Shown: piece by piece, positions 1 through 54,766 of the stretch
Numbering within the stretch: position 1 is the first letter of the stretch
Layout of the letters: every line of letters begins with the position of its first letter
Assembly (NCBI GenBank): GCA_964646765.1
Contig: CAZYIA010000001.1
Span: 217,339-272,104, forward strand
Source: an uncultured Candidatus Saccharibacteria bacterium
GTDB taxonomy: Bacteria; Patescibacteriota; Minisyncoccia; Phycocordibacterales; UBA9973
Length of the DNA stretch: 54,766 nucleotides
Direction of reading: 5' to 3'
Notes under the pieces: generated by a model
The model's input: only the letters and a program-made list of their open reading frames with translations
Told to the model about the DNA's origin: nothing
Databases searched by the model: none
Program-made: the position numbers and the translations under genes

Positions 1-88
1 TTCAGATTGGTTTAGGAATCGGTTTATATACTCTAATTCACCCGCAAAACGGGCGCTTTTATAGAGTAGTTTGTGAACGAATTGTCTA

Positions 89-116
89 ACTATGCTATTT
101 ATTTGCAAAAAGTCAA
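89..116 (-). promoter_or_regulatory. Possible sigma70-type promoter for a gene off the left edge
   Basis: Minus strand TTGACT-16 nt-CATAGT, downstream of the stop of the 156..1901 gene. Confidence 0.35.
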
Positions 117-155
117 TGGGATTACTTCTCTTTTTAATGGAATGAAGTTTAATAT

Positions 156-1901
156 TTAAAACACTTCCTTTTTATAGCAAGCATCACAATAAATTATTGT
201 TCCCTTTCCTTTTTGATACGTTGTTTCAAAAACGAGGCCACATGTGCTGGCGCCGTGTTCATGCTCGTTGTTATTTTTGTAGACGCCATTTGTAGAATGT
301 AGACCATCACACATACATGTTTCGTTTCGCAACTTCGTTGGGTTTCGGTAGGCCAAACGTCGATAGTAGCGGCAGTTTGGACACTGGCGCGGTACTGGAA
401 TTTTCATCCGACGATAAAATTCGAGTTCGTCTTTGATAACGCGAAATGCTTTGGTGCAGCCATGAGTACAGCTTCCCGCATGTTCGCAAGTAACGGTTTC
501 TTTTAGAATACTGTCAGTAACATCGGCAATATGTTCTGGTATGCCATCAATTTGAAGCGTTGGTACGTAACTTTTTTCAGCTGGATCCACCCAGTCAAAA
601 CCTGCGCCGGTTGCTTCTTTTTTTGTTTTTGGAAAATATTCTTGGGCAACGGTATCGTTATATGGAAATGGCGAGGAAGAGACTGGAAAATATTCGCCAT
701 ATTCACTTGTTTGCCGCATATGAGCGATAATTTTGTCGCGAAGTTCGATGTATTCCTCTTTTGTATATTGCTTATTTAAAATGCAATACTCTTTATTACT
801 TAAACCACTACAGGCAAAACAGTTTGAACAGTTTTTAAGAAACCAACTGTACGAACACTCGCGCGAATCAGCTGCGCGAACGGTAAACATACACTTGTTT
901 GCCGCAGTAGTTGAAGTTGCTTCGTATACAAGCGAAGAATTTCGGCCGCCAGAATACGCATCCATAGAGTTCGAGTAATCCATTTGATCCCAAATGTATG
1001 CACAGTCTTCGCATTTTTTGATGTTGTAGGAGTTTCGGCAGTTTTTTGAATCTTTAATGAAGTCACCGAAAACATTAACTGAGCGCAAAATAGAAAGGTT
1101 CTTTCGTGGAAACTTTAAAATAAATTCCTCGAACTCTTTGAGTGCCTGCTTTTGGCCAGAATAGGTAGCCAAATTATATTTCATAACTATGGCGTTATAT
1201 TCATCGCGTGAATATTGCTCATTCTTAAAACAATATTGTTTATTGCGAAGATCGGTACACATAAAGCAGTTCACGCAGCCTGAACAGTTATAGAGAAAGA
1301 GTGACTCAGAACATTTTTCGCAGTTGTGTAAAAACTTGCTGTTATTGGACGCGTTCGTGTCAAAGCATTCGTATAAATATTCAGATTGCTCTTTTACCTG
1401 AAAACAATCGGCACAGTAGCTCGATTTGTTACCGCGATACGTATAGAGCATGTTATTCGAGTCGTGTGTGCGTGAGCAGAGGTAGCAATTGGCGCTGCGG
1501 CTCATGTCCTGGTTATAATCACAATTCTGAGAAGCTTGGATATAGAGAGATGGCAGCGGTACTATTTTTAGGAATTCAAGGAATTGAGCGAAGAATGGCT
1601 GGCTAAAATCGAAATCTCGGCCATACTGCATTGGATCAAAAGCATCAGAAAAGTAGTGCTCACGATCGGCAACTTTAAAAGCACATTCTGGACGATAGAT
1701 TGAAATAATATCTTTGCCAGTAATATCACACTTTCGACGATAGAGATTTCGCTCGTTACGGTGCACCATACGACGGATACAGCGGCATTCAGGGCATTGT
1801 GTCGGCGCTGGAACGTCCATTTTTTGGTAAAAATCCAAATCTTCCGGCTCGATAGCAAATGAGCGGCTACAGTTTTTACAAGTTCTAGTTTCTGGGTTCA
1901 T
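156..1901 (-). CDS. Cys-rich zinc-ribbon repeat protein, paralog 1
   Basis: ORF 156..1955; start moved to MNPETRTCKNC (1901) to match the other paralogs. CxxC...CPxCR modules at both ends; NKxYC..N.QY..EEY motif twice. Confidence 0.85.
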   Translation of the reverse strand: MNPETRTCKNCSRSFAIEPEDLDFYQKMDVPAPTQCPECRCIRRMVHRNERNLYRRKCDITGKDIISIYRPECAFKVADREHYFSDAFDPMQYGRDFDFSQPFFAQFLEFLKIVPLPSLYIQASQNCDYNQDMSRSANCYLCSRTHDSNNMLYTYRGNKSSYCADCFQVKEQSEYLYECFDTNASNNSKFLHNCEKCSESLFLYNCSGCVNCFMCTDLRNKQYCFKNEQYSRDEYNAIVMKYNLATYSGQKQALKEFEEFILKFPRKNLSILRSVNVFGDFIKDSKNCRNSYNIKKCEDCAYIWDQMDYSNSMDAYSGGRNSSLVYEATSTTAANKCMFTVRAADSRECSYSWFLKNCSNCFACSGLSNKEYCILNKQYTKEEYIELRDKIIAHMRQTSEYGEYFPVSSSPFPYNDTVAQEYFPKTKKEATGAGFDWVDPAEKSYVPTLQIDGIPEHIADVTDSILKETVTCEHAGSCTHGCTKAFRVIKDELEFYRRMKIPVPRQCPNCRYYRRLAYRNPTKLRNETCMCDGLHSTNGVYKNNNEHEHGASTCGLVFETTYQKGKGTIIYCDACYKKEVF

Positions 1902-2265
1902 AGAATTCAATTTGGTTTCCATCAGGATCAGAAGTAAACGTAAACCGGGCGCCACTTGCCCCAGTGGTTATTGGGCAAAATACTAACCCTTTTTCACTCA
2001 AATTCCTAATTGATTCTTCAATTTCCGGTACCTCAAAAGCAATATGTCGAATACCAAGAATATCAAGATCACTCACATTATTTCCCTTTTTCTTATCTTC
2101 GAATTCCCAAATTTCAACTCTAAAATCATACAGCTTAAGGAAAACTGCTTTACCTTTCAAATCCCGTCGTTCGAAACTTCGCTCAGTTTCAAAACCAAAC
2201 GATTCATAAAAAGCTCGACTTCTTTCTAGATTTGAAACAGTAATTGCAACATGGTGAATCTTCAT
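1885..2265 (-). CDS. VOC/glyoxalase family protein
   Basis: IHHVAITVSNLERSRAFY, HIAFEV and DPDGNQIEF motifs. Confidence 0.9.
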   Translation of the reverse strand: MKIHHVAITVSNLERSRAFYESFGFETERSFERRDLKGKAVFLKLYDFRVEIWEFEDKKKGNNVSDLDILGIRHIAFEVPEIEESIRNLSEKGLVFCPITTGASGARFTFTSDPDGNQIEFYEPRN

Positions 2266-2279
2266 GGCAAAAGTATAGC

Positions 2280-4004
2280 TTACTCAAATTCCGCACGAAA
2301 GCACTCAGCACAGTATGGTTTGTAGCCTTGTTTGGTCTCGTAGGCAGAGAGAATTTCTTTGCCGCACTTAAAGCAAACATCCTGTGTAACTCGAAGATTA
2401 TTTACCATAGCGAAACGATTCATGATGCGCTGGTATGGTGCATCGGTAGGTAGTGCCACATGATTTTGTTTATAAAATTCGATTTCCTGTGGAACAAGTC
2501 GAAACGGTTTACCTGAATGTTCACCAATAATGGCAGTAGTTAAGACATCATTCGTAACATCATTGATGTTGTCAGGAAGTTCGGCGACAGAAATAGTTTT
2601 AATGTTTTTTGTGTCAGTTTCTATATCATCCTGCCAAAATAGATTACGGGCGAGCGCTTCTTCTTTCGTCATAGGATAAATAATGTGTGCAAGAGAGCTA
2701 TTGTACGGATACGGAGCATACTGCATTGGGAAAAATTCACCGTACTCTCCCCTTTTCAGCATTTCAGTTTTTATAGCGTCTACTTTTTCAAAATATTCTT
2801 TTGGTTCGTATACTTTATTAAAAATGGCATAGGAAACATTTTTTAAGCCGATACAGCCGAAAAGGTTTGTGCAGTTATTACATGACATGGTGTATTCAGA
2901 ATCTATAACCTCTTTTCCCGCAAAGGAAAACTTCACATTCGCCGAGTGCAGGCCAACATTTTGACATTCGTAGAGTCGCTCAGAAAATCCAGAAAACGAG
3001 ACGTCCATGAGATCTTTAGTGTGATTTAACATCTGACCATAACGTACATGTTCTGAGTTTTCAGACTGGAAAATCATATACCCGTCTTTTACCTCTTTTA
3101 CATCGTTGCCGGTAACGTTGAGAGACTGATAGATGTGGGTTGCTCGTATTGGGTTTTGCTTCAAGAATTCTAAAAATTTTGTTTTATATTCACGGACTAT
3201 TTTTTGACTACCAAGATCAATTTCACTTCTGCGCTTTTGGTATTCCTCTTTCGTTAGTTGTTCATTGAACCAGCAATATTTTTTATTACGAAGATTAACG
3301 CAACCAAAACAATTTGAGCAATTACGGCAGTCGTAGATGAAGTCGCACTCAATACATTCAACTGAAAAAGATGCGTATGAGCATTTAAAGCAACGGTCGG
3401 TAATAACATTTTCGTATAAATTTTCACCACCGCGTATATAGTACGAATCAACAATATTGCGCGAATCCGTAAAAATTGAGGCGCTATACAAAAGATTTTC
3501 TGATGTCCAAGCACCAAAAACATAGTATGCATTTTTCATGCCGCGACCGTAAAAGGCGTAGTCGCTATTGATACAGTTTGGCCCACGGCGAACACCCGGA
3601 TGCGGAACTTCTTTTAGGAGCTCAAAGTAGTGCTCAAAGAATGACTTCTCTGGACTAACTTCTTTTCCATAATTACGCGGATCCCACGCATCAGAATAAT
3701 ATGTGTCGTAATCATACATTTTCCACGGGATAACTGGTGCGGTGAGTGAAATCATCGTGTCTGTATGCCCCGGAACATCGCATTTGCGACGATACATATG
3801 CGAGTAGTTAGCAAATGCTAAACGACGACGTCTACGGCAGGTTGGGCACAGTTTGGGAGCCGGAACACGAAGCATGTTTAGGAGCTCTATATCTGGAGCA
3901 GTAATTTCAAAATCAGTTTTACAGTCCTCACAAGTTCGAGTGTGAGGAATAAGAGATTTCAAAATCTCATCTAATGCGGTATCAAATTGTGGAGTTTTAG
4001 ACAT
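2280..4004 (-). CDS. Cys-rich zinc-ribbon repeat protein, paralog 2
   Basis: 574 aa; CEDC...CPTCR at the N-terminus; C-terminal CFKC-x17-CAEC. Confidence 0.85.
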   Translation of the reverse strand: MSKTPQFDTALDEILKSLIPHTRTCEDCKTDFEITAPDIELLNMLRVPAPKLCPTCRRRRRLAFANYSHMYRRKCDVPGHTDTMISLTAPVIPWKMYDYDTYYSDAWDPRNYGKEVSPEKSFFEHYFELLKEVPHPGVRRGPNCINSDYAFYGRGMKNAYYVFGAWTSENLLYSASIFTDSRNIVDSYYIRGGENLYENVITDRCFKCSYASFSVECIECDFIYDCRNCSNCFGCVNLRNKKYCWFNEQLTKEEYQKRRSEIDLGSQKIVREYKTKFLEFLKQNPIRATHIYQSLNVTGNDVKEVKDGYMIFQSENSEHVRYGQMLNHTKDLMDVSFSGFSERLYECQNVGLHSANVKFSFAGKEVIDSEYTMSCNNCTNLFGCIGLKNVSYAIFNKVYEPKEYFEKVDAIKTEMLKRGEYGEFFPMQYAPYPYNSSLAHIIYPMTKEEALARNLFWQDDIETDTKNIKTISVAELPDNINDVTNDVLTTAIIGEHSGKPFRLVPQEIEFYKQNHVALPTDAPYQRIMNRFAMVNNLRVTQDVCFKCGKEILSAYETKQGYKPYCAECFRAEFE

Positions 4005-4016
4005 CCTAAGTGTTTG

Positions 4017-5765
4017 TTACATTACCTCTTTCTGATAGCAGGACTCACAGAAAATTGTTTCCGGGCGTTCAGGAGCGTATGAAGTTTGAAATTCATTTTT
4101 ACACTGGCCACTGTGATCATGATTGGATTGACTGCACATACAATTTCTGTGCCAAAGTTTATAGGGAAAGCGGAACGTGAGGCGTTCGTAGAAGCGAGCA
4201 TTTGGTGATTTACGCGGCAGTGGAATTTTGAGTCGCTTATAGAGGGAAAGTTCTTGCGAGGTTATACGAAAAGCGCCTGGCGAATAGTCATTATCTCTGT
4301 CTTCACACTCTATAACTTCATTAATAATAGAATCGGAAATGTCTTGAATAGCATCAGGGATTTTTGAAAGTGGCATAGTAACCTGATATTGGCTTTTTTC
4401 TTTTGTTCGCCAGGTAAAACCTTTTGCTTTTGCGCCAGCTTCAGTGAGTGGATAGTAATCATGCGCCGGTGTTTCGTTATATGCAAAAGGAGAAATTTCT
4501 GAAGGAAAAAATTCACCAAATCTGTATATGCGGCCAAGGGCATCTTGGTACGGCATGACATTCATGTGCTCAATAATTTTTGGCACCAAGACCTCGTATT
4601 CTTCTTTGGTGTATTGCTTATTGAAAATACAATACTGCTTATTCCGAAGAGCGACGCAACCAAAAAGGTTGCTACTTTGATGGCAAAAGAGCGAGTAGTA
4701 TATGTTTGAACATGTCCAAACCATGGCAGACATAAACATTCGTTGAGCATTCTCCCCTGCTGACATAGTTTCGTAACTGGTTTCGTAGTTCACTCCACCC
4801 GCAAAAAGATCGTAGCAATCACTTACATTCGAGAAGGCATAACCGGTAAATTTACACTGCTCCATTTTGTTAGCAATATCAAAACATTCATGGCAATTTC
4901 GAGCATTACGGATATGGTTTCCAGTTACATTTTCTGACTGTAGGATATCGGCAAACTTTTTCGGGAACGTGCGAGCAAAGTCATAAAATTTTGCCAGATT
5001 TTTTTGTAGTGTTTGATGTGAACCGTCACGATATTCTTTTATTTTTTGGTCGTACTCTTCTTTAGAATATTGAACATTAAAAATACAGTGCGATTTATTA
5101 CGGAGCTCAACACAACCAAAGCAATCTTGGCAGTTATAGCAGTCCCACATGAGATGTGAATCGATACAATTATGCGAGAAATACGTGTAGCTTGATTGAT
5201 AACAACCCTTTGATTTATAGCCCATGTAACACGATTCCATATTCTCGCATCCTTCTTGGTCGCAGGAATTCTTGGTTCGCATAGTTTGATGAAGATATGA
5301 AGAGTCTTCATTCATGTCACTAGCGAATGCTAAATAGCAGTTTTTACATTGATAGGTAAAGTTACAAAAATCACTGTTTGCATTCTGAAGATTAGTTGCA
5401 TGTGGTTGCGGCACGACAGCAATTAGTTCCTTCAACTGCTCAAAAAATGGCCGAGAAAAATCGTAGTCTTTCCCGTACTCTAAGCTATCCCAAGCATCAC
5501 TCCACCAATATTCTTGTTCATATACGGGGAATGGCACGTCGGAATGGTAGTTCGCAAGCAGCATTTTCTCACCATCCTTAGTAATGCATGGCCGCTTATA
5601 CAAATTGTGCTCATTACGCCAAACTAAGCGGCGAATAAGCCGACATTCAGGACAAAAGGTAGGCGGTGGAACTTTTATTTTTTCGTAAAACAAAAAATCC
5701 TCTGGTTCGATAGTGAATTCCAGTTTACAACTCTGACAATTTTTTGTTTCGGAATTTTTTATCAT
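4017..5765 (-). CDS. Cys-rich zinc-ribbon repeat protein, paralog 3
   Basis: 582 aa; same architecture as the other paralogs; start overlaps the stop of paralog 4 (TAATG). Confidence 0.85.
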   Translation of the reverse strand: MIKNSETKNCQSCKLEFTIEPEDFLFYEKIKVPPPTFCPECRLIRRLVWRNEHNLYKRPCITKDGEKMLLANYHSDVPFPVYEQEYWWSDAWDSLEYGKDYDFSRPFFEQLKELIAVVPQPHATNLQNANSDFCNFTYQCKNCYLAFASDMNEDSSYLHQTMRTKNSCDQEGCENMESCYMGYKSKGCYQSSYTYFSHNCIDSHLMWDCYNCQDCFGCVELRNKSHCIFNVQYSKEEYDQKIKEYRDGSHQTLQKNLAKFYDFARTFPKKFADILQSENVTGNHIRNARNCHECFDIANKMEQCKFTGYAFSNVSDCYDLFAGGVNYETSYETMSAGENAQRMFMSAMVWTCSNIYYSLFCHQSSNLFGCVALRNKQYCIFNKQYTKEEYEVLVPKIIEHMNVMPYQDALGRIYRFGEFFPSEISPFAYNETPAHDYYPLTEAGAKAKGFTWRTKEKSQYQVTMPLSKIPDAIQDISDSIINEVIECEDRDNDYSPGAFRITSQELSLYKRLKIPLPRKSPNARFYERLTFRFPYKLWHRNCMCSQSNHDHSGQCKNEFQTSYAPERPETIFCESCYQKEVM

Positions 5766-7519
5766 TAGTTAACTTCCTTTTGATAACAACTCTCACAATA
5801 CACTATTTCTGGGCGATTTGGTGCATATGAGGTTTCGAATTCATTTAGACAATTTCCACGATGATCATGATTTTCTTTTGTACACATACAGGTGCGATGC
5901 CAGAGTTCAAGAGGATTACGACGTAATATTCGAGCATGGTGACGGCAGTGAAAACAGCGTCGAGGAATTGGAATTTTGAGGATACGATAAAAATTGAGTT
6001 CGTTTGGAATAATTTTATAGTTACGCTTACAGTTAATACAAGCCAGAATCTCGTTAACCATCGTATCAGAGATATCGTTGATGCTTTCTGGAATTTTGTC
6101 TTGAGAAAGGGTTCCTTTCCCTATTGTTTGCTGTACATTATCCTGCCATTTAAAGTGGTGAGTTAGTGCCTCTTCACGCGAAAGTGGAATCTGATCGAGG
6201 GCTACTGTTTCGTTATAACCAAACACTGAAAGTTCTGCCGGAAAGAATTCACCATAACGATACACACACCCATTTTTGTCTTTGTACGGCATCGTATTCA
6301 TATGCTCAATAATTTTCGGCATCAGCGCCTCATACTCTTCTTTAGTGTATTGTTTGTTTAAAATACAGTACTGACTTTTTCGAAGCGCTGCGCAACCAAA
6401 AATATGTTTGCAGTCATGGCAGTGCTGGGTATAGCGAATGTCCTGGCTTTTAACAGAAAAAATTCCGAAGAAATTATGATAGGAGTGATCAGCAACAATA
6501 TTTTCATAACATTCGGAGAGTTCTCCACTCATAGTAATATCGTAGGAATCTTTTGGGCTTGCGCCGTAGTCGTAGTAGCGGCAATTCTCGGCGTTATGAA
6601 TACCAAAAGAGTCTTTAACGTTCTTGCAGTTGGTTAATACATCTCCCGTGGAGTAAATACTCTGAAGTATGTACGCATAGCGACGTGGGTATGTGAGGAT
6701 AAATTCGTCGAATTCCTTTTTAGCTCGTTCTACGCCAACAAATGTGTCGAGTTTATAATCAGCTAGAATTTTTTCGTACTCTTCCTTTGAATACTGCACA
6801 TTTTTGAAGCAGTACTTTTTATTACGAAGCCCAGCACACATAAAACAATCGGTGCACCCACGGCAGTCATACATAAATTGCGAATCAATACAGGAAATAC
6901 AAAATTCTCCGTACTTTAGTTGGTAACATTCCGCGCAACTAATACATTCGTAGATACGTTGGTTATGTTCAAGAATATTGAGTGAGTCGCACACATCCTT
7001 GATTTGTTTACCTTCTGGCCCAGCAACTAAAAAACTATACATGACATTTTCAGTACGCCAAGAAGAAAAAAGCATGTAGCAGTTTTTTGAAAACCAGGTG
7101 TCGTGTGTATACTCGCAATTTACACTCGCAATACCATTGTCGTTTACGATGGCAATGTGTGGTACCTTTTGAAGCATTTCACGATACTGGGTAAAAAAAG
7201 GTTTTGAGAAGTCGTAGTCGACACCATAGTCTTTTGGATCCCACTTATCACTCCACCAACATTTATTACAGTACACGGTTATGTCAGATTCTGGTGAATA
7301 CAATGTCACCACTCCTTTACCACAGAGGCCACAGGTTCGATTGTATAACGAGAGATTATTGCGCCATGAAAGACGTCGCTGACTGCGACATTTAGGACAA
7401 AAAGTGGGTTCTGGTACGCCAATTTTTTGGTAGAAACCAATATCATCTGGCTCAATGATAAAAGTTACAGCACAGTTTTGGCACTGTTTGGACTCACTTC
7501 CCATTGTCTGATTATCCAC
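5765..7519 (-). CDS. Cys-rich zinc-ribbon repeat protein, paralog 4
   Basis: 584 aa; all four zinc-ribbon sub-motifs intact, including N-terminal CGLC-x17-CNKC. Confidence 0.85.
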   Translation of the reverse strand: MDNQTMGSESKQCQNCAVTFIIEPDDIGFYQKIGVPEPTFCPKCRSQRRLSWRNNLSLYNRTCGLCGKGVVTLYSPESDITVYCNKCWWSDKWDPKDYGVDYDFSKPFFTQYREMLQKVPHIAIVNDNGIASVNCEYTHDTWFSKNCYMLFSSWRTENVMYSFLVAGPEGKQIKDVCDSLNILEHNQRIYECISCAECYQLKYGEFCISCIDSQFMYDCRGCTDCFMCAGLRNKKYCFKNVQYSKEEYEKILADYKLDTFVGVERAKKEFDEFILTYPRRYAYILQSIYSTGDVLTNCKNVKDSFGIHNAENCRYYDYGASPKDSYDITMSGELSECYENIVADHSYHNFFGIFSVKSQDIRYTQHCHDCKHIFGCAALRKSQYCILNKQYTKEEYEALMPKIIEHMNTMPYKDKNGCVYRYGEFFPAELSVFGYNETVALDQIPLSREEALTHHFKWQDNVQQTIGKGTLSQDKIPESINDISDTMVNEILACINCKRNYKIIPNELNFYRILKIPIPRRCFHCRHHARILRRNPLELWHRTCMCTKENHDHRGNCLNEFETSYAPNRPEIVYCESCYQKEVN

Positions 7520-7553
7520 TTATTTAAGCCTTTTTCAAAATCAATAAGGCTTT

Positions 7554-7895
7554 TTATAGCTTTGGATCGTTGTGGTATCGATCGTATTCACCAAAGAGAT
7601 AGTTTTTCATCCAGAGTTGGTAATCAACATTTTTGATATTGATGTCTGAGGTGCCAATCATCGGAACCTTATAGGAATGCAATTTTTTAATATACTCAAT
7701 TAAGCGTTCGAGTTTATTTTCATCAGTAGTGAATATCACCATGTACTGGATAACATCCTCAGGAAAGCCTTCCCAAGTATAAATTGAGCGGATAGGCCAA
7801 AAGTCGGCACAAGCGGCATAGCGCTCGCGAATGATGTTATTTGCAAGAATAACGGCCTCGCTCTCGTCTTTAACTGTCGTATATACAAACAACAT
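7554..7895 (-). CDS. cutA: Divalent-cation tolerance protein CutA
   Basis: VYTT..EA..LA..II.ER.AAC, SIYTWEG and HSYKVP.I motifs; 113 aa. Confidence 0.85.
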   Translation of the reverse strand: MLFVYTTVKDESEAVILANNIIRERYAACADFWPIRSIYTWEGFPEDVIQYMVIFTTDENKLERLIEYIKKLHSYKVPMIGTSDINIKNVDYQLWMKNYLFGEYDRYHNDPKL

Positions 7896-8172
7896 ACAGG
7901 TAGTAATAACTTACATGCCTAGTTTATACCACAGTATGTCAATAGCAAGGCTACGGAACACATCCTGTGGATTGTCAAATGTAACTATTGCCGCAACGGT
8001 AAAAGCTAGTTTAATTAGACGCTGTGTATTCTTAACCTCAAAAACTAGACAAAGTTAAAAATCATAGCATAATGAGCGCAAGTAAGAATTCTCTTTAATA
8101 ACGATTCTAAGAGGACTGTTGGATTTTTTCTGTTGCTCAAAAGGCACTAGGAATAATCCAACACAACACTCT

Positions 8173-8874
8173 ATGGAATTAAAAATTTTTAACCTAAATT
8201 GCTGGCTGCTTCCCCCACCATTTTCGGTACAGAACAAAGCCCGCTTACAAAGCATTATTAAACTGATACAGGAATATAATCCTGATGTCATTACACTTCA
8301 AGAGGTTTGGCTGCAAGCATATGTAGCGATTCTTCAGAACGAATTACGTACGTATAATTTTGTGGCTTCCTATGAACCATTTTTTAATCGTGGAGGTTTA
8401 GTAACTGGCGTGCGTAAAAATGTTACCGCCAAAATATTTCCTCATACGTTCCCTCAAATGAAGGAATACTCAACCACGGAAAAGTACGGAAGCAAAGGCT
8501 ACCACGAAATTACTGTTTCTAATCTCTCCCTGATAAATACGCATTTATACGCACCAACCAATACCTTTGAAGAAAGTATTACTTCCTATCAATTTAGTCT
8601 GCTGTGCGGTTTCTTCTATAAGAAAAATGGAATACTGGCCGGGGACTTAAATATGGAACAGGAAAAATTACACGGGCAAGGAATTTTCCGCTTCTTCAAA
8701 ACCGAAAGTACTCTTTCGAAAGATAATTCGTACGCTAACTGGGGTTTTAATAAAACTTTGTTTAGTAAACAAATTGATTATGTATTACCAACCGAGAATA
8801 TTCAGGTAGGTGTTGAAGTGCTTCGAGATGAAGTTTCTGACCACTACCCACTAATAGGTTCTGTTGTTAATTAA
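8173..8874 (+). CDS. Endonuclease/exonuclease/phosphatase (EEP) family hydrolase
   Basis: FNLN, DVITLQEVW, NTHL, GDLN, IDYV and SDHYP motifs; start moved from 8119 to MELKIFNLN. Confidence 0.85.
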   Translation: MELKIFNLNCWLLPPPFSVQNKARLQSIIKLIQEYNPDVITLQEVWLQAYVAILQNELRTYNFVASYEPFFNRGGLVTGVRKNVTAKIFPHTFPQMKEYSTTEKYGSKGYHEITVSNLSLINTHLYAPTNTFEESITSYQFSLLCGFFYKKNGILAGDLNMEQEKLHGQGIFRFFKTESTLSKDNSYANWGFNKTLFSKQIDYVLPTENIQVGVEVLRDEVSDHYPLIGSVVN

Positions 8875-8923
8875 CTACGTTAAACACGTCTAACTGGCTC
8901 TGCATGTATTTGTAGGGCTAGTT

Positions 8924-9475
8924 TTATTTTTGAGTTATCCAAAATTGCAGTTTCGGAACACCTTTTTCAGGATTAGCTATTTTCCCGCTCAAAATACCGC
9001 CGTTCGCCAGAATTACTCCTTTTGACGGTAGGTTTGTTTCGTCGCAAGTAATGAAGACTTTTTTAATGCCCAGATTTTTTGCCTTCTGTAGCGCAAGACG
9101 GAGCATTTCTTTACCGTAACCCTTGCCGCGCTCTTCCGGGATAAGCGAGTAGCCAATATGTCCACCAACGGTACGGAGGTTGTTATTTAAACGATGACGA
9201 ATACTTACTCTGCCAATAGCCTTGTTGCCGCGTATAACCCAATATAAAGTTGAAGGAACTTTACCTTTTTCAAGATTAATTCCCTTTCGCTGTTCATCAG
9301 CAATTTTCTTATAGAGCGGAAAATCTTTTAAGGCAAAAAATACTTGCAGTTTGTCAGGTCCTGCAGCAACTATTCCCCCTTTCTTGTCTTTGGCAAAACT
9401 TCGCAATGCACGAAGATATGAAGCCGCATACTTTTTTGTAGGCAGCACAAGAGCTATCTTTCCTCGCTGGTTCAT
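8924..9475 (-). CDS. GNAT family N-acetyltransferase (COG3981-like)
   Basis: GGHIGYSLIPEERGKGYG acetyl-CoA motif; ITCDETNLPS..VI..NGG. Confidence 0.85.
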   Translation of the reverse strand: MNQRGKIALVLPTKKYAASYLRALRSFAKDKKGGIVAAGPDKLQVFFALKDFPLYKKIADEQRKGINLEKGKVPSTLYWVIRGNKAIGRVSIRHRLNNNLRTVGGHIGYSLIPEERGKGYGKEMLRLALQKAKNLGIKKVFITCDETNLPSKGVILANGGILSGKIANPEKGVPKLQFWITQK

Positions 9476-9479
9476 TCTC

Positions 9480-9905
9480 CTACTTTAATACACCAATTTT
9501 GAATGTTGCAAGTTCGTTTTCAGGACGAGCTTGGCCGCCATGCTGACCATTAAACGCGGTAGTTCCATCAATACCACAAAGACTTAGGATTGCCTCAGAA
9601 CCTCCCGGGTGACGAGAAATCCAGCTCGTGACGTCATAGACGTTACCATTGATAGCCGTCCAGCAACTACTTTGACTATTATGAGTTCCAACTTCGGCTA
9701 GTGAATATGATTTCTCTGCTGATCCTGTTGTGGTTGATGTTGTATCGTTTGTTGAGCCAGTTGTTTGTACCGCAGCAGAAGTTGTATTTTCAGGGGTTAC
9801 TGGAATTGGCGTATTCGAGTTAGAGTTACGCTCCGCAATAAAAATAGCTGAGAGGATAATGATGATACCGACGAGAATTCCGATTGATAAAACGTTTTTA
9901 TTCAT
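9480..9905 (-). CDS. Membrane-anchored cytochrome b5-like heme-binding protein
   Basis: N-terminal TM helix, Thr-rich linker, then HN...SCW..ING.VYDVT.W...HPGG and a second His (GQHG). Confidence 0.9.
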   Translation of the reverse strand: MNKNVLSIGILVGIIIILSAIFIAERNSNSNTPIPVTPENTTSAAVQTTGSTNDTTSTTTGSAEKSYSLAEVGTHNSQSSCWTAINGNVYDVTSWISRHPGGSEAILSLCGIDGTTAFNGQHGGQARPENELATFKIGVLK

Positions 9906-9995
9906 ACTAACGAAGTTACCTGATAAGAATGAAGGATTAATGAAGGCATGCGCCTTGGTTCCCAGTGTAGCAGTTAAGGAAAATTTTGAAAGCTG

Positions 9996-11741
9996 TTAGC
10001 TCACCTCCTTCTGGTAGCATGATTCGCAGTAAATTCGTTCTGGTCGCTCTGGAGCATAAGAAGTTTCAAATTCATTTAGACACTTTCCCTGATGGTTATG
10101 CTTCGATTCCTCGCACATGCACGAGCGATGCCAAAGCTTCATTGGATTTCGTTCCTTTAGACGATTATAGTGGCGGCAGTTGTAGCAAAATTGCGGAAGA
10201 GGTACATCCAGTTTTTTATACAGTTCTATTTCTTGAGGAACTAATCGGAATGCAGTTGTGCAGCCAGTAACCGAATTTCCTTTTCCCCGACATTCGATAA
10301 CTTCATTGAGTATTGAAGCTGGTATATCTCGAATTGTTTCTGGAATAGAATCGGTTGGCATTGTAATTTGATAGTTTCTTTCACTCGGTTCACGCCAGCC
10401 AAAACCACGTTCGAGAGCTTCTTCTTTTGTGAGTGGATAATATTCTTGAGCGATAGTTTCGTTATAGAAAAAGGGTGAAGTATCATGAGGAAAAAATTCG
10501 CCATAAGAAAAAATTCTGCCGACACTATCTATATACGGCATAGTTTTCATATGCTCTATGATTTTTGGAATCAGTATTTCATACTCCTCTTTTGAATATT
10601 GCCTGTTCAAAATACAATATTCTTTATTACGAAGTCCATAGCAGCCAAAAAGATGGGATGAGCCATGACAATTTATAGAGTACCTCACATCAAACGAACC
10701 ATAGACAATAGAACTAAAGAATGTAGAGGAACTCATATTATCAACTACTTCGTATAGTAATTCCCCACCCGACATACCAACGCCAGGGCCAGCATCGTAC
10801 GAATCTTTCATTCGTAGTCCCCAAAAACAGTTTTTAAGGTCCTCAGCTTCTTGAAAGTCGAAGGTATTTTTTGATCGAGTTACCCCAACAAGGTTATCTC
10901 CGGTGGAACCTTCAGCTTTAATATTGTTTGCATATTTATAAAACTGAGTTGAGCAAAACTTTTCAAATTCCTTTTGAAATTTCTCAATTCCAGCTCGTGT
11001 ATGGAGCGCATACTCTTTTTTCTTTGCCTCGTATTCTTCTTTTGTATACTGAACGTTAAAAATACGCCGTGAAGCATTCCGGAGGTTTATACATCCAATG
11101 CATTCGGTACAATTTTTACAGTTAGAAAGAAACCGTGAATCACTGCATTCTTGCGAGTTAAATGAAAAAGCCGTTCGGTAGCATTTTGTACAGTTAACTA
11201 GTTCGTAGGAAAGTTCATTTTGAAAGCCAATGTATAAATCTCCCGACTGACGGTTCTCAACAACACGATTACTAAAGAGAGTATCTTCATTATGTTCAGA
11301 TCCAGAAACCATATGGCAGGCTTTATCTCCTTCTGAAACATTACAGTAGGTGCAATTCACCAGATTAGTTACCGAAAGACCAACTTGAGGCACACTTCGA
11401 TATAGTTCTTTAAACTGAACAAAAAATGGCTTTGAGAAATCATAAACATGACCATAAGAGAACGGATCCCAGGAGTCACTCCACCAGGAGCGGTCATCAT
11501 AAGCGGTAACTTTTGACTCAGGGTGAAAAATGGAAATCATCTGCTCGTTTTCATGGCCTGGAGCAGCATTTAATCTCTTATACAATGTTCGTTCGTTACG
11601 AAACATCATTCGTCGCTGTGATCGGCAATCGAAACAAAAAGTAGGTGGTGGAACTTTTATTTTATTGTAGAAATCAAAATCTTCAGGATCAATAGTAAAT
11701 TCCTTTTTACAGCTCTGACATTGTCGTGTGCTGCTTTCCAT
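9996..11741 (-). CDS. Cys-rich zinc-ribbon repeat protein, paralog 5
   Basis: 581 aa; same architecture; starts 5 nt after the rplI stop. Confidence 0.85.
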   Translation of the reverse strand: MESSTRQCQSCKKEFTIDPEDFDFYNKIKVPPPTFCFDCRSQRRMMFRNERTLYKRLNAAPGHENEQMISIFHPESKVTAYDDRSWWSDSWDPFSYGHVYDFSKPFFVQFKELYRSVPQVGLSVTNLVNCTYCNVSEGDKACHMVSGSEHNEDTLFSNRVVENRQSGDLYIGFQNELSYELVNCTKCYRTAFSFNSQECSDSRFLSNCKNCTECIGCINLRNASRRIFNVQYTKEEYEAKKKEYALHTRAGIEKFQKEFEKFCSTQFYKYANNIKAEGSTGDNLVGVTRSKNTFDFQEAEDLKNCFWGLRMKDSYDAGPGVGMSGGELLYEVVDNMSSSTFFSSIVYGSFDVRYSINCHGSSHLFGCYGLRNKEYCILNRQYSKEEYEILIPKIIEHMKTMPYIDSVGRIFSYGEFFPHDTSPFFYNETIAQEYYPLTKEEALERGFGWREPSERNYQITMPTDSIPETIRDIPASILNEVIECRGKGNSVTGCTTAFRLVPQEIELYKKLDVPLPQFCYNCRHYNRLKERNPMKLWHRSCMCEESKHNHQGKCLNEFETSYAPERPERIYCESCYQKEVS

Positions 11742-11746
11742 AACAC

Positions 11747-12196
11747 TTATTGTCCGAGAATTTTTACAGTGAATGCTGCTTTCGGTAAGTTATGAATACC
11801 ACCGAGTTCAACAGTATGTTCACCTGTTTTTTTGAGGTGTTCACGAAGATGAATAACTTCGGTTGGAAGTGCAATACCTTCATCTGTACGAATTGCTGCC
11901 TTGAGATCTTCAGAAGTTATACCAGCAAAGAGTGAACCTGAGGAATTTACTTTTCTGGTTAACGTAATAGTTTTACCATCAAGCTTTTTAATTTCTCGAG
12001 CTAAAAGTTCAGCCCGAAGATGCTTCTCGCTTTCTTCGTATTCTTTCGCCTTTTCGATAAGAGCAACTCGAGTTGGAGTCGCTAACTCAGCAAGTTTTTT
12101 TGGGAAAAGAAAGTTCTGGGCATATCCTTCGGAAACCTCTTTAACTTCACCTGTTCGGCCAATTTTGGCAACATTTTGGAGCAGTAATACCTTCAT
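11747..12196 (-). CDS. rplI: 50S ribosomal protein L9
   Basis: MKVLLLQNV..IG..GEV.EV..GYA.NFL.P and GSLFAGIT motifs. Confidence 0.97.
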   Translation of the reverse strand: MKVLLLQNVAKIGRTGEVKEVSEGYAQNFLFPKKLAELATPTRVALIEKAKEYEESEKHLRAELLAREIKKLDGKTITLTRKVNSSGSLFAGITSEDLKAAIRTDEGIALPTEVIHLREHLKKTGEHTVELGGIHNLPKAAFTVKILGQ

Positions 12197-12259
12197 ATCG
12201 GTAAACTATAGCACGTTAAAATATAAGGCCAAATGACCTTTTTAGAGAAACTTTAGAGA

Positions 12260-13486
12260 TTATTTTCCGGTCTTTAGATATTCAATAGCGCGCTCAAGAG
12301 CAACGTCGCGCTTTGCTTCAAAGTCGGCCTTAGTTGGTTTTACAACAATGTCAGGTGTGAGACCTTTTTCAGAGATTGAAATTCCTTTTGGTGTAAGCCA
12401 TTTTGCAATAGTTAGCTTCAATGAAGTGTCTGGAGTAACTTCGATAACTTTTTGGACTGAACCTTTACCAAAAGTTTGTTCACCAATAAGTTTTGCGACA
12501 CCTTGCTCTGAAAGTGCGCCAGCTAAAATTTCTGAAGCTGAAGCCGAACCACCATCAACGAGTACAGCCATTTTGAAATCTTTACTTGGCACACCGTAGC
12601 CATAACTACGATGAATTTCTTGTTCTTTTCCCTTTCCATAATCTTCAATCACAATTGGTGATCCTTGTGGAATGAAGTAACTTGCAATATCAATAGCGCT
12701 ATCAAGAAAACCACCAGGATTGCCACGGAGGTCAAGAATAAGTTTTGAGGCACCACTATTAGAAAACTTCTGGAGTTCTTTGCGAAATGCGTCAGAAGAG
12801 TTTGCATTGAAACTATAGAGGCTAATGATGTAGATACCGTCACTTCGAAGTTCACCGTCAATAACCGGAACATCAATTTTTTGGCGAGTAATGTTGAATT
12901 CGAGAGCTTCAGGTTCTCCTTCTCGATACATTGAAAGTTTTACGGTTGTTCCTGGTTCACCACGAATAAGGTCTACGGCTTTATCAGTCGAGAGATCAGT
13001 CGCTGGCTTGTCGTTAATCTTTAATACAATATCTCCAGAACGAATACCGGCTTTCTCAGCAGGAGTACCTTTGATTGGAGCAATAACAGTGAGTACATGA
13101 TCTTTCTGACCAACTTCCATACCAATACCACCGAAGGATCCTTCAATTTCTTCGTTGAAGCTTTTCGATTCTTCTGGAGAGAAAAATGTTGAATATGGAT
13201 CACCAAGAGCTGAAACCATACCCTGAATGGAACCCCATACGCGGTCTTGATCGGTAACTTTATCACCAAATGGATACTGGTCTTTGATGATATTCCAAGC
13301 TTTCCAGTACGGCTCAAAATCAGCCGTAGTTGCTGTTTCTGGCTCCTTATGTGACACGTTAGCAATACGCTCAATCCATGGGCGATGCTCGTAACCAACA
13401 TACAAACCAAGACCAAAAACAAGTCCGAGGACAAGGACAATGCCGAGCCATGACCACTTTGTTGATCTGCTGAATCTACTTTCCAT
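12260..13486 (-). CDS. S41 family carboxy-terminal processing protease (CtpA-like, PDZ domain)
   Basis: TM anchor, DPYS, GIG..V PDZ signature, DLRGNPGG, SASASE, TFGKG. Confidence 0.93.
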   Translation of the reverse strand: MESRFSRSTKWSWLGIVLVLGLVFGLGLYVGYEHRPWIERIANVSHKEPETATTADFEPYWKAWNIIKDQYPFGDKVTDQDRVWGSIQGMVSALGDPYSTFFSPEESKSFNEEIEGSFGGIGMEVGQKDHVLTVIAPIKGTPAEKAGIRSGDIVLKINDKPATDLSTDKAVDLIRGEPGTTVKLSMYREGEPEALEFNITRQKIDVPVIDGELRSDGIYIISLYSFNANSSDAFRKELQKFSNSGASKLILDLRGNPGGFLDSAIDIASYFIPQGSPIVIEDYGKGKEQEIHRSYGYGVPSKDFKMAVLVDGGSASASEILAGALSEQGVAKLIGEQTFGKGSVQKVIEVTPDTSLKLTIAKWLTPKGISISEKGLTPDIVVKPTKADFEAKRDVALERAIEYLKTGK

Positions 13487-13492
13487 GATTAG

Positions 13493-13723
13493 TTAGATAC
13501 TTGGAACCGAAGGAGTTTCTGGAGCTGCTTCTGTATATGTTTTTGTCTGCTCACCACGCGTCACCTTTTCTTTTTCAAAAAAACGATGGAGCTTGAAACC
13601 TGCATATATAAGAATCAGGCCAAAAATAGCAATAATAATAGACTTCCAACTACCTGGAAGACCTGAAATAGAGAGTAGGAGTGAAAGAATGCCGAGAGCT
13701 GAAACAGTTCGTGCGTATGACAT
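13493..13723 (-). CDS. Small two-TM membrane protein
   Basis: Two hydrophobic helices plus a charged tail; TGcTATACT 8 nt upstream of the ATG. Confidence 0.75.
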   Translation of the reverse strand: MSYARTVSALGILSLLLSISGLPGSWKSIIIAIFGLILIYAGFKLHRFFEKEKVTRGEQTKTYTEAAPETPSVPSI

Positions 13724-13796
13724 AGGTAACTAGTATAGCAAAGGCGCTATAGTGTGGCGAGCAGCCCATCGTTAGAAAATATAATGTGTCTTTTGT

Positions 13797-14507
13797 CTAC
13801 TTAGGTTCAACAATGACAACAAATTCCCCTCTTGTTTTTTCAGGTTTTCCCCCAAGAAGGATCGTAAGCTCTTCTGCTGTTCCCGACAAGACTTCTTCGT
13901 ACAACTTTGTTAATTCTCGAGCTAAGTGAATACGCGCTTGAGGTAAAACCTCGTGAAGTTCATGCAAGGCTTTTTCTATACGGTGCGTTGATTCATAAAA
14001 AACCACTGGTCGTGAGGAGCTCGCAATTTCTTTCATGAGAGTTTGTCGACCTTTCTTGTGTGGCAAAAAACCTAGGAAGGTAAACTCGTTTCCTGCTACT
14101 CCAGCAATTGAAAGAGCGGCAGTAAGAGCTGAGGCTCCTGGTATGGTTACTACACGAGCATCGTCTTTAAAGACATGCCGTACTTCTTGAACAAGAAGTA
14201 CTCCGGGGTCGGAAACTCCTGGTGTACCGGCGTCAGAAACAAGTGCGATGTTTTTCCCTTCTTCTAAAGCTTCGAGAACAAATTGATGCTTACCTTTCGT
14301 TGCATGTGCATTATAGGAAGACAACTTTTTGGCTTCGATATTGTGGTGTTTTAGGAGTTTACCAGTGGTTCGAGTGTCCTCACAAAGAATAATATCGACT
14401 TCACGAAGTACGCGAAGTGCCCGAAGCGTAATATCTTCCATGTTGCCAATAGGTGTGGCGACTACAAACAAAGTTCCGAGTTCTTGATTAGAATTTTGCG
14501 AAGACAT
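13797..14507 (-). CDS. rsmI: 16S rRNA C1402 2'-O-methyltransferase
   Basis: LFVVATPIGNMEDITLRA, CEDTR, LVSDAGTPGVSDPG, RELTK, RGEF; start moved to 14507. Confidence 0.95.
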   Translation of the reverse strand: MSSQNSNQELGTLFVVATPIGNMEDITLRALRVLREVDIILCEDTRTTGKLLKHHNIEAKKLSSYNAHATKGKHQFVLEALEEGKNIALVSDAGTPGVSDPGVLLVQEVRHVFKDDARVVTIPGASALTAALSIAGVAGNEFTFLGFLPHKKGRQTLMKEIASSSRPVVFYESTHRIEKALHELHEVLPQARIHLARELTKLYEEVLSGTAEELTILLGGKPEKTRGEFVVIVEPK

Positions 14508-14877
14508 ATGCAATAAAGAAGGAAACGATTGCGGTTGCAAATGTTCCCCAAAAAATATCTAAGGCAGCAAATTGGAACGGCCAATTAGCGATAGTTGCCA
14601 AATTAGTACCATCATAGACACCATACGTAATAAGTCCGAGTACAGCTCCAAGTCCAAGTGCAGCCAAAGGACTGACACCAACTTTAGCTGAAAAAACTGA
14701 GACTCCAAGACCTAAAAGAATATATACAAATAATGCAGGCGCTAAGTTAAATCGCATAGCTCCGATGGCTGGAGTAAGCAACTTTGCGTAGAGATTTTTA
14801 AATAACAGGCCAATCCAAAGAAAGTCTAGAATAGCAAAAGAAACTACCGCGATAATTGTTTTGTAGAAATACATCAT
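14488..14877 (-). CDS. DUF2177 family membrane protein
   Basis: LDFLW, YGVYDGTNLAT..WP....DI.WG motifs. Confidence 0.85.
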   Translation of the reverse strand: MMYFYKTIIAVVSFAILDFLWIGLLFKNLYAKLLTPAIGAMRFNLAPALFVYILLGLGVSVFSAKVGVSPLAALGLGAVLGLITYGVYDGTNLATIANWPFQFAALDIFWGTFATAIVSFFIAYVFAKF

Positions 14878-14898
14878 ATAGTGCCGAGTATAACAAAA

Positions 14899-14936
14899 AA
14901 CAGGTAGGAATGTACGTGTGTATATTCCTACCTGTT
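14899..14936 (-). terminator. Rho-independent terminator after the 14950..15354 gene
   Basis: Perfect 13-bp inverted repeat aacaggtaggaat/attcctacctgtt followed by a T tract on the minus strand. Confidence 0.8.
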
Positions 14937-14949
14937 CCCAGATACATGG

Positions 14950-15354
14950 TTATTGGTTAAAGCGCCTAACTGCTTCTACTAAAAAGGCATGTAGGTCGGT
15001 AACATTTACTTTTGAATAAGTAAACCAACCTAATTTTTTATCCCTACCTAAATGTAACTGGCGTTGTCCGGTTGGGTTACCACCAGCATCGTAATCGTAC
15101 AGCTTAATGAACACGCCCTGTTTTTCAGGTAAAAGCCAGAAATATATCCGGTTAAGCTTGTCATGGCGATAGTGCTGGGTTACTGAATTAGTTGCAGAAT
15201 CAAGCACATAGCCTGAAAAGGTATTGGCCAGGCTGTCCTGAAACGGAAATACTTGCACACTCGGTTGCGGTTGCTCAAGTTGTTGAGCATTTAAGAAATT
15301 TGGGAAGAAAAATAATAGCGCTGCAAAAGCAGTAGCAAAAATAAAACTTTTCAC
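14950..15354 (-). CDS. Hypothetical secreted protein
   Basis: 134-aa ORF with a signal-peptide-like N-terminus (GTG start), its own promoter and terminator. Confidence 0.7.
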   Translation of the reverse strand: MKSFIFATAFAALLFFFPNFLNAQQLEQPQPSVQVFPFQDSLANTFSGYVLDSATNSVTQHYRHDKLNRIYFWLLPEKQGVFIKLYDYDAGGNPTGQRQLHLGRDKKLGWFTYSKVNVTDLHAFLVEAVRRFNQ

Positions 15355-15397
15355 TGTTAGGATTATTTTGGTTTGGTTATAAAATAAGTGAGCGTAT

Positions 15398-15426
15398 ATA
15401 GTAAAACACTATTCTATTTATGTCAA
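15398..15426 (-). promoter_or_regulatory. Sigma70-type promoter
   Basis: TTGACA-17 nt-TACTAT. Confidence 0.65.
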
Positions 15427-15436
15427 ATTAAGGACG

Positions 15437-16498
15437 TTACCCTAATGAGACAATTTCTTCCCACGGTAAACCTTTTTTACCAAAGTGACCGTACGCAGCG
15501 GTTTGTTTAAAGATCGGTAGGCGGAGGCCGAGTCGTTCGATAATTGCTTGCGGGCGAAAATCAAAATGTTTAGTAACAATATCGTGAAGATTAATTCCCT
15601 CTTCGTTGTACGCAGTTACTTGTACTGGTTCTGCACGCCCAATGGCATAGGAAACTGAAACGAGTACTTGCTTACCATATCCTGCTGCTACTAAATTTTT
15701 TGCTGCAAAACGCGCCATATAGGCAGCAGAGCGATCAACTTTTGTGGCGTCTTTTCCAGAAAATGCGCCACCGCCATGGGGTGCTAATCCGCCATATGTA
15801 TCAACCATGATCTTTCGGCCAGTTAAGCCTGCGTCAGAAGCAAATCCACCAGTAACAAATGAACCTGTTGGATTTATAAAAATTGTTTCTGGCATCTCAT
15901 CACCTACTACTGGAGCGATAATTTTTTCTCGAATTGTTTGATTAATTTCTAGCTCAGAAATTTCTGGCTTATGTTGTGCTGAAACTACAATTGTAGAAAC
16001 TTTTCCATTCTCAATAGTTACTTGGGTTTTTCCGTCCGGCATAAGCCATGAAATTGCACCACTACGACGCGCTTCTTCGAGCTTACGTGCAAGCGCATGA
16101 GCAAATACTACTCCTTTCGGTAAAAATTCTTTTGTTTCATTCGTGGCAAAACCATACATGATACCCTGGTCGCCAGCGCCGCCAGTATCTACCCCTTGAG
16201 CAATTTCCGGTGCTTGTGTAGCAACACGAGTTATAACTTCGAGAGGATCACTGTAGCCAATTTCTTCGTACACTTTTTTACCTAATGCAGCATAATCAAC
16301 TGAGGCAGTACTAGTAACTTCTCCACCAATAACTAACAAACCATGACTACCAAAAGCTTCAACAGCTACGCGAGCCTTTGAATCTTTTTCTAAAAGAGCA
16401 TCTAAAATAGTATCTGAAATTTGATCGCAGACTTTATCTGGATGACCCGAGGTAACACTTTCAACTGTATAAGTGTCTTTAATAGTTTGATTAAACAT
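15437..16498 (-). CDS. metK: S-adenosylmethionine synthetase
   Basis: ESVTSGHPDKVCDQISD, GAGDQG, DAGLTGRKI.VDTYGG, HGGGAFSGKD.TKVDRS; start probably 16498 because the ATG at 16513 lies inside the leader hairpin. Confidence 0.97.
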   Translation of the reverse strand: MFNQTIKDTYTVESVTSGHPDKVCDQISDTILDALLEKDSKARVAVEAFGSHGLLVIGGEVTSTASVDYAALGKKVYEEIGYSDPLEVITRVATQAPEIAQGVDTGGAGDQGIMYGFATNETKEFLPKGVVFAHALARKLEEARRSGAISWLMPDGKTQVTIENGKVSTIVVSAQHKPEISELEINQTIREKIIAPVVGDEMPETIFINPTGSFVTGGFASDAGLTGRKIMVDTYGGLAPHGGGAFSGKDATKVDRSAAYMARFAAKNLVAAGYGKQVLVSVSYAIGRAEPVQVTAYNEEGINLHDIVTKHFDFRPQAIIERLGLRLPIFKQTAAYGHFGKKGLPWEEIVSLG

Positions 16499-16531
16499 AA
16501 AAATAACTCCCATAAGGGAGTTTACATAAAG

Positions 16532-16623
16532 GTATCCTTCCCATTCGGGCTGGGATTAGCACCTTGCATTTGCAGGTTGCCGACGGGTCATTGAGCCAGA
16601 ACTCTCGCCGCACTCTTGATAAT
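16532..16623 (-). promoter_or_regulatory. SAM-I (S-box) riboswitch
   Basis: Minus strand TTATCAAGAG..GGCGAGAGTTCTGGCTCAATGACCC.TCGGCAACC-hairpin-AGGTGCTAAT.CCAG-hairpin-GGATA matches the SAM-I consensus; lies directly upstream of metK. Confidence 0.88.
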
Positions 16624-16658
16624 TGGCTTTAAAGCCAATAAAAAAGTACCATAAAAAA

Positions 16659-16690
16659 TTGAACCGGGCAACATATGTTATCCGGTTCAA
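16659..16690 (-). terminator. Hairpin/terminator after the 16687..17274 gene
   Basis: Inverted repeat ttgaaccgg/ccggttcaa followed by T tract on the minus strand. Confidence 0.6.
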
Positions 16691-17274
16691 TCTGAAAATA
16701 CAATTTCGGTTATTAATCCTAATGGAATAGTCAGTTCGCGACCAACGAGACCTCGAGCTCCAATTTCATTGAAAATCGGCTCGATAACCTCTACCGTATG
16801 CAACTTTAGTATCATATGCATACTAATGATGTCTACACGACCTTTCTTATTATTTTTAAATACAAAATCCCATCTTTCTGCACCATATGCATAAATACTC
16901 ATGATGTCAGTAGGAGTAACATAGCCATCGTTAGTAATTGAGATTGACCGGAAGGAAATTCTCTCCATTCCTATGTTATATCTATCAGCGAGTACGACAG
17001 CATCGCTATTAAATTTTTGGTTAACGGCCATTGAATTCTCGCTATAGCAAGAGAATGGGTCAGCTCCGGCAACTAAAAATTTATTTTTCATGGTTTTGTA
17101 TCGGTGACCACAAGCTTCACAGTATAGTTCACTCTCTATTCCCGATTGGAATCCAAATTTTAGTTCAGGGTATATTTGTATGTATTCTTCTGTCAGTTTA
17201 TTGAACTGGTAGGCAATTTTTGCTCCCTGGCCAATTCCATGACCATGAAGCGACTCCATAGCAAAGTTCTTCAT
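16687..17274 (-). CDS. Hypothetical protein
   Basis: 195-aa ORF filling the gap between queA and metK; no family recognised. Confidence 0.6.
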   Translation of the reverse strand: MKNFAMESLHGHGIGQGAKIAYQFNKLTEEYIQIYPELKFGFQSGIESELYCEACGHRYKTMKNKFLVAGADPFSCYSENSMAVNQKFNSDAVVLADRYNIGMERISFRSISITNDGYVTPTDIMSIYAYGAERWDFVFKNNKKGRVDIISMHMILKLHTVEVIEPIFNEIGARGLVGRELTIPLGLITEIVFSD

Positions 17275-17317
17275 AGTCTTTTTCTTTTTAAAATAGCGTG
17301 AGGAGTAGAAAAGTCAA

Positions 17318-18370
17318 CTAGAGGATAAGCATTGCATCCCCAAAAGAGTAAAAACGAAACTGCTGCTCAATTGCTACCTTGTACAAGTCGAGAATTCTTT
17401 TATCGGCCTGTTTATACTGAAGAAAAGCATCAACCAGACACATAAGACTTGATTTCGGTACATGAAAGTTGGTGATCAATATATCAACAAGAGCAAAATT
17501 GTATGGTGGCATAATAAAAAGATCCGTGTCAGTTACAATATCCTGGTTTTCTAGAGTGATGATGTTTTGCGCGGTTGATTCAAGAGTTCGCACCACGGTA
17601 GTGCCAACAGCAATTATTGATTTCCCCTTTTCTTTTGCTTGATGAATCTTTTGAGCACTCTCAAACGGAACTACCGCGTGTTCGAAGTGGAGTTTCTTCT
17701 CTTTAATATTTTCCTCAGTAACTTTTGCAAAAGTTCCCATACCAACGTTGAGAGTTACTGTTGTTGTTTGGACACCCTTCTCTTTAAGTGCATCAAAAAC
17801 CTGCTCCGTAAAGTGAAGTGAAGCGGTTGGCGCAGCAACTGAGGCACCGTTTTTAGCAAAAATAGTTTGATATCTTTTACGTAATTCAATTTCTGTTTGA
17901 GTGTTTTGGGTTATATATGGCGGAATTGGTGTAGTGCCATATTCATAAAGAACCGTTTCGATCGAAGCGTCAAAATTTGGTTTTAAATAAAATATCTGCT
18001 CATCTTGGCGGGTAACTAAAAATTGTCGCTCTCCGAGAAAGAGCATTTTACCGATTGGAAGCGTTTTTTCAGCAATAACTTTTACTTCGCCTTTGGAAGT
18101 TGTCCCCTCATTAATAAGAATAAGACCAGAAATGAGTCCACCTGTTTCTTTTTTAAAAGCCACCCGAGCTGGAACAACCTTAGTATTATTAAGTACCATG
18201 AGTGAATCTTTAGGGAGAAACTCTACTATATCTTTGAATGTAGCGAACGATATTGTATTGGTTTTGGTATTGTAGACAAAAAGTCTCGCACTATCTCGAG
18301 GCTCTGCCAGAAATGAGGCAATGCGTTCCTTAGGTAAAACGTAATCGTAGGTATCAAGAAGACCGTTCAT
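17318..18370 (-). CDS. queA: tRNA preQ1(34) S-adenosylmethionine ribosyltransferase-isomerase
   Basis: YDYVLP.ERIA, NNTKVVPAR, PIPPYI, YQTIFA, AAPTASLHFT, AVGTTVVR.LE, TNFH.P.SSL, FYSFGDAMLI. Confidence 0.96.
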   Translation of the reverse strand: MNGLLDTYDYVLPKERIASFLAEPRDSARLFVYNTKTNTISFATFKDIVEFLPKDSLMVLNNTKVVPARVAFKKETGGLISGLILINEGTTSKGEVKVIAEKTLPIGKMLFLGERQFLVTRQDEQIFYLKPNFDASIETVLYEYGTTPIPPYITQNTQTEIELRKRYQTIFAKNGASVAAPTASLHFTEQVFDALKEKGVQTTTVTLNVGMGTFAKVTEENIKEKKLHFEHAVVPFESAQKIHQAKEKGKSIIAVGTTVVRTLESTAQNIITLENQDIVTDTDLFIMPPYNFALVDILITNFHVPKSSLMCLVDAFLQYKQADKRILDLYKVAIEQQFRFYSFGDAMLIL

Positions 18371-18818
18371 GGCTTTTCAAAATTTGATCTCGGGCTTCAT
18401 CTAAAAGTAACCGAACATTTTCATGGGTAAGTCGAGTTCGAGTTTCTTCGTAGGTTCCCCAGTGCATAGCAGTAATTTCTTCGGTAAATGCTAATGGGGT
18501 TACTGCTGTTTTATCAGGAACCACACCCAAATAAAAATATACTGTCTTATCGTGTGTTAAACCATCGTAATCTACAAAGCTATAGAAAGTTGAGAGTGGA
18601 ACCGTGCCCTCAAGTTTCGCATTGGTAATACCAGTTTCTTCTGCGAGTTCTCGAAGTGCTGCGCTTACTGCATCTTCTTCAGGATTTGGGTGACCCTTTG
18701 GAAAGCTGGTATGAGCATGTTCTTGGGTAACAACCAAAAACTCTGGCTCACTGTGTTCATTCCAAAAGTAAGGAATGACACCATAGCAGGTATCAATGAT
18801 GTGCGAGTCGTTTGCCAT
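18354..18818 (-). CDS. NUDIX hydrolase (Ap4A-hydrolase-like)
   Basis: FPKGH....E....AALRELAEETG Nudix box. Confidence 0.88.
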   Translation of the reverse strand: MANDSHIIDTCYGVIPYFWNEHSEPEFLVVTQEHAHTSFPKGHPNPEEDAVSAALRELAEETGITNAKLEGTVPLSTFYSFVDYDGLTHDKTVYFYLGVVPDKTAVTPLAFTEEITAMHWGTYEETRTRLTHENVRLLLDEARDQILKSHERSS

Positions 18819-18820
18819 AA

Positions 18821-19168
18821 CTATTCTTCAGGAACTTCCTCTACGGTAACTTCCAGTATTTCTTTTCCTTGGCGAACAACACTTTTTGATGCTTGGCGAA
18901 TAAATCGGAGGACATAGAAAAGCATCGTTCCAAATGCAAAATATGGAATGAGTAAGAAGAAAAAGAAAAATTTTGCAATTAGATATGGGCCACCCCAGAA
19001 ATGAGAAAACGCTAGGGCGCCAAGAAAAATCAAAAAACCGATTGCTGCAAAAACTGGAATGAGAATGGTTCCAATTAGAAATCCTGAAATTTCATCAGCG
19101 AGCACACTTTCTGGATCAGTTATACCCTGCTTTGAAAGTGAATATATTTTTAGTATACGAAAAAGCAT
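18821..19168 (-). CDS. Hypothetical membrane protein
   Basis: Two predicted TM segments; tightly packed with neighbours. Confidence 0.65.
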   Translation of the reverse strand: MLFRILKIYSLSKQGITDPESVLADEISGFLIGTILIPVFAAIGFLIFLGALAFSHFWGGPYLIAKFFFFFLLIPYFAFGTMLFYVLRFIRQASKSVVRQGKEILEVTVEEVPEE

Positions 19169-19182
19169 AAATCTTGATAATG

Positions 19183-19938
19183 CTATGGCAAGAATTCCGG
19201 CTTTACAATTCCCTCCAAGTCTTTAGAGGTTAGTGGAACATCAATAATACCTGATACATACGGACCAACTTGATATTGCCCAAATGTAAAGCTGATACCA
19301 TCACCTACTGCATTAAATGGAAGCTCTTTTAACGCCTCTCCAGAAAGGCCCTCTTCTACCATACTTGGATCATTATAGAGTCTGTCACTAAAGTTGGTGA
19401 AAAGTTTTTCGCGGAGTTTTACTTTGAGAGCTTCGAGACCAGTATCAGGATTTGTAAATATGTCAGTGTAGGTAATGTTTTTTCCTGAAGCATCAAAAGA
19501 ATAGGTTTCAATAGTTGTAATGCCGTGAGCCCCACCGGTAAAAGAATAAATTTCAAGTCGATGAGTATATAATTTAGTATTTTCACTGTGAGTATATTTT
19601 ATATACAGTTCATAGGTTCGTCCTTCTGTCAGCCCCATCATTTCTTTATCCTGCTCAGAAAGCTTAGAGATATCATTCTCCTTTTTCCAATCAGCAATAA
19701 TAGCGGTTACCCGGTCTTTAATAACTGAAGCTCCAATAGTTCCAGTTGGATATTGGTAGGTTATTTTGAGGTACGGAACACTGGTATCAGTGCCTTTTAC
19801 AATAGTTGCTGTATTAGATGTTTGAGAACCTGGTTCCGGGCTATTTTTTTTCGTTTTGAAGAGTGCTCCTCGAAAAAGAACGAGGGCAATACAGAGGAGA
19901 AGAACCAGAATAACGATGGCTGCATTACGTTTTTCCAT
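19183..19938 (-). CDS. Membrane-anchored DUF4163/DUF3298 (RsiV/PdaC-like) domain protein
   Basis: N-terminal TM; YSFTGGAHG, FTFGQYQVGPYVSG motifs; start moved to 19938 (upstream frame overlaps a terminator). Confidence 0.8.
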   Translation of the reverse strand: MEKRNAAIVILVLLLCIALVLFRGALFKTKKNSPEPGSQTSNTATIVKGTDTSVPYLKITYQYPTGTIGASVIKDRVTAIIADWKKENDISKLSEQDKEMMGLTEGRTYELYIKYTHSENTKLYTHRLEIYSFTGGAHGITTIETYSFDASGKNITYTDIFTNPDTGLEALKVKLREKLFTNFSDRLYNDPSMVEEGLSGEALKELPFNAVGDGISFTFGQYQVGPYVSGIIDVPLTSKDLEGIVKPEFLP

Positions 19939-19962
19939 AATGGCACTATACCATGAAATACA

Positions 19963-19989
19963 AAGAAACCGCCAAAAGGGCGGTTTCTT
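19963..19989 (-). terminator. Terminator after the DoxX gene
   Basis: 11-bp stem aagaaaccgcc/ggcggtttctt with T-rich flanks. Confidence 0.75.
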
Positions 19990-20007
19990 CTTTTTATACA
20001 CTTTTTA

Positions 20008-20400
20008 TTAAAGTGCGTATGACCAAGCAGTTAGTGCGAATGGAATAAGCATAAGGAGGGCGCCTACCAGCGCAGCATTTTTTGAGAATTGGACACGCTC
20101 CATTCCCTTTTGCATTGGATCAGCTGTTGCCCAAAACTGATGCATTACGAGAGTCATAGGAATCAGGAATGCGAGGAGAATAAAGATACCAATAAGTGGG
20201 CGGAAACCAAGAAGGATTGAAAGTCCACCAGCTAAAAGCATCAGGCCAGTGAGAACCGTTGCAGCTTTCGGCATAGGCACACCTTTCATTTGAGCGTAAC
20301 CTGACGTTGCTGTTAGGTTCGCAAGATGTCCGTATGCGTTATAGATAAAAAATCCTCCAAAGAGAACACGGCCAATAAGAAATAGAATCTCCATATACAT
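20008..20400 (-). CDS. DoxX family membrane protein
   Basis: GRVLFGGFFI..A..H, GLSILLG, HQFW, FSKN.AL.G; start may be 20394. Confidence 0.88.
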   Translation of the reverse strand: MYMEILFLIGRVLFGGFFIYNAYGHLANLTATSGYAQMKGVPMPKAATVLTGLMLLAGGLSILLGFRPLIGIFILLAFLIPMTLVMHQFWATADPMQKGMERVQFSKNAALVGALLMLIPFALTAWSYAL

Positions 20401-20453
20401 ACTATAATCTACTACTAATAATTACGTACCAGGTATATTACCTTTAATAGAAT

Positions 20454-20711
20454 TTATTGTATAGCCCCCTCTTTTCGAAGTTTATTAAGCTTCGCCTCTC
20501 GGCCACCACGATTGTATTCACCAACAAGCCCATCGCTCCGGATGACTCGATGACAAGGAATTTTTGGATCGTAGTTTTGCTTCATGATTGTTCCAACGGC
20601 TCGAGCAGCATTTGGGCTACCTGCTCGTCGAGCAACTTCTTTATACGTTACTGTTTTCCCTTTAGGAATTTTACCTACGATGGTAAGAACTTTTTCTTTA
20701 AACGTCTTCAT
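20454..20711 (-). CDS. MGMT/Ogt C-terminal-like DNA alkyl repair protein
   Basis: IPKGKTVTY.EVA..AG.PNAARAVG and IPCHRVIRSDG motifs (PCHR active site retained); start at MKTFKE. Confidence 0.88.
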   Translation of the reverse strand: MKTFKEKVLTIVGKIPKGKTVTYKEVARRAGSPNAARAVGTIMKQNYDPKIPCHRVIRSDGLVGEYNRGGREAKLNKLRKEGAIQ

Positions 20712-20748
20712 AATTTTCTGTGTTAGAAACGAAAGTATATCATACAAG

Positions 20749-20776
20749 AAAAAGCTCCTGTTGATAGGAGCTTTTT
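20749..20776 (-). terminator. Terminator after the FN3 gene
   Basis: aaaaagctcct/aggagcttttt inverted repeat. Confidence 0.75.
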
Positions 20777-20790
20777 CAGGTGCGCTTAGT

Positions 20791-22143
20791 TTAAGCACTA
20801 GTTGTGAATGCTTGCTGTGCAGAAATTGAGGTGTTTCCCATTGCATCCTTTGCTTCAACTACAAAGAAGTATAAGGTATTTGCTGAAAGGTTGCCGAGAG
20901 TAATCTGATGATCAGTACTCATGGTACTATCTGATACAACAGATGAACTACCGAGAATAACTGATCCGATTCCGTAGTACACTTTTACGCTTGCATTCTC
21001 ATCAGTGCGGAAGGTAATCACAGCGCCATTCTTGCTTATTTGATTAATCGCAAGCTGACTAACGATTGGTGCTCGTACATCACGACTTGTAGTGGTGAAT
21101 GTTCCATCACTCGAGATCGCTACACGACCACTTACATCACGGGCTGTAATTTTATAGTGATAGGTAGTGTTAGCAGAAAGTCCAGTGAGAGTAACACTGC
21201 GAGAAGTTACTCGTTCATCACGAGAAACTGATGTCCCATAACTAGTTGAAGTACCGTAGTCTACCCGTGATGCTGTAGCAACATTTGTCTGCCAAGAGAG
21301 TACTGCACTGTTGTTGTCGATATTAGTAACACTAACATTAGAGATTGAAACTGTGGGAGCAGAAACTAAGGTAGTGAACGTTGCATCCGCTGAACGACTT
21401 ACATTACCATTGCCATCTCGGGCAACAATCTGATAATGGTAGGTTGTTCCTGCTGTGAGGTTTGAGAGAATGATTGAGTGATTATTTGCTTTTTGGTCAA
21501 GACGGGATTCTAGGCCATATGACGTGTTAGCACCAAAGAGAACTGATGCCTGAGCTGATTCGTTTGTTGTAAAGTTAATCTTTGCACTACTTTCCGTAAT
21601 AGCTTCTACAGAAATATTTGTAATGACTGGAGCAACTGTATCTGGAGCATTTGTGGTAAACGTGGCGTCAGACGACGTGGTTCGATTACCCCAAAAATCA
21701 CGAGCTACAATTTGGTAGTGGTAGGTAGTATTTGGTTGTAGATTTCGAATCACAATAGAGTGACCTTTACCAAACGATGGACTCCACTGAGAGGTTGTAT
21801 ATGAAGAGCTTGATCCATAGAGAACTTCCGATGTTGCATTTTCATTGGTATTCCAGGAAATTTTTACACTCGTATCACTTACGTTCGAAACGGCTACAGC
21901 ACTAATAGTAGGAGCAATAGTATCTGGTGAACAATTTTTATTTACTTTATGGCTAAAGATGCCAAAGAAAAATCCTAAACCCCTTGGATAATGACAGACT
22001 TGAGATGAGTTTCGATTTTTATTTCCTTGGTTGTTATCATTTTCATGATCTTTCGCAAAAGCTGTCATTCCACCTACGGAAATGAGGAGGAGGAAAGCTA
22101 AAGCGAGACTGGTAATTTTTTTCATATTTTTTGAAAGATACAT
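20791..22143 (-). CDS. Secreted protein with four fibronectin type III (Pur_ac_phosph_N-like) repeats
   Basis: Signal peptide (start probably 22125), then four repeats of ..A.I.W.TNE.A...V.YG....Y....H...L.NL...TTY.Y...A.D..GN...S....FTT. Confidence 0.85.
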   Translation of the reverse strand: MYLSKNMKKITSLALAFLLLISVGGMTAFAKDHENDNNQGNKNRNSSQVCHYPRGLGFFFGIFSHKVNKNCSPDTIAPTISAVAVSNVSDTSVKISWNTNENATSEVLYGSSSSYTTSQWSPSFGKGHSIVIRNLQPNTTYHYQIVARDFWGNRTTSSDATFTTNAPDTVAPVITNISVEAITESSAKINFTTNESAQASVLFGANTSYGLESRLDQKANNHSIILSNLTAGTTYHYQIVARDGNGNVSRSADATFTTLVSAPTVSISNVSVTNIDNNSAVLSWQTNVATASRVDYGTSTSYGTSVSRDERVTSRSVTLTGLSANTTYHYKITARDVSGRVAISSDGTFTTTSRDVRAPIVSQLAINQISKNGAVITFRTDENASVKVYYGIGSVILGSSSVVSDSTMSTDHQITLGNLSANTLYFFVVEAKDAMGNTSISAQQAFTTSA

Positions 22144-22246
22144 CTTTCTAATTTAAGGCTTATAACGACCTTACTTATATAGAGACGTACACCTCCCCCT
22201 TGACTTTACTTTTTAAATATCCTGAAATTATCATTCATTTATAATG

Positions 22247-22272
22247 AAAAAACGGCTGTTAGGCCGTTTTTT
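22247..22272. terminator. Bidirectional-type terminator
   Basis: aaaaaacggc-tgttag-gccgtttttt. Confidence 0.7.
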
Positions 22273-22287
22273 CCCGAACTTTTTCTT

Positions 22288-22440
22288 TTAGTCTATTGGG
22301 TTTCTTCCTTGAATAATCCTAATAAGAAGCATGATGATGGCTGCAATAAGAAGAACGTGAATAAACCAGCCAACAACATTAAAACCAATAAATCCGATAG
22401 CCCAAAGAATAAGAAGGAGAATTGCAATTGTAACTAACAT
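22288..22440 (-). CDS. lmo0937/DUF5670-like small membrane protein (50 aa, not in the ORF track)
   Basis: Manual translation MLVTIAILLLILWAIGFIGFNVVGWFIHVLLIAAIIMLLIRIIQGRNPID*, with the typical LW..G.......IH.LL..A pattern. Confidence 0.85.
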   Translation of the reverse strand: MLVTIAILLLILWAIGFIGFNVVGWFIHVLLIAAIIMLLIRIIQGRNPID

Positions 22441-22520
22441 ACATTATTCTGATGCTGATAATAAGTGACGTGGACTATGTCACCCTTAGATTAAGACGGA
22501 CACTTTCCTAAAATCTCTAC

Positions 22521-23000
22521 ATGATCATTCGCCTCACAAAAGAATCACGAACCCACCATACACTTGAAGTACTCAGGAATGATGGCACTAGTGAACGCAC
22601 GCTTCTTGAAACAAAAAGCTTTATGCCTCACGATCTCATCCATTTTCTGTATGAACGTAACGCGAGATTACATGAATCATTCTGGGGTCGGATAGCAACC
22701 GGAGCAACGTTTGCTTCATTAAACGATCGTGAATATTTAACTAAGCTATTTCAAACTTCAAGTGAACTCACGGTAACTGAAAGCGTTGTTGGCCCACTTC
22801 AAGGATTTTTACAGAGCGGTATTTCTCCCCAAGATTTTCTGGAAAGACTGGGAGAACTTTTTGAAGCAAAAAGAGAACCGATCCCCGCCCACCTAACTAT
22901 CAATTTTTTAAGTACTATCCGCGAAGATTTTAGAAAACTTTCTGGACACTGGGATTCACTTAAAAAGGGAGAGCCTCTCGAGCTTACCTTCCCTGATTAG
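22521..23000 (+). CDS. Hypothetical protein
   Basis: 159-aa ORF; TAAAAT 6 nt upstream of the ATG; contains a PHDLIH possible metal motif. Confidence 0.7.
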   Translation: MIIRLTKESRTHHTLEVLRNDGTSERTLLETKSFMPHDLIHFLYERNARLHESFWGRIATGATFASLNDREYLTKLFQTSSELTVTESVVGPLQGFLQSGISPQDFLERLGELFEAKREPIPAHLTINFLSTIREDFRKLSGHWDSLKKGEPLELTFPD

Positions 23001-23188
23001 CGATGAGTTGATTTCTTTTTTGGAACCTTTGCTCCACTTTTCCGGGCTTCTGAAAGTCCGATCGCAATTGCTTGCTTTCGGTTTTTTACTTTTTTACCAC
23101 TTCGTCCTGATTTCAACTCACCACGTTTATACTCATGCATTGCACGCTTCACTTTTTGCTGTGATTTTTTTCCGTATTTTTTTGCCAT
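22997..23188 (-). CDS. DUF6496-like small basic protein
   Basis: KV..AMHEYKRGELKSGRSGKKV..RKQAIAIGLSEAR..GAKVP signature. Confidence 0.85.
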   Translation of the reverse strand: MAKKYGKKSQQKVKRAMHEYKRGELKSGRSGKKVKNRKQAIAIGLSEARKSGAKVPKKKSTHR

Positions 23189-23321
23189 GGTATGTGGATT
23201 GTCTAGTAAACGACCTACAATAAAAATAAACGCTTCCGCAAGTAAAAAAGTGACAACTCTTTGACTTTATACCTAACTAATGTTTTAGTTCAGTTAGGGA
23301 AAACTTGGCGTGTACGGGGAA

Positions 23322-23447
23322 GTTCTTTCACAATGTGACTAAATCGATGGCGTTGTACGTCACACCGCTGTTAGCAACATAACTTCGGGCGTCATATTCA
23401 AAATGGTGAAAGAACGGGTCTGGGACTAATTGTTTCCAGACCTTTTT
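23322..23447 (+). ncRNA. Candidate structured ncRNA with its own terminator (unassigned family)
   Basis: Stems gttctttcac/gtgaaagaac and aatgtgac/gtcatatt, then terminator ggtctgg/ccagacc plus TTTTT; no ORF longer than about 11 codons seen. Confidence 0.45.
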
Positions 23448-23452
23448 ATTAC

Positions 23453-25123
23453 CTACAAAGTTAATCGAACCTTTCGTAATTCGTCGTATGGGATTTTACC
23501 ACCAAGAAGTTCATAGACTGGTCCGAGTAATCGCTTTCCACCTTCTTGAGTACCAATTTTTTGAAAAGCACTCGTAATTTTCTGTAACCTACTAGAGGAC
23601 ATACTTTCTCGAATCTTAAAAAATGAAATAGTTGGATCTTTTTCTTTCGATGTTTCTAAGTGATCAAGAATAGTTCCAACGGTTAATGAACGCTCCTTGG
23701 CAATAACCTCTATTGTCTTTCCTTCAAGAAACATTTCGAGGGTAATGTGAGCTGTTGGTTTTTTCTTTTCTCTGGTTCGAGCGCCATTTTCGTGAACAAA
23801 CCTATCTTCTAACTTCCTAAGCTCAGCCTTAGAGAGACTCTGGAGTTCCCTCACTGCCCTTTCTGACTGCCCACGAAATTCTACATCTTTTCCTTCTACC
23901 TCCTCATGAACTAAAAAAGCATTCGGGTGAAATCCTTTCAATGAAAGTCCTTCTAGACTTTTCACCCGTGAAAGTGCGACGTAACCCATACCACGCTCAA
24001 ATGGTGCTGAGAGATCAATTTCGGCTGCATCAAGAGTTAACCCTTGACTTTTATGTACTGTAATTGCCCAAGCAAGGCGTAAAGGATACTGAATAAGCTC
24101 GGCTTTTACTTTGCCGTTTTCTTCGATCGTAAATGAGGCTGGCTCAACATCAATTTTTGTTCCGTCAGTAAGTTCTACACAAATACCTTCATTTGAACAC
24201 GACGCCACTGTACCGGTAGTACCGTTTACATATCCTGCTTCAAAATTGTTTTTTACAAACATTACTCGCGCACCTTCTTTGAGCCGCAGTCTTTCCGGAG
24301 CCAAACAGCCTTTTTTGAGAGCAAGCACAAGAGCATCTGGCCCATGAGCACGCATGATGTACTCATGGACTTCGTTTTCAATATTCTCTAGTTCATCGTT
24401 ATTTTCTTCATTAACATTTATATTGAAAGCGTAAATTTTTGTCGGCATTTCTTCTTTGAGTGGAGCTCCAATCCGAGTTGTAAGAAGTGCGTGATGTGAT
24501 TCAGTTACTGCATTTTGCCGAATGGCATTTAAAATCTCTAAGTACGTTGTATCGTCTTGGCGAAACTGTTCTTCTAAATAGCAAACCACTGGATCAAGTT
24601 CTTTCCAGGCTTGCGAATGGTAGGCAAAATGTGAACTATTTTCTTCATCAAGCTGAATTATGTCTTGATCGTAATTTCTCTGTTTCGTTACCGGCGGCAG
24701 CTGGAAAAAGTCTCCTGAAAAAATAACCTGCATGCCACCAAATACCATTGGAATGCCTCGAAGCGCTCGTACCGCCCTATCGACCATATCAATTCGATAG
24801 TCATGAAGCATAGACACTTCATCAATAATTAACACTTGCGCCCCACGAACTTGATTGCGTAAATAAGATCGTTCAGCAAGTTCTTCTGCTTCAGAAAATG
24901 AAAGCGACTCGCGAATACCAATACCACTCCAAGCATGGATAGTAACGCCTCCAAGATGAGTAGCGGCGATACCCGTAGAAGCTGTAATGGCTACCGGAAT
25001 ACCCTTATCTCTAAGCCAGCCAATATATTGATTCAGTACATGAGTTTTACCACTTCCGGCGGCACCAGTAATAAAAGCACTCCGACCTGTTTTCAAAATA
25101 GTGAGTGCTTCTTCCTGAGTCAT
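23453..25123 (-). CDS. PIF1-like (RecD-type SF1B) DNA helicase with C-terminal helix-turn-helix
   Basis: ITGAAGSGKT, ASTGIAA, IIDEVSM, GDFFQLPPV, AWAITVHKSQG.TLD, YVALSR; start moved to MTQEEAL. Confidence 0.92.
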   Translation of the reverse strand: MTQEEALTILKTGRSAFITGAAGSGKTHVLNQYIGWLRDKGIPVAITASTGIAATHLGGVTIHAWSGIGIRESLSFSEAEELAERSYLRNQVRGAQVLIIDEVSMLHDYRIDMVDRAVRALRGIPMVFGGMQVIFSGDFFQLPPVTKQRNYDQDIIQLDEENSSHFAYHSQAWKELDPVVCYLEEQFRQDDTTYLEILNAIRQNAVTESHHALLTTRIGAPLKEEMPTKIYAFNINVNEENNDELENIENEVHEYIMRAHGPDALVLALKKGCLAPERLRLKEGARVMFVKNNFEAGYVNGTTGTVASCSNEGICVELTDGTKIDVEPASFTIEENGKVKAELIQYPLRLAWAITVHKSQGLTLDAAEIDLSAPFERGMGYVALSRVKSLEGLSLKGFHPNAFLVHEEVEGKDVEFRGQSERAVRELQSLSKAELRKLEDRFVHENGARTREKKKPTAHITLEMFLEGKTIEVIAKERSLTVGTILDHLETSKEKDPTISFFKIRESMSSSRLQKITSAFQKIGTQEGGKRLLGPVYELLGGKIPYDELRKVRLTL

Positions 25124-25175
25124 AGTCAGCAGATTGTAACATACTGAGGTAACGCAAAAATAAAATATTTGCACG

Positions 25176-25310
25176 AAAAAAACCGCGCTGATAGGTTCGC
25201 GGTTTCTCTCGTATGTAGGAGTTGTCGACCCTCCCTACACATGCCCGGGTGCATTGCTGCACTTTGGCTTAAATCGCTGTTTCCCACTTGCATGAGAAAT
25301 GGATCGACCT
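25176..25310 (-). ncRNA. Candidate structured sRNA with promoter and terminator (unassigned family)
   Basis: TATAAT at 25317-25322; two GCAA-capped hairpins; third hairpin with a possible 7-bp pseudoknot; terminator aaaccgcg/cgcggttt plus T7. Confidence 0.55.
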
Positions 25311-25371
25311 GCCAGTATTATAAATGATGGCAAGGATTGTGTGCCAGAGAATGGCTGTGGAAAAAGTACTT

Positions 25372-25806
25372 CTAGCGACGATATTTTTTAGTTCGCCACT
25401 TGTCTGCAATTTTTGCGCGCGTGAGTGATCGTTCGAGTTCGCTTTCGAAATGTTCGAAGTCTACAACTTCACCTCGCTCTTTTGCTGCTTCAAGTTCTTT
25501 CGCCTTTGCTTGTGCACGAGCTACAACCTCTTCAGATAATTCAGCTACGTGCTCAGCATAGTCGGCAAGAACTGCGACGGTATTATCTTTCACTTCGATA
25601 AAACCACCAACAACAGCCATCGGCACATACTCACCGCCGCTAACAGCAACGATATCACCAGATTTTAAGCTGGAAATAAGTGGAATATGATCAGGAAGTA
25701 CAGTAATTTCGCCTTCCATTGTTGGAAGTGTCACCTGATCAACGTCCTCTTCAAGGATAACTCGTTCAGGAGTAACAATTTTTAGATGTAATTTCTTCGT
25801 AGCCAT
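25372..25806 (-). CDS. atpC: F1Fo ATP synthase epsilon subunit
   Basis: LKIVTPER, LP..EGEI.VLPDH.PLIS.L..G, GGFIEV. Confidence 0.96.
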   Translation of the reverse strand: MATKKLHLKIVTPERVILEEDVDQVTLPTMEGEITVLPDHIPLISSLKSGDIVAVSGGEYVPMAVVGGFIEVKDNTVAVLADYAEHVAELSEEVVARAQAKAKELEAAKERGEVVDFEHFESELERSLTRAKIADKWRTKKYRR

Positions 25807-25810
25807 GAAT

Positions 25811-27172
<1,362 letters not shown>

Positions 27173-28063
27173 TTAACTAACTGATGCCATACCGGCGCTA
27201 ATTTCTGATATCTCTTGGGTGATGCCCGCCTGACGAGCTTTGTTGAAAATAAGTGTCAGGTCATCGATCATTTCTCCTGCGGCTTCCGAGGCGTTCTTCA
27301 TAGCAACCATTCGTGAGGACTGTTCTGAAGCGGCGGATTCGAGGAGCATCTGGTAAACCTGCATGCGAGCTATTTTTTCTACCAGAGATTCGATGAGTGA
27401 GCTGTACGAGGGTTCAAAGACGTAGGCAGTTTTTTGTTCGTGAGGAGCGTCTTTCTGCAATTCTTTCACTTCCCTATCTATATCTTCTTTTTTAACCGGT
27501 AACAGTTGCCGTATGGTAGGAACTTGCGAGAGCGCGGATTTAAAATCGGTGTAAGCTACAAAAATTTTATCGTATTTGTTTTGCTTGAAAGTATCCACTA
27601 CAAAGTTTCCGATTGGCAACGCGTTTGAGAGTGTTATTGTTTCTGGAAGTTCAGTAAACGAAGCAATAATATTTTGGCCAATGCGGCGAAGGGCTGCATC
27701 ACCACGCTTACCAACCGTTACAAAATCAATAACTTCATTAGCATTTTTTTCGCGAAGCATTGAAAGAACTGCACGAATTATTTGAGCATTATAGGCTCCA
27801 CAAAGACCACGGTTTGAAGTAACCAAAACAACGAGCGTGCGATTGCCACTTCGCTCGGTAAGAAGTGGGTGTGATTCTTCGGTGAGCGCCTGCGAAACAG
27901 ACTCAAGTACTTCCCACGAGTAGCGAGCATAGGCACGCGAAGCTAGTGTTGAAGAAACTGCACGCTTCATTTTCGAAGCAGCCACCAATTCCATTGCCTT
28001 GGTGATCTTCTTCGTGTTCTTCACACTCTTTATTCGTCTTTTAATCTCTTTCGTAGCAGCCAT
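27173..28063 (-). CDS. atpG: F1Fo ATP synthase gamma subunit
   Basis: KITKAMELVAASKM, TSNRGLCG.YN, SRMVAM..AS, ARQAGITQEI. Confidence 0.98.
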   Translation of the reverse strand: MAATKEIKRRIKSVKNTKKITKAMELVAASKMKRAVSSTLASRAYARYSWEVLESVSQALTEESHPLLTERSGNRTLVVLVTSNRGLCGAYNAQIIRAVLSMLREKNANEVIDFVTVGKRGDAALRRIGQNIIASFTELPETITLSNALPIGNFVVDTFKQNKYDKIFVAYTDFKSALSQVPTIRQLLPVKKEDIDREVKELQKDAPHEQKTAYVFEPSYSSLIESLVEKIARMQVYQMLLESAASEQSSRMVAMKNASEAAGEMIDDLTLIFNKARQAGITQEISEISAGMASVS

Positions 28064-28070
28064 ATACTAA

Positions 28071-29576
28071 CTACTTTACAAACCCTGCCTTAAAGTCCGT
28101 AATCGCCTGCTTCAGTTCTGCTTCTCCGTCTTCTTCCCACATTTTCTTTTCGCGAACTTGTGAGAGGAATTTTTTGGCGTTACTTTCTGCATACGTTACG
28201 AGACCAGCTTGGAATTCAGAAATTTTGTTTACTGGCACATCATCAATGTAGCCCTTCACGAGCGCGTAGAGACCAATAATTTGGTGTTCAACGAGCATTG
28301 GTGAGTACTGGTTCTGCTTCAACATTTCAACAGCGCGCTTTCCACGTTCGAGCTGGCGCTTGGTTGCTTCATCGAGATCTGAACCGAATTGTGAGAACGC
28401 TTCAAGTTCGCGGAACTGGGCGAGGTCGAGCTTAAGCGTTCCAGCCACTTTTTTCATAGCCTTAATTTGCGCTGACCCCCCCACACGAGACACTGAGTTA
28501 CCAACGTTAATCGCTGGACGAATACCTTTATAGAACAAATCAGTTTCCAAGAAGAGCTGGCCATCGGTAATTGAGATCACGTTTGTTGGAATGTAGGCAG
28601 AAATGTCACCTGCTTGGGTTTCAATAATTGGAAGCGCGGTAATTGAGCCACCGCCAAATTCTTTGTTCTTGCGACATGCGCGTTCCAAAAGGCGTGAGTG
28701 GAGATAGAACACATCACCTGGATATGCTTCGCGGCCTGGTGGGCGGCGGAGCAAGAGTGAAATTTCACGGTATGCTACTGCGTGCTTTGAAAGATCATCG
28801 TAAATGATCAGCACGTCCTGACCTTTGTCGAGGAAGTATTCTGCGATCGCAACGCCAGTATATGGTGCGATGTATGAACGAGCTGCGGGTTCTGATGCAC
28901 CAGCAGAAACGATAACGGTGTAATCCATTGCCCCACCTTCGCGGAGACGAGTTTCAATTTTGCGAAGCTTTGAATCTTTCTGACCAATTGAAACGTAGAC
29001 ACATTTCATATTCTGACCTTTCTGGTTCAAGATGGCATCAATTGCTACAGCAGTTTTACCAGTCTGGCGGTCACCGATGATAAGTTCGCGCTGTCCGCGG
29101 CCGATTGGAATCAAAGCATCAATAGCCTTAATACCAGTTTGCACTGGCTGATCAACTCCCTGGCGGGTAATAACGCCTGAAGCTACACGTTCAACTGGAT
29201 TTGTTTTGTCAGATTTAATTGCACCGCGGCCATCAATTGGCTGTGCAAGAGCGTTTACCACGCGGCCAATGAATGCTTCACCTACTGGAACTTCAAGAAT
29301 TTTTCCAGTTGCCTTAACTTCGTCACCTTCTTTAATGTTTTTGTAATCGTCAAGAACGATAACACCAACAGTGTCTTCTTCGAGGTTAAGCGCTACGCCA
29401 GTTTCGCCCCCAGGAAAGGTGACCATTTCTGATGCACGAAGATCAGAGAGTCCTGAAATGCGAGCAATACCATCCGCCACTTCAATAACTGTGCCAATTT
29501 TTTCGTCACCGGCTTTGCGCTCAAATGAGGCAATTTCTCTCTTTAGGTTGTCGAGGACTGTGTTTTTGTTTGTCAT
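28071..29576 (-). CDS. atpA: F1Fo ATP synthase alpha subunit
   Basis: [38 protein letters not shown]. Confidence 0.99.
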
Positions 29577-29580
29577 GGAT

Positions 29581-29985
29581 TTAAGCGGTTAGTTTTGCTT
29601 GTAACTGGTTAAGGGTTCGAAGGAGTGAAGTGTCGTGGACCGTATCGCCGATTCTTACTTTTAGTCCTCCAAGGAGTCGGGCATCTACTTTCTCTAACAT
29701 GTGCACCTCGCGAGCTTTGTATTTTTTCTTCAGCGCTTCGCGAAGCTTCAAGCGAGTTTTCTCATCAAGGCGTTCAGTGAGCGTAACGGTAGCTTCAACA
29801 ATATTGTGCGCTTTGTTGTAGATTGCTCGGTACTCGGTGATGATGTCTTGCATCTTACCCATCATTCGTTTCTTGGCTACGAGCGGCACAAATTCTTTGA
29901 GTGCTTTTTTCTGATCTTCTTCGCTTTTGCCATCAGTGAGTTCGAAGAGAAGAAGTCCAAGTTCTTTTGGAGAAACTTTAGCCAT
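29581..29985 (-). CDS. atpH: F1Fo ATP synthase delta subunit (short)
   Basis: Position in operon; C-terminal VD..LLGGL.VRIGD.V.D.S motif; only 134 aa. Confidence 0.88.
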
Positions 29986-29989
29986 GCAC

Positions 29990-30490
29990 TTAACTCGATA
30001 CCTCCTTAATACTCTTATCTACTAGTTCATTTGAAAGCGGGCTTTTGAGAGTTCCTTCCAAAACTTTTTCAGTTGCTTTTACTACGATAGCTGCAAGCTC
30101 ACCTTTGGCACTTTCAAGCATTTTTGCTTTTTCAGCTTCAAGCGTTTGCTTACCCTGGGCGATCAACATATCAGCGTCAGATTTTGCACTCGCCAAAATG
30201 CGAGCCTTTTCTACTTCAGCATCTTTTTTCGCTACAGCCACAATATCAGCACCTTCGCGGCGAGCTTCGGCTAATGCTTTTTCATATTCAGTCTTGGTGT
30301 TTGCGAGTGTAGCTGCGTTTTCTTTTGCATCAGTGAGACCTTTTTCAATTTCACCCTTTCGTTCATCCATTAACTTGCCGAGTGGTTTTAATGCATAGCG
30401 ATAGAGCACAAAAAACACGATGGCGAAGTTAACCATCTGAGCGACAATGAGTTTCCAGTCAATATGAAATGTAGAAATGAGTGAATCCAT
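29990..30490 (-). CDS. atpF: F1Fo ATP synthase subunit b
   Basis: QMVNFAIVFFVLYRYA.KP....DER, then coiled coil. Confidence 0.95.
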   Translation of the reverse strand: MDSLISTFHIDWKLIVAQMVNFAIVFFVLYRYALKPLGKLMDERKGEIEKGLTDAKENAATLANTKTEYEKALAEARREGADIVAVAKKDAEVEKARILASAKSDADMLIAQGKQTLEAEKAKMLESAKGELAAIVVKATEKVLEGTLKSPLSNELVDKSIKEVSS

Positions 30491-30523
30491 AAATTTTATT
30501 ATTCTGGCTTACTGTCCAGAAGA

Positions 30524-30546
30524 CGATGCCGAGAAAATCGGCATCG
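30524..30546 (-). terminator. Hairpin between atpE and atpF
   Basis: Perfect 9-bp stem cgatgccga/tcggcatcg; weak U tract, so it may be a stability element rather than a terminator. Confidence 0.55.
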
Positions 30547-30557
30547 CTTTCCGAACA

Positions 30558-30782
<225 letters not shown>

Positions 30783-30865
30783 TTACTAATAACTAATAAA
30801 CATAATCACAATCCGTAACACGGATGGGTTCTTCTGAGAATTTTTCTCAAGAGAACTCATCTGTC

Positions 30866-31813
30866 TTAGTGGAGCGATACATCGGCAACTTCTCCAACTT
30901 CACTTTGCGCAAGCTTTGGCTCATCATGATCTTCTTCGTGAGCATCATGATCGTCAGAAGCAATCGTAAAATATACAGTGGTAAGCATAGCAAAGATAAG
31001 CGCTTGAATAACACCAACCAAAATTTCCAAGAAAAGGAATGGGATTGGTACAGCATACGCAACGAGTGCTGTCATTGAAGCTAAAAGCACTTCACCAGCA
31101 AAAACATTTCCGAACAGACGGAACGAGAGTGAAGCTATTTTTGCTACTTCACCAATGATTTCGAGTAAACCAACAAAGAACGTGATCGGGGCAACAACAA
31201 GCACGGTTGGATCTTTACGAACCTTGCTCGGAATACCTGCGAGCGCCTTTAAATTAACATACTTATTGAACATTTTCCAGGCGCCGATTGAGAGAACACC
31301 GAAAAGGTTTGCACCAAAAACAGCCATAATTGCTAGTGCAATTGTAGTGTTTACATCAGCGGTACCACTTCGAACAAATGGGATAAAGGCAAGGCCTTCA
31401 GCGCCATGTTCAACGAGGCCAAATCCGCCAAGAGGAAGGATACCTAACCAGTTATTAATAAGAACAAAAAAGAAAATGGAAATAGCGACTGGAAAGATTT
31501 TTTCTGATTTTTTATGATTACTCGTTACTTGATCAGCAAGTGAAAGCCCACCTTCCCAAATAGTTTCAAACAAAAACTGAAGTTTACCAGGAACTTTTTT
31601 AAGTCCAGCACGAAGCGCAACAGAAAGAACAACAATGATGAAAACAGCAGCCCAAGAAGTAACTAATGCGTTGGTGATTGGGAAACTACCAACATGAGCA
31701 ATCGGTTCAGCAAAAAGAGTACTCTCGTGCGAAATTTCTTGAGACGCTGGAGCGGCCTCATGCACTTCCTCAGTCGTTGTCTGTAATTCAGTTGTGGTTA
31801 GAGTGTTTTCCAT
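30866..31813 (-). CDS. atpB: F1Fo ATP synthase subunit a
   Basis: NNWLGILP, T.D.N.T, SLSFRLFGNVFAGE, GVIQA.IF..LT. Confidence 0.97.
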   Translation of the reverse strand: MENTLTTTELQTTTEEVHEAAPASQEISHESTLFAEPIAHVGSFPITNALVTSWAAVFIIVVLSVALRAGLKKVPGKLQFLFETIWEGGLSLADQVTSNHKKSEKIFPVAISIFFFVLINNWLGILPLGGFGLVEHGAEGLAFIPFVRSGTADVNTTIALAIMAVFGANLFGVLSIGAWKMFNKYVNLKALAGIPSKVRKDPTVLVVAPITFFVGLLEIIGEVAKIASLSFRLFGNVFAGEVLLASMTALVAYAVPIPFLFLEILVGVIQALIFAMLTTVYFTIASDDHDAHEEDHDEPKLAQSEVGEVADVSLH

Positions 31814-32069
31814 TGTTTGCTATTTGTTTTAATTCTTGGTCTTTGGAATATTTTTGTATTTCTCGAATAATACCGTAGCACGAGAGGAGGAACGCGATTC
31901 CAGTAGTAGCAACGAACGCCCACGGTTCTGTTCCCCACTTTCTATCCAAATATTTGCCAACAAAGAGAGCAAGAAGTATTGGACCAACGATCCACCCAGA
32001 TACTTTAGAGAACACAAGCATTGGCTCGTGCCACCAAATTCCAGAATCTTTTTTCTCCCCTTCTGGCAT
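31788..32069 (-). CDS. AtpZ/AtpI-like (ATPase gene 1) protein
   Basis: P.LL..F.G.YLD..WGT.PW motif; first gene of the operon; start moved to 32069 because the longer ORF runs through the tRNA. Confidence 0.85.
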   Translation of the reverse strand: MPEGEKKDSGIWWHEPMLVFSKVSGWIVGPILLALFVGKYLDRKWGTEPWAFVATTGIAFLLSCYGIIREIQKYSKDQELKQIANNGKHSNHN

Positions 32070-32143
32070 GGTGAGCGTGGAAGGAATCGGACCTTCGACC
32101 TCTGTCTTATCAGGACAGCGTTCTACCACTGAACTACACGCTC
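32069..32143 (-). tRNA. tRNA-Ile (anticodon GAU), CCA encoded
   Basis: Cloverleaf GAGCGTG-TA-GTTC/AGTGGTA/GAAC-G-CTGTC/CTGATAA/GACAG-AGGTC-GAAGG/TCCGATT/CCTTC-CACGCTC-A-CCA, 75 nt. Confidence 0.95.
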
Positions 32144-32185
32144 AACTAGCAAAAATAAAGGCACTTATTGCAAAGTGTCGCGACA

Positions 32186-32194
32186 ACTATAACA
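32186..32194 (-). promoter_or_regulatory. Extended -10 promoter for tRNA-Ile and probably the atp operon
   Basis: TGtTATAGT about 40 nt upstream of the tRNA 5' end. Confidence 0.5.
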
Positions 32195-32246
32195 AAAAAT
32201 ACCCTTAAATGCAAAGACCTATTGAGAAATAAGCCTTATTCGCTAA

Positions 32247-33230
32247 TTATTCCTCTTCTTCAGCATCCCCTACAGTGCCACTCTGGAGAGCTTCGATGAT
32301 TTTTTCAATTTTCCCTTCCATAATAGCGGGAATATTTGACCATGACTGCTTAATGCGGTGGTCGGTTACCCGATCTTGTGGAAAGTTGTAGGTTCGAATT
32401 TTTTCACTTCTATCACCGGTACCAATTTGGTTTTTACGTTCACCAGCATATTTTTTCGCTTCCTCTTCTTCTTTCATTTGCTGAAGCTTGGCAGTCAAAA
32501 TCTGGAGTGCCTTTTCACGGTTAGCAACTTGGCTACGCTCAGAGGTTGAGCGTACATCAATACCAGTTGGTTTATGGATAAGGCGCACTGCAGTTTCAAC
32601 CTTATTCACGTTTTGTCCACCAGCACCACCTGAACGAGAATATTCCATATCAAGGTCAGCTGGATTAATTTCGAAGGTGACTTTTTTACGAAGTGGAAGT
32701 ACCGCAACTGAAGCTGTTGAAGTATGAATACGGCCATTTTTCTCGGTCGCTGGAATACGTTGCACACGATGCACCCCGGTTTCGTAGCGCATCAACCGAT
32801 ACACGTCCTTACCACGAATTTCAAAAGAGGCTTCTTTATATCCACCAACACCATTTTCAGAAACATAGTTTGTTTTCCATCCCCAACCAAGCGATTCACC
32901 ATATTTTTCATACATATGGGCGAGTTCCCAGGCAAAAAGTGAGGCTTCATCGCCACCAGCGCCAGCTCGAACTTCCATAATAATTTCATTGGGAAATTCT
33001 TCTTCCTCTTTTTCACTTTCTAAAATTTCTTCAATTTGTTTTTCGATACCCTCTCGTTGGATACGAAAACTTTCAAGATCATCTTTGGCGAGCTCAAAGA
33101 GCGACGGATCTTCAGCGACCGTTTTCTTTACCGTTTCTTCCTCAATTTCAAGCCGCTCGTACATATCAACGAGATAGCCGATTTTCGGATTTTTGCGGAG
33201 TTCATCGCGCTTGGTAAGTTCTAATGCCAT
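32247..33230 (-). CDS. prfA: Peptide chain release factor 1
   Basis: HRVQRIPAT (PxT specificity motif), [10 protein letters not shown]; start moved to MALELTK. Confidence 0.95.
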
Positions 33231-33281
33231 GTGATTACATAATAGCAAAAAAGACCCATGCTGGGCCTTTCTCGCGGTACG

Positions 33282-33548
33282 TTACTTCTTTTTTGAAGCA
33301 GAAGCTGCTTGGCGCTTCTTGAAGCGGTCAACGCGTCCAGCAGTGTCGAGAACGACTTCGTTACCAGTGTAGAACGGGTGTGAAGCACTTGAGATTTCAA
33401 CGCGGTAGATTGGATACTCTTTGCCATCAGCTTTGTAGGTGCCAGTTTCTTTCGTGTCTACAGTTGAAGCAATCAAAAACTGCTCTCCGTTTGCCATATC
33501 TTCGAAGATAACAAGGCGGTAATTTTTCGGGTGTACGTCTTTTTTCAT
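33282..33548 (-). CDS. rpmE2: 50S ribosomal protein L31 type B
   Basis: [33 protein letters not shown]; no Zn-binding cysteines. Confidence 0.95.
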
Positions 33549-33600
33549 ATGAGTGGTGCCAGATTACCATGAATTACGGGCATTTGCAACTGCTTTAGAT

Positions 33601-34986
33601 CTATCGTTTTGAAACACCGTATTGTTTCAAGTAGTCGATATCGTCTTGCACGTCATTAGCTCGATTCATAACTTGGGTACCGTAGAAGCCATTAAAATTA
33701 TAACTTCCACAAGCTTTACCAGAGTAATACTTACATGCAGCGTTCTTTTCAGCAGAGAATGTTTGAGCAGCAGCCCCGAGGTCACGAAGATACACAGCAG
33801 AAGCAATGAAGGCATGTCGTGGATTCCAAGGATCTCCAGGTGCTCCGAGCACATCTTGAATCTTTGAAGCATAGAGCTTCCAAGTAGAAGGAATGAACTG
33901 TGAAGGACCCATAGCACCTCCATAACCCGTCGAAAGTGGACACGAGACCACTTGTGCAAATGGGTCACGGCCGAGACCGCGAGTAAGCTGAAGATAATAA
34001 TCAATACCAGCCCCAGGTTTCATTAAACGAACAGTTTGACCATTTGAAACACGTACACCCTGACCAGTGGTAGCATCAGTAAGTTTACATTTTCCAACGT
34101 TTGCCCCAAGGTTACTCTCTTGAATAACAAGTGAAATTAAGAAGGCTGGGCGAACCCCGGTAAGACGTTCTGCCTCTTCCGCATAGTTTAACGCTTCATC
34201 GAAACGAATCGGACGATCAACACCGGCAAGGTTAACCAATTTTGCCTTAATCGTGTCTACTTTTTTCTGAATATCAGATAATGCAGATTGAATATCTTTT
34301 TCTTTTTTCTTTGAAACATCGAGATACTTTGCTTGCTCAGCTTTTGACTTCTCTACTTCTTTAGCGGCACGCTCGATAGCAGCTTTGGCATCTTGCTCCT
34401 GATTCTGCTTTTCTTCAAGAAGTTGTTTTTCTGTTTCGGTTTCAGCTTGAACACCGCGAATAGTGTCTACTGACTTCTTAATAGAACCTTTAAGAGTCGT
34501 AAAAGAATTCAGGTCTTCGTAAAACGAAGAAACCGTATCTTTTGAGAGAATAAGATGCACTAAGTTTCGTTCTTCGTATTCGTCACTCTTACGTACCAGT
34601 TGGGCGAGAGATTCTTTTTCACGGTCAATTTTCTCGAGTAGTGATTCAATTTTATCCTTTCGCTCAGTAATTTCTCCCCCCAGCTTTTTAATGGTGAGGT
34701 TTTTAGCCTTGATATCGAGCTTAGCCTTATCAATTTTTGTTTTAAGAATGTTTATTTCTCGCTGGATTGAGAGAGACTCACCTTGCTGACTTTTCAGTAA
34801 TTCGGTTTTTTGGGCAATTTGAGCTTGGAGGTCAGCAAGCTGCGCTTCGAGCACAGCACGGTCTTCCGTAGCTGACTGCACTGTTTCTTGGGCATACAGA
34901 GTAGTGGCTCCTAAAAAACCAAACCCGCCTACAATAAGTAGGAGGGCTAGGTAGAGAGACAATTTTGATGAGAAGGAACGAAACAT
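33601..34986 (-). CDS. Secreted coiled-coil protein with C-terminal lytic transglycosylase (SLT_2-like) domain
   Basis: Signal anchor, long PcsB/CwlO-like coiled coil, then QESNLG, GAMGPSQFIPSTW, DPWN...A..ASA.YL. Confidence 0.85.
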   Translation of the reverse strand: MFRSFSSKLSLYLALLLIVGGFGFLGATTLYAQETVQSATEDRAVLEAQLADLQAQIAQKTELLKSQQGESLSIQREINILKTKIDKAKLDIKAKNLTIKKLGGEITERKDKIESLLEKIDREKESLAQLVRKSDEYEERNLVHLILSKDTVSSFYEDLNSFTTLKGSIKKSVDTIRGVQAETETEKQLLEEKQNQEQDAKAAIERAAKEVEKSKAEQAKYLDVSKKKEKDIQSALSDIQKKVDTIKAKLVNLAGVDRPIRFDEALNYAEEAERLTGVRPAFLISLVIQESNLGANVGKCKLTDATTGQGVRVSNGQTVRLMKPGAGIDYYLQLTRGLGRDPFAQVVSCPLSTGYGGAMGPSQFIPSTWKLYASKIQDVLGAPGDPWNPRHAFIASAVYLRDLGAAAQTFSAEKNAACKYYSGKACGSYNFNGFYGTQVMNRANDVQDDIDYLKQYGVSKR

Positions 34987-35018
34987 AAGGACTAAGGCGA
35001 GGATCTACTAAACTATTA

Positions 35019-35651
35019 CTATTCTGTAGACGGCGCTTCTTCCTCTTTCTTACCTTTTTTCTCAACTTCGATGGCTGAGAGATCGATAGGAGCTTCTTCT
35101 TTTTCTTCTTTCTGAGCAGCAACTGAGGCAACAATGTCAGTTTCTTTTGCTATAGCGGTAACACCAGCTGGGAGTTTGATATCAGCGACACTGATATGCC
35201 CATCGAGTGTTTCGAGAGAACTAACGTCTACAGAAACAGAGTGCGGGAGATCTTTTGGAAGTGCAGAAATCTGGAGTTCGTGCATAACCTTAACCAAAGT
35301 TCCAAGCCCTGCTTTCACCGCAGGAGATACTCCTGTGAATTCAATTGGCACTGAAACTGTAATCGGCTTCGAAGTATCAACTGCGAGAAAATCAACGTGA
35401 ATTGGCTTGTAGGTAACTGCATCAAATTGAACTTCATGGATAAGTGCATCGAACTTTTTACCGCCAGCAGAAACAGAAACGGTGGTAGATTCACCTGCTC
35501 CCTTAAAGACCTTGTCGAATTCCTTAGCCGAAAGAGTAATCATTTGGGAAGTGCTACCACTACCATAGATAATGCCCGGAATCTGGCCGTTCTTGCGGAG
35601 ATACTCGTTGCTGTCCTTTGTATTGCGGACTTGTGCTTCAATCGTAAACAT
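35019..35651 (-). CDS. rplY: 50S ribosomal protein L25 (Ctc-type, full length)
   Basis: LR..G.IPGIIYG, EVQFD.V...PIHVDF, LP..I.VDVS.L; start 35651 or 35663. Confidence 0.95.
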   Translation of the reverse strand: MFTIEAQVRNTKDSNEYLRKNGQIPGIIYGSGSTSQMITLSAKEFDKVFKGAGESTTVSVSAGGKKFDALIHEVQFDAVTYKPIHVDFLAVDTSKPITVSVPIEFTGVSPAVKAGLGTLVKVMHELQISALPKDLPHSVSVDVSSLETLDGHISVADIKLPAGVTAIAKETDIVASVAAQKEEKEEAPIDLSAIEVEKKGKKEEEAPSTE

Positions 35652-35716
35652 AGTAACCGCCATTGTAACAGAAAAAGCTTATTTGGCAACCCAAACACTG
35701 CTACGGGCTCGCTTTT

Positions 35717-37417
35717 CTAGCCTATTGCCGAAATAATATCCTCTTTAGTCCCCTCAACCTTCTTTTTGGGATTAAAGATCCGAAGCGGGTCAAACATCAT
35801 TTTCACTTCTTCAAAGAGAGAAACAATATGCTCACCATACATTTTTGGGAGATACGGGGTGCGAATAATACCATCATTGTGTTCAGCGGTAATGGTTCCG
35901 CCGTATGAAAGTACCAAGCTGTAGACTTCTTCTGAAACTGCAAGAATTGTTTCTCCCGCAAATTTGTCTTTCAAGTTCATGAGCGGAATAATATGAAAAT
36001 TACCATTCGCCGCATGCCCATGAATGTTATAGGTGAGTTTGTGACGCTCCAGAATTTCTGTAAGCTTTGGCAGAAATTCTGGAAGTTTTTCAGCTGGGAC
36101 AGCAACATCGTCAATAAACGGTGCTGTTCGTAAACCTTTGAAGTGCTCGCGAAGCAGGGCAAATGAATCATGACGGATCGTCCAATACTTTTCACTTTCC
36201 ACCTTATCAAACACTAATCGTGATGAAAGATTTGGATACTGTTTGATTTTTTCGATGAACGAATTAAGCGACGGAGTTATTTCTTCGAGTGAGTCCCCTG
36301 AGTACGTCACTAAAAGAACAAGTTTTGGCATACCACCAAACATCATACGAAGCTCAGGTAAAAATGAAAGACCAAGTTTGAGTGCTCCAATAAAACCTCG
36401 CTTCTTGATGAATCCAGCCCAAAAACGAATAGCGAGAGTAATTGTCTTATCATCGTACGCTTCTACTGTTTCAAGGTTTGGCGCTTTAGCAGCATTTACA
36501 ATTTCACCAAGAGCTTCGAGGGAATGCATAAACACCACCGCCATACCACTTACCGGCTTTGGAGTTACTAGTCGAAGTTTAATTTTTGTCACAATACCTA
36601 ATGTTCCTTGTGAACCAACAACTAATTTGGGTAAATCAAAAACTTCTTCGGTGCCGTTCGAGTGAATAACATTCCAAAGTGTGTACCCCGCTGAATTTTT
36701 AGAAACTTTTGGCCGAGCAGCTGAAATTGCAGCACGTTCACGCGTAAGCAACGCTTGAAGATTTGCATACAGTTTTCCTTCAAATCCACCAAGGGATACT
36801 TTTTCGGTAAGTTCTTTCTGCGAAAGTGGTTTAACAATGTATTCGTTACCATCCGAGAGCACGATAGAAAGTTCAGCAACATATTCTTCGGTCTTACCGT
36901 ATTCGAGCGTTAATTCTCCACCGGAGTTGTTACCTACCATACCACCAAGCGCATTAATACTTTTTGAAGCGGTAAAAGACGGCAGTAATAAATTTTTCTT
37001 CGCTGCCTCTTTTTCAAAATCCCGGTAGTATACGCCAGGTTCAACAATTGCTTCGCCAGAAATTTTTATTTTCTTTTCTGGAGCAAATACAGGCACCATA
37101 TCGTACGGTGCTACGGTATCAATTGAGAGAATATGATTCATGTAGCGTGTCGTATCTAGCACAATTGAATGTGTTAGCGAGCCGCCAGCCATACACGTAC
37201 CTGCCGCGCGAGCAGTAATTGAAAGTTCAGGGTATTCTTTCTTTTTTTCTTCTACAAAACGAACTAACTTTTGAACATCACTCGTCTCTTTGGGAAAAAC
37301 TACCAGTGTTGGTCGCACCGAAAAAAGACTCGCGTCATGACTATACTTTTCGAGCACTTCAGGAGTATGTTCAACATCTCCCTGAAAGAATTTTTTTATT
37401 TCTGTACTGAGTTCCAT
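35717..37417 (-). CDS. FAD-binding oxidoreductase (GlcD/D-lactate dehydrogenase-like)
   Basis: YSHDAS, ITARAAGT.MAGG, LGGMVGNNSGG, GSQGTLGIVT, HGHAANGNFH, GTITAEHNDG. Confidence 0.88.
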   Translation of the reverse strand: MELSTEIKKFFQGDVEHTPEVLEKYSHDASLFSVRPTLVVFPKETSDVQKLVRFVEEKKKEYPELSITARAAGTCMAGGSLTHSIVLDTTRYMNHILSIDTVAPYDMVPVFAPEKKIKISGEAIVEPGVYYRDFEKEAAKKNLLLPSFTASKSINALGGMVGNNSGGELTLEYGKTEEYVAELSIVLSDGNEYIVKPLSQKELTEKVSLGGFEGKLYANLQALLTRERAAISAARPKVSKNSAGYTLWNVIHSNGTEEVFDLPKLVVGSQGTLGIVTKIKLRLVTPKPVSGMAVVFMHSLEALGEIVNAAKAPNLETVEAYDDKTITLAIRFWAGFIKKRGFIGALKLGLSFLPELRMMFGGMPKLVLLVTYSGDSLEEITPSLNSFIEKIKQYPNLSSRLVFDKVESEKYWTIRHDSFALLREHFKGLRTAPFIDDVAVPAEKLPEFLPKLTEILERHKLTYNIHGHAANGNFHIIPLMNLKDKFAGETILAVSEEVYSLVLSYGGTITAEHNDGIIRTPYLPKMYGEHIVSLFEEVKMMFDPLRIFNPKKKVEGTKEDIISAIG

Positions 37418-37419
37418 AA

Positions 37420-37743
37420 TTACCAAGCTAATAGACCAATAGAAATAATACCGAATAAAAGACCGACGCCCTGTGCTATACCCACCTGCTCTTTAAAGAA
37501 GAGGACGCCTAGGAGTATCGCGAAAACGGCTGAACCAACTGAAAAGATAACTGCACCACGAGCAAGCCCCGCGCCGTTTTTTAATGCAATCAAAAAGAAA
37601 ATGTTCCCAATAATATATCCGAGAATCGCACACACAGCTAGGAGTAGCGAACCTTTAACTGCGTACTGTTTTGCAAAAAAATCAGCAACAAGTTCAAAGA
37701 GAATGAGTATCGATATCGGTAGAATCCAAGAGTACGCTTGCAT
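37420..37743 (-). CDS. Small DMT/SMR-like four-TM transporter
   Basis: About 107 aa, four TM segments, membrane-embedded Glu in TM1, GVLFFKE motif. Confidence 0.72.
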   Translation of the reverse strand: MQAYSWILPISILILFELVADFFAKQYAVKGSLLLAVCAILGYIIGNIFFLIALKNGAGLARGAVIFSVGSAVFAILLGVLFFKEQVGIAQGVGLLFGIISIGLLAW

Positions 37744-37744
37744 A

Positions 37745-38743
37745 CTAAGCAAACTGTCCTACACTCGCCAAGCTGTTTGCTTTGGCTCGATCAACTAAGA
37801 AAGCTTGCGCGCTAGCTACATCTTGGGGATTTTTTGCCCACGCAACAAGCGCAGGATTTTGAATGCCACGGCCGTATGAAAATGTTAACGCCCATGGAAG
37901 ATCCATACCTTTATGCATGAGGTTCAGATGCATGGTTGCATCATCATCACTCTGTCCGCCGGAGAGAAATACGATACCGCCGATATTTTTGGGTACATGA
38001 GCTTTTAATACTTCAACAGTTTTTTCTGCAACTTCCTGCTGTGACGCACGACTTGCGGCGTCTTTACCTGAAAGTACCATGCTTGTTTTAAGAATCACTC
38101 CGGGCATATGTACTCCAGCTAGCGTAAGCTCATTAAAAAGTGCATCGAGGGTTTTTCCAACAACAAGAGCGCAACGATCAATCGAGTGTGTTCCATCAAT
38201 TAAAACTTCTGGTTCAACAATCGGTACGATATCTGCCTCTTGAGCAAGAGCTGCATAGTAGGCCATCAGCGCAGCATTTGTATGTAAGCAGGCATCGCTT
38301 GGTAATGTATCGGTAATAGTAATTACTGCACGCCACTTTGAAAATGTAGCGCCCATGGCTTTATATTCTGCAAATCGTGTACGAAGGCCATCAAGACCTT
38401 CAGTAACTTTTTCGCCTGGATGTAGCGCGAGGTCTTGCGTACCAGCATCCACCTTAATACCTGGATCAATTCCTTTTTGTTTTAAGACTTCAGCAAATGG
38501 AACTCCAGCAGTAGTTGCTTGGCGAATTGTTTCATCAAAAAGAATAAATCCTGAAACATACTCTTCAATACCTGGGGCCGTTACCAATAAATCACGATAG
38601 TCACGACGCTTTTCAACAGTAGTCGGAACTCCTAATTTTTCGAATCGTTTATTACAGGTCGCGATACTTTCATCAATGGCTAAAATTCCTTTCGGAGCGG
38701 CAACTAATCGCTTAGCGGTTGCCTCAAGGGTGGCTGTATTCAT
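37745..38743 (-). CDS. Class I fructose-bisphosphate aldolase
   Basis: KGILAIDES, ILFDETI, GIKVDAG, KWRAV, VPIVEPEV, ILKTSMV, FLSGGQS, TFSYGR. Confidence 0.96.
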   Translation of the reverse strand: MNTATLEATAKRLVAAPKGILAIDESIATCNKRFEKLGVPTTVEKRRDYRDLLVTAPGIEEYVSGFILFDETIRQATTAGVPFAEVLKQKGIDPGIKVDAGTQDLALHPGEKVTEGLDGLRTRFAEYKAMGATFSKWRAVITITDTLPSDACLHTNAALMAYYAALAQEADIVPIVEPEVLIDGTHSIDRCALVVGKTLDALFNELTLAGVHMPGVILKTSMVLSGKDAASRASQQEVAEKTVEVLKAHVPKNIGGIVFLSGGQSDDDATMHLNLMHKGMDLPWALTFSYGRGIQNPALVAWAKNPQDVASAQAFLVDRAKANSLASVGQFA

Positions 38744-38767
38744 ACGTAAAAAGTATACCATTGAAGT

Positions 38768-38803
38768 AAAAAAGCCACCTGTGGGTTACAGAGGCGGCTT
38801 TTT
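38768..38803. terminator. Terminator after the 38821..39360 gene
   Basis: aaaaagcc...ggcttttt hairpin. Confidence 0.65.
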
Positions 38804-38820
38804 CAAATTTGTGTGTACTA

Positions 38821-39360
38821 CTATTTAACCTTGCGGCCATGAGCAGTCCGTGACTTGCGTTGTGATTTATCTATTTGATGTAAATCCACCAACAGATAGG
38901 CATATTTTGCATCAGTAAAATATACCTCACTCTGGTCTCCATAGTGAACCTTGCCTACGTTGTTATTCCAGTCAGATGCAAGAAGAACGTACTTACCTCC
39001 AGCTGAAGGATTAACACCGAAAGTAAGAAAATAACTATCCGAAATCTCAAATGAGATAAACAACTTGGTATCATTTGGCATTTGGACCAAGACACCTTTT
39101 GTCCCTTTCGAAATAGTAATTTCTTCTATCTTAGTGTTGTTCACTATTTTTACTTTACCGTGAACAATTTTATCTGAACCTTTAGGAATTTCTCTTTGCA
39201 GAAGAACATCCTCGGAAAGATAAAACTGTATCTTTTTCATCTGCGGCTCAGCCCAGTTATGGGACTTTCGCATTGAATCGGTTAGTGGTTGCAGGTTTTT
39301 GCATGACGGCAAAAAACTGATTACAAAAAATGAGAAAATAATTAATGGTATCGATTTCAT
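38821..39360 (-). CDS. Hypothetical lipoprotein
   Basis: Signal peptide ending in a lipobox-like LPSC; own promoter and terminator. Confidence 0.72.
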   Translation of the reverse strand: MKSIPLIIFSFFVISFLPSCKNLQPLTDSMRKSHNWAEPQMKKIQFYLSEDVLLQREIPKGSDKIVHGKVKIVNNTKIEEITISKGTKGVLVQMPNDTKLFISFEISDSYFLTFGVNPSAGGKYVLLASDWNNNVGKVHYGDQSEVYFTDAKYAYLLVDLHQIDKSQRKSRTAHGRKVK

Positions 39361-39459
39361 ATAGAATAAATTATTTATGGTTAGTAATATTTAGAGACCA
39401 AAAAGCTCGGAAAGCTCTTAAGTCTCTAAACATCACCTTTTTCAAGGAACTATTCTTAT

Positions 39460-39488
39460 ATTTTACCATATTTATAGCACTTAGTCAA
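39460..39488 (-). promoter_or_regulatory. Sigma70-type promoter
   Basis: TTGACT-17 nt-TAAAAT with TG extension. Confidence 0.65.
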
Positions 39489-39564
39489 TAAGGACAAACC
39501 TTGTAAAATAAGGCTATAATCGTGATATAGTAGTTAAACTTTTGCTAAAATAACGCTCACATTT

Positions 39565-40569
39565 ATGCCGAACGATACACAAGATTCTTACCAGGTCGAC
39601 TTTCTCGCCATTGGCGATATTGTTATCGACGCTTTTATTCGCCTTAAAGATGCTCGAGTACACTGTAATGTTGATCAGGAAAACTGCGAGCTCTGCGTAC
39701 GCTTTGGCGACAAAGTCCCCTTCGAATCTGTAGACGTTATTAATGCTGTAGGCAACAGTCCAAATGCCGCAGTTTCGGCTTCCCGCCTCGGTCTTTCCTC
39801 TGCTGTTTCTTGTGTAGTTGGTGATGACACCAACGGCAAGGCGTGTATTGAATCTCTAAAAAAAGACGGGGTGAACACGAACTTTGTTGAAATAGATCCT
39901 CGCTACCCTACCAATTATCACTACGTTCTTTGGTACGACGTTGAGCGCACCATCTTGGTAAAGCATGCACCGTTTGATCGCCACATGCCAAAGCATGTAA
40001 CACCGAAGTGGATTTACCTCTCTTCGCTTGGTGAAAACACAGAAGCTTTTCATCATGAAATTGCTTCATGGCTTAAAGAGCATCCTGAAACAAAACTTGC
40101 TTTTCAACCTGGCACCTTCCAGATGAAACTTGGCACTGAGAAACTAAAAGATATTTATCAGTCAACGGAAATCTTTTTCTGCAACTTTGAAGAGGCTCAG
40201 AGAATTTTGGGAAGTACCGAGCACGATAAAAAGAAACTTATGGACGCTCTGCGTGCTCTAGGGCCAAAGATGGTAGTTATGACTGACGGCATGAATGGAG
40301 CGTACTTTTCTGACGGTACAAAATACCTCTTTATGGGAGTATATCCACACACACCATTTGAACGTACCGGTGCTGGTGACGCCTTTTCATCAACGTTCAC
40401 AGTAGCGATTGCACTTGGTAAAAGCGTTGAAGAAGCCTTGCGCTGGGCTCCAATTAATTCTATGTCGGTTGTACAGCAAATCGGTGCGCAACGAGGACTT
40501 CTTTCTCGCGAAAAACTTGAAGAATTTCTTGCAAAAGCACCTACGGATTACCAACCGAAAGAAATATAA
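39565..40569 (+). CDS. PfkB/ribokinase family carbohydrate kinase
   Basis: GNSPNAAV.ASRLG, VGDD..G, VMTDG..GA, ERTGAGDAF. Confidence 0.92.
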   Translation: MPNDTQDSYQVDFLAIGDIVIDAFIRLKDARVHCNVDQENCELCVRFGDKVPFESVDVINAVGNSPNAAVSASRLGLSSAVSCVVGDDTNGKACIESLKKDGVNTNFVEIDPRYPTNYHYVLWYDVERTILVKHAPFDRHMPKHVTPKWIYLSSLGENTEAFHHEIASWLKEHPETKLAFQPGTFQMKLGTEKLKDIYQSTEIFFCNFEEAQRILGSTEHDKKKLMDALRALGPKMVVMTDGMNGAYFSDGTKYLFMGVYPHTPFERTGAGDAFSSTFTVAIALGKSVEEALRWAPINSMSVVQQIGAQRGLLSREKLEEFLAKAPTDYQPKEI

Positions 40570-40574
40570 AAGTT

Positions 40575-41132
40575 ATGGAAAGCAGTCCTTTTGAGTGGTT
40601 TAAAGGAAATCCCTCTCCTCAAGAAAAAGGTAAACTAAAGCAGCTCGCCCGAAGTGCTAAGCCTGCAGATTATTCTCCTGAAGAAAACTTTGAGCAAAGT
40701 AGCGATACTTTGGGTATCGATAACTACCAACCACTTGGTTCAGGAAAAAATCGTCATGAATCGAAACTAGCGCAAGAAGTTACGGCGAAAGCAGAACTAT
40801 TCGAAAAACTAGCAAATGAGCTACTTGATGAGGCTCGCCAAAATGGAATTGATATTTCTTCTTTACAGCACCAATTAGATATCAGTGAATCTCAACTCGA
40901 GTTTTCTGATTCTCGATTTGATCCCGAAGTTTTAAAAAATTTTCCAGACTATCAAAACCTTAAGCAGGAAGTTGCCCAGGTTAAAGAGAAAATTACTGCT
41001 CTACAAAAAGAACTCGCAAATCCTCAATCAGAACATGCGGGTATCCAGTATCACCAAGCAGCAAAGGAATTACAAGAGTATGCCAGTCACCTTCGAAAAC
41101 TCGCACATATGGAGTGGCCGAGTGCTAATTAA
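40575..41132 (+). CDS. Hypothetical acidic coiled-coil protein
   Basis: 185-aa ORF, 5 nt after the pfkB-family gene; no family recognised. Confidence 0.7.
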   Translation: MESSPFEWFKGNPSPQEKGKLKQLARSAKPADYSPEENFEQSSDTLGIDNYQPLGSGKNRHESKLAQEVTAKAELFEKLANELLDEARQNGIDISSLQHQLDISESQLEFSDSRFDPEVLKNFPDYQNLKQEVAQVKEKITALQKELANPQSEHAGIQYHQAAKELQEYASHLRKLAHMEWPSAN

Positions 41133-41138
41133 TATTCT

Positions 41139-41570
41139 ATGGAATCAGGACCACAATTTCCCCAACCTAGTCGTGCCGAAGCCTTACTCATGAGAGCTCA
41201 GCAGTTTGTAGACTTGGAAAATAAACTTATTGCCAGTGAACAAGCTCAAAAAGGAATTGAGGACGAACTGTCCGGCCTCACAAGTGAAGAAAAAAGTTTA
41301 ACAACGGTAACTACTGATTTATTGAGACCAGGAGAAAAAGACCCTAAAGATCGTTATGAGGAAATTCAACAGCGATTCGAATTTCTAAAGGCTAAACTTG
41401 CGACTCTAGAAGAAAGCCACAAGGTATTATTGAAAGAAAAAATAGCTTTCTTAGAAAAATTTGATCGCGATTTTCCAAAAGAGCAAAAACAATTTGAGAT
41501 TCTAACAAAAAATATCAGCGATCACGGAGCGCTGAATGAATTTCCTGATACTTCAAAGCACCTTAACTAA
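41139..41570 (+). CDS. Hypothetical acidic coiled-coil protein
   Basis: 143-aa ORF, 6 nt after the previous gene. Confidence 0.7.
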   Translation: MESGPQFPQPSRAEALLMRAQQFVDLENKLIASEQAQKGIEDELSGLTSEEKSLTTVTTDLLRPGEKDPKDRYEEIQQRFEFLKAKLATLEESHKVLLKEKIAFLEKFDRDFPKEQKQFEILTKNISDHGALNEFPDTSKHLN

Positions 41571-41808
41571 GAATAATTTTCAGAAGCGCAACAAGTGCGA
41601 CAAAACCATACACCACATTGAGCACGACTGAAGGTCGAGCTTTTTGTTCGTATGCATTCCAAGCGATACCGGCTGCCCCGGTAAAATTCAGCACTTGATA
41701 TAAAAGTGAATGAGCAGTAAATACTCCAAAAGAAATCAGCGTAAAAGAAACTAAAATAGCACTCATGCCGTACCAGCCGGCAAGCTCTGCTATCCGCGCT
41801 TTAGGCAT
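41563..41808 (-). CDS. CBU_0592-like small membrane protein
   Basis: GW.G...IL..F.L, YQ.LN..GA.G......PS..LN..Y pattern. Confidence 0.78.
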   Translation of the reverse strand: MPKARIAELAGWYGMSAILVSFTLISFGVFTAHSLLYQVLNFTGAAGIAWNAYEQKARPSVVLNVVYGFVALVALLKIILS

Positions 41809-42802
41809 TTTTTCGATTGATTACTTTCGTAATCGCTTCAACTACCGATTGAGTTCCCATACCATACTTATCTACAAGTTCATCAGGTTTACCGGACTGA
41901 CCGTACTTATCGTGTACTCCAACAAATTCAATCGGTACTGGATAATTTTGTGCAAGCACTTCTCCAATTGCACTACCGAAACCACAGGCAATTTGATGCT
42001 CTTCAATTGTTACAATTGCCTTTGTTTCTTTTGCGAGAGCAATGATTGCCTCAGCGTCGAGGGGCTTAATAGTGTGGTAATTTAAAATCTTTACGCGAAT
42101 CCCCTTCTTCTCAAGTTCTTTTGCAGCTAGCAATGCTTTATGAAGAAGTGGACCAGTTGAAGCAATACCAACGTGAGCGAGACCATGATCAGGTTCCCAC
42201 ACAACCTGGGCTTTACCTAATTCAAACGGCGTTTCTGGAGTAGTCATTATTGCGCTTTTGTCGCGAGCAAGACGCAAATACACTGGACCTTTGCACTCTG
42301 CAGCGGCAAGCGTTGCTAAATGAGCTTGGTGCGCATCAGCCGGATAGAGCACTGTCATATTTGGCAATACGCGCATGAGAGCGATATCTTCAAGGGCCTG
42401 GTGCGTTCCGCCGTCTGGTCCCACTGAAACACCAGCGTGTGAACCAACAACAACAACTTTTTGATCGTTGTAACAAGCAGTTGTACGAATCTGCTCCCAG
42501 TTTCGGCCAGGAGAAAACATGGCATATGAAGAACAGAACGGCACTTTGCCCATAGCCGCCATGCCAGCGGCAACGGTTACCAAATTTTGTTCAGCAACAC
42601 CAGATTGCACGAAACGATTAGGAAAAGCTTCAGCAAAAAGATGCATCTGGGTGCTTTCGGTAAGGTCGGCACAGAGCGCCACAACCTCGCTGTTCTTTTT
42701 TCCTGCTTCAAGAAGCCCAGTACCAAATCCTTTACGGGTCGGCAACTGTTCGACATCGTCGTTAAAGACTTTCGTATTGAGTTTGAGTTTTGGATTAAGC
42801 AT
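41801..42802 (-). CDS. Transketolase, C-terminal (pyrimidine-binding/C) subunit
   Basis: ADL..S, GVAEQNLV..AAG, GPDGGTHQ.LED, GPVYLR, EEH...GFG. Confidence 0.94.
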   Translation of the reverse strand: MLNPKLKLNTKVFNDDVEQLPTRKGFGTGLLEAGKKNSEVVALCADLTESTQMHLFAEAFPNRFVQSGVAEQNLVTVAAGMAAMGKVPFCSSYAMFSPGRNWEQIRTTACYNDQKVVVVGSHAGVSVGPDGGTHQALEDIALMRVLPNMTVLYPADAHQAHLATLAAAECKGPVYLRLARDKSAIMTTPETPFELGKAQVVWEPDHGLAHVGIASTGPLLHKALLAAKELEKKGIRVKILNYHTIKPLDAEAIIALAKETKAIVTIEEHQIACGFGSAIGEVLAQNYPVPIEFVGVHDKYGQSGKPDELVDKYGMGTQSVVEAITKVINRKNA

Positions 42803-42811
42803 GGGTGATTC

Positions 42812-43231
42812 TTAAATGTTTAATAATTTGAGACCAGTAACTTCATCAAGGGTTCGTTCGAGCGTAACGTTTAGATCTGTGAGAAATAATTCGAGTGTAG
42901 CGCCAACTGATAGTTGAGTAATGTGGCCAGAAACTGTCGATAAGTCACTTTTCCCAAACGAACCGTGGCTATGGATAAACAATTGCTGATTATAGAGTGC
43001 GACATTGCCAGTGAGGGAAACAATTTCTAATTCTTCTTCAAAGTAGGTGTCATTGTATTGTTTCTCCTTGGAATCCCAGTATGAGAGAGTGAGCGTTTTT
43101 GTTTGGCCAATTCCTGAAAAGGTTGCTGAACTTATTCGATGTTCACCACAAAACGCTTTTAGACTTTCCTCAAAATCCTCGCCTGAGGAAAATCGGAGCA
43201 AGAACCCTTTATCAGAAAATTTAGCTTCCAT
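42812..43231 (-). CDS. PPC domain (DUF296) protein
   Basis: SGIG, EIVSLTGN, IHSHGSFG, GH motifs. Confidence 0.85.
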   Translation of the reverse strand: MEAKFSDKGFLLRFSSGEDFEESLKAFCGEHRISSATFSGIGQTKTLTLSYWDSKEKQYNDTYFEEELEIVSLTGNVALYNQQLFIHSHGSFGKSDLSTVSGHITQLSVGATLELFLTDLNVTLERTLDEVTGLKLLNI

Positions 43232-43233
43232 AC

Positions 43234-44082
43234 TTACACGCCGAGAGATTCCAATTCTTTAATAGCCATCTCACCTTCTTCTTTCTTCGGCGGCTTTCCG
43301 TGCCATTTATAATCATGCTCCCATTCTTTGACACCTTTTGAAGGAATCGTGTTGGCAATAATTACTGTCGGCTTATCAAACATTGCCTTAGCTTGATTAA
43401 TTGCATCATTAAGAGCCTCGAAATTGTGACCATCAACGGAAAGTACATGCCAATTAAATGATTCCCATTTTTTGTCGAGCGGATCAAGTGGCATAACATC
43501 TTCAGTGTCACCATCGATTTGGATTTTATTGCGATCAATAATGCCGATAACGTTGCCGAGTTTTTCTTTACCGGCAAGCATTACTGCCTCCCAAATATTT
43601 CCCTCGTTCAATTCCCCATCACCCATCAAGCAGTAGAAATATTTTTGGTAGTTCGTACCCTTATTGATTCGTTCGGCAAGCGCCATACCAACTGCCTGAG
43701 AAAGTCCGGAACCGAGCGGACCACTAGAAGTTTCTACAAACGGTAAAAATTCACGGTGCGGATGACCTTGAAGCCGTGAGCCAAATTTGCGAAGCGTCGT
43801 AAGTTCAGTTGTTGGGAAATATCCAGCATGTGCCATGGTTGCATAGAGCACTGGACAAATATGGCCATTTGAAAGAATAAGACGATCACGATCATCCCAT
43901 GAAGGATTTTTTGGATCATGCTTCATGGAATGAAAATATAAAAGAGTAAATACATCAGCCATACCGAGAGGCCCAGCCGTATGCCCACTACCTGCTGCCA
44001 CCAGAGCGCGAATGACACTCTTTCGAATTTCATTAGCCGTATGTTTAAGCTCCGTTAATTTGAGTTCGGTGAGGTTTTCCAT
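43234..44082 (-). CDS. Transketolase, N-terminal (TPP-binding) subunit
   Basis: SGH, DR.ILSNGH, LQGHP, GPLGSGLS, GDGELNEG, DRN. Confidence 0.95.
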   Translation of the reverse strand: MENLTELKLTELKHTANEIRKSVIRALVAAGSGHTAGPLGMADVFTLLYFHSMKHDPKNPSWDDRDRLILSNGHICPVLYATMAHAGYFPTTELTTLRKFGSRLQGHPHREFLPFVETSSGPLGSGLSQAVGMALAERINKGTNYQKYFYCLMGDGELNEGNIWEAVMLAGKEKLGNVIGIIDRNKIQIDGDTEDVMPLDPLDKKWESFNWHVLSVDGHNFEALNDAINQAKAMFDKPTVIIANTIPSKGVKEWEHDYKWHGKPPKKEEGEMAIKELESLGV

Positions 44083-44105
44083 GCGCGGATTATAGCATTA
44101 CTAAT

Positions 44106-44288
44106 AAAATTCTGCTCGCCTTATTTTAAGCTTTATTACCTGGAAAGATGAGCAGAATTTTATTTTGAGAACCCCTCGGTTCTCAACTTTCGCTACGCTC
44201 ATTGCTCTCCGCTCCAAGGGAAACTCGTAGTTTCCCCCCGACCCCCTTTCACCACACTTGTTTCCTAAGAATAAACAGGAAACAAGTG
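44106..44288. repeat. Cluster of four inverted repeats (REP/MITE-like segment plus terminator)
   Basis: Perfect inverted repeats of 12 bp (44106-117/44150-161), 9 bp (44165-173/44178-186), 8 bp (44218-225/44229-236) and 12 bp (44255-266/44277-288). Confidence 0.6.
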
Positions 44289-44292
44289 CTCA

Positions 44293-44985
44293 TTAAATTT
44301 CAGTGATCAAATTTCGGTAATCTTCGAGCTCAGCCTTAATATCAAGAGCATTAAAGAGCGCTGAACCAATAGCTAAACGCTGTGCTCCAGCTTCTACAAG
44401 TCGGTGAGCAGTTTGGCGGTTTACTGATCCATCAACAGCAACAAAAAGATTCGGATACTGCTTCTTTATAGCTTTAATTTGGTCGAGTACGCGCTCATCA
44501 AATGGTTGCGCCTGCTTTCCAATTTGAGCAATACCCATACATTGCACAAACGAAATATGCGTGAGGAGCGGATCAAGTACTGTAATTGGTGTATCAACGG
44601 TAATAGCAACACCGAATTCAATCTCACTACGATAGTATGGATCGAGCGCATCAAACCACTCAGCCAAACCTTGTTCGGCTCCCACATGAAAGATCATACG
44701 CTTTGGTCCCATTTTCAAAAACGTATCGAACTTGTCTTTAGCGTTCTCTACCATCAGATCAAATTCATAGTTCACTTCTTCCCAATATGGCAAACCTTCT
44801 TCTTCGGCAAGTACTTTGTCGTAATACTGGGTATCAAGTCCGCTGTACGGCCAAGTTTTGCTTGGTACAAACACGCCATCACAAAAATCGAGCTGCACCA
44901 TTTTGACAAAGTCCTTAACCATGCCGACTTTGGTGCGGAGTTCGCCAGCGTTCTTAGGCAAAATTGCAGGAGTTACTTCAATCAT
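44293..44985 (-). CDS. rpe: Ribulose-phosphate 3-epimerase
   Basis: PAIL, QLDFCDG.FVP, DLMV, VQCMG, VDG.VN, GS motifs; next to rpiB. Confidence 0.85.
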   Translation of the reverse strand: MIEVTPAILPKNAGELRTKVGMVKDFVKMVQLDFCDGVFVPSKTWPYSGLDTQYYDKVLAEEEGLPYWEEVNYEFDLMVENAKDKFDTFLKMGPKRMIFHVGAEQGLAEWFDALDPYYRSEIEFGVAITVDTPITVLDPLLTHISFVQCMGIAQIGKQAQPFDERVLDQIKAIKKQYPNLFVAVDGSVNRQTAHRLVEAGAQRLAIGSALFNALDIKAELEDYRNLITEI

Positions 44986-44987
44986 AC

Positions 44988-45461
44988 TTACTTATCTAAT
45001 TTAGTAATGCGGCGAACATGACGATCACCATTTGAAAACGGAGTTTCAATAAACAGTTTTACTACCGAAAGAATTTCTTCGTCAGAGAGAAATCGAACGC
45101 CGAGCGAGAGCATATTGGCGTTATTGTGTTCACGAGTGGAAGCAATCATATTAAGTGACTTTCCGCCGGCATCTATTTGGTCTTTTCCCGGTACGCCATA
45201 ATATACGGCTGCGCGAACTCCTTTGTGCCGATTGGCGCACATAGCTTCGCCCTGCCCTGAGCCTCCAAAAATTACACCAAGAGATTCTGGATTTTCCGCT
45301 ACTCCTTTGGCTGCTTCGTGGATAAAGTCCGGATAGTCGTCGTCTACATCAAAAGTAAAAGCGCCACAGTCAGAAACATCGTGCCCTTCTTTTACTAAGA
45401 ACTCTTTTACTTTTTCTTTGGCTTCGAAGCCAGCGTGATCGGTACCGAGAAATATTTTCAT
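44988..45461 (-). CDS. rpiB: Ribose-5-phosphate isomerase B
   Basis: G.DHAGF, DDYPD, GGSGQGE..CANR..GVRAA, REHNNAN.L.LG, RH.RRI. Confidence 0.93.
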   Translation of the reverse strand: MKIFLGTDHAGFEAKEKVKEFLVKEGHDVSDCGAFTFDVDDDYPDFIHEAAKGVAENPESLGVIFGGSGQGEAMCANRHKGVRAAVYYGVPGKDQIDAGGKSLNMIASTREHNNANMLSLGVRFLSDEEILSVVKLFIETPFSNGDRHVRRITKLDK

Positions 45462-45462
45462 A

Positions 45463-45825
45463 TTATGCTGCATCTGCTTCTAAATATACTTTATGTTTAT
45501 GAGCGAGATCATTCTCAAGTTTTGTTGCTTTTGTTTGAGCAAGATTCATAAGATCTCCAAATGTTGTACTTTCATTAACTTTAAGATCTTTTAAAGTAGC
45601 AGACATAAATCCTGAAAGTTCAGAAGCAGTAAATTGAGTGTGACCTTGAAGCTCCTTCGATTTTAATGCCATGAGATCTTCTTGAATATTATGTAATTCT
45701 GTAAGCCATTCTTGTTTTTCCTGCTCAAGCGCAGCAGTTTCTTTTTCTTGCTCTTCTTTGGTCTTCGGCTTTTCTGGTTTTCCAGAAAACATTGCCATAC
45801 TGAGATTAAACATTGTATTACTCAA
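45463..45825 (-). CDS. Hypothetical protein
   Basis: 120-aa helical, charged ORF packed between neighbours. Confidence 0.6.
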   Translation of the reverse strand: MSNTMFNLSMAMFSGKPEKPKTKEEQEKETAALEQEKQEWLTELHNIQEDLMALKSKELQGHTQFTASELSGFMSATLKDLKVNESTTFGDLMNLAQTKATKLENDLAHKHKVYLEADAA

Positions 45826-45830
45826 AGTGA

Positions 45831-46193
45831 TTAACTAACCCAATCTATTCCATAAATAGCCGGAGGTGAAAGCAGCCAGTGTATGGGATCAATATAGTCG
45901 CAAGACGTTATTCCACCAATATTTGTTCCGCAGATAGGAATAATTCGTATCTCTTTCATTCCAAGATAGATCATCCCGCACAGAAGAATAACGAGAGCTG
46001 CTTTTGTATATTTTTTTTCTTTTACCAGAGATACAAAAAGAACAAGAATGACTACAGAAATCAAGATCAAGCCGAGCAAACCACCGTACATTAGAAAATG
46101 CGGAGTAAAGATAAATGGTAAAAGATATCGCAGTAATTCACCAAGAATAGAGACTATTCCTAAAATTACGAGGATAATTGATATCTTTTTCAT
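45831..46193 (-). CDS. Hypothetical three-TM membrane protein
   Basis: Three hydrophobic segments and a C-terminal Cys pair. Confidence 0.6.
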   Translation of the reverse strand: MKKISIILVILGIVSILGELLRYLLPFIFTPHFLMYGGLLGLILISVVILVLFVSLVKEKKYTKAALVILLCGMIYLGMKEIRIIPICGTNIGGITSCDYIDPIHWLLSPPAIYGIDWVS

Positions 46194-46197
46194 AAGT

Positions 46198-47226
46198 TTA
46201 GATAGTTCTTCCAGTTCTTATCGCGTGCTCAACGAGTGTCGCTGTATAACCGTATTCGTTATCGTACCAACCGAGCACTTTTACCAAATTTCCGCCAACA
46301 ACGCGAGTCATCGGAAGATCGGCAATTGAAGCGTGAGTGTTACCAAGAATGTCAGAAGAAACGAGTGGTTCTTCGGTAACTGCAAAAATATTTTTCCAGC
46401 GATCAGTAGTAGCTGCTTGTTTAAGGATGTTGTTTACTTCTTCGGCTGTCGTATCACGCTTTGCAATAAACGTGATATCAACGATGGAGCCTGCTGGCAC
46501 TGGAACACGAAGTGAGATGCCATCGAAAAGTCCCGTAAGTACTGGAAATGCTTTGGTTACTGCGATCGCAGCGCCGGTTGAAGATGGCACAATATTTTGA
46601 GCCGCAGCGCGGCCTTCTCGAAGATCTTTCTTCGATGGGCCGTCAACCAGCGCCTGAGTTGCCGTGTAGCCGTGCGTCGTAGAAAGAAGGGCTTTCTCAA
46701 CACCGATAGCTTCATGGAGGATCGCAATTAAAGGAGATGCAGCGTTTGTGGTACATGAAGCATTTGAGGTAATAGCAGCTGCACCAAATTTGTCATCGTT
46801 AACACCAAGGAGAATGGTTTCGCCCTGCACTGTTGCATCGTCCCCAGCTTTCGCTGGTGCTGAAATAACTACACGCTTGGCACCACAGTCAAGATGGAAC
46901 TTTGCTTTATCAAAGTTAGTGAATAGGCCAGTAGATTCGATAACAACATCAATCTCAAGATCTTTCCAAGGTAACTTTGTGGTGTCTTTTTCTGAAATAA
47001 ATTTTACCGGAGTACCATCAATTAAAATGGTGCCTTCACCTTCGCGTACAACATGGTTCCAGGTGCGATACACCGTGTCATATTTTAAAAGGTAGGCGAG
47101 ACTTTTTGCAGTACCAAGATCGTTGACGGCAACAATTTCAATATCATCTCTTCCCCATGCCTGACGCACAAACGCGCGACCAATGCGACCAAAACCGTTA
47201 ATGGCAATTCGAATCTTTCTATCCAT
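46198..47226 (-). CDS. gap: Glyceraldehyde-3-phosphate dehydrogenase, type I
   Basis: AINGFGRIGR, SNASCTTN, NIVPSSTGAA, WYDNEYGY. Confidence 0.98.
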   Translation of the reverse strand: MDRKIRIAINGFGRIGRAFVRQAWGRDDIEIVAVNDLGTAKSLAYLLKYDTVYRTWNHVVREGEGTILIDGTPVKFISEKDTTKLPWKDLEIDVVIESTGLFTNFDKAKFHLDCGAKRVVISAPAKAGDDATVQGETILLGVNDDKFGAAAITSNASCTTNAASPLIAILHEAIGVEKALLSTTHGYTATQALVDGPSKKDLREGRAAAQNIVPSSTGAAIAVTKAFPVLTGLFDGISLRVPVPAGSIVDITFIAKRDTTAEEVNNILKQAATTDRWKNIFAVTEEPLVSSDILGNTHASIADLPMTRVVGGNLVKVLGWYDNEYGYTATLVEHAIRTGRTI

Positions 47227-47227
47227 A

Positions 47228-48652
47228 CTACTTTCCAATTAATGCTACTAATATATCTTTCGCTACTTTTGGATTTGCACTGCCTTTTGTCTCTTTCATA
47301 ATCTGGCCAACGAGAGACATAATGGCAGCTTCTTTACCGCTCTTAAAATCAGCAACTACTTTCGGATTTGCTTCGATAATCTGCGCGCCAATCGTCTTAA
47401 GTAATTCTGGATCGTCTTTTTGAATAAGGCCTTTCTCTTCGGCAATCGCACGCGGTGAGCGATCTTCTGTCTTTAAGATAAGGAGAAGATCTTTTGCGGT
47501 ACGTGAAGAGAGCTCGTTTGCCGCAAGCATATTTACGAGCTCAGCCAAGTGGTATGAATGTGGAAATTCAAAGTTCGGATCTTTTTTCTTTAAACCAACA
47601 AGGTCACTGGTGATGTAGTTTGAGGCAATTTTAATTTTTTCTTTATCACCGCCTAGATCAGTCAGGACATCTTCAAAGTAGCCAGCGAGATCAAAGTCGG
47701 CCACATAGTTTTCAATGTCACTGTCTTTCAAGCCAAATTGTTCTGCATAACGCAAACGCTTTTCTCCTGGAAGTTCAGGGAAAGACTTACGGAGAGCAAC
47801 TTGATCAAATACTTCAGAGAGCATCAATTTTGGTAAATCAGGTTCTGGGAAGTAGCGATAATCATGTGCGTCTTCTTTGCTACGCTGTGAAAAAGTTGCT
47901 TGCTTTGTTTCGTCCCAACCACGTGTTTCTTGTACGATTTCACTTCCCCGACCATCTTCCAAAAGTTCAGTCATGCGTTTTACTTCATACTCAATTGCTC
48001 GTTCAGCAGCACGGAAAGAGTTCAAGTTTTTTACTTCAACTTTGGTACCGAATTTGTTTGGATCAGCTGAAACTGAAATATTAGCTTCAACGCGCATCTG
48101 GCCTTTTTCCATATTTGCTTCTGAAGCATTTAAGTAACGGAGCAGGAGCTGTAGTTCACGGGCAAATTTCCCGGCCTCTTCCGAAGTATGAATCACCGGC
48201 TCAGTAACAAGCTCCATCAAAGGTACTCCGGCACGATTAAAGTCCACGAGTGAGTAATTACCTCGATCGTGTTTTGAAGTTCCTGTATCTTCTTCGAGGT
48301 GGATGCGAGTGAGTTTTACACCTGCAAGTTCCCCTCCCGAAACAATGGGGTATTTATACTGCGAAACTTGGAATCCTTTCGGAATATCCGGATAAAAGTA
48401 GTTCTTACGATCAAATTCAGTGAAATCAGCAATCGTGCCGTTTACTGCAAGTCCAACCTTCACCACATGCTCAAGAGCCTTTTTGTTGATTACAGGAAGC
48501 GTACCAGGATGAGCCATACATACAGGGCACACATTCACATTTGCCCGCTCCTCATCAGGATCGTTCTTGCAAGAACAAAACATTTTGGTCTCGGTTTTAA
48601 GTTCAGCGTGTACTTCGAGACCAACGGTTGTGTAGTATGTTTTTTCGGCCAC
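47228..48652 (-). CDS. gatB: Asp-tRNA(Asn)/Glu-tRNA(Gln) amidotransferase subunit B
   Basis: VGLEVHAEL.T.TK.FC, RKNYFYPD.PKG.Q.SQ, DFNRAG.PL.E, E.KNLNSF, YRYFPEPDL. Confidence 0.98.
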   Translation of the reverse strand: MAEKTYYTTVGLEVHAELKTETKMFCSCKNDPDEERANVNVCPVCMAHPGTLPVINKKALEHVVKVGLAVNGTIADFTEFDRKNYFYPDIPKGFQVSQYKYPIVSGGELAGVKLTRIHLEEDTGTSKHDRGNYSLVDFNRAGVPLMELVTEPVIHTSEEAGKFARELQLLLRYLNASEANMEKGQMRVEANISVSADPNKFGTKVEVKNLNSFRAAERAIEYEVKRMTELLEDGRGSEIVQETRGWDETKQATFSQRSKEDAHDYRYFPEPDLPKLMLSEVFDQVALRKSFPELPGEKRLRYAEQFGLKDSDIENYVADFDLAGYFEDVLTDLGGDKEKIKIASNYITSDLVGLKKKDPNFEFPHSYHLAELVNMLAANELSSRTAKDLLLILKTEDRSPRAIAEEKGLIQKDDPELLKTIGAQIIEANPKVVADFKSGKEAAIMSLVGQIMKETKGSANPKVAKDILVALIGK

Positions 48653-48725
48653 AGTGCGTAGAGTATAGCAAAATTTCCCTCCTTGCTACTAGCATTGACG
48701 AAGCAAAAAAGCGTTGTGCGATATA

Positions 48726-49712
48726 CTACTTTTTGAGTAGTTTTGGTAATTCTTTAGCCAACATTTTTACGGCATTGTCATCAAATAACGACATCGTAAA
48801 GACTGGCTTTTTAAGTTTCTCAAACTCTTTTACTTTTTTAGCGACAACTTTTTCGTCGTCTACTACATCGGTTTTGGTCAAAAGAATAATTTCATCTTTT
48901 TTCGCTAAGCTTGGGTCAAATTTCTCAAGTTCAGTACGAATTTCTTTGTACGCCTTCATCATGCCACCAGTTTTTGATAGTTCATTTTCAAACGAAATAA
49001 GATGGAGAAGTTTTTTTGTTCGACGAACATGCTTCAAGAATTTTGTTCCTAAACCTTTTCCTTCACTCGCCCCTTCAATGAGTCCTGGAATATCAGCCAG
49101 AATATAGCCGTAAAAATCTCCAAGGTTGGGATCAATTGTTGTGAAGGCATAATCACCTATTTTTGCTGTAGCATTTGTAAGCGCATTTAAAAGACTCGAT
49201 TTTCCAGCATTTGGGTATCCAATAAGACCAACATCTGCCACGAGTTCCAGTTCAATTTTAAATCGCCCTGACTCTCCCTCCCGACCTTCCGTAAAACGTC
49301 GTGGTGCCTGGTTTACCGAACTTTTAAACTGCTCATTTCCTAAGCCGCCAGCGCCGCCAGCAAGCAGAAGTAACTTTTGCCCTTCTTCGTCTAAAGACAA
49401 CCTTGTTCCTGCATCAATATTGGTAATAACACTTCCAACTGGAAGTAAAATGGTGAGATCTTCACCATCAGCACCGTGTTTTTTGGCATTTCCTCCTGGA
49501 TCACCATTCCCTGCTGTAAATTCTTTTTGATGCGCATACTTTGCAAGTGTATGTAAACTCCGTGTTGCTTTTACATATACGTTGCCGCCGCGGCCGCCGT
49601 CACCGCCAGCAGGTCCACCTTTCGGAACAAATTTTTCCCGACGCCACCGAACAACACCGTTACCACCACGACCCGCACTTATTTTTACTTTAATTTCATC
49701 AACAAATGCCAT
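48726..49712 (-). CDS. obgE: GTPase ObgE/CgtA
   Basis: FVDE, GGP.GGDGGRGG, GYPNAGKSSL, FTT..PNLG, ADIPGLIEGA, TK.D. Confidence 0.97.
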   Translation of the reverse strand: MAFVDEIKVKISAGRGGNGVVRWRREKFVPKGGPAGGDGGRGGNVYVKATRSLHTLAKYAHQKEFTAGNGDPGGNAKKHGADGEDLTILLPVGSVITNIDAGTRLSLDEEGQKLLLLAGGAGGLGNEQFKSSVNQAPRRFTEGREGESGRFKIELELVADVGLIGYPNAGKSSLLNALTNATAKIGDYAFTTIDPNLGDFYGYILADIPGLIEGASEGKGLGTKFLKHVRRTKKLLHLISFENELSKTGGMMKAYKEIRTELEKFDPSLAKKDEIILLTKTDVVDDEKVVAKKVKEFEKLKKPVFTMSLFDDNAVKMLAKELPKLLKK

Positions 49713-49715
49713 ACC

Positions 49716-50171
49716 TTAACCCGTTTGTCCTAATTCTTCCTCGTTAGTAATTTCGAGCGCTTTCTGTTCCTCTTCCGCTGGATCAATATGAGGATAAAAT
49801 GTTTCTCGTAATTTCTGAAAGTTAATTCGTACGGCATGCACGTAATCATCTTTTCCATCAAAAGTTTTTACCCGATCTATCTTGGTAAAACCCTTACCAA
49901 AAATTTTCTCAAACTCATCAACAATTCCGGTTTGAGCAAGTCCTTCAGTGTTTTTAACCTTATTCATTTGAAAATACTCTCGAGCTTTTTCGTAAAACGA
50001 TTTTTCCTTCTCAAGTTCTTCAATAGTTGGGGTTTTTTCAAAGGTTAATTTTTTTGAGTCTGATCCAGCCTGCTTTTCCTGTTCTAAAAGCTCTTCTACC
50101 GTAAGAAGCTTCGATGTTCTTCGAAGTGGTTCGCCCTGTGGTCCCGGAAATTGTGGTTCCATACCTTTCAT
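49716..50171 (-). CDS. Hypothetical acidic protein
   Basis: 151-aa ORF between MYG1 and obgE. Confidence 0.62.
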   Translation of the reverse strand: MKGMEPQFPGPQGEPLRRTSKLLTVEELLEQEKQAGSDSKKLTFEKTPTIEELEKEKSFYEKAREYFQMNKVKNTEGLAQTGIVDEFEKIFGKGFTKIDRVKTFDGKDDYVHAVRINFQKLRETFYPHIDPAEEEQKALEITNEEELGQTG

Positions 50172-50184
50172 ATCTAGAACTCTA

Positions 50185-51090
50185 TCATGCTTCTACGGCT
50201 TTTTGGGCAAGCGCGAGTGCTCCTTCCTTACTTCCCGCTACCGCCATAAAACGGCCGTTATGACAAAAAATAGCATCAGGCACACCAGAAACCTTAGCTA
50301 ATTCGCCGCTACGGAGACCCGCCCAAGATTCTGGTAATGGCTTGCGCAGTTCAAAAGTATTTGGTCCTTTAGCTACTGCTTCAACTTTAAAGCCACCAGT
50401 AGGACGCTCATTAATTGCATAGAGTGGCTCAGGAAGCGATGTTAATGTCCCTTGGAATGGATAATTAGTTGCAAGCACCACAATGCGTTTGTCTTTAGCA
50501 GCATCATAAGCTTTACGCACTTCAGTAACTGCAAGTGCTCGGTCATTTGCCTGAATTATTTCTCGAGAAACAATTTCCCGAGCTAATGGTACTAATTTTT
50601 TCAAAAATGGAGTATCGAAGTCTTGCTCTTCCTTCCAGGTTGGTCGAAAAGCATACAAAGTTTCTTGCAACCGGAAAGGGCGAATTCCCTGTTTTAAATC
50701 GAGGAGCGAATAACCGTTGTCGTCAGCATCAATACACTGAATAAGTGTTGCATCAACATCTGCTGCGGCTTCAGCACTACCAGCAAGTATTTCTCCGTAG
50801 GTATTCCAGGTAAGGCCAGCGGCTGCAAAAGGTATTTTGTTAACGCGCACCCCAGCACCACCAGGCTGATGGTGGTCGAAACGCTTAGTCGTAACATCGT
50901 GAACACCGCCAACGTCCACAACGTAATCAGCTTTTTTAATTACATTCTCATCACGTGTGCGGACAATGGTATACGATTCTCCTTCTCGGTCGAGCGTAAG
51001 GGTTATAATCGCGCAGGCAAAAATATCATCAGCATGGAACTTGCCGTCATGCGTTACAATCATTTTTGGTTTTTTGAATATTGAGAACAT
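50185..51090 (-). CDS. MYG1 family (DHH-like) exonuclease
   Basis: THDGKFHADD, RTRD, DVGG, FDHHQ, FCH...F motifs; start 51090 or 51105. Confidence 0.93.
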   Translation of the reverse strand: MFSIFKKPKMIVTHDGKFHADDIFACAIITLTLDREGESYTIVRTRDENVIKKADYVVDVGGVHDVTTKRFDHHQPGGAGVRVNKIPFAAAGLTWNTYGEILAGSAEAAADVDATLIQCIDADDNGYSLLDLKQGIRPFRLQETLYAFRPTWKEEQDFDTPFLKKLVPLAREIVSREIIQANDRALAVTEVRKAYDAAKDKRIVVLATNYPFQGTLTSLPEPLYAINERPTGGFKVEAVAKGPNTFELRKPLPESWAGLRSGELAKVSGVPDAIFCHNGRFMAVAGSKEGALALAQKAVEA

Positions 51091-51091
51091 A

Positions 51092-51682
51092 CTATTCCTG
51101 CTCAAACCATTCGATAACCCATTCTAATCCTTTCGACAGTAACAGAAAACCAACAATACAAGCAAGGAGAATAAGTGCTACCCTCTGGAGATTGTGTGTG
51201 AGTGAAAAAGCAGCCACGCTAAAAAAATAACCGAGAGTAAACATCAAGATAAGCCAAATTCCTGATGAGGTGAGCTCGGCTTTTGCGTACAACGGAAACG
51301 GGGTACCAGTGTAGCCTGAAAAAATCGCAGTAAGGTGGTTTAAACCGTATATAAATTTTGAAAAGAAAATAGACCAAAATGGTTTTTGTTTAAAGCGCGG
51401 GAATGCCGCATGCACTTTTCGTTCAATAAAATCAAAAATGCCATTCTGGGGAATATTTTTTCGAAGCCAAACACCTAGATGATACGCCCATAATGTTTTA
51501 ATGATTGCACCAACAACACCTAAAATAATGGCGTGAGGAAAGGATATCACTTTGGCATGCGTTAAAATACCGAGTACTAAAAGTGCAAGTTCTCCTTCAA
51601 AAGCAATTGCCAGAAGAAGCAAAAAATACACTAAGAGCGTGTGTGTAGTAACCAGAGTAATAAGAAAGTGAAGCAGGCGCAT
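51092..51682 (-). CDS. DedA/VTT family membrane protein
   Basis: EGE..L...G, Y.LG, F.SKFIYGL, ..SG pattern. Confidence 0.75.
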   Translation of the reverse strand: MRLLHFLITLVTTHTLLVYFLLLLAIAFEGELALLVLGILTHAKVISFPHAIILGVVGAIIKTLWAYHLGVWLRKNIPQNGIFDFIERKVHAAFPRFKQKPFWSIFFSKFIYGLNHLTAIFSGYTGTPFPLYAKAELTSSGIWLILMFTLGYFFSVAAFSLTHNLQRVALILLACIVGFLLLSKGLEWVIEWFEQE

Positions 51683-51712
51683 AACAAAAACAGTACGAGA
51701 AAATCGTACCGG

Positions 51713-52048
51713 TTAGTCTAGGACGTGATTAGCGAGCCAGTTTAAGATAGAAACAATTAACGAGCCGAGAAGTGCTGCTTGAAATCCAGAAACTGAAAAT
51801 CCTGAAATAAGGTACGCTACAAACCAGAAAAAAAGTGCATTTAATACAACCGAAAATAAACCGAGAGTTAGAATATTAATAGGAAGAGTCAGAATACCAA
51901 TGATCGGCTTCACGATGGTATTTATAAACGCAAGAATCGCAGCAACAATGACAGCGGTAAGGAACGTATCAACGTGAATACCTGGTACTACATACTGTGA
52001 AGCAAGTACCGCAAGAGTGAGAACGAGCCAATGAAGAAGAATTTTCAT
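51713..52048 (-). CDS. YvlD/DUF360 ('phage holin family') membrane protein
   Basis: IN.IVKPI..ILTLPINILTLGLF..V.NA motif. Confidence 0.9.
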   Translation of the reverse strand: MKILLHWLVLTLAVLASQYVVPGIHVDTFLTAVIVAAILAFINTIVKPIIGILTLPINILTLGLFSVVLNALFFWFVAYLISGFSVSGFQAALLGSLIVSILNWLANHVLD

Positions 52049-52049
52049 A

Positions 52050-52505
52050 TTAAGCAAAAAGTGAATCCACTACTTGTTTAACCGTAGTGCCGTCAGCCTT
52101 CCCTTTTAAGTCTTTCATAAGCATTCCAGTAAGTTGACCGCTTTTAGCTTTATCAGTAATACCGAGTTCAGCTTTTTTAGCCTCGGCGAGCGGCCGAATT
52201 TCATCTGCGCTCATAAATGTTGGTAGAAATTCTTCGATTATTTTAAGCTGAGCGGTTTCTTCGGCAACAAGTTCAGGGCGATTTGCCTTCTCAAACTGTT
52301 CAATAGAATCTTTGCGCTGTTTTGAAAGACGCATAATAACGGCCATGCTTTCTTCGTCAGTAAGCTCATCTTGCGGCTTTCGGCCTTTCGCTACTAGTTC
52401 ATTGGTAAACGCTGCGCTCATGCCTCGAAGAACATCGAGGCGGACAGTATCTTTCGCCATCATGGCGTCCTTTATTTTTCCTTTAATTTCCATCTGTAGT
52501 GACAT
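52050..52505 (-). CDS. GatB/YqeY domain protein
   Basis: L...I....K.AM.AKD..RL..LR, KQRKDSIEQF.KA.R.EL, I..FLP, G.ADG. Confidence 0.93.
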   Translation of the reverse strand: MSLQMEIKGKIKDAMMAKDTVRLDVLRGMSAAFTNELVAKGRKPQDELTDEESMAVIMRLSKQRKDSIEQFEKANRPELVAEETAQLKIIEEFLPTFMSADEIRPLAEAKKAELGITDKAKSGQLTGMLMKDLKGKADGTTVKQVVDSLFA

Positions 52506-52543
52506 GCGGAGAGTATAGCAAAAAATATGGTAAACTTCACCTC

Positions 52544-53269
52544 ATGTATAAGCTTGTTTTTCTCGATACTGAAACCACCGGCAACATGCCTGATGATGTT
52601 CTCTGCCAGCTTGCATTTAAGACTCAAGGCGAAAACGCTGAAACTTTTTGTGAACTTTACAAGCCGTCAAAGAAAATTCCACCAGAGGCTTCGGCAATCA
52701 CCCACATCACCAATAAAATGGTGGCGGATAAACCAGCATTTCAGGATTCACCTAAATATGCGCGCATTAAGGAACTCCTAGAAGATCCTGAGGCAGTTTT
52801 AGTTGCTCATAACGCCGAATTTGATATCGGCATGCTCAAAAAAGAAGGTATAAATCCTGCAAACAACATTTGTACGCTGCGAGTTGCTCGTGCTCTTGAT
52901 ACCAAAGGTGTCCACCCCCAGTATCGTCTTCAATATTTGCGTTATGCACTTGAAATTGAAATCGAGGCACAAGCTCATGATGCTCTTGGTGACGTTATGG
53001 TGCTTGAAGCGCTCTTTGGTCGACTCCTTGAAGCCGTGAAGCGTGAAGGTAACGTTGATCGCGAGGCGGCAATCGAAAAGATGATTGAAATTTCATCCCG
53101 ACCGTCTCTATTGCGCACATTTAATTTTGGAAAATATAACGGCAAAGCAATTGCTGAAGTTGCTGCCATAGATCTAGGCTATCTCGATTGGCTGCTCGCC
53201 CAAAAACTTCAAAATGAAACGGGTGAAGTCGACTGGGTATATACGCTGAAGTTTTATTTAAAAAAATAA
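52544..53269 (+). CDS. DEDDh 3'-5' exonuclease (exodeoxyribonuclease X-like)
   Basis: FLDTETTG, AHNAEFD, AHDALGD; C-terminal FGKY.G..I..V...D.GYL.W; start moved to 52544. Confidence 0.92.
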   Translation: MYKLVFLDTETTGNMPDDVLCQLAFKTQGENAETFCELYKPSKKIPPEASAITHITNKMVADKPAFQDSPKYARIKELLEDPEAVLVAHNAEFDIGMLKKEGINPANNICTLRVARALDTKGVHPQYRLQYLRYALEIEIEAQAHDALGDVMVLEALFGRLLEAVKREGNVDREAAIEKMIEISSRPSLLRTFNFGKYNGKAIAEVAAIDLGYLDWLLAQKLQNETGEVDWVYTLKFYLKK

Positions 53270-53295
53270 GGGCCAGCAAAACTGGTCCCTTATTT
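53264..53295. terminator. Bidirectional terminator between convergent genes
   Basis: aaataaggg-ccag-caaaa-ctgg-t-cccttattt. Confidence 0.75.
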
Positions 53296-53320
53296 AATGA
53301 TAGCTCGGTCTTAAATTCAA

Positions 53321-53602
53321 CTATCTTAAAGTATAGCCGCCCCACAAATGGTCTTGGGCAACATTTACCTGGTCACCAACCTTTGTAGTTAAATAAACCT
53401 GACCGCTGATATCGTTAAGATAAATTGTGTCGCCTGCCGGAGAGGTTACACTAAAATTGAAGAACTTTTTTCCAAAACCGTTTTCGGTTTCGGTTTTTTC
53501 TACAACAGTGCATTTTCCAATAGCAGGAAACAGAGTTTCGTTGGTCTGCTTACAGCTCGAAAGCACAGCTACTAAAGCAGCAATAAAAAAATATTTTTTC
53601 AT
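53321..53602 (-). CDS. Hypothetical lipoprotein (93 aa)
   Basis: MKKYFFIAALVAVLSSC lipoprotein signal; start moved from 53671 to 53602. Confidence 0.75.
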   Translation of the reverse strand: MKKYFFIAALVAVLSSCKQTNETLFPAIGKCTVVEKTETENGFGKKFFNFSVTSPAGDTIYLNDISGQVYLTTKVGDQVNVAQDHLWGGYTLR

Positions 53603-53685
53603 AAAAAGAATTGCGGTTAATTTTCTTAGATACAAGAATTTCACCCAGGTATTTCTATTTCCGGTCCGCACCGGTTAGGACATGT

Positions 53686-53714
53686 ATTATACTACTTTTT
53701 TTGTATTTAGTCAA
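53686..53714 (-). promoter_or_regulatory. Sigma70-type promoter
   Basis: TTGACT-17 nt-TATAAT. Confidence 0.7.
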
Positions 53715-53761
53715 TATATAATCGTCTTATTTTATAAGGCTAAAATGTTATACTTGGCCTT

Positions 53762-54766
53762 ATGCAGTCAGTATTTATTGCCTTAGGGAGCGTTATGATA
53801 GGTCTCATTATAGGGTGGTTTTTGCTACGTAAAAAGGAAACGCCAAAAGATGACTCTTCTCTTCAACTTCTTCTGACGCAAATTAATGAACTTTCTCGCA
53901 CGGTAGATGCGAAACTTGGTGAATCTCAAAAACAGGTAAACGAAACCATTCGTTACCAAACAAGCGAATCAGCAAAAATTATTCGCGAAATTACCGAAGA
54001 GCTCACGCGAGTTTCTGAAGGTCAAAAGCAGGTAATGTCATTTACCGACCAACTTCGCGATCTCCAAGATATTTTAAAAAACCCGAAACAACGCGGTATC
54101 TTAGGGGAATACTATCTTGAAACACTTTTAAAAAATGTGCTCCCAACCGGAAGCTACCAAATGCAGTATGGTTTTCCTGATGGCACCATTGTCGACGCGG
54201 CAGTTTTTGTAAAAGACAAAATCATTCCAATCGACTCAAAATTTTCACTTGAAAATTACAACCGGATTTCAGAAACCCGCGATCCAGCTGAGAAAGACCG
54301 CTTCGAGAAAATTTTCGTCAACGACTTAAAAAATCGCATTATCGAAACTTCAAAATATATTCAGCCAGAAAACGGCACCATGGAATTTGCCTTTATGTTT
54401 ATTCCGCATGAGGCCATTTATTACGATCTCATCGTCAATAAAATTGGCGCCGTAACCGAAGATACTGAAAATTTGATTCAACGCGCGGCTAGCAAATATA
54501 AAGTAATCATTGTTTCTCCGACTTCGTTCCTCGCTTATTTGCAAACAGTGCTGCAAGGATTAAAAGCGCTGCAGATTGAAGAGAGCGCAAAAGACATCAT
54601 TAAACGCGTCAACGAACTCGGCACCCATCTCTCAAAGTACGAGGAATATCATTCAAAACTTGGCAACGCACTTGGCACGGCAGTAAATCAATACAACTTC
54701 TCTTCAAAAGAACTTAAAAAGGTAGACAAGGATGTGCTTCGAATTTCAGGCACTGCTCCTGGTATT
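53762..54766 (+). CDS. rmuC: DNA recombination protein RmuC (3' truncated; not in the ORF track)
   Basis: Manual translation MQSVFIALG...LKNPKQRGILGEYYLETLLKNVLP..YQMQY....VDAAVFV...IPIDSKFSLENY; open frame to the window end. Confidence 0.92.
   Translation, partial: MQSVFIALGSVMIGLIIGWFLLRKKETPKDDSSLQLLLTQINELSRTVDAKLGESQKQVNETIRYQTSESAKIIREITEELTRVSEGQKQVMSFTDQLRDLQDILKNPKQRGILGEYYLETLLKNVLPTGSYQMQYGFPDGTIVDAAVFVKDKIIPIDSKFSLENYNRISETRDPAEKDRFEKIFVNDLKNRIIETSKYIQPENGTMEFAFMFIPHEAIYYDLIVNKIGAVTEDTENLIQRAASKYKVIIVSPTSFLAYLQTVLQGLKALQIEESAKDIIKRVNELGTHLSKYEEYHSKLGNALGTAVNQYNFSSKELKKVDKDVLRISGTAPGI

Follow-up and report, generated by a model that had tools for sequence, protein, structure and literature searches.

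An ancient Patescibacteria-specific family of zinc-finger and beta-solenoid paralogs with a putative link to orphan VirD4/TrwB-like ATPases

The five large genes at the start of this stretch of DNA (the window, 54.8 kb in full), together with a sixth copy beyond its left edge, belong to an ancient family with many paralogs that is confined to the ultra-small bacteria of the Patescibacteria (CPR). Each protein is cytoplasmic, has a length of about 580 aa and carries a pair of treble-clef zinc fingers at either end, the N- and C-terminal pairs being homologous to each other. Two homologous, cysteine-rich beta-solenoid modules lie between these pairs. This architecture of zinc pair, two solenoid modules and zinc pair, as predicted from sequence and structural modelling, is newly worked out here. 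We tentatively suggest that each paralog acts as a ligand-specific recognition subunit of orphan VirD4/TrwB-like ATPases, a putative role that we regard as possible.

An initial annotation had proposed five full-length paralogs, and all five are recovered as intact open reading frames of 574–584 aa, matched over their full length by the family HMM at 605–883 bits. The ORF call places every one on the minus strand, a detail absent from that annotation.

156..1901, minus strand: Paralog 1, 581 aa, identical to public protein P0001; family HMM 760 bits
2280..4004, minus strand: Paralog 2, 574 aa; family HMM 605 bits
4017..5765, minus strand: Paralog 3, 582 aa; family HMM 840 bits
5765..7519, minus strand: Paralog 4, 584 aa from the GTG at 7519; family HMM 883 bits
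9996..11741, minus strand: Paralog 5, 581 aa; family HMM 845 bits

For Paralog 4 the public gene call is shorter, 579 aa from an ATG at 7504, and a GTG at 1955 is a possible alternative upstream start for Paralog 1. Pairwise identity among the five is 30–46%, with Paralog 2 the most divergent copy (30–32% to the others) and carrying an N-terminal extension of 17 aa. Paralog 5 lies directly downstream of rplI, CutA1 and cytochrome-b5-like genes are located inside the array, and the sixth paralog (566 aa, 700 bits) sits ~2.8 kb past the window's left edge, beyond an M42 peptidase and enolase. The scaffold motifs quoted in the initial annotation correspond to conserved columns in both 5- and 60-sequence alignments, where they read WWSD.WDP..YG.DYDFS.PFF, LRNK.YCI.N.QY.KEEY (twice) and YGEFFP...SPF.YNET.A. 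By eye and in the AF2 model, the N-termini show no hydrophobic leader and enter the first zinc knuckle already at residue 8–25, in agreement with the earlier statement that a signal peptide is lacking.

Even in their best-conserved segments the paralogs share only 60–77% DNA identity, which rules out both a recent duplication and a collapsed or expanded assembly. The identical gene order was also assembled independently from two sequencing runs. In multi-copy loci, the closest relative of 152 of the 155 copies lies in another genome and not in the copy's own neighbourhood, showing that the paralog lineages are older than the divergence of their carrier genomes. Orthologues retain the complete architecture, and Paralog 1 differs from its orthologue mostly at third codon positions (protein 84% identical, DNA about 74%); from such sequence comparisons, strong purifying selection appears to act on each lineage. 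Paralog 4 belongs to the best-conserved orthogroup, with 60–74% identity across genomes. The description of these genes as old, intact and retained duplicates holds on each of these points.

Surveying the family and its neighbourhoods, a check put forward with the initial annotation, yields 2,629 word-indexed matches, 4,904 clusters at the 50% identity level (with few exceptions full length, at 545–612 aa) and the ATPase linkage described below. Named records come without exception from Patescibacteria, mostly Paceibacteria/Minisyncoccia. Tandem arrays of 2–9 copies are the rule, within a range of one to at least nine copies per locus. The curated libraries Pfam, NCBIfam, PADLOC and PHROGs hold no accepted match to the paralogs, and the PDB none by sequence or by fold. 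Public sources label relatives only as hypothetical proteins, as the initial annotation had stated, apart from one IMG record named 'Zn ribbon nucleic-acid-binding protein'. Tandem, strongly diverged paralogs have a precedent in the VirB2 pilin arrays of Patescibacteria (about 25% identity), but those pilins are small, secreted and thought to vary for host adaptation (PMC12102498), whereas the family proteins are large and cytoplasmic, and their paralog lineages are conserved between genomes.

Paralog 4 is the only copy with four complete zinc-finger sites, arranged in two terminal modules.

7235..7519, minus strand: Paralog 4 N-terminal zinc module, aa 1–95, two fingers
5765..6067, minus strand: Paralog 4 C-terminal zinc module, aa 485–584, homologous to the N-terminal module

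The homology of the terminal modules is evident by profile alignment (hhalign 99.2%, E=2e-19). The N-terminal module of Paralog 4 runs from a zf_Tbcl-like CxxC-x24-CxxC through a basic helix, CRxQRRLxWRNE, to a CxxC-x17-CxxC finger. Fingers 1 and 3 have the x24 spacing (C8xxC11-x24-C36xxC39 and C489xxC492-x24-C517xxC520) and fingers 2 and 4 the x17 spacing (C58xxC61-x17-C79xxC82 and C552-x17-C570xxC573). Across the family neither the last finger (C..C-x17-CxxC) nor the extreme C-terminus (..VYCExCYQxEVx) varies, and three Cys4 sites are invariant in six of six copies, namely those of finger 1, of the last finger and of the core CxxCxxCxxC. Sites 2 and 3 are degenerate in Paralogs 2 and 3; in Paralog 1 the core CxxCxxCxxC is intact alongside sites 1, 3 and 4, but site 2 is missing three of its four cysteines. 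The same x17 and x24 spacings occur in PF13451 (zf_Tbcl), PF23477 (zf_Tbcl_2) and TIGR04272, and in AF2-predicted shape the fingers resemble the zf_Tbcl treble clef, in which a hairpin leads into a helix. PF13451 is matched weakly by 22 of 60 members (E<=0.1; best E 1.3e-4) and PF23477 by 8 of 60, and the window proteins stay below the gathering cut-offs (best 15.4 bits against 27 for Pfam, and 13 against 36 for TIGR04272). Whereas zf_Tbcl-type proteins are single-domain and 40–100 aa long, the family fuses four fingers to a 390-aa core, and several paralogs have lost ligands of sites 2 and 3. LIM/CRP double zinc fingers were considered and rejected: no significant match spans both fingers, and the PDB gives sequence hits only at E=0.1–6, confined to a 40-residue stretch in the last finger. 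Small M. mazei CxxC-x17-CxxC proteins bind Zn by ICP-MS (PMC12704099), and by this analogy and their CxxC spacing the paralogs probably bind zinc.

Four treble-clef fingers, with basic helices of the CRxQRRLxWRNE type following each pair, would suit free-standing nucleic-acid-binding factors such as regulators, RNA/DNA sensors or chromosome organisers, for which any adjacency to an ATPase would be incidental. The initial annotation read the proteins in much this way, as putative sensors or binders of nucleic acid, metal or host-derived ligands, and the IMG name points towards nucleic acid. However, the paralogs match no known DNA- or RNA-binding family in sequence libraries, the PDB or Foldseek, and they are net acidic (K+R 65–75 vs D+E 74–80).

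The core of Paralog 4 is divided between two modules.

6770..7147, minus strand: Paralog 4 beta-solenoid module A, about aa 125–250, ending in C..CxxCxxCxxC-x2-LRNKxYCxxNxQYSKEEY and then a helix
6320..6682, minus strand: Paralog 4 beta-solenoid module B, about aa 280–400, ending in LFGCxxLRxxQYCILNKQYTKEEY and then a helix

The two halves are homologous (hhalign 99.8%, E=3.8e-28). The full-length AF2 model (pLDDT 88, pTM 0.87) predicts ends that resemble treble clefs and a core of short, periodic strands, with lower confidence in module A (pLDDT 66–77) and in a core-only model (73). Central repeats had been said to differ strongly, which is true of the first parts of each solenoid half but not of the last coils and cap, which are among the most conserved stretches. 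The hexad-like periodicity of the core cysteines (spacings 3, 6, 12) recalls left-handed beta-helix proteins, and Foldseek ranks hexapeptide left-handed beta-helices (gamma-carbonic anhydrase, GlmU, LpxA/LpxD) highest for the core, although these matches are very weak (E from 0.035, TM <=0.22, rmsd about 9–18 Å). No superposition reaches TM>0.5, the best match being 1v3w (E=0.035, TMt 0.18, rmsd 12.5 Å); the core-only model has no Foldseek match below E=5, and Hexapep HMMs find nothing in 60 members at E<=0.1 or, even at E<=1, in the window's five paralogs. Moreover, the inward-facing pattern of the core is i/i+3, as against i/i+4 in the hexapeptide helix, and the acyl-CoA and His3-Zn site residues of hexapeptide-repeat enzymes are absent. 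In the phage/MGE (CxxCxx)n proteins of phrog_15341, the repeat ends in a cap, C.GC..[LI].N..[YF].I.N.Q[YF][ST]..EY, as it does in the family, whose cap region aligns to phage Cys-repeat proteins (hhalign 94–96%). phrog_15341 matches the paralogs faintly (Paralog 4 E=0.024, Paralog 3 E=0.22) and the phage proteins at E down to 8e-19. The latter are 90–190 aa of almost pure CxxC repeats without zinc-finger ends, whereas the family module is duplicated and embedded, with most repeat cysteines replaced.

With 23–39 cysteines per protein (4–7% of residues) and an invariant CxxCxxCxxC run in the core, the cysteines themselves could be the functional element, in a Zn or iron-sulphur carrier or buffer, or in a redox-switched holdase working with DnaK/DnaJ. 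dnaK occurs in 14 of 79 family loci and dnaJ in 11 of 79; at one locus (L037) an ATPase and dnaJ are 8 bp apart, a second (L092) likewise has the order Fam-ATPase-dnaJ, and the CutA1 and cytochrome-b5-like genes of the window's array would also fit. We nevertheless judge a metal or redox role improbable: many cysteines beyond the three invariant sites are not conserved, the dnaK/J linkage is confined to a related subset of genomes, and a buffer would not require five to nine individually conserved paralog lineages. In module B, two of the four core cysteines are replaced by Ser and Leu, which likewise counts against a metal or redox role, and the CxxCxxCxxC run may therefore be a buried cysteine ladder and not a metal site. 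Outside the zinc sites, two conserved linker regions contain invariant or near-invariant acidic and polar residues (SD91xWD94, D101-Y-D103, G-E424-FFP and Y-N436-E), which, with the strong purifying selection, could mark the active site of an enzyme whose substrate differs by paralog. We give an enzymatic function a slim chance, as sequence libraries, the PDB and Foldseek reveal no similarity to a catalytic fold and the conserved residues are mostly aromatic, fitting an interdomain packing interface.

A soluble VirD4/TrwB-like (T4CP/HerA-class) ATPase lies near family genes in 29 of 79 family-centred loci, a sample of phylogenetically related loci, and is usually adjacent to a family gene, mostly at <100 bp and on the same strand. 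Reciprocally, of 80 metagenome loci centred on an ATPase, at least 30 contain the exact family motif (17 of 29 among those with full flanks), where chance predicts about 3e-4 matches, and 29 of the 30 positive loci have it on the ATPase strand. The linked ATPases are of the TrwB/TraG-D_C/HerA type, with undamaged Walker A and B motifs and matches to PF10412, PF12696 and PF02534; some contain a PF23477 CxxC-x17-CxxC finger (E=1.5e-11) together with a long disordered tail. A recurring cassette reads ATPase(long, with finger)-Fam-...-Fam-ATPase(short)-dnaJ. The nearest relatives of Paralog 3 in other genomes are members of ATPase-linked arrays (L032, L036), and Paralog 5 is 47% identical to the L092 family gene, which is followed directly by a T4CP-like ATPase and dnaJ. 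The suggestion of a possibly uncharacterised system gains support because orphan T4CP-like ATPases adjoin family genes in other genomes. In the window itself no such ATPase is encoded, either in its 54.8 kb or in the 10 kb past its left edge.

T4CPs select type IV secretion substrates and operate with accessory proteins that choose cargo, but the family proteins are unlike any known relaxosome or adaptor component. The linked ATPases share domain families and Walker motifs with type IV coupling proteins (VirD4/TrwB/TraD), yet they have no N-terminal membrane anchor, and only 148 of the 5,713 VirD4-like T4CPs across 2,918 Patescibacteria genomes are near virB4 (PMC12102498). For these orphan T4CPs, according to the same authors, exaptation to another function cannot be ruled out (PMC12102498). 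The paralogs could instead be cargo themselves, effectors selected through the invariant C-terminus (..CYQxEVx) and exported to the host cell, or could form an anti-phage or conflict system with the ATPase; conflict genes typically form tandem diversified arrays, the solenoid cap is common to small phage proteins, and the ATPases match PADLOC mad8/HerA models. These matches are generic P-loop similarity, however, and PADLOC returns nothing for the five paralogs at E<=1. Phage collections contain essentially no full-length members, the family is set in housekeeping operons with one fixed architecture throughout the class, and from genome to genome the paralogs are orthologous and not fast-turning-over. 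Together with the missing anchor and the scarcity of virB4, this makes an effector or conflict role very unlikely.

Elsewhere, the best-conserved orthogroup occupies a slot between scpAB/vanY and mraY-ftsW-murG, in the order scpB-vanY-Fam-mraY-ftsW-murG and immediately upstream of mraY-ftsW-murG with gaps of 15–115 bp, with no ATPase nearby. This slot, the modelled rigid beta-solenoid core with its pseudo-twofold symmetry, and the conservation of each ancient lineage would fit a structural or hetero-oligomeric scaffold of the division and cell-envelope machinery, in which paralogs assemble with one another like other ancient paralog sets. Such a scaffold seems quite unlikely to us: a fixed stoichiometry is disfavoured because copies per locus vary so widely, and Foldseek finds no resemblance to cytoskeletal beta-helices such as bactofilin or MinC. 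The position beside scpA-scpB, and the lack of an adjacent ATPase for most copies, including all in the window, would again suit free-standing nucleic-acid-binding factors, but the reciprocal ATPase linkage of 38–59% is far above chance, and we consider that reading rather unlikely. The absence of an ATPase from the window, from the 10 kb to its left and from the housekeeping slots, and the roughly 40–60% of loci without linkage, also speak against an adaptor role, and gene order in these compact genomes can stay conserved without functional coupling.

For the recognition-subunit role that we tentatively prefer, the rigid twin solenoid would fix the geometry of the two zinc-finger pairs, and the pairs so held would clasp a macromolecule, with nucleic acid, an unfolded protein or a partner protein as the likeliest ligand. 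Paralog-specific recognition would come from the variable coils at the start of each solenoid half, and the paralogs would act as interchangeable recognition or adaptor subunits of the soluble hexameric VirD4/TrwB-like ATPases encoded alongside them in many Paceibacteria. The initial interpretation is partly supported overall, and the linkage to orphan ATPases provides a new lead that was invisible from the sequence of the window alone.

The ORF listing of the window contains five long minus-strand frames of 574–584 aa, two of them with alternative starts, which make up the array together with interspersed genes:

156–1901, minus strand, paralog 1 (alternative GTG start at 1955)
1885–2265, minus strand, glyoxalase-family gene, whose overlap with the 5' end of paralog 1 is 17 nt (ATG at 1901) or 71 nt (GTG at 1955)
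2280–4004, minus strand, paralog 2
4017–5765, minus strand, paralog 3
5765–7519, minus strand, paralog 4 (alternative ATG start at 7504, used by the public gene call)
9480–9905, minus strand, protein with a cytochrome-b5-like heme/steroid-binding domain, a hydrophobic N-terminal segment and a linker rich in Thr and Ser
9996–11741, minus strand, paralog 5

The five proteins align end to end at pairwise identities of 30–46%, and each matches the family HMM over its full length with 605–883 bits, confirming the five-member array described in the initial annotation; the scaffold motifs quoted there are borne out as conserved alignment columns. Because the most similar stretches of the paralogs are only 60–77% identical in DNA and the gene order is identical in independent assemblies of two sequencing runs, the array is neither an assembly artefact, a possibility raised at the outset, nor the product of a recent duplication or amplification. 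The array is cut short by the window edge. In the source-genome locus that includes the left flank (L080:14526–16226), a sixth paralog of 566 aa (700 bits) lies ~2.8 kb past the left edge. It is preceded by an M42 peptidase and enolase and followed by a 223-aa protein without a Pfam match and then iPGM.

Three of the paralog genes are nearly contiguous: paralogs 3 and 4 share 1 nt at 5765, and 12 nt separate paralogs 2 and 3 (4004–4017). The overlap of the glyoxalase-family gene with paralog 1 suggests translational coupling. From the S41 peptidase gene (ending at 13486) to position 156, the genes share one strand, with a single exception from the EEP family. The genes between the paralogs (glyoxalase, CutA1, EEP nuclease/phosphatase, GNAT and the cytochrome-b5-like protein) have no common theme; the cytochrome-b5-like gene adjoins those for GNAT, the EEP nuclease/phosphatase (opposite strand) and CutA1. 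A promoter/terminator scan yielded no usable signal: its counts did not exceed the shuffled expectation. The window as a whole is an ordinary Paceibacteria-type chromosome segment, carrying rplI, the S41 protease, rsmI, metK with its SAM riboswitch, queA, an F-type ATP synthase operon, RF, gatB, obg, and glycolysis and pentose-phosphate genes. Further features are:

16529–16625, minus strand, SAM-I riboswitch (54 bits), immediately upstream of metK (15437–16513)
20791–22143, minus strand, repeated purple-acid-phosphatase-N/FN3-domain protein
23453–25174, minus strand, PIF1-like helicase with a C-terminal HTH_40 domain
50185–51105, minus strand, MYG1/UPF0160 exonuclease-family protein

The purple-acid-phosphatase-N/FN3 repeat protein and the MYG1/UPF0160 protein are unexpected in so small a genome. 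Near the PIF1-like helicase, the 24–30 kb segment has a raised G+C content (0.43–0.46) and coincides with the ATP synthase operon.

An AF2 model built with a 60-sequence alignment is a confident single body (pLDDT 88, pTM 0.87), with lower values of 66–77 for residues 120–240. Conservation analysis over 185 full-length copies, combined with profile–profile comparisons, establishes an architecture of four elements. The N-terminal zinc module comprises a CxxC-x24-CxxC finger, a basic helix (CRxQRRLxWRNE) and a CxxC-x17-CxxC finger. Two mutually homologous solenoid modules, A and B, of ~115 aa each (hhalign 99.8%, E = 3.8e-28) consist of short periodic strands and end in C.GC..LRNK.YCI.N.QY.KEEY plus a helix, a cap that is visible in the DNA as a 94-nt repeat occurring eight times in the window. 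Two linker regions are aromatic and acidic (WWSDxWDPxxYGxDYDFSxPFF and YGEFFPxELSPFxYNETxAQEYFPL). The C-terminal zinc module is homologous to the N-terminal one (99.2%, E = 2e-19) and closes with an invariant ..VYCExCYQxEVx. The protein may represent a new fold combination, in which four treble-clef fingers are set on a duplicated cysteine-rich solenoid.

The fingers weakly resemble PF13451 (zf_Tbcl) and PF23477/TIGR04272, and small archaeal proteins with the x17 motif bind zinc (PMC12704099). Across all six copies in the genome, the Cys4 sites of finger 1, the module A core (CxxCxxCxxC) and the last finger are invariant; finger 2 is complete in paralog 4 only, and finger 3 in paralogs 1, 4 and 5 only. 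Since the module B core has Ser and Leu at two of its four Cys positions, the core cysteines may be a buried ladder instead of a metal-binding site. From sequence we infer that the family proteins bind zinc, and we take them to be cytoplasmic. Rivals to the adaptor reading given below would make them free-standing nucleic-acid binders or enzymes, or assign them metal, redox or chaperone roles.

Foldseek comparison of the full model with PDB and BFVD returned nothing significant. The best PDB matches were very weak and all left-handed beta-helices (gamma-carbonic anhydrase, GlmU and LpxA/D; E 0.035–1.4, TM ≤0.22). The Foldseek search with a less confident, core-only AF2 model (pLDDT 73) was empty, and querying PDB by sequence with the family-wide profile, the N-terminal module or half B of the solenoid likewise produced no match. 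The most fitting description of the modelled core is a beta-solenoid without a close solved relative.

A stand-alone relative of the solenoid exists in phages. The sole IMG/VR match is a 108-kb viral contig (L087) with three small proteins of 108–174 aa, composed almost purely of (CxxCxx)n repeats:

6373–6897, small repeat protein
7899–8225, small repeat protein
10642–11070, small repeat protein

These share an N-terminal MEKTELLKLGRTGFLK motif and end in ..CFGCSNIKNSKFMIKNIQFTETEY, the same cap as that of the family solenoid. They match phrog_15341, which has no assigned function, with E-values down to 8e-19, and the ends of both solenoid modules align with them at 94–96% probability; paralogs 3 and 4 show faint matches to the same PHROG. 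From this shared cap, the Patescibacteria core looks, at the sequence level, like a duplicated, diverged cysteine-repeat module that also circulates in phages. Relatives of the small proteins are few and unnamed, one of them bearing a precomputed PF27784 label, and the repeat region of the contig contains long spurious ORFs on the opposite strand. A phage tblastn search with one small repeat protein gave no match, probably owing to low-complexity masking. By Foldseek, phage 'zinc-ribbon domain' proteins weakly match the ends of the family protein. A mobile-element or phage origin of the family itself was considered and rejected: one phage record matched, over a zinc-finger-sized stretch only, the single IMG/VR contig bears small repeat relatives only, and full-length members were not found in phage collections.

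This is a real and very large family, specific to its lineage. The profile search gave 2,629 word-indexed hits; searched exhaustively, the family amounts to 4,904 cluster representatives (50% identity) at E ≤1e-3 (2,222 at E ≤1e-30), nearly all of 545–612 aa and matching end to end. Named genomes include Nomura-, Staskawicz-, Lipton-, Giovannoni-, Jorgensen- and Sungbacteria, Paceibacterota/Minisyncoccia and one Peregrinibacteria. Records labelled Burkholderiales (L052) and Bacteroidales (L057) probably reflect mis-binning; both contigs bear typical family arrays despite their non-Patescibacteria bin labels. The initial annotation described similar CPR proteins as hypothetical proteins only, and the records agree, being named 'hypothetical protein' or 'uncharacterized protein' with the sole exception of an IMG 'Zn ribbon nucleic-acid-binding protein'. 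None of the five paralogs scored above threshold against Pfam, NCBIfam, PADLOC or PHROGs; neither these collections nor PDB gave a confident full-length match to a characterised housekeeping family, and the full-text literature searched holds no description of the family. It is a family without a characterised relative or a curated model.

The HMM and neighbourhood survey that had been proposed was run on 79 loci from GTDB species representatives, whose six-frame ORFs were scanned with the family HMM, and yielded both copy numbers and a candidate partner ATPase. Each locus has 1–9 copies within ~20 kb, nearly always on a single strand, with the highest numbers at L069 (nine), L045 (eight), and L009 and L036 (seven each). 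In the multi-copy loci, the closest relative of 152 of 155 copies is in a different genome, and best identities have a median of 57% between genomes versus 44% within a locus. Paralog 4, for example, is 64–66% identical to copies in three other loci (L001–L003) versus 31–44% to its own neighbours. The duplications therefore happened before these genomes diverged, and every lineage has since persisted, which upholds the view of old, intact, retained duplicates. Paralog 1 and an orthologue are 84% identical in protein and ~74% in DNA, with mismatches mostly at third codon positions; by rough reckoning from this one DNA alignment, read by eye, dS is saturated and dN/dS well below 0.2. The family consists of ancient paralogs that appear to be under purifying selection, as judged from that alignment. 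A few copies are split into two adjacent ORFs (L036:5786–7533, L060:1742–3532, L074:8215–10002, L075:5691–7405 and probably L086:7358–9080), either frameshifted pseudogenes or assembly errors; individual copies are therefore occasionally decayed or lost. Paceibacteria genomes are ~0.5–1 Mb and have shed most non-essential genes. Despite this reduction, 5–9 or more copies of a 1.75-kb gene are kept as separately conserved lineages, which points to an undescribed lineage-specific core function.

Clustering of all non-family ORFs from the 79 loci revealed one standout candidate partner, a cluster of 47 ORFs in 30 loci (including L033, L034, L037, L055 and L092), lying a median of 94 bp away. Their products are soluble P-loop ATPases matching TrwB_AAD_bind, TraG-D_C, T4SS-DNA_transf and HerA/DUF87, with invariant Walker A (GKSGxGK[ST]) and Walker B (VDEF) motifs; a search for an N-terminal membrane anchor in them found none. 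Short (~500 aa) and long (650–930 aa) forms occur, some of the latter with a significant C-terminal PF23477 finger (CxxC-x17-CxxC; E = 1.5e-11) and a long disordered tail rich in Lys, Glu and Pro. They appear to be the 'orphan T4CPs' for which exaptation for another function is regarded as possible (PMC12102498).

With an ATPase HMM, 29 of the 79 family loci proved to encode the ATPase, mostly on the strand of a family gene and <100 bp away from it. Reciprocally, 80 ATPase-centred JGI metagenome loci were searched for the exact back-translated motif QY[ST]KEEY, which detects 63 of the 79 family-centred loci. Some 3e-4 hits would be expected by chance. Of the 80 ATPase loci, 30 contained the motif, as did 17 of the 29 whose 6-kb flanks were complete; 29 of the 30 had it on the ATPase strand. 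The linkage is statistically strong and incomplete, and makes the family a candidate partner of the orphan T4CP-like ATPases. A recurrent cassette reads ATPase(long)-Fam-...-Fam-ATPase(short)-dnaJ, sometimes with dnaK first (L037, L092). Orphan-type ATPases often lie between dnaK and dnaJ; the L092 ORF between two family genes proved to be a long ATPase rather than DnaK. Window paralogs 2, 3 and 5 have their closest relatives in ATPase-linked arrays, yet neither the window itself nor the 10 kb past its left edge shows a T4CP-like ATPase. A second conserved slot is occupied by the paralog 4 orthogroup, scpA-scpB-(Fam)-vanY-Fam-mraY-ftsW-murG; another rival reading casts the proteins as division or envelope scaffolds. 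That they are exported effectors or a defence system has also been weighed. Defence and mobile-element readings are the least likely, because the genes sit in housekeeping operons, orthologues are stable between genomes, PADLOC gave no match and phage collections held no full-length members.

The initial interpretation, of a diversified set of sensors or binders and possibly an uncharacterised system, is thus supported in part, by the ancient paralogs and by the gene linkage. Our best guess, a tentative one, is that the family proteins are ligand-specific recognition or adaptor subunits for the T4CP-like ATPases. More speculatively, and in our view improbably as a complete picture, the family and these orphan soluble VirD4/TrwB-like ATPases could together form an unrecognised, Patescibacteria-specific cytoplasmic machine. 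In such a machine a hexameric translocase would be steered by 5–10 interchangeable multi-zinc-finger beta-solenoid adaptors, each picking a different nucleic-acid or protein cargo, such as scavenged DNA/RNA or material exchanged with the host. For the orphan T4CP-like ATPases, of which each Patescibacteria genome has about two and to which published work has assigned no firm role, the linkage is a first handle; the lead to function is now concrete and testable. The family, which spans ~4,900 clusters at 50% identity and has a model in neither Pfam nor NCBIfam, is among the larger annotation blind spots for these organisms, and if the machine reading is true, 1–2% of the coding capacity of reduced genomes would be devoted to a system without counterpart in studied bacteria.

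What the first reader, a model, noticed from the sequence alone, without database searches (positions are those of the whole stretch)
2280..7519. Each paralog is internally duplicated: two zf-trcl plus CxxC-x17-CxxC modules around a doubled Cys repeat core
Seen: the N-terminal CxxC..F.I...D..FY.K..VP.P..CP.CR..RR...RN...LY.R.C recurs near the C-terminus as C..C...[FY].I...EL.FY...KIP.PR.C..CR...R...RNP..LW.R.C. Each is followed by a second finger with exactly 17 residues before the last CxxC (CGLC-x17-CNKC in paralog 4, CFKC-x17-CAEC in paralog 2, C-x17-CESC in paralog 3, C-x17-CDAC in paralog 1). Established knowledge: the zf-trcl (PF13451) and CxxC-x17-CxxC (TIGR04272) pair occurs as small stand-alone proteins and in fusions with RNA-related proteins. 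Inference: a pseudo-two-fold protein with two nucleic-acid-binding clamps and a beta-solenoid-like core.
Basis: partly seen in the sequence, partly recalled or inferred. Interest (0 to 1): 0.65.

Follow-up and report, generated by a model that had tools for sequence, protein, structure and literature searches.

The report
Zinc-finger-capped twin solenoid protein family
Each of these tandem genes of a tiny-genome Patescibacteria bacterium encodes a 580-residue protein that is duplicated inside itself (a zinc-finger pair at each end, two cysteine-lined beta-solenoids in the middle); the family is very large, has never been described, and its function is unknown.

Summary
In all five window paralogs (14 in the genome) the N-terminal module recurs at the C-terminus. 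Shuffle z-scores are 10-23, and 3 in the degenerate copy at 2280-4004; the profile self-match has E 4e-19. The core is a tandem duplicate (z 13-21; E 3e-28).

The end modules are divergent relatives of Pfam zf_Tbcl (PF13451) followed by zf_Tbcl_2 (the CxxC-x17-CxxC finger). The window copies score below Pfam's thresholds. However, a stand-alone 103-aa protein that passes both thresholds aligns to the N-module (E 7e-20) and the C-module (E 1e-15).

The core has a strict 3-residue/12-residue periodicity with Cys, Ser or another small residue at every third position. That fits a narrow beta-solenoid. It has no Pfam, PDB or Foldseek match.

Caveats:
- The module order is mirrored (zf-core-core-linker-zf), so at least two duplication events are needed.
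- Only the outermost finger at each end is near-universal. In the window only the copy at 5765-7519 keeps all four.
- Nucleic-acid binding and 3D two-fold symmetry were not testable.

Context: the paralogs are ancient, form tandem arrays and have a patchy distribution (about 6% of Patescibacteria genomes sampled). They often lie beside a soluble VirD4-like ATPase pair, but that ATPase is near-universal in the phylum and so does not depend on them.

The parts
5765..7519 (-). pD, 584-aa paralog (annotated start probably M6). It is the only window copy with all four Cys4 fingers.
   Evidence: ORF. AF2 model has pLDDT 83 and pTM 0.83. Ligand map.
7256..7495 (-). pD N-module, aa 9-88. A zf_Tbcl-like finger (C13, C16, C41, C44) is followed by a CxxC-x17-CxxC finger (C63, C66, C84, C87).
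   Evidence: PF13451 19.4 bits and PF23477 19.6 bits. Matches residues 490-579 by hhalign at E 3.6e-19.
6755..7198 (-). pD core1, aa 108-255: a helix, a 12-residue-period Cys/Ser-ladder solenoid, then the LRNKxYCxxNxQYSKEEY helix.
   Evidence: Matches residues 266-403 by hhalign at E 2.8e-28. Periodicity.
6311..6724 (-). pD core2, aa 266-403: the tandem duplicate of core1.
6053..6310 (-). pD linker X, aa 404-489 (YGEFFP...SPFxYNET...W). Strongly conserved and acidic, with no counterpart in the N-terminal half.
   Evidence: Conservation, charge, pLDDT 91-96.
5783..6052 (-). pD C-module, aa 490-579. A zf_Tbcl-like finger (C494, C497, C522, C525) is followed by a C-(CxxxxHxH insert)-C-x17-CxxC finger (C544, C557, C575, C578).
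4017..5765 (-). pC, 582 aa. Modules: N-module 5505-5750, core1 5031-5447, core2 4575-5000, X 4320-4574, C-module 4035-4319. The second N finger and the first C finger have lost their Cys. Its start overlaps the pD stop (TAATG).
2280..4004 (-). pB, 574 aa, the most divergent copy. Modules: N-module 3699-3944, core1 3219-3641, core2 2772-3188, X 2538-2771, C-module 2298-2537. Only the first N finger and the last C finger (CFKC-x17-CAEC) keep their ligands.
   Evidence: (N vs C z = 3.0)
156..1955 (-). pA, 599-aa ORF (true start probably a later ATG). Modules: N-module 1653-1892, core1 1176-1595, core2 729-1145, X 501-728, C-module 174-500.
9996..11741 (-). pE, 581 aa, beginning 5 nt downstream of rplI. 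Modules: N-module 11484-11732, core1 11010-11426, core2 10560-10979, X 10305-10559, C-module 10014-10304.

Best explanation
Each gene encodes a cytoplasmic, zinc-stabilised scaffold protein of about 580 aa, built from two internal duplications.

Shown here:
1. A pair of treble-clef zinc fingers (zf_Tbcl-type followed by CxxC-x17-CxxC/zf_Tbcl_2-type) sits at the N-terminus and again at the C-terminus.
2. Between them lie two tandem copies of a module of about 145 residues. Each copy is a helix, then about nine turns of a narrow 12-residue-per-turn solenoid with Cys, Ser or another small residue at every third position, then a conserved LRNKxYCIxNKQY[ST]KEEY helix.
3. The two halves are joined to the fingers by unrelated, highly conserved linkers (WWSDxWD...FF.Q and YGEFFP...YNET). 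The module order is therefore mirrored, and the architecture needs at least two separate duplications or fusions.
4. The 14 paralogs are ancient. Each has closer relatives in other organisms than in its own genome.
5. The outward-facing solenoid positions are conserved within an orthologue group but differ between paralogs.

Inferred:
- The fingers bind Zn. Roughly four to five ions in pD and two in pB.
- The basic Arg-rich helices of the first finger of each pair (CRxxRR...RN) contact a polyanion such as RNA or DNA, or a common partner.
- Each paralog's solenoid surface recognises its own ligand.
- The proteins would then act as a repertoire of rigid two-ended adaptors, possibly working with the neighbouring soluble VirD4/TrwB-like ATPase pair.

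My odds: architecture and duplication about 0.9; zinc binding about 0.85; paralog-specific adaptor role about 0.45; nucleic acid as the finger ligand about 0.35.
For: Duplication:
- Shuffle z-scores and hhalign E 2.8e-28 and 3.6e-19.

Finger identity:
- All 14 PF13451 matches (E up to 1) in the genome fall inside this family, and two exceed the cut-off.
- Some homologues' C-modules pass both PF13451 (27.9 bits) and PF23477 (27.3 bits).
- Stand-alone P0391 passes both and aligns to both modules.

Treble-clef topology:
- In the AF2 model each CxxC pair sits either in a beta-hairpin or at the N-terminus of a helix. The N- and C-modules share the order strand-strand-helix-helix-strand-strand-helix.

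Solenoid:
- Autocorrelation peaks only at multiples of 3, with a maximum at 12, in both cores and not in the termini.
- The in-phase columns are C, S, V, L, A or T.
- The model's secondary structure shows beta-bridges every 3 residues with a 12-residue repeat over 359-390.

Modularity:
- A Saccharimonadales locus has the finger pair (103 aa) and the double core (306 aa, matching pD 106-409 at E 6.8e-53) as two adjacent genes.

Ancient paralogs.

Paralog-specific surfaces: outward positions are 0.65-0.89 conserved within pD orthologues, against 0.44-0.52 across the family.

Charge: the first fingers carry +2.5 and +5.3, the cores -3 to -4, and linker X -5.4.

Zinc: CxxC-x17-CxxC proteins of Methanosarcina mazei bind Zn by ICP-MS (PMC12704099).

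ATPase neighbourhood:
- 29 of 79 loci have a TrwB_AAD_bind/TraG-D_C ATPase within 10 kb.
- In this genome the only two such genes bracket two paralogs.
Against: - No experimental data exist for any member.
- The window copies do not reach Pfam or NCBIfam thresholds.
- Nucleic-acid binding is inferred from charge only.
- The ATPase link is weakened by phyletic pattern. The ATPase is in 299 of 301 phylum genomes, the family in only 16-17 of 301.
- The zf_Tbcl_2 finger on the long ATPase does not track the family. It is present in a relative without the family and absent from three genomes with many copies.
- The five window copies are not next to the ATPases.
Confidence: 0.6

Rival explanations
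1. The Cys-rich cores are metal-cluster binding sites (Fe-S, or metallothionein-like Zn/Cu storage) rather than a structural solenoid. The family would then be a set of redox or metal-buffering proteins.
For: - About 36 Cys per protein.
- A CxxCxxCxxC run (C219, C222, C225, C228) is 76-93% conserved in core1.
- Neighbouring genes include CutA1, cytochrome b5 and a glyoxalase-fold protein.
- AF2 confidence is low exactly in the cores, as expected if cofactors are missing.
Against: - In-phase positions exchange freely between C, S, V, L, A and T across the family.
- Core2 keeps only two to three conserved Cys.
- pB has 23 Cys against 39 in pA.
- The strict period-3/12 pattern runs for more than 100 residues, which is typical of a packed ladder.
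- No Fer4-type or other metal-cluster family was matched in Pfam or NCBIfam.
Confidence: 0.12
2. The proteins are substrates (secreted effectors) or substrate-recruiting adaptors of a type IV coupling-protein-like motor. The arrays would be a cargo repertoire delivered to host cells by these episymbionts.
For: - Arrays lie beside or between TrwB/VirD4-like ATPase genes in 29 of 79 loci, against about 2% expected by chance for one ATPase locus per 1-Mb genome.
- In G000 two copies are inserted between the long and short ATPase genes. These two genes are adjacent in relatives lacking the family.
- The C-terminal module is basic, like many T4SS signals.
- Thousands of Patescibacteria T4CP homologues are not linked to virB4 (PMC12102498).
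Against: - Each paralog is 60-82% identical across genera. That is far more conserved than typical effectors.
- Zinc-locked rigid folds are poor secretion substrates.
- The ATPase here has no evident N-terminal membrane anchor by reading its sequence, and it is universal in the phylum while the family is in about 6% of genomes.
- No signal peptide. No PADLOC or PHROG match.
Confidence: 0.18
3. The end-to-end and core-to-core resemblance is compositional (Cys-rich low complexity or convergent zinc-finger spacing), not a true duplication.
For: - Zinc fingers with CxxC pairs arise repeatedly.
- The pB N vs C score is weak (z = 3.0).
Against: - Composition-preserving shuffles give z of 10-23.
- The shared motif includes many non-Cys positions (F-x-I, FY, K, VP-x-P, CR-xx-RR, RN, LY/LW-x-R).
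- hhalign probabilities are 99% or more.
- Controls between finger and core modules give z of about 0.
Confidence: 0.02

Closest known systems
Pfam zf_Tbcl (PF13451, formerly zf-trcl), 'probable treble clef domain'
   Same: - C-x2-C-x3-[FY]-x-[IF]...FY..K...P..C-x2-CR pattern.
- Matches profile positions 4-44 of 48.
- It is the best or second-best Pfam hit for every N-module.
- A member that passes the cut-off (P0391, 33.6 bits) is homologous to both end modules.
   Different: - The window copies score 15-20 bits, below the 24-bit cut-off. The C-terminal copies score 10 bits or less.
- Here the domain is fused to a 400-residue double solenoid and occurs twice.
- The function of zf_Tbcl itself is unknown.
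CxxC-x17-CxxC domain (NCBIfam TIGR04272; Pfam zf_Tbcl_2, PF23477), e.g. the small zinc-binding proteins of Methanosarcina mazei (PMC12704099)
   Same: - Exact x17 spacing before the last CxxC in every C-module and in the pD N-module.
- Position directly after zf_Tbcl.
- The same genome has genuine members: a 60-bit RGG-rich small protein and a 39-bit match in the long ATPase.
   Different: - Below threshold in the window (13-20 bits).
- In about two-thirds of members the first CxxC is split by a 10-30 residue insert carrying C, H-x-H.
- In 44% of members the N-terminal copy has lost its ligands.
Narrow 12-residue beta-helices such as the Tenebrio molitor antifreeze protein (recalled from memory, not tested)
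   Same: 12-residue period, and Cys or other small residues stacked inside a very thin solenoid.
   Different: - Cytoplasmic and not disulfide-dependent.
- Cys at every third rather than every sixth position.
- No Foldseek match to any solved beta-helix.
Type IV coupling proteins (TrwB/VirD4/TraD) and their adaptor or substrate partners
   Same: Gene neighbourhood with TrwB_AAD_bind + TraG-D_C ATPases.
   Different: - The ATPases are soluble-looking, orphan (not near virB4; PMC12102498) and universal in the phylum, regardless of whether the family is present.
- No known T4CP adaptor has this architecture.

Membership tests
zf_Tbcl (PF13451) | HMM score at or above the gathering cut-off (24 bits), for the window's own modules | tested here: not met
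   N-modules score 15.2-19.7 bits. C-modules score 10 bits or less. The full-length proteins list no PF13451 match at E up to 1.
zf_Tbcl (PF13451) | HMM score at or above the cut-off somewhere in the same protein family | tested here: met
   Two of the 14 genome paralogs score 25.9 and 25.6 bits. Homologues' N-modules score 27.2 and 24.0 bits, and one C-module 27.9 bits.
zf_Tbcl (PF13451) | Significant homology to an undisputed member | tested here: met
   P0391 (33.6 bits) aligns to the N-module at E 6.6e-20 and to the C-module at E 1.1e-15 by hhalign.
zf_Tbcl (PF13451) | Four zinc ligands, in two CxxC pairs about 24 residues apart | tested here: met
   N-terminal copy: Cys4 in 14 of 14 paralogs. 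C-terminal copy: 10 of 14, lost in pB and pC. Family-wide the figures are 95% and 79%.
zf_Tbcl (PF13451) | Treble-clef topology (zinc knuckle in a hairpin, second ligand pair at the N-terminus of a helix) | tested here: inconclusive
   The secondary structure of the AF2 model fits for all four fingers. It is a prediction, no coordinates were available, and there was no Foldseek hit.
CxxC-x17-CxxC (TIGR04272 / PF23477 zf_Tbcl_2) | Two CxxC pairs separated by exactly 17 residues | tested here: met
   pD N-module has CGLC-x17-CNKC and pB C-module has CFKC-x17-CAEC. pA, pC, pD and pE C-modules keep C-x17-CxxC, with the first pair split by an insert.
CxxC-x17-CxxC (TIGR04272 / PF23477 zf_Tbcl_2) | HMM score at or above the cut-off (36 / 27 bits), for the window's modules | tested here: not met
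   PF23477 scores 13.1-19.6 bits and TIGR04272 17.1 bits or less. Other genome paralogs reach 27 bits on TIGR04272. Homologues reach 27.3 bits on PF23477.
CxxC-x17-CxxC (TIGR04272 / PF23477 zf_Tbcl_2) | Binds zinc | not testable with these tools
   Shown only for M. mazei small proteins (PMC12704099).
Beta-solenoid proteins | Regular sequence period corresponding to one turn, with inward-facing small or hydrophobic ladders | tested here: met
   Autocorrelation peaks at 3, 6, 9 and 12 (maximum at 12) in both cores only. In-phase columns are C, S, V, L, A or T.
Beta-solenoid proteins | Structural match to a solved solenoid | tested here: not met
T4CP (VirD4/TrwB) accessory system | Conserved gene neighbourhood with the ATPase | tested here: met
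   29 of 79 loci have the ATPase within 10 kb. It is also seen in G000 and in the split Saccharimonadales form. It does not hold for the five window copies.
T4CP (VirD4/TrwB) accessory system | Co-occurrence of the two components across genomes | tested here: not met
   The ATPase is in 299 of 301 genomes. The family is in 17 of 301 and its core module in 16 of 301.
Fe-S / ferredoxin-like Cys clusters | Invariant Cys ligand set and a profile match | tested here: not met
   No such Pfam or NCBIfam hit. The Cys positions are substitutable by S, V or L.

The most novel reading that the evidence does not exclude
The family is a lineage-specific repertoire of up to a dozen or more rigid two-ended adaptors. 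These would plug different cellular ligands (RNAs, DNA ends or proteins) into the universal, soluble, orphan VirD4-like ATPase pair of Patescibacteria. The fingers would dock on a common polyanion or motor surface, and each paralog's solenoid face would choose the cargo. Together this would be an undescribed cytoplasmic ATP-driven machine. The split two-gene form in Saccharimonadia would be its minimal version.
Probability: 0.15. Interest if true: 0.8.

Novelty: new variant of a known kind. Interest (0 to 1): 0.55.

Why it matters
- The family has thousands of members: more than 6,885 hits in one capped search, and 3,795 clusters at 50% identity.
- It takes up 1.8% of this 1.34-Mb genome, in an organism under strong genome reduction, yet every copy is annotated 'hypothetical' with no domain.
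- This report gives it an anatomy that can be tested:
  - four predicted zinc sites, of which the outer two are essential;
  - two Cys-ladder solenoids with paralog-specific conserved faces;
  - two asymmetric conserved linkers.
- It shows that the modules also exist as separate genes. That tells experimenters which pieces to express.
- It tempers an attractive idea. The neighbouring VirD4-like ATPase is universal in the phylum and cannot depend on this family.

Tried and rejected
- Whole-protein Pfam and NCBIfam scans gave no significant family.
- A profile search of PDB sequences gave only LIM-domain noise at E of 0.2 or more. LIM membership is rejected: Pfam LIM hits score 13-19 bits against a cut-off of 22.9.
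- PADLOC and PHROGs gave nothing for the family, so neither a defence nor a phage origin is supported.
- A search for single-core ancestors with a core profile returned mostly fragments on short contigs, or genes probably broken by an alternative genetic code. Only the double-core form without fingers could be confirmed as a real gene.
- A stand-alone finger-pair gene in another genome (G029) has neither a core gene nor an ATPase next to it.
- The idea that the zf_Tbcl_2 finger on the long ATPase couples it to the family was checked in 8 genomes and did not correlate.
- Literature searches found no description of the family.
- Model coordinates are not exposed, so the two halves could not be superposed and the relative placement of the end modules is unknown.
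Full report
**What is there**

The first 12 kb of the window carry five minus-strand ORFs of 574-599 aa: pA 156-1955, pB 2280-4004, pC 4017-5765, pD 5765-7519 and pE 9996-11741. They are collinear and 30-46% identical. The finding's coordinates cover pB, pC and pD.
- pD and pC overlap by one base (TAATG), and pC and pB are 12 nt apart.
- The neighbouring genes are ordinary small enzymes and housekeeping genes: glyoxalase-fold, CutA1, EEP hydrolase, GNAT, cytochrome b5, and rplI directly upstream of pE.
- The whole genome is 1.34 Mb and 98% complete, and holds 14 full-length copies. Together they make up 1.8% of the DNA.

**Check of the observation**

Smith-Waterman scores against 500 composition-preserving shuffles:
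- N-module vs C-module: z = 20.0, 3.0, 10.2, 22.9 and 14.9 for pA to pE.
- core1 vs core2: z = 13-21 for all five.
- Controls (finger module vs core): z between -1.3 and 1.5.

Profile self-comparison:
- 66 sequences: residues 110-252 match 268-400 at E 1.4e-19, and 5-88 match 486-579 at about E 1.5e-15.
- 146 diverse representatives: E 2.8e-28 and 3.6e-19.

The internal duplication is real in every paralog. It is weakest in pB, whose first C-terminal finger is degenerate.

**Identity of the end modules**

Direct scans are consistent but below threshold:
- When the modules are cut out, PF13451 (zf_Tbcl) is the best or second-best hit for every N-module. It scores 15-20 bits against a cut-off of 24 and covers profile positions 4-44 of 48.
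- PF23477/TIGR04272 (CxxC-x17-CxxC) follows it, at 13-20 bits.

Three further results lift this to a well-supported homology:
1. All 14 PF13451 matches (E up to 1) in the genome lie in this family, and two exceed the cut-off.
2. Some homologues' modules pass. One C-terminal module scores 27.9 bits on PF13451 and 27.3 on PF23477.
3. A stand-alone 103-aa protein from a Saccharimonadales contig passes both cut-offs (33.6 and 32.6 bits). It aligns to the family's N-module at E 6.6e-20 and to its C-module at E 1.1e-15.

In the AF2 model (pLDDT 83, pTM 0.83; termini above 90) each CxxC pair lies either in a hairpin or at the N-terminus of a helix. That is the treble-clef arrangement. The two end modules also share the same order of secondary-structure elements.

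**Zinc ligands are not uniformly kept**

| Finger | Cys4 in the 14 genome paralogs | Intact in 146 diverse members |
|---|---|---|
| First N-terminal | 14 of 14 | 95% |
| Second N-terminal | 6 of 14 | 56% |
| First C-terminal | 10 of 14 | 79% |
| Last C-terminal (C...C-x17-CxxC) | 14 of 14 (one is CCCH) | 97% |

- Only 45% of the diverse members have all four. In the window only pD does.
- About two-thirds of members carry an insert with C and H-x-H between the first two ligands of the last finger.

**The core**

Column-profile autocorrelation in residues 125-245 and 285-395 peaks at every multiple of 3 and is highest at 12. The termini show nothing of the kind.
- The in-phase columns are dominated by Cys and Ser, with V, L, A and T as alternatives.
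- The model shows beta-bridges every three residues with a 12-residue repeat.
- An off-register profile match (E 1.5e-6) confirms sub-repeats.

This fits a very thin four-sided solenoid with one inward residue per side. The free exchange of Cys with Ser, Val and Leu, and the poor Cys conservation in core2, argue for packing rather than metal ligation.

**Architecture and origin**

The order is fingers - linker L1 - core1 - core2 - linker X - fingers.
- L1 (WWSDxWD...FF.Q) and X (YGEFFP...SPFxYNET...W) are both highly conserved but unrelated to each other. The protein is mirrored in module order but not symmetric.
- One tandem duplication cannot produce this order. It needs a tandem core duplication plus a separate gain of a second finger pair.
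- In a Saccharimonadales contig the finger pair (103 aa) and a double core (306 aa, aligning to pD 106-409 at E 6.8e-53) are two genes separated by one base. They lie next to a TrwB/DUF87-type ATPase. So the modules are separable evolutionary units.

**Family context**

- More than 6,885 relatives appeared in a capped search, all 'hypothetical'. There are 3,795 clusters at 50% identity, almost all 540-615 aa long.
- Named hosts are Paceibacteria-type lineages: Nomura-, Staskawicz-, Lipton-, Giovannoni-, Jorgensen- and Sung-bacteria. Two differently labelled contigs have 29-30% GC and look mislabelled.
- In an even sample of the phylum only 17 of 301 genomes (16 of 248 genera) have the family. 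The core profile finds the same set apart from one genome (G029) whose only match is a stand-alone finger-pair gene.
- Where present it is multi-copy and in arrays: 55 of 79 loci hold 2-9 copies.
- Every one of the 14 paralogs has a closer relative in another organism (39-82% identity) than in its own genome (35-50%). The duplications are therefore old.
- Outward-facing solenoid positions are as conserved within pD orthologues (0.65-0.89) as the fingers. Across the family they are variable (0.44-0.52). This suggests paralog-specific binding faces.

**The ATPase neighbourhood, tested**

- A TrwB_AAD_bind + TraG-D_C ATPase lies within 10 kb in 29 of 79 loci, often on both sides of an array.
- In this genome the only two such genes bracket two paralogs about 55 kb from the window.
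- In relatives without the family the two ATPase genes are adjacent.
- This non-random linkage agrees with earlier notes of this scan.

Two new tests temper it:
- The ATPase is present in 299 of 301 genomes of the phylum, so it cannot depend on a family found in about 6% of them.
- The zf_Tbcl_2 finger on the long ATPase occurs in a relative lacking the family, and is absent from three genomes with many copies.

PMC12102498 reports 5,713 VirD4-like genes in Patescibacteria, of which only 148 lie near virB4.

**Mechanism**

I commit to a zinc-stabilised, rigid, two-ended adaptor.
- The basic first finger of each pair (net +2.5 and +5.3, with conserved CRxxRR...RN helices) contacts a polyanion or a common partner.
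- The acidic solenoids (-3 to -4) and linker X (-5.4) present paralog-specific surfaces.
- Zinc binding is inferred from the ligand geometry and from ICP-MS data on M. mazei CxxC-x17-CxxC proteins (PMC12704099).
- Nucleic-acid binding, the two-fold arrangement in space and any coupling to the ATPase are inferences.

Rivals are a metal-cluster protein, a T4CP cargo or effector, and a compositional artefact. They are weighed in the rival-explanations section; the last is rejected.

**Limits**

No member has been studied experimentally.

Noticed in passing
window 5763-5767 and 4005-4016: The pD stop and the pC start overlap by one base (TAATG). pC and pB are 12 nt apart, with an AGG just upstream of the pB start. 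CutA1, pD, pC, pB, the glyoxalase gene and pA look like one minus-strand operon.
   Followed up: partly
window 11742-12196: pE starts 5 nt after the stop of rplI (ribosomal protein L9), which suggests co-transcription with a ribosomal protein gene.
   Followed up: no
L002 1882-4683 (G000 C1:276882-279683): A 933-aa soluble-looking TrwB/VirD4-like ATPase. It carries a zf_Tbcl_2 finger (33 bits) and a 450-residue Lys/Glu/Pro-rich tail. Homologues occur in 299 of 301 Patescibacteria genomes, usually as an adjacent long and short pair. It also matches phrog_5156 (unknown function) at E 2e-67.
   Followed up: partly
L001 998-1609 (G000 C3:21497-22108): A small Arg/Gly-rich protein with a strong CxxC-x17-CxxC domain (TIGR04272 60 bits, PF23477 58 bits). 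It is a genuine stand-alone member in the same genome and looks like an RGG-type RNA binder.
   Followed up: no
L082 3180-6746 (Saccharimonadales contig DATIIG010000044.1): A split form of the family. A 103-aa zf_Tbcl + zf_Tbcl_2 gene is followed one base later by a 306-aa double-core gene. The database start at 3616 is probably 41 codons too late. Next to them is a convergent DUF8128/DUF87/TrwB-like ATPase.
   Followed up: yes
L054 (JAMPXW010000002.1, labelled Burkholderiales) and L058 (labelled Bacteroidales): These contigs carry family copies. L054 has four copies plus two VirD4-like ATPase genes. Their GC content is 29-30%, so they are probably mis-binned or mislabelled Patescibacteria DNA.
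   Followed up: partly
one search hits P0323 and P0386 (Peribacteria contig of 1.36 Mb); G020:C10:3528-3947: Short 'fragments' of the family in Peribacteria/Gracilibacteria-type genomes, and an in-frame TGA in one G020 copy. These may reflect TGA recoding (genetic code 25) rather than broken genes.
   Followed up: no
window 23453-25174: A 573-aa PIF1-like helicase with a C-terminal HTH_40 domain.
   Followed up: no

Follow-up and report, generated by a model that had tools for sequence, protein, structure and literature searches.

A candidate small RNA gene of Paceibacteria located downstream of the atp operon

Results

A structured element ending in a terminator follows atpC

The window, that is, the whole stretch of 54,766 nucleotides analysed here, carries on its minus strand an element occupying positions 25176-25322, between atpC (ATP synthase epsilon, PF02823; 25372-25806, minus strand) and a gene identified by PF05970 as that of a Pif1-like helicase. 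The atpC stop at 25372 lies on the same strand, 62 nt before the predicted RNA start, and no terminator was found between this stop and the element in the window. The perfect TATAAT reported in the initial annotation was read directly in the sequence at 25317-25322 (minus strand), where it would form a -10 box 6 nt upstream of the likely start, A25310. With the U7 run of the terminator ending at 25176, the predicted RNA spans 25310-25176 on the minus strand, or ∼135 nt. The terminator was also called by a simple scanner, which omitted the promoter since no -35 hexamer satisfies its rule. The claim that the downstream helicase gene has its own -10 box after this terminator was confirmed: an extended -10 (TGT-TACAAT, 25133-25141, minus strand) lies 9 nt before the ATG at 25123. 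The helicase gene, which has no Shine-Dalgarno sequence, appears nearly leaderless and a separate unit. A small open reading frame at 25126-25293 (55 aa) was considered and rejected, as it begins within the loop of hairpin 1 and has no ATG in relatives.

The three hairpins and the U7 terminator initially described are all present on the minus strand. From the 5′ end, the predicted RNA consists of a terminal motif, AGGUCGAUCC (25301-25310), which is the first copy of the motif GGUCGA(C/U) discussed below; hairpin 1 (25280-25299), written UUUCUCAU-GCAA-GUGGGAAA, with an 8-bp stem and a GCAA tetraloop; the segment CGAUUU (25270-25275); hairpin 2, whose core GUGCA-GCAA-UGCAC (25249-25262) presents a second GCAA tetraloop; and hairpin 3 (25214-25239), UGUAGGGAG-GGUCGACAA-CUCCUACA with one bulged G, whose apical loop displays a second motif copy, GGUCGACAA (25222-25230). 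An outer GCC/GGC pairing extends hairpin 2 to GCC-AAA-GUGCA-GCAA-UGCAC-CCG-GGC (25243-25268); the energy-based fold is the sole support for hairpin 2. A terminator-like hairpin (25174-25211) completes the element, with an A-rich 5′ strand, a CCGCG/CGCGG stem, the loop AACCUAUCAG (25188-25197) and the U7 run.

The minimum-free-energy fold of 25170-25325 (minus strand) reaches -55.6 kcal/mol; the mean of 200 dinucleotide shuffles was -39.0 ± 3.7 (z = -4.49), and none of them was equally stable. It includes hairpins 1-3 and the terminator, and pairs the 5′ AGGUCG with CGAUUU (25275-25270), not with the loop of hairpin 3. This closing helix has an energetic basis alone and finds no comparative support; the sister clade described below closes by GAUCU/AGAUC, placed elsewhere, and that helix is invariant there.

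The element matches no Rfam family and has relatives of three lengths

Searching the window against Rfam 15 at gathering thresholds returned only a tRNA and a SAM riboswitch, both located elsewhere. At E ≤ 10 on 25050-25450, the best match was Thr_leader, with 18.5 bits against a cut-off of 55 and covering the terminator only. The element was likewise unmatched in 30 related loci, so that the initial impression of an RNA outside Rfam holds for both the window and these loci; no ribozyme or riboswitch family was among the matches on the element. BLAST of the element against 60 relatives and its own genome gave chance matches only, and neither nhmmer nor blastn found a match in 80 metagenomic atpC loci. 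An exact pattern, GGTCGACAA..CCTATC, matched 4 times in 400 genomes of the order, compared with 10 matches for a reversed-pattern control, and the single match inspected falls in coding sequence.

Relatives were recognised by motif. Two of the 80 metagenomic loci (L015 and L027) show the same arrangement directly after atpC and a TATAAT-like box, namely AGGTCGACAA, a spacer of ∼20 nt, then a hairpin with CCTATC in its loop. AGGTCGACAA and CCTATC are words found in the loops of hairpin 3 and of the terminator in the window, and we estimate the chance of both co-occurring at that position at ∼7e-6 per locus. A GTDB scan with the L015 atpC yielded 80 further loci, from Candidatus Nomurabacteria/Paceibacterota MAGs, of which 8 carry the element: seven in a short form of ∼65 nt and one (L102) in a long, window-like form. 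A total of 25 related sequences of short, medium and long form was found. MAFFT gave no structural register for long plus short forms or for the window plus L102, and model-based alignment was used.

The short form is a single-copy hairpin with covarying pairs

Nine short-form sequences align well, and RNAalifold predicts for them an 18-bp hairpin with an invariant G-CCUAU-C apex, 11 pairs of which show compensatory changes. Among 16 distinct short-form sequences, both sides change in 12/18 pairs. The fraction of cells paired is 89%, versus 72% in shuffles, with 0/500 shuffles reaching 89%; sliding the structure by 1-3 columns lowers it to 44-58%. Conservation of the short form exceeds that of its flanks (0.75 versus 0.56-0.62). 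The GGUCGA motif is displayed in a linear 5′ tail, and atpC lies upstream in 15/16 short-form loci.

A covariance model built from short forms (R1) found exactly one strong copy per genome, with 60-88 bits; the remaining matches scored ≤32 bits and resemble ordinary terminators. On 80 relatives of one carrier genome (G438), R1 detected one copy in each of the first-listed 16, presumably the nearest, and had no match at E ≤ 1e-5 in the other 64. Its score on the window was only 14.3 bits (E 1.5).

The long form occurs in the window and in a sister genus

Besides the window, a sister genus belonging to the same family has the ∼135-nt long form. An exact pattern search located it in 5 relatives of G439, the genome containing L102; these are first-listed and presumably nearest. 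The G439 atpC and atpD are 77% and 90% identical to those of the window. The five sister-clade long forms are 90% identical; their stem changes are compensatory (three pairs in hairpin 1, two in the terminator), and the few remaining differences sit in loops and linkers, the unpaired segments being highly conserved. Conservation of the long form was 0.90, versus 0.58-0.72 in its flanks.

A model built from the five sister-clade sequences, with the window left out (R2), aligns full-length to window positions 25310-25164 with 22 bits (E 1e-5 in 70 kb). In the long-form alignment to which the window was added by fitting to the model, and which spans two genera only, 5/9 pairs of hairpin 1, 7/8 of hairpin 3 and three of the terminator have changed on both sides. 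Hairpin 1 has a counterpart at the same place in the sister genus, with another stem and the same GCAA loop. Similarly, the hairpin 3 of the sister clade shows AGUCGACG in its loop over a wholly different stem. The loop of hairpin 3 keeps GUCGAC and that of the terminator keeps CCUAUC across the long forms. Hairpin 2 is an insertion in the model alignment and has no aligned counterpart in the relatives. Of the two GCAA tetraloops initially pointed out, that of hairpin 1 therefore recurs in the sister genus, whereas that of hairpin 2 does not.

Medium forms reveal a common plan

Forty relatives of the window's genome were searched with a further model (R3). It recovered a sister-clade copy in genome G017 with 150 bits. 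With stricter Infernal filters, detection in f1, the window's own family, was patchy: the element was confirmed in 5/25 genomes searched, including that of the window. Two of the sequences obtained are medium forms (L202 in genome G001 and L212 in G018), in which a -10 box and GGUCGA(U/A) are followed by a single hairpin and by a terminator whose loop reads UCCUAUC. A third (L203 in G012) is a variant located directly after atpC, which shows GUCGA in a hairpin loop. Together, they add three further genera of the same family. The medium forms retain the core with one GGUCGA copy and no GCAA hairpins.

Comparison of all forms defines a plan consisting of a single-stranded 5′ GGUCGA(C/U), a middle of 0-3 hairpins, an A-rich run, a long hairpin with a CCUAUC loop and a U tract. 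A -10 box, TATAAT or TATACT, is present in 25/25 members at a fixed distance from GGUCGA, with a spacing of 7 nt for the long forms and of 12 nt for most short forms; AGGUCGAUCC of the window agrees with the family range of 7-13 nt between the -10 box and GGUCGA(C/U). A U run follows the hairpin in 23/25 members. The 5′ GGUCGA(C/U) is invariant in both the short-form (A3/A5) and the long-form (A7/A10) alignments, and the CCUAUC loop is invariant in all members. Wherever the family models were searched genome-wide, one copy per genome was found, aside from weak matches to CCUAUC-loop terminators that we judged to be chance. The element is also single in the window's genome, where its terminator is the only terminator-like hairpin with a CCUAUC loop.

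These comparisons shift the emphasis of the first description. The GCAA loops and the pseudoknot had been given the most weight; both are confined to a lineage-specific middle module absent from the short and medium relatives. As judged from the alignments, the defining core is instead the 5′ GGUCGA(C/U) together with the CCUAUC loop of the hairpin that had been taken for a plain terminator.

We considered whether CCUAUC is a general habit of terminator loops in the window's genome. This idea was rejected, since 13 hairpins carry CCUAUC compared with a mean of 24 for permuted motifs, and one of the 13 is terminator-like. Two loci in relatives (L214 and L217, in G001 and G012) have CCUAUC-loop terminators after protein genes, a number within chance.

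The neighbourhood points to a free-standing gene after the atp operon

It had been suggested that homologues be sought downstream of atpC in relatives. They were found there, with conserved structure: atpC is upstream in all f1 family loci checked. A trhO-like rhodanese gene separates atpC from the RNA in the sister clade (L193, G439), and at the medium-form loci L202 and L212 the two are about as far apart as they are there. Close atpC relatives without the element end in ordinary terminators. The genes downstream differ among members and include metK with a SAM riboswitch, an ATP-cone/Mrr-like protein gene, MsrA, a convergent RecR and, in the window, the Pif1-like helicase gene.

That the element is a real, conserved RNA gene appears very probable. 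The initial proposal of a free-standing small RNA unit is supported by the conserved -10 box, the covarying stems and the variable downstream genes, to the extent that sequence comparison can establish it. We favour, with a probability of about 0.55, the reading that the window encodes a ∼135-nt small RNA with its own sigma-70-type promoter and Rho-independent terminator, which would be an expanded, long-form member of an unannotated family of ultra-small, Paceibacteria/Nomurabacteria-like bacteria placed after the atp operon, and which would act in trans as proposed below.

The main rival, clearly less probable, is that the element represents no more than the end of the atp operon, a structured 3′ UTR with an intrinsic, possibly bidirectional terminator protecting the mRNA, and that it has neither a separate transcript nor a function in trans. 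The terminator-free stretch from the atpC stop (25372) to the element agrees with this, as does the constant presence of atpC upstream (15/16 short-form loci and all f1 loci checked); moreover, the layout of A tract, hairpin and U tract is typical of bidirectional terminators, and the downstream gene is convergent at some loci. Such a 3′ end would however not account for a -10 box at a fixed distance in 25/25 members, and a trhO-like gene intervenes in the sister clade as well as in two further genera. Nor does a plain terminator need an invariant loop or a 5′ motif; the CCUAUC loop belongs to a single terminator-like hairpin of the genome, and close atpC relatives make do with ordinary terminators. 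The hairpin could mainly be the atp operon terminator. With no terminator separating atpC from the RNA, it is probably also where atp transcripts stop. A small RNA gene so placed would then resemble 3′-UTR small RNAs with their own internal promoter.

A pseudoknot is possible in the long forms and is not the core of the family

The loop of hairpin 3, GGUCGAC, had been proposed to pair over 7 bp with the 5′ GUCGAUC. On paper this pairing is possible, and an equivalent could form in 6/6 long forms (7 bp in the window, 6 bp in the sister clade). Both strands are conserved in 6/6 long forms and vary in none, and GUCGAC is a palindrome, hence any two copies can pair; covariation therefore speaks neither for nor against the pseudoknot. 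Because the shorter forms carry a single GUCGA copy, the pseudoknot cannot be the core of the family: the proposed pairing stands as a possibility for the long forms, but not as the mechanism common to the family.

This bears on the view that the long form is a compact tertiary fold, built from GNRA loops and the pseudoknot between the 5′ end and hairpin 3, which binds a ligand or cleaves itself. We regard it as unlikely. Each of the six long forms allows the pairing, two genera share the GCAA loop of hairpin 1 and the unpaired segments of the sister clade are highly conserved, as such a fold would suggest. Against it, the strands of the pseudoknot are invariant, without covariation, and palindromic copies of GUCGAC would pair in any combination; short and medium forms keep the core although they have one copy only and lack GCAA hairpins; conservation does not extend to hairpin 2; none of the ribozyme or riboswitch families matched; and the minimum-free-energy fold favours a local helix over the long-range pairing.

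The conserved palindrome could also act at the DNA level, GTCGAC being an operator or recognition site near the transcript start and the RNA incidental. In all forms a perfect 6-bp palindrome does lie at +2 to +13 of the predicted transcript. It is short, however, and its conserved flanks are asymmetric; the second copy in long forms always sits in the loop of a hairpin with a covarying stem, and the CCUAUC loop and covarying stems indicate selection on RNA. We consider this explanation improbable.

Still less probable is control of the Pif1-like helicase gene in cis, with the element as its leader or riboswitch acting via the terminator. A structured RNA with a terminator upstream of a co-oriented gene would have this appearance, but the helicase gene is served by a separate extended -10 that lies 9 nt ahead of the ATG, the element next to the RNA in two relatives is a SAM riboswitch, and the variation of the downstream gene among members, which is convergent in G439, leads us to exclude a leader or riboswitch function. 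Finally, a divergent housekeeping RNA missed by the Rfam models, such as SRP (4.5S) RNA, is barely credible: RF00169 and RF01854 have no match in the genome or in 18 related genomes and the short form is a single-copy long hairpin, but the domain IV motif (a GNRA loop with symmetric and asymmetric loops) is missing, the apical stem being continuous up to a CCUAU pentaloop, and with no SRP54-type GTPase in the genome and 30 relatives there would be no Ffh to bind.

Discussion

Proposed mode of action of the candidate small RNA

The invariance of two motifs exposed over freely changing stems suggests recognition of one conserved partner in trans, as by small RNAs with a 5′ seed. This mode of action is considerably less certain than the existence of a conserved RNA gene. 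The partner, whether RNA or protein, would be offered two motifs: GGUCGA(Y), displayed by the 5′ end and by the loop of hairpin 3, and CCUAUC, displayed by the loop of the terminator. Mutual pairing of the two GUCGA(Y) copies of the long form may mask or unmask the partner site.

Target searches returned no partner: extended sites complementary to the RNA were absent from its own genome, seed matches were not enriched at start codons in that genome, and the 5′ region of the short form paired no better with atp mRNA than shuffled seeds did. A protein partner is on this account as likely as an RNA partner. The region of hairpin 1 (25285-25302) is complementary at 16/18 positions to a conserved stretch of atpD (26335-26352) in the same operon, and at 17/18 to atpD of other genomes; since the sister-clade hairpin 1 is not complementary, this is probably due to chance.

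A tRNA-Ile(GAU) gene at 32069-32143 (minus strand) opens the atp operon; its anticodon loop is CUGAUAA and its T-loop, UCCGAUU, is unusual. UAUCAG in the terminator loop of the window is a 6-nt complement of this anticodon loop and shows the Ile codon AUC. A kissing interaction between the two was set aside, as UAUC alone is conserved in the family.

A more elaborate version, which we mention as a speculation with a small chance of being right, would make the RNA a self-gated, trans-acting core riboregulator of Paceibacteria, tied to the atp operon and with a body expanded in some lineages. The GUCGA(Y) copies of the long form would then form a switchable long-range helix that masks or exposes the binding motif, the GCAA loop of hairpin 1 helping to lock the fold. 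If true, such self-gating in trans would be found in organisms for which almost no RNA regulators are known.

Relation to known RNAs

RybB and OmrA/B are enterobacterial small RNAs with a conserved 5′-terminal seed and a terminator hairpin, and DapZ and MicL are 3′-UTR small RNAs that have their own internal promoter and share the terminator of the mRNA. The present family resembles the former in length (65-135 nt), in a conservation peak at the extreme 5′ end, in its variable body and in its Rho-independent terminator. It resembles the latter in its own predicted promoter and its location behind the last gene of an operon, with a hairpin at which the operon transcripts, too, can end. It differs from all of these in having no sequence relation to them, in the invariance of the terminator loop itself, which is unusual, and in that no target was found.

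The ATPC RNA motif, which lies between atp genes of cyanobacteria, is also a structured RNA linked to the atp operon. The window RNA, in contrast, follows atpC and has its own predicted promoter, and no atp-linked family was among the Rfam matches. As to the bacterial small SRP RNA (RF00169, ∼70-110 nt), the likeness is that of a single-copy long hairpin; the model match, the domain IV motif and an Ffh in the genome are all lacking. The HIV-1 DIS loop, GCGCGC, is a kissing-loop palindromic dimerisation element, and GUCGAC is similarly a 6-nt palindrome in a hairpin loop or free end, in principle able to pair with a second copy. Unlike the DIS, the motif of short forms is carried in a linear 5′ tail.

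We conclude that the family is a new one of an ordinary kind, that of bacterial small RNAs. To our knowledge, very few non-coding RNAs have been described for the candidate phyla radiation, and we know of none of these Paceibacteria in culture. Our literature search on SRP RNA and structured non-coding RNAs in CPR/Parcubacteria found no report bearing on the element. A single-copy family that is present throughout one clade, lies next to the atp operon and shows clear covariation and two invariant exposed motifs can be annotated, and groundwater metatranscriptomes can be searched for it. The three forms of the family also illustrate how hairpin modules can be added to a minimal small RNA.

Apparent absence of the SRP pathway and other observations

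No SRP54-type GTPase (PF00448; neither Ffh nor FtsY) was detected in the 98%-complete genome of the window, and 30 relatives from 13 families of the order gave only weak P-loop matches of ≤23.4 bits. SRP RNA, searched for with RF00169 and RF01854, was found neither in this genome nor in 18 related genomes. Judging from these searches, the SRP pathway seems to be absent from the genome and its relatives, and we found no report of such an absence in these organisms in the literature. If real, it would amount to a lineage-wide loss of a near-universal system, and this apparent absence in the order is possibly of wider interest than the RNA itself.

The assembly looks mixed. Contigs C1-C3 have a GC content of 0.42-0.43 (916 kb); C4 (169 kb) at 0.60, C9 at 0.69 and others, C5, C7, C8 and C10 among them, are far higher; the high-GC contigs are probably contaminants, which would explain the size of 1.34 Mb. 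Neither 515F nor the 1492 region, both conserved primer sites of 16S, is present in the assembly, which is therefore probably without a 16S gene.

Other features were noted in passing. At L214 (G001, contig C3, 31331-31473), a very basic open reading frame of 23 aa (MAKGNESRRKEVKKPKKDKAPKK) has a TATACT box of its own and finishes in a terminator with the loop UUCCUAUCG; this may be due to chance, or the locus may be another user of the loop motif. On contig C2 of the window's genome, near position 86104 of the minus strand, AGUCGAUC accompanies a hairpin (GAUCAAGCG/CGCUUGAUC) with a large loop containing AACCUAUCA. Lastly, in two relatives a SAM-I riboswitch and metK directly follow the small RNA (L177, 1606-1703; L203, 1663-1763), and the SAM riboswitch of the window lies at 16529-16625, 8.5 kb from the RNA; the order atp operon, small RNA, SAM riboswitch-metK may be ancestral.
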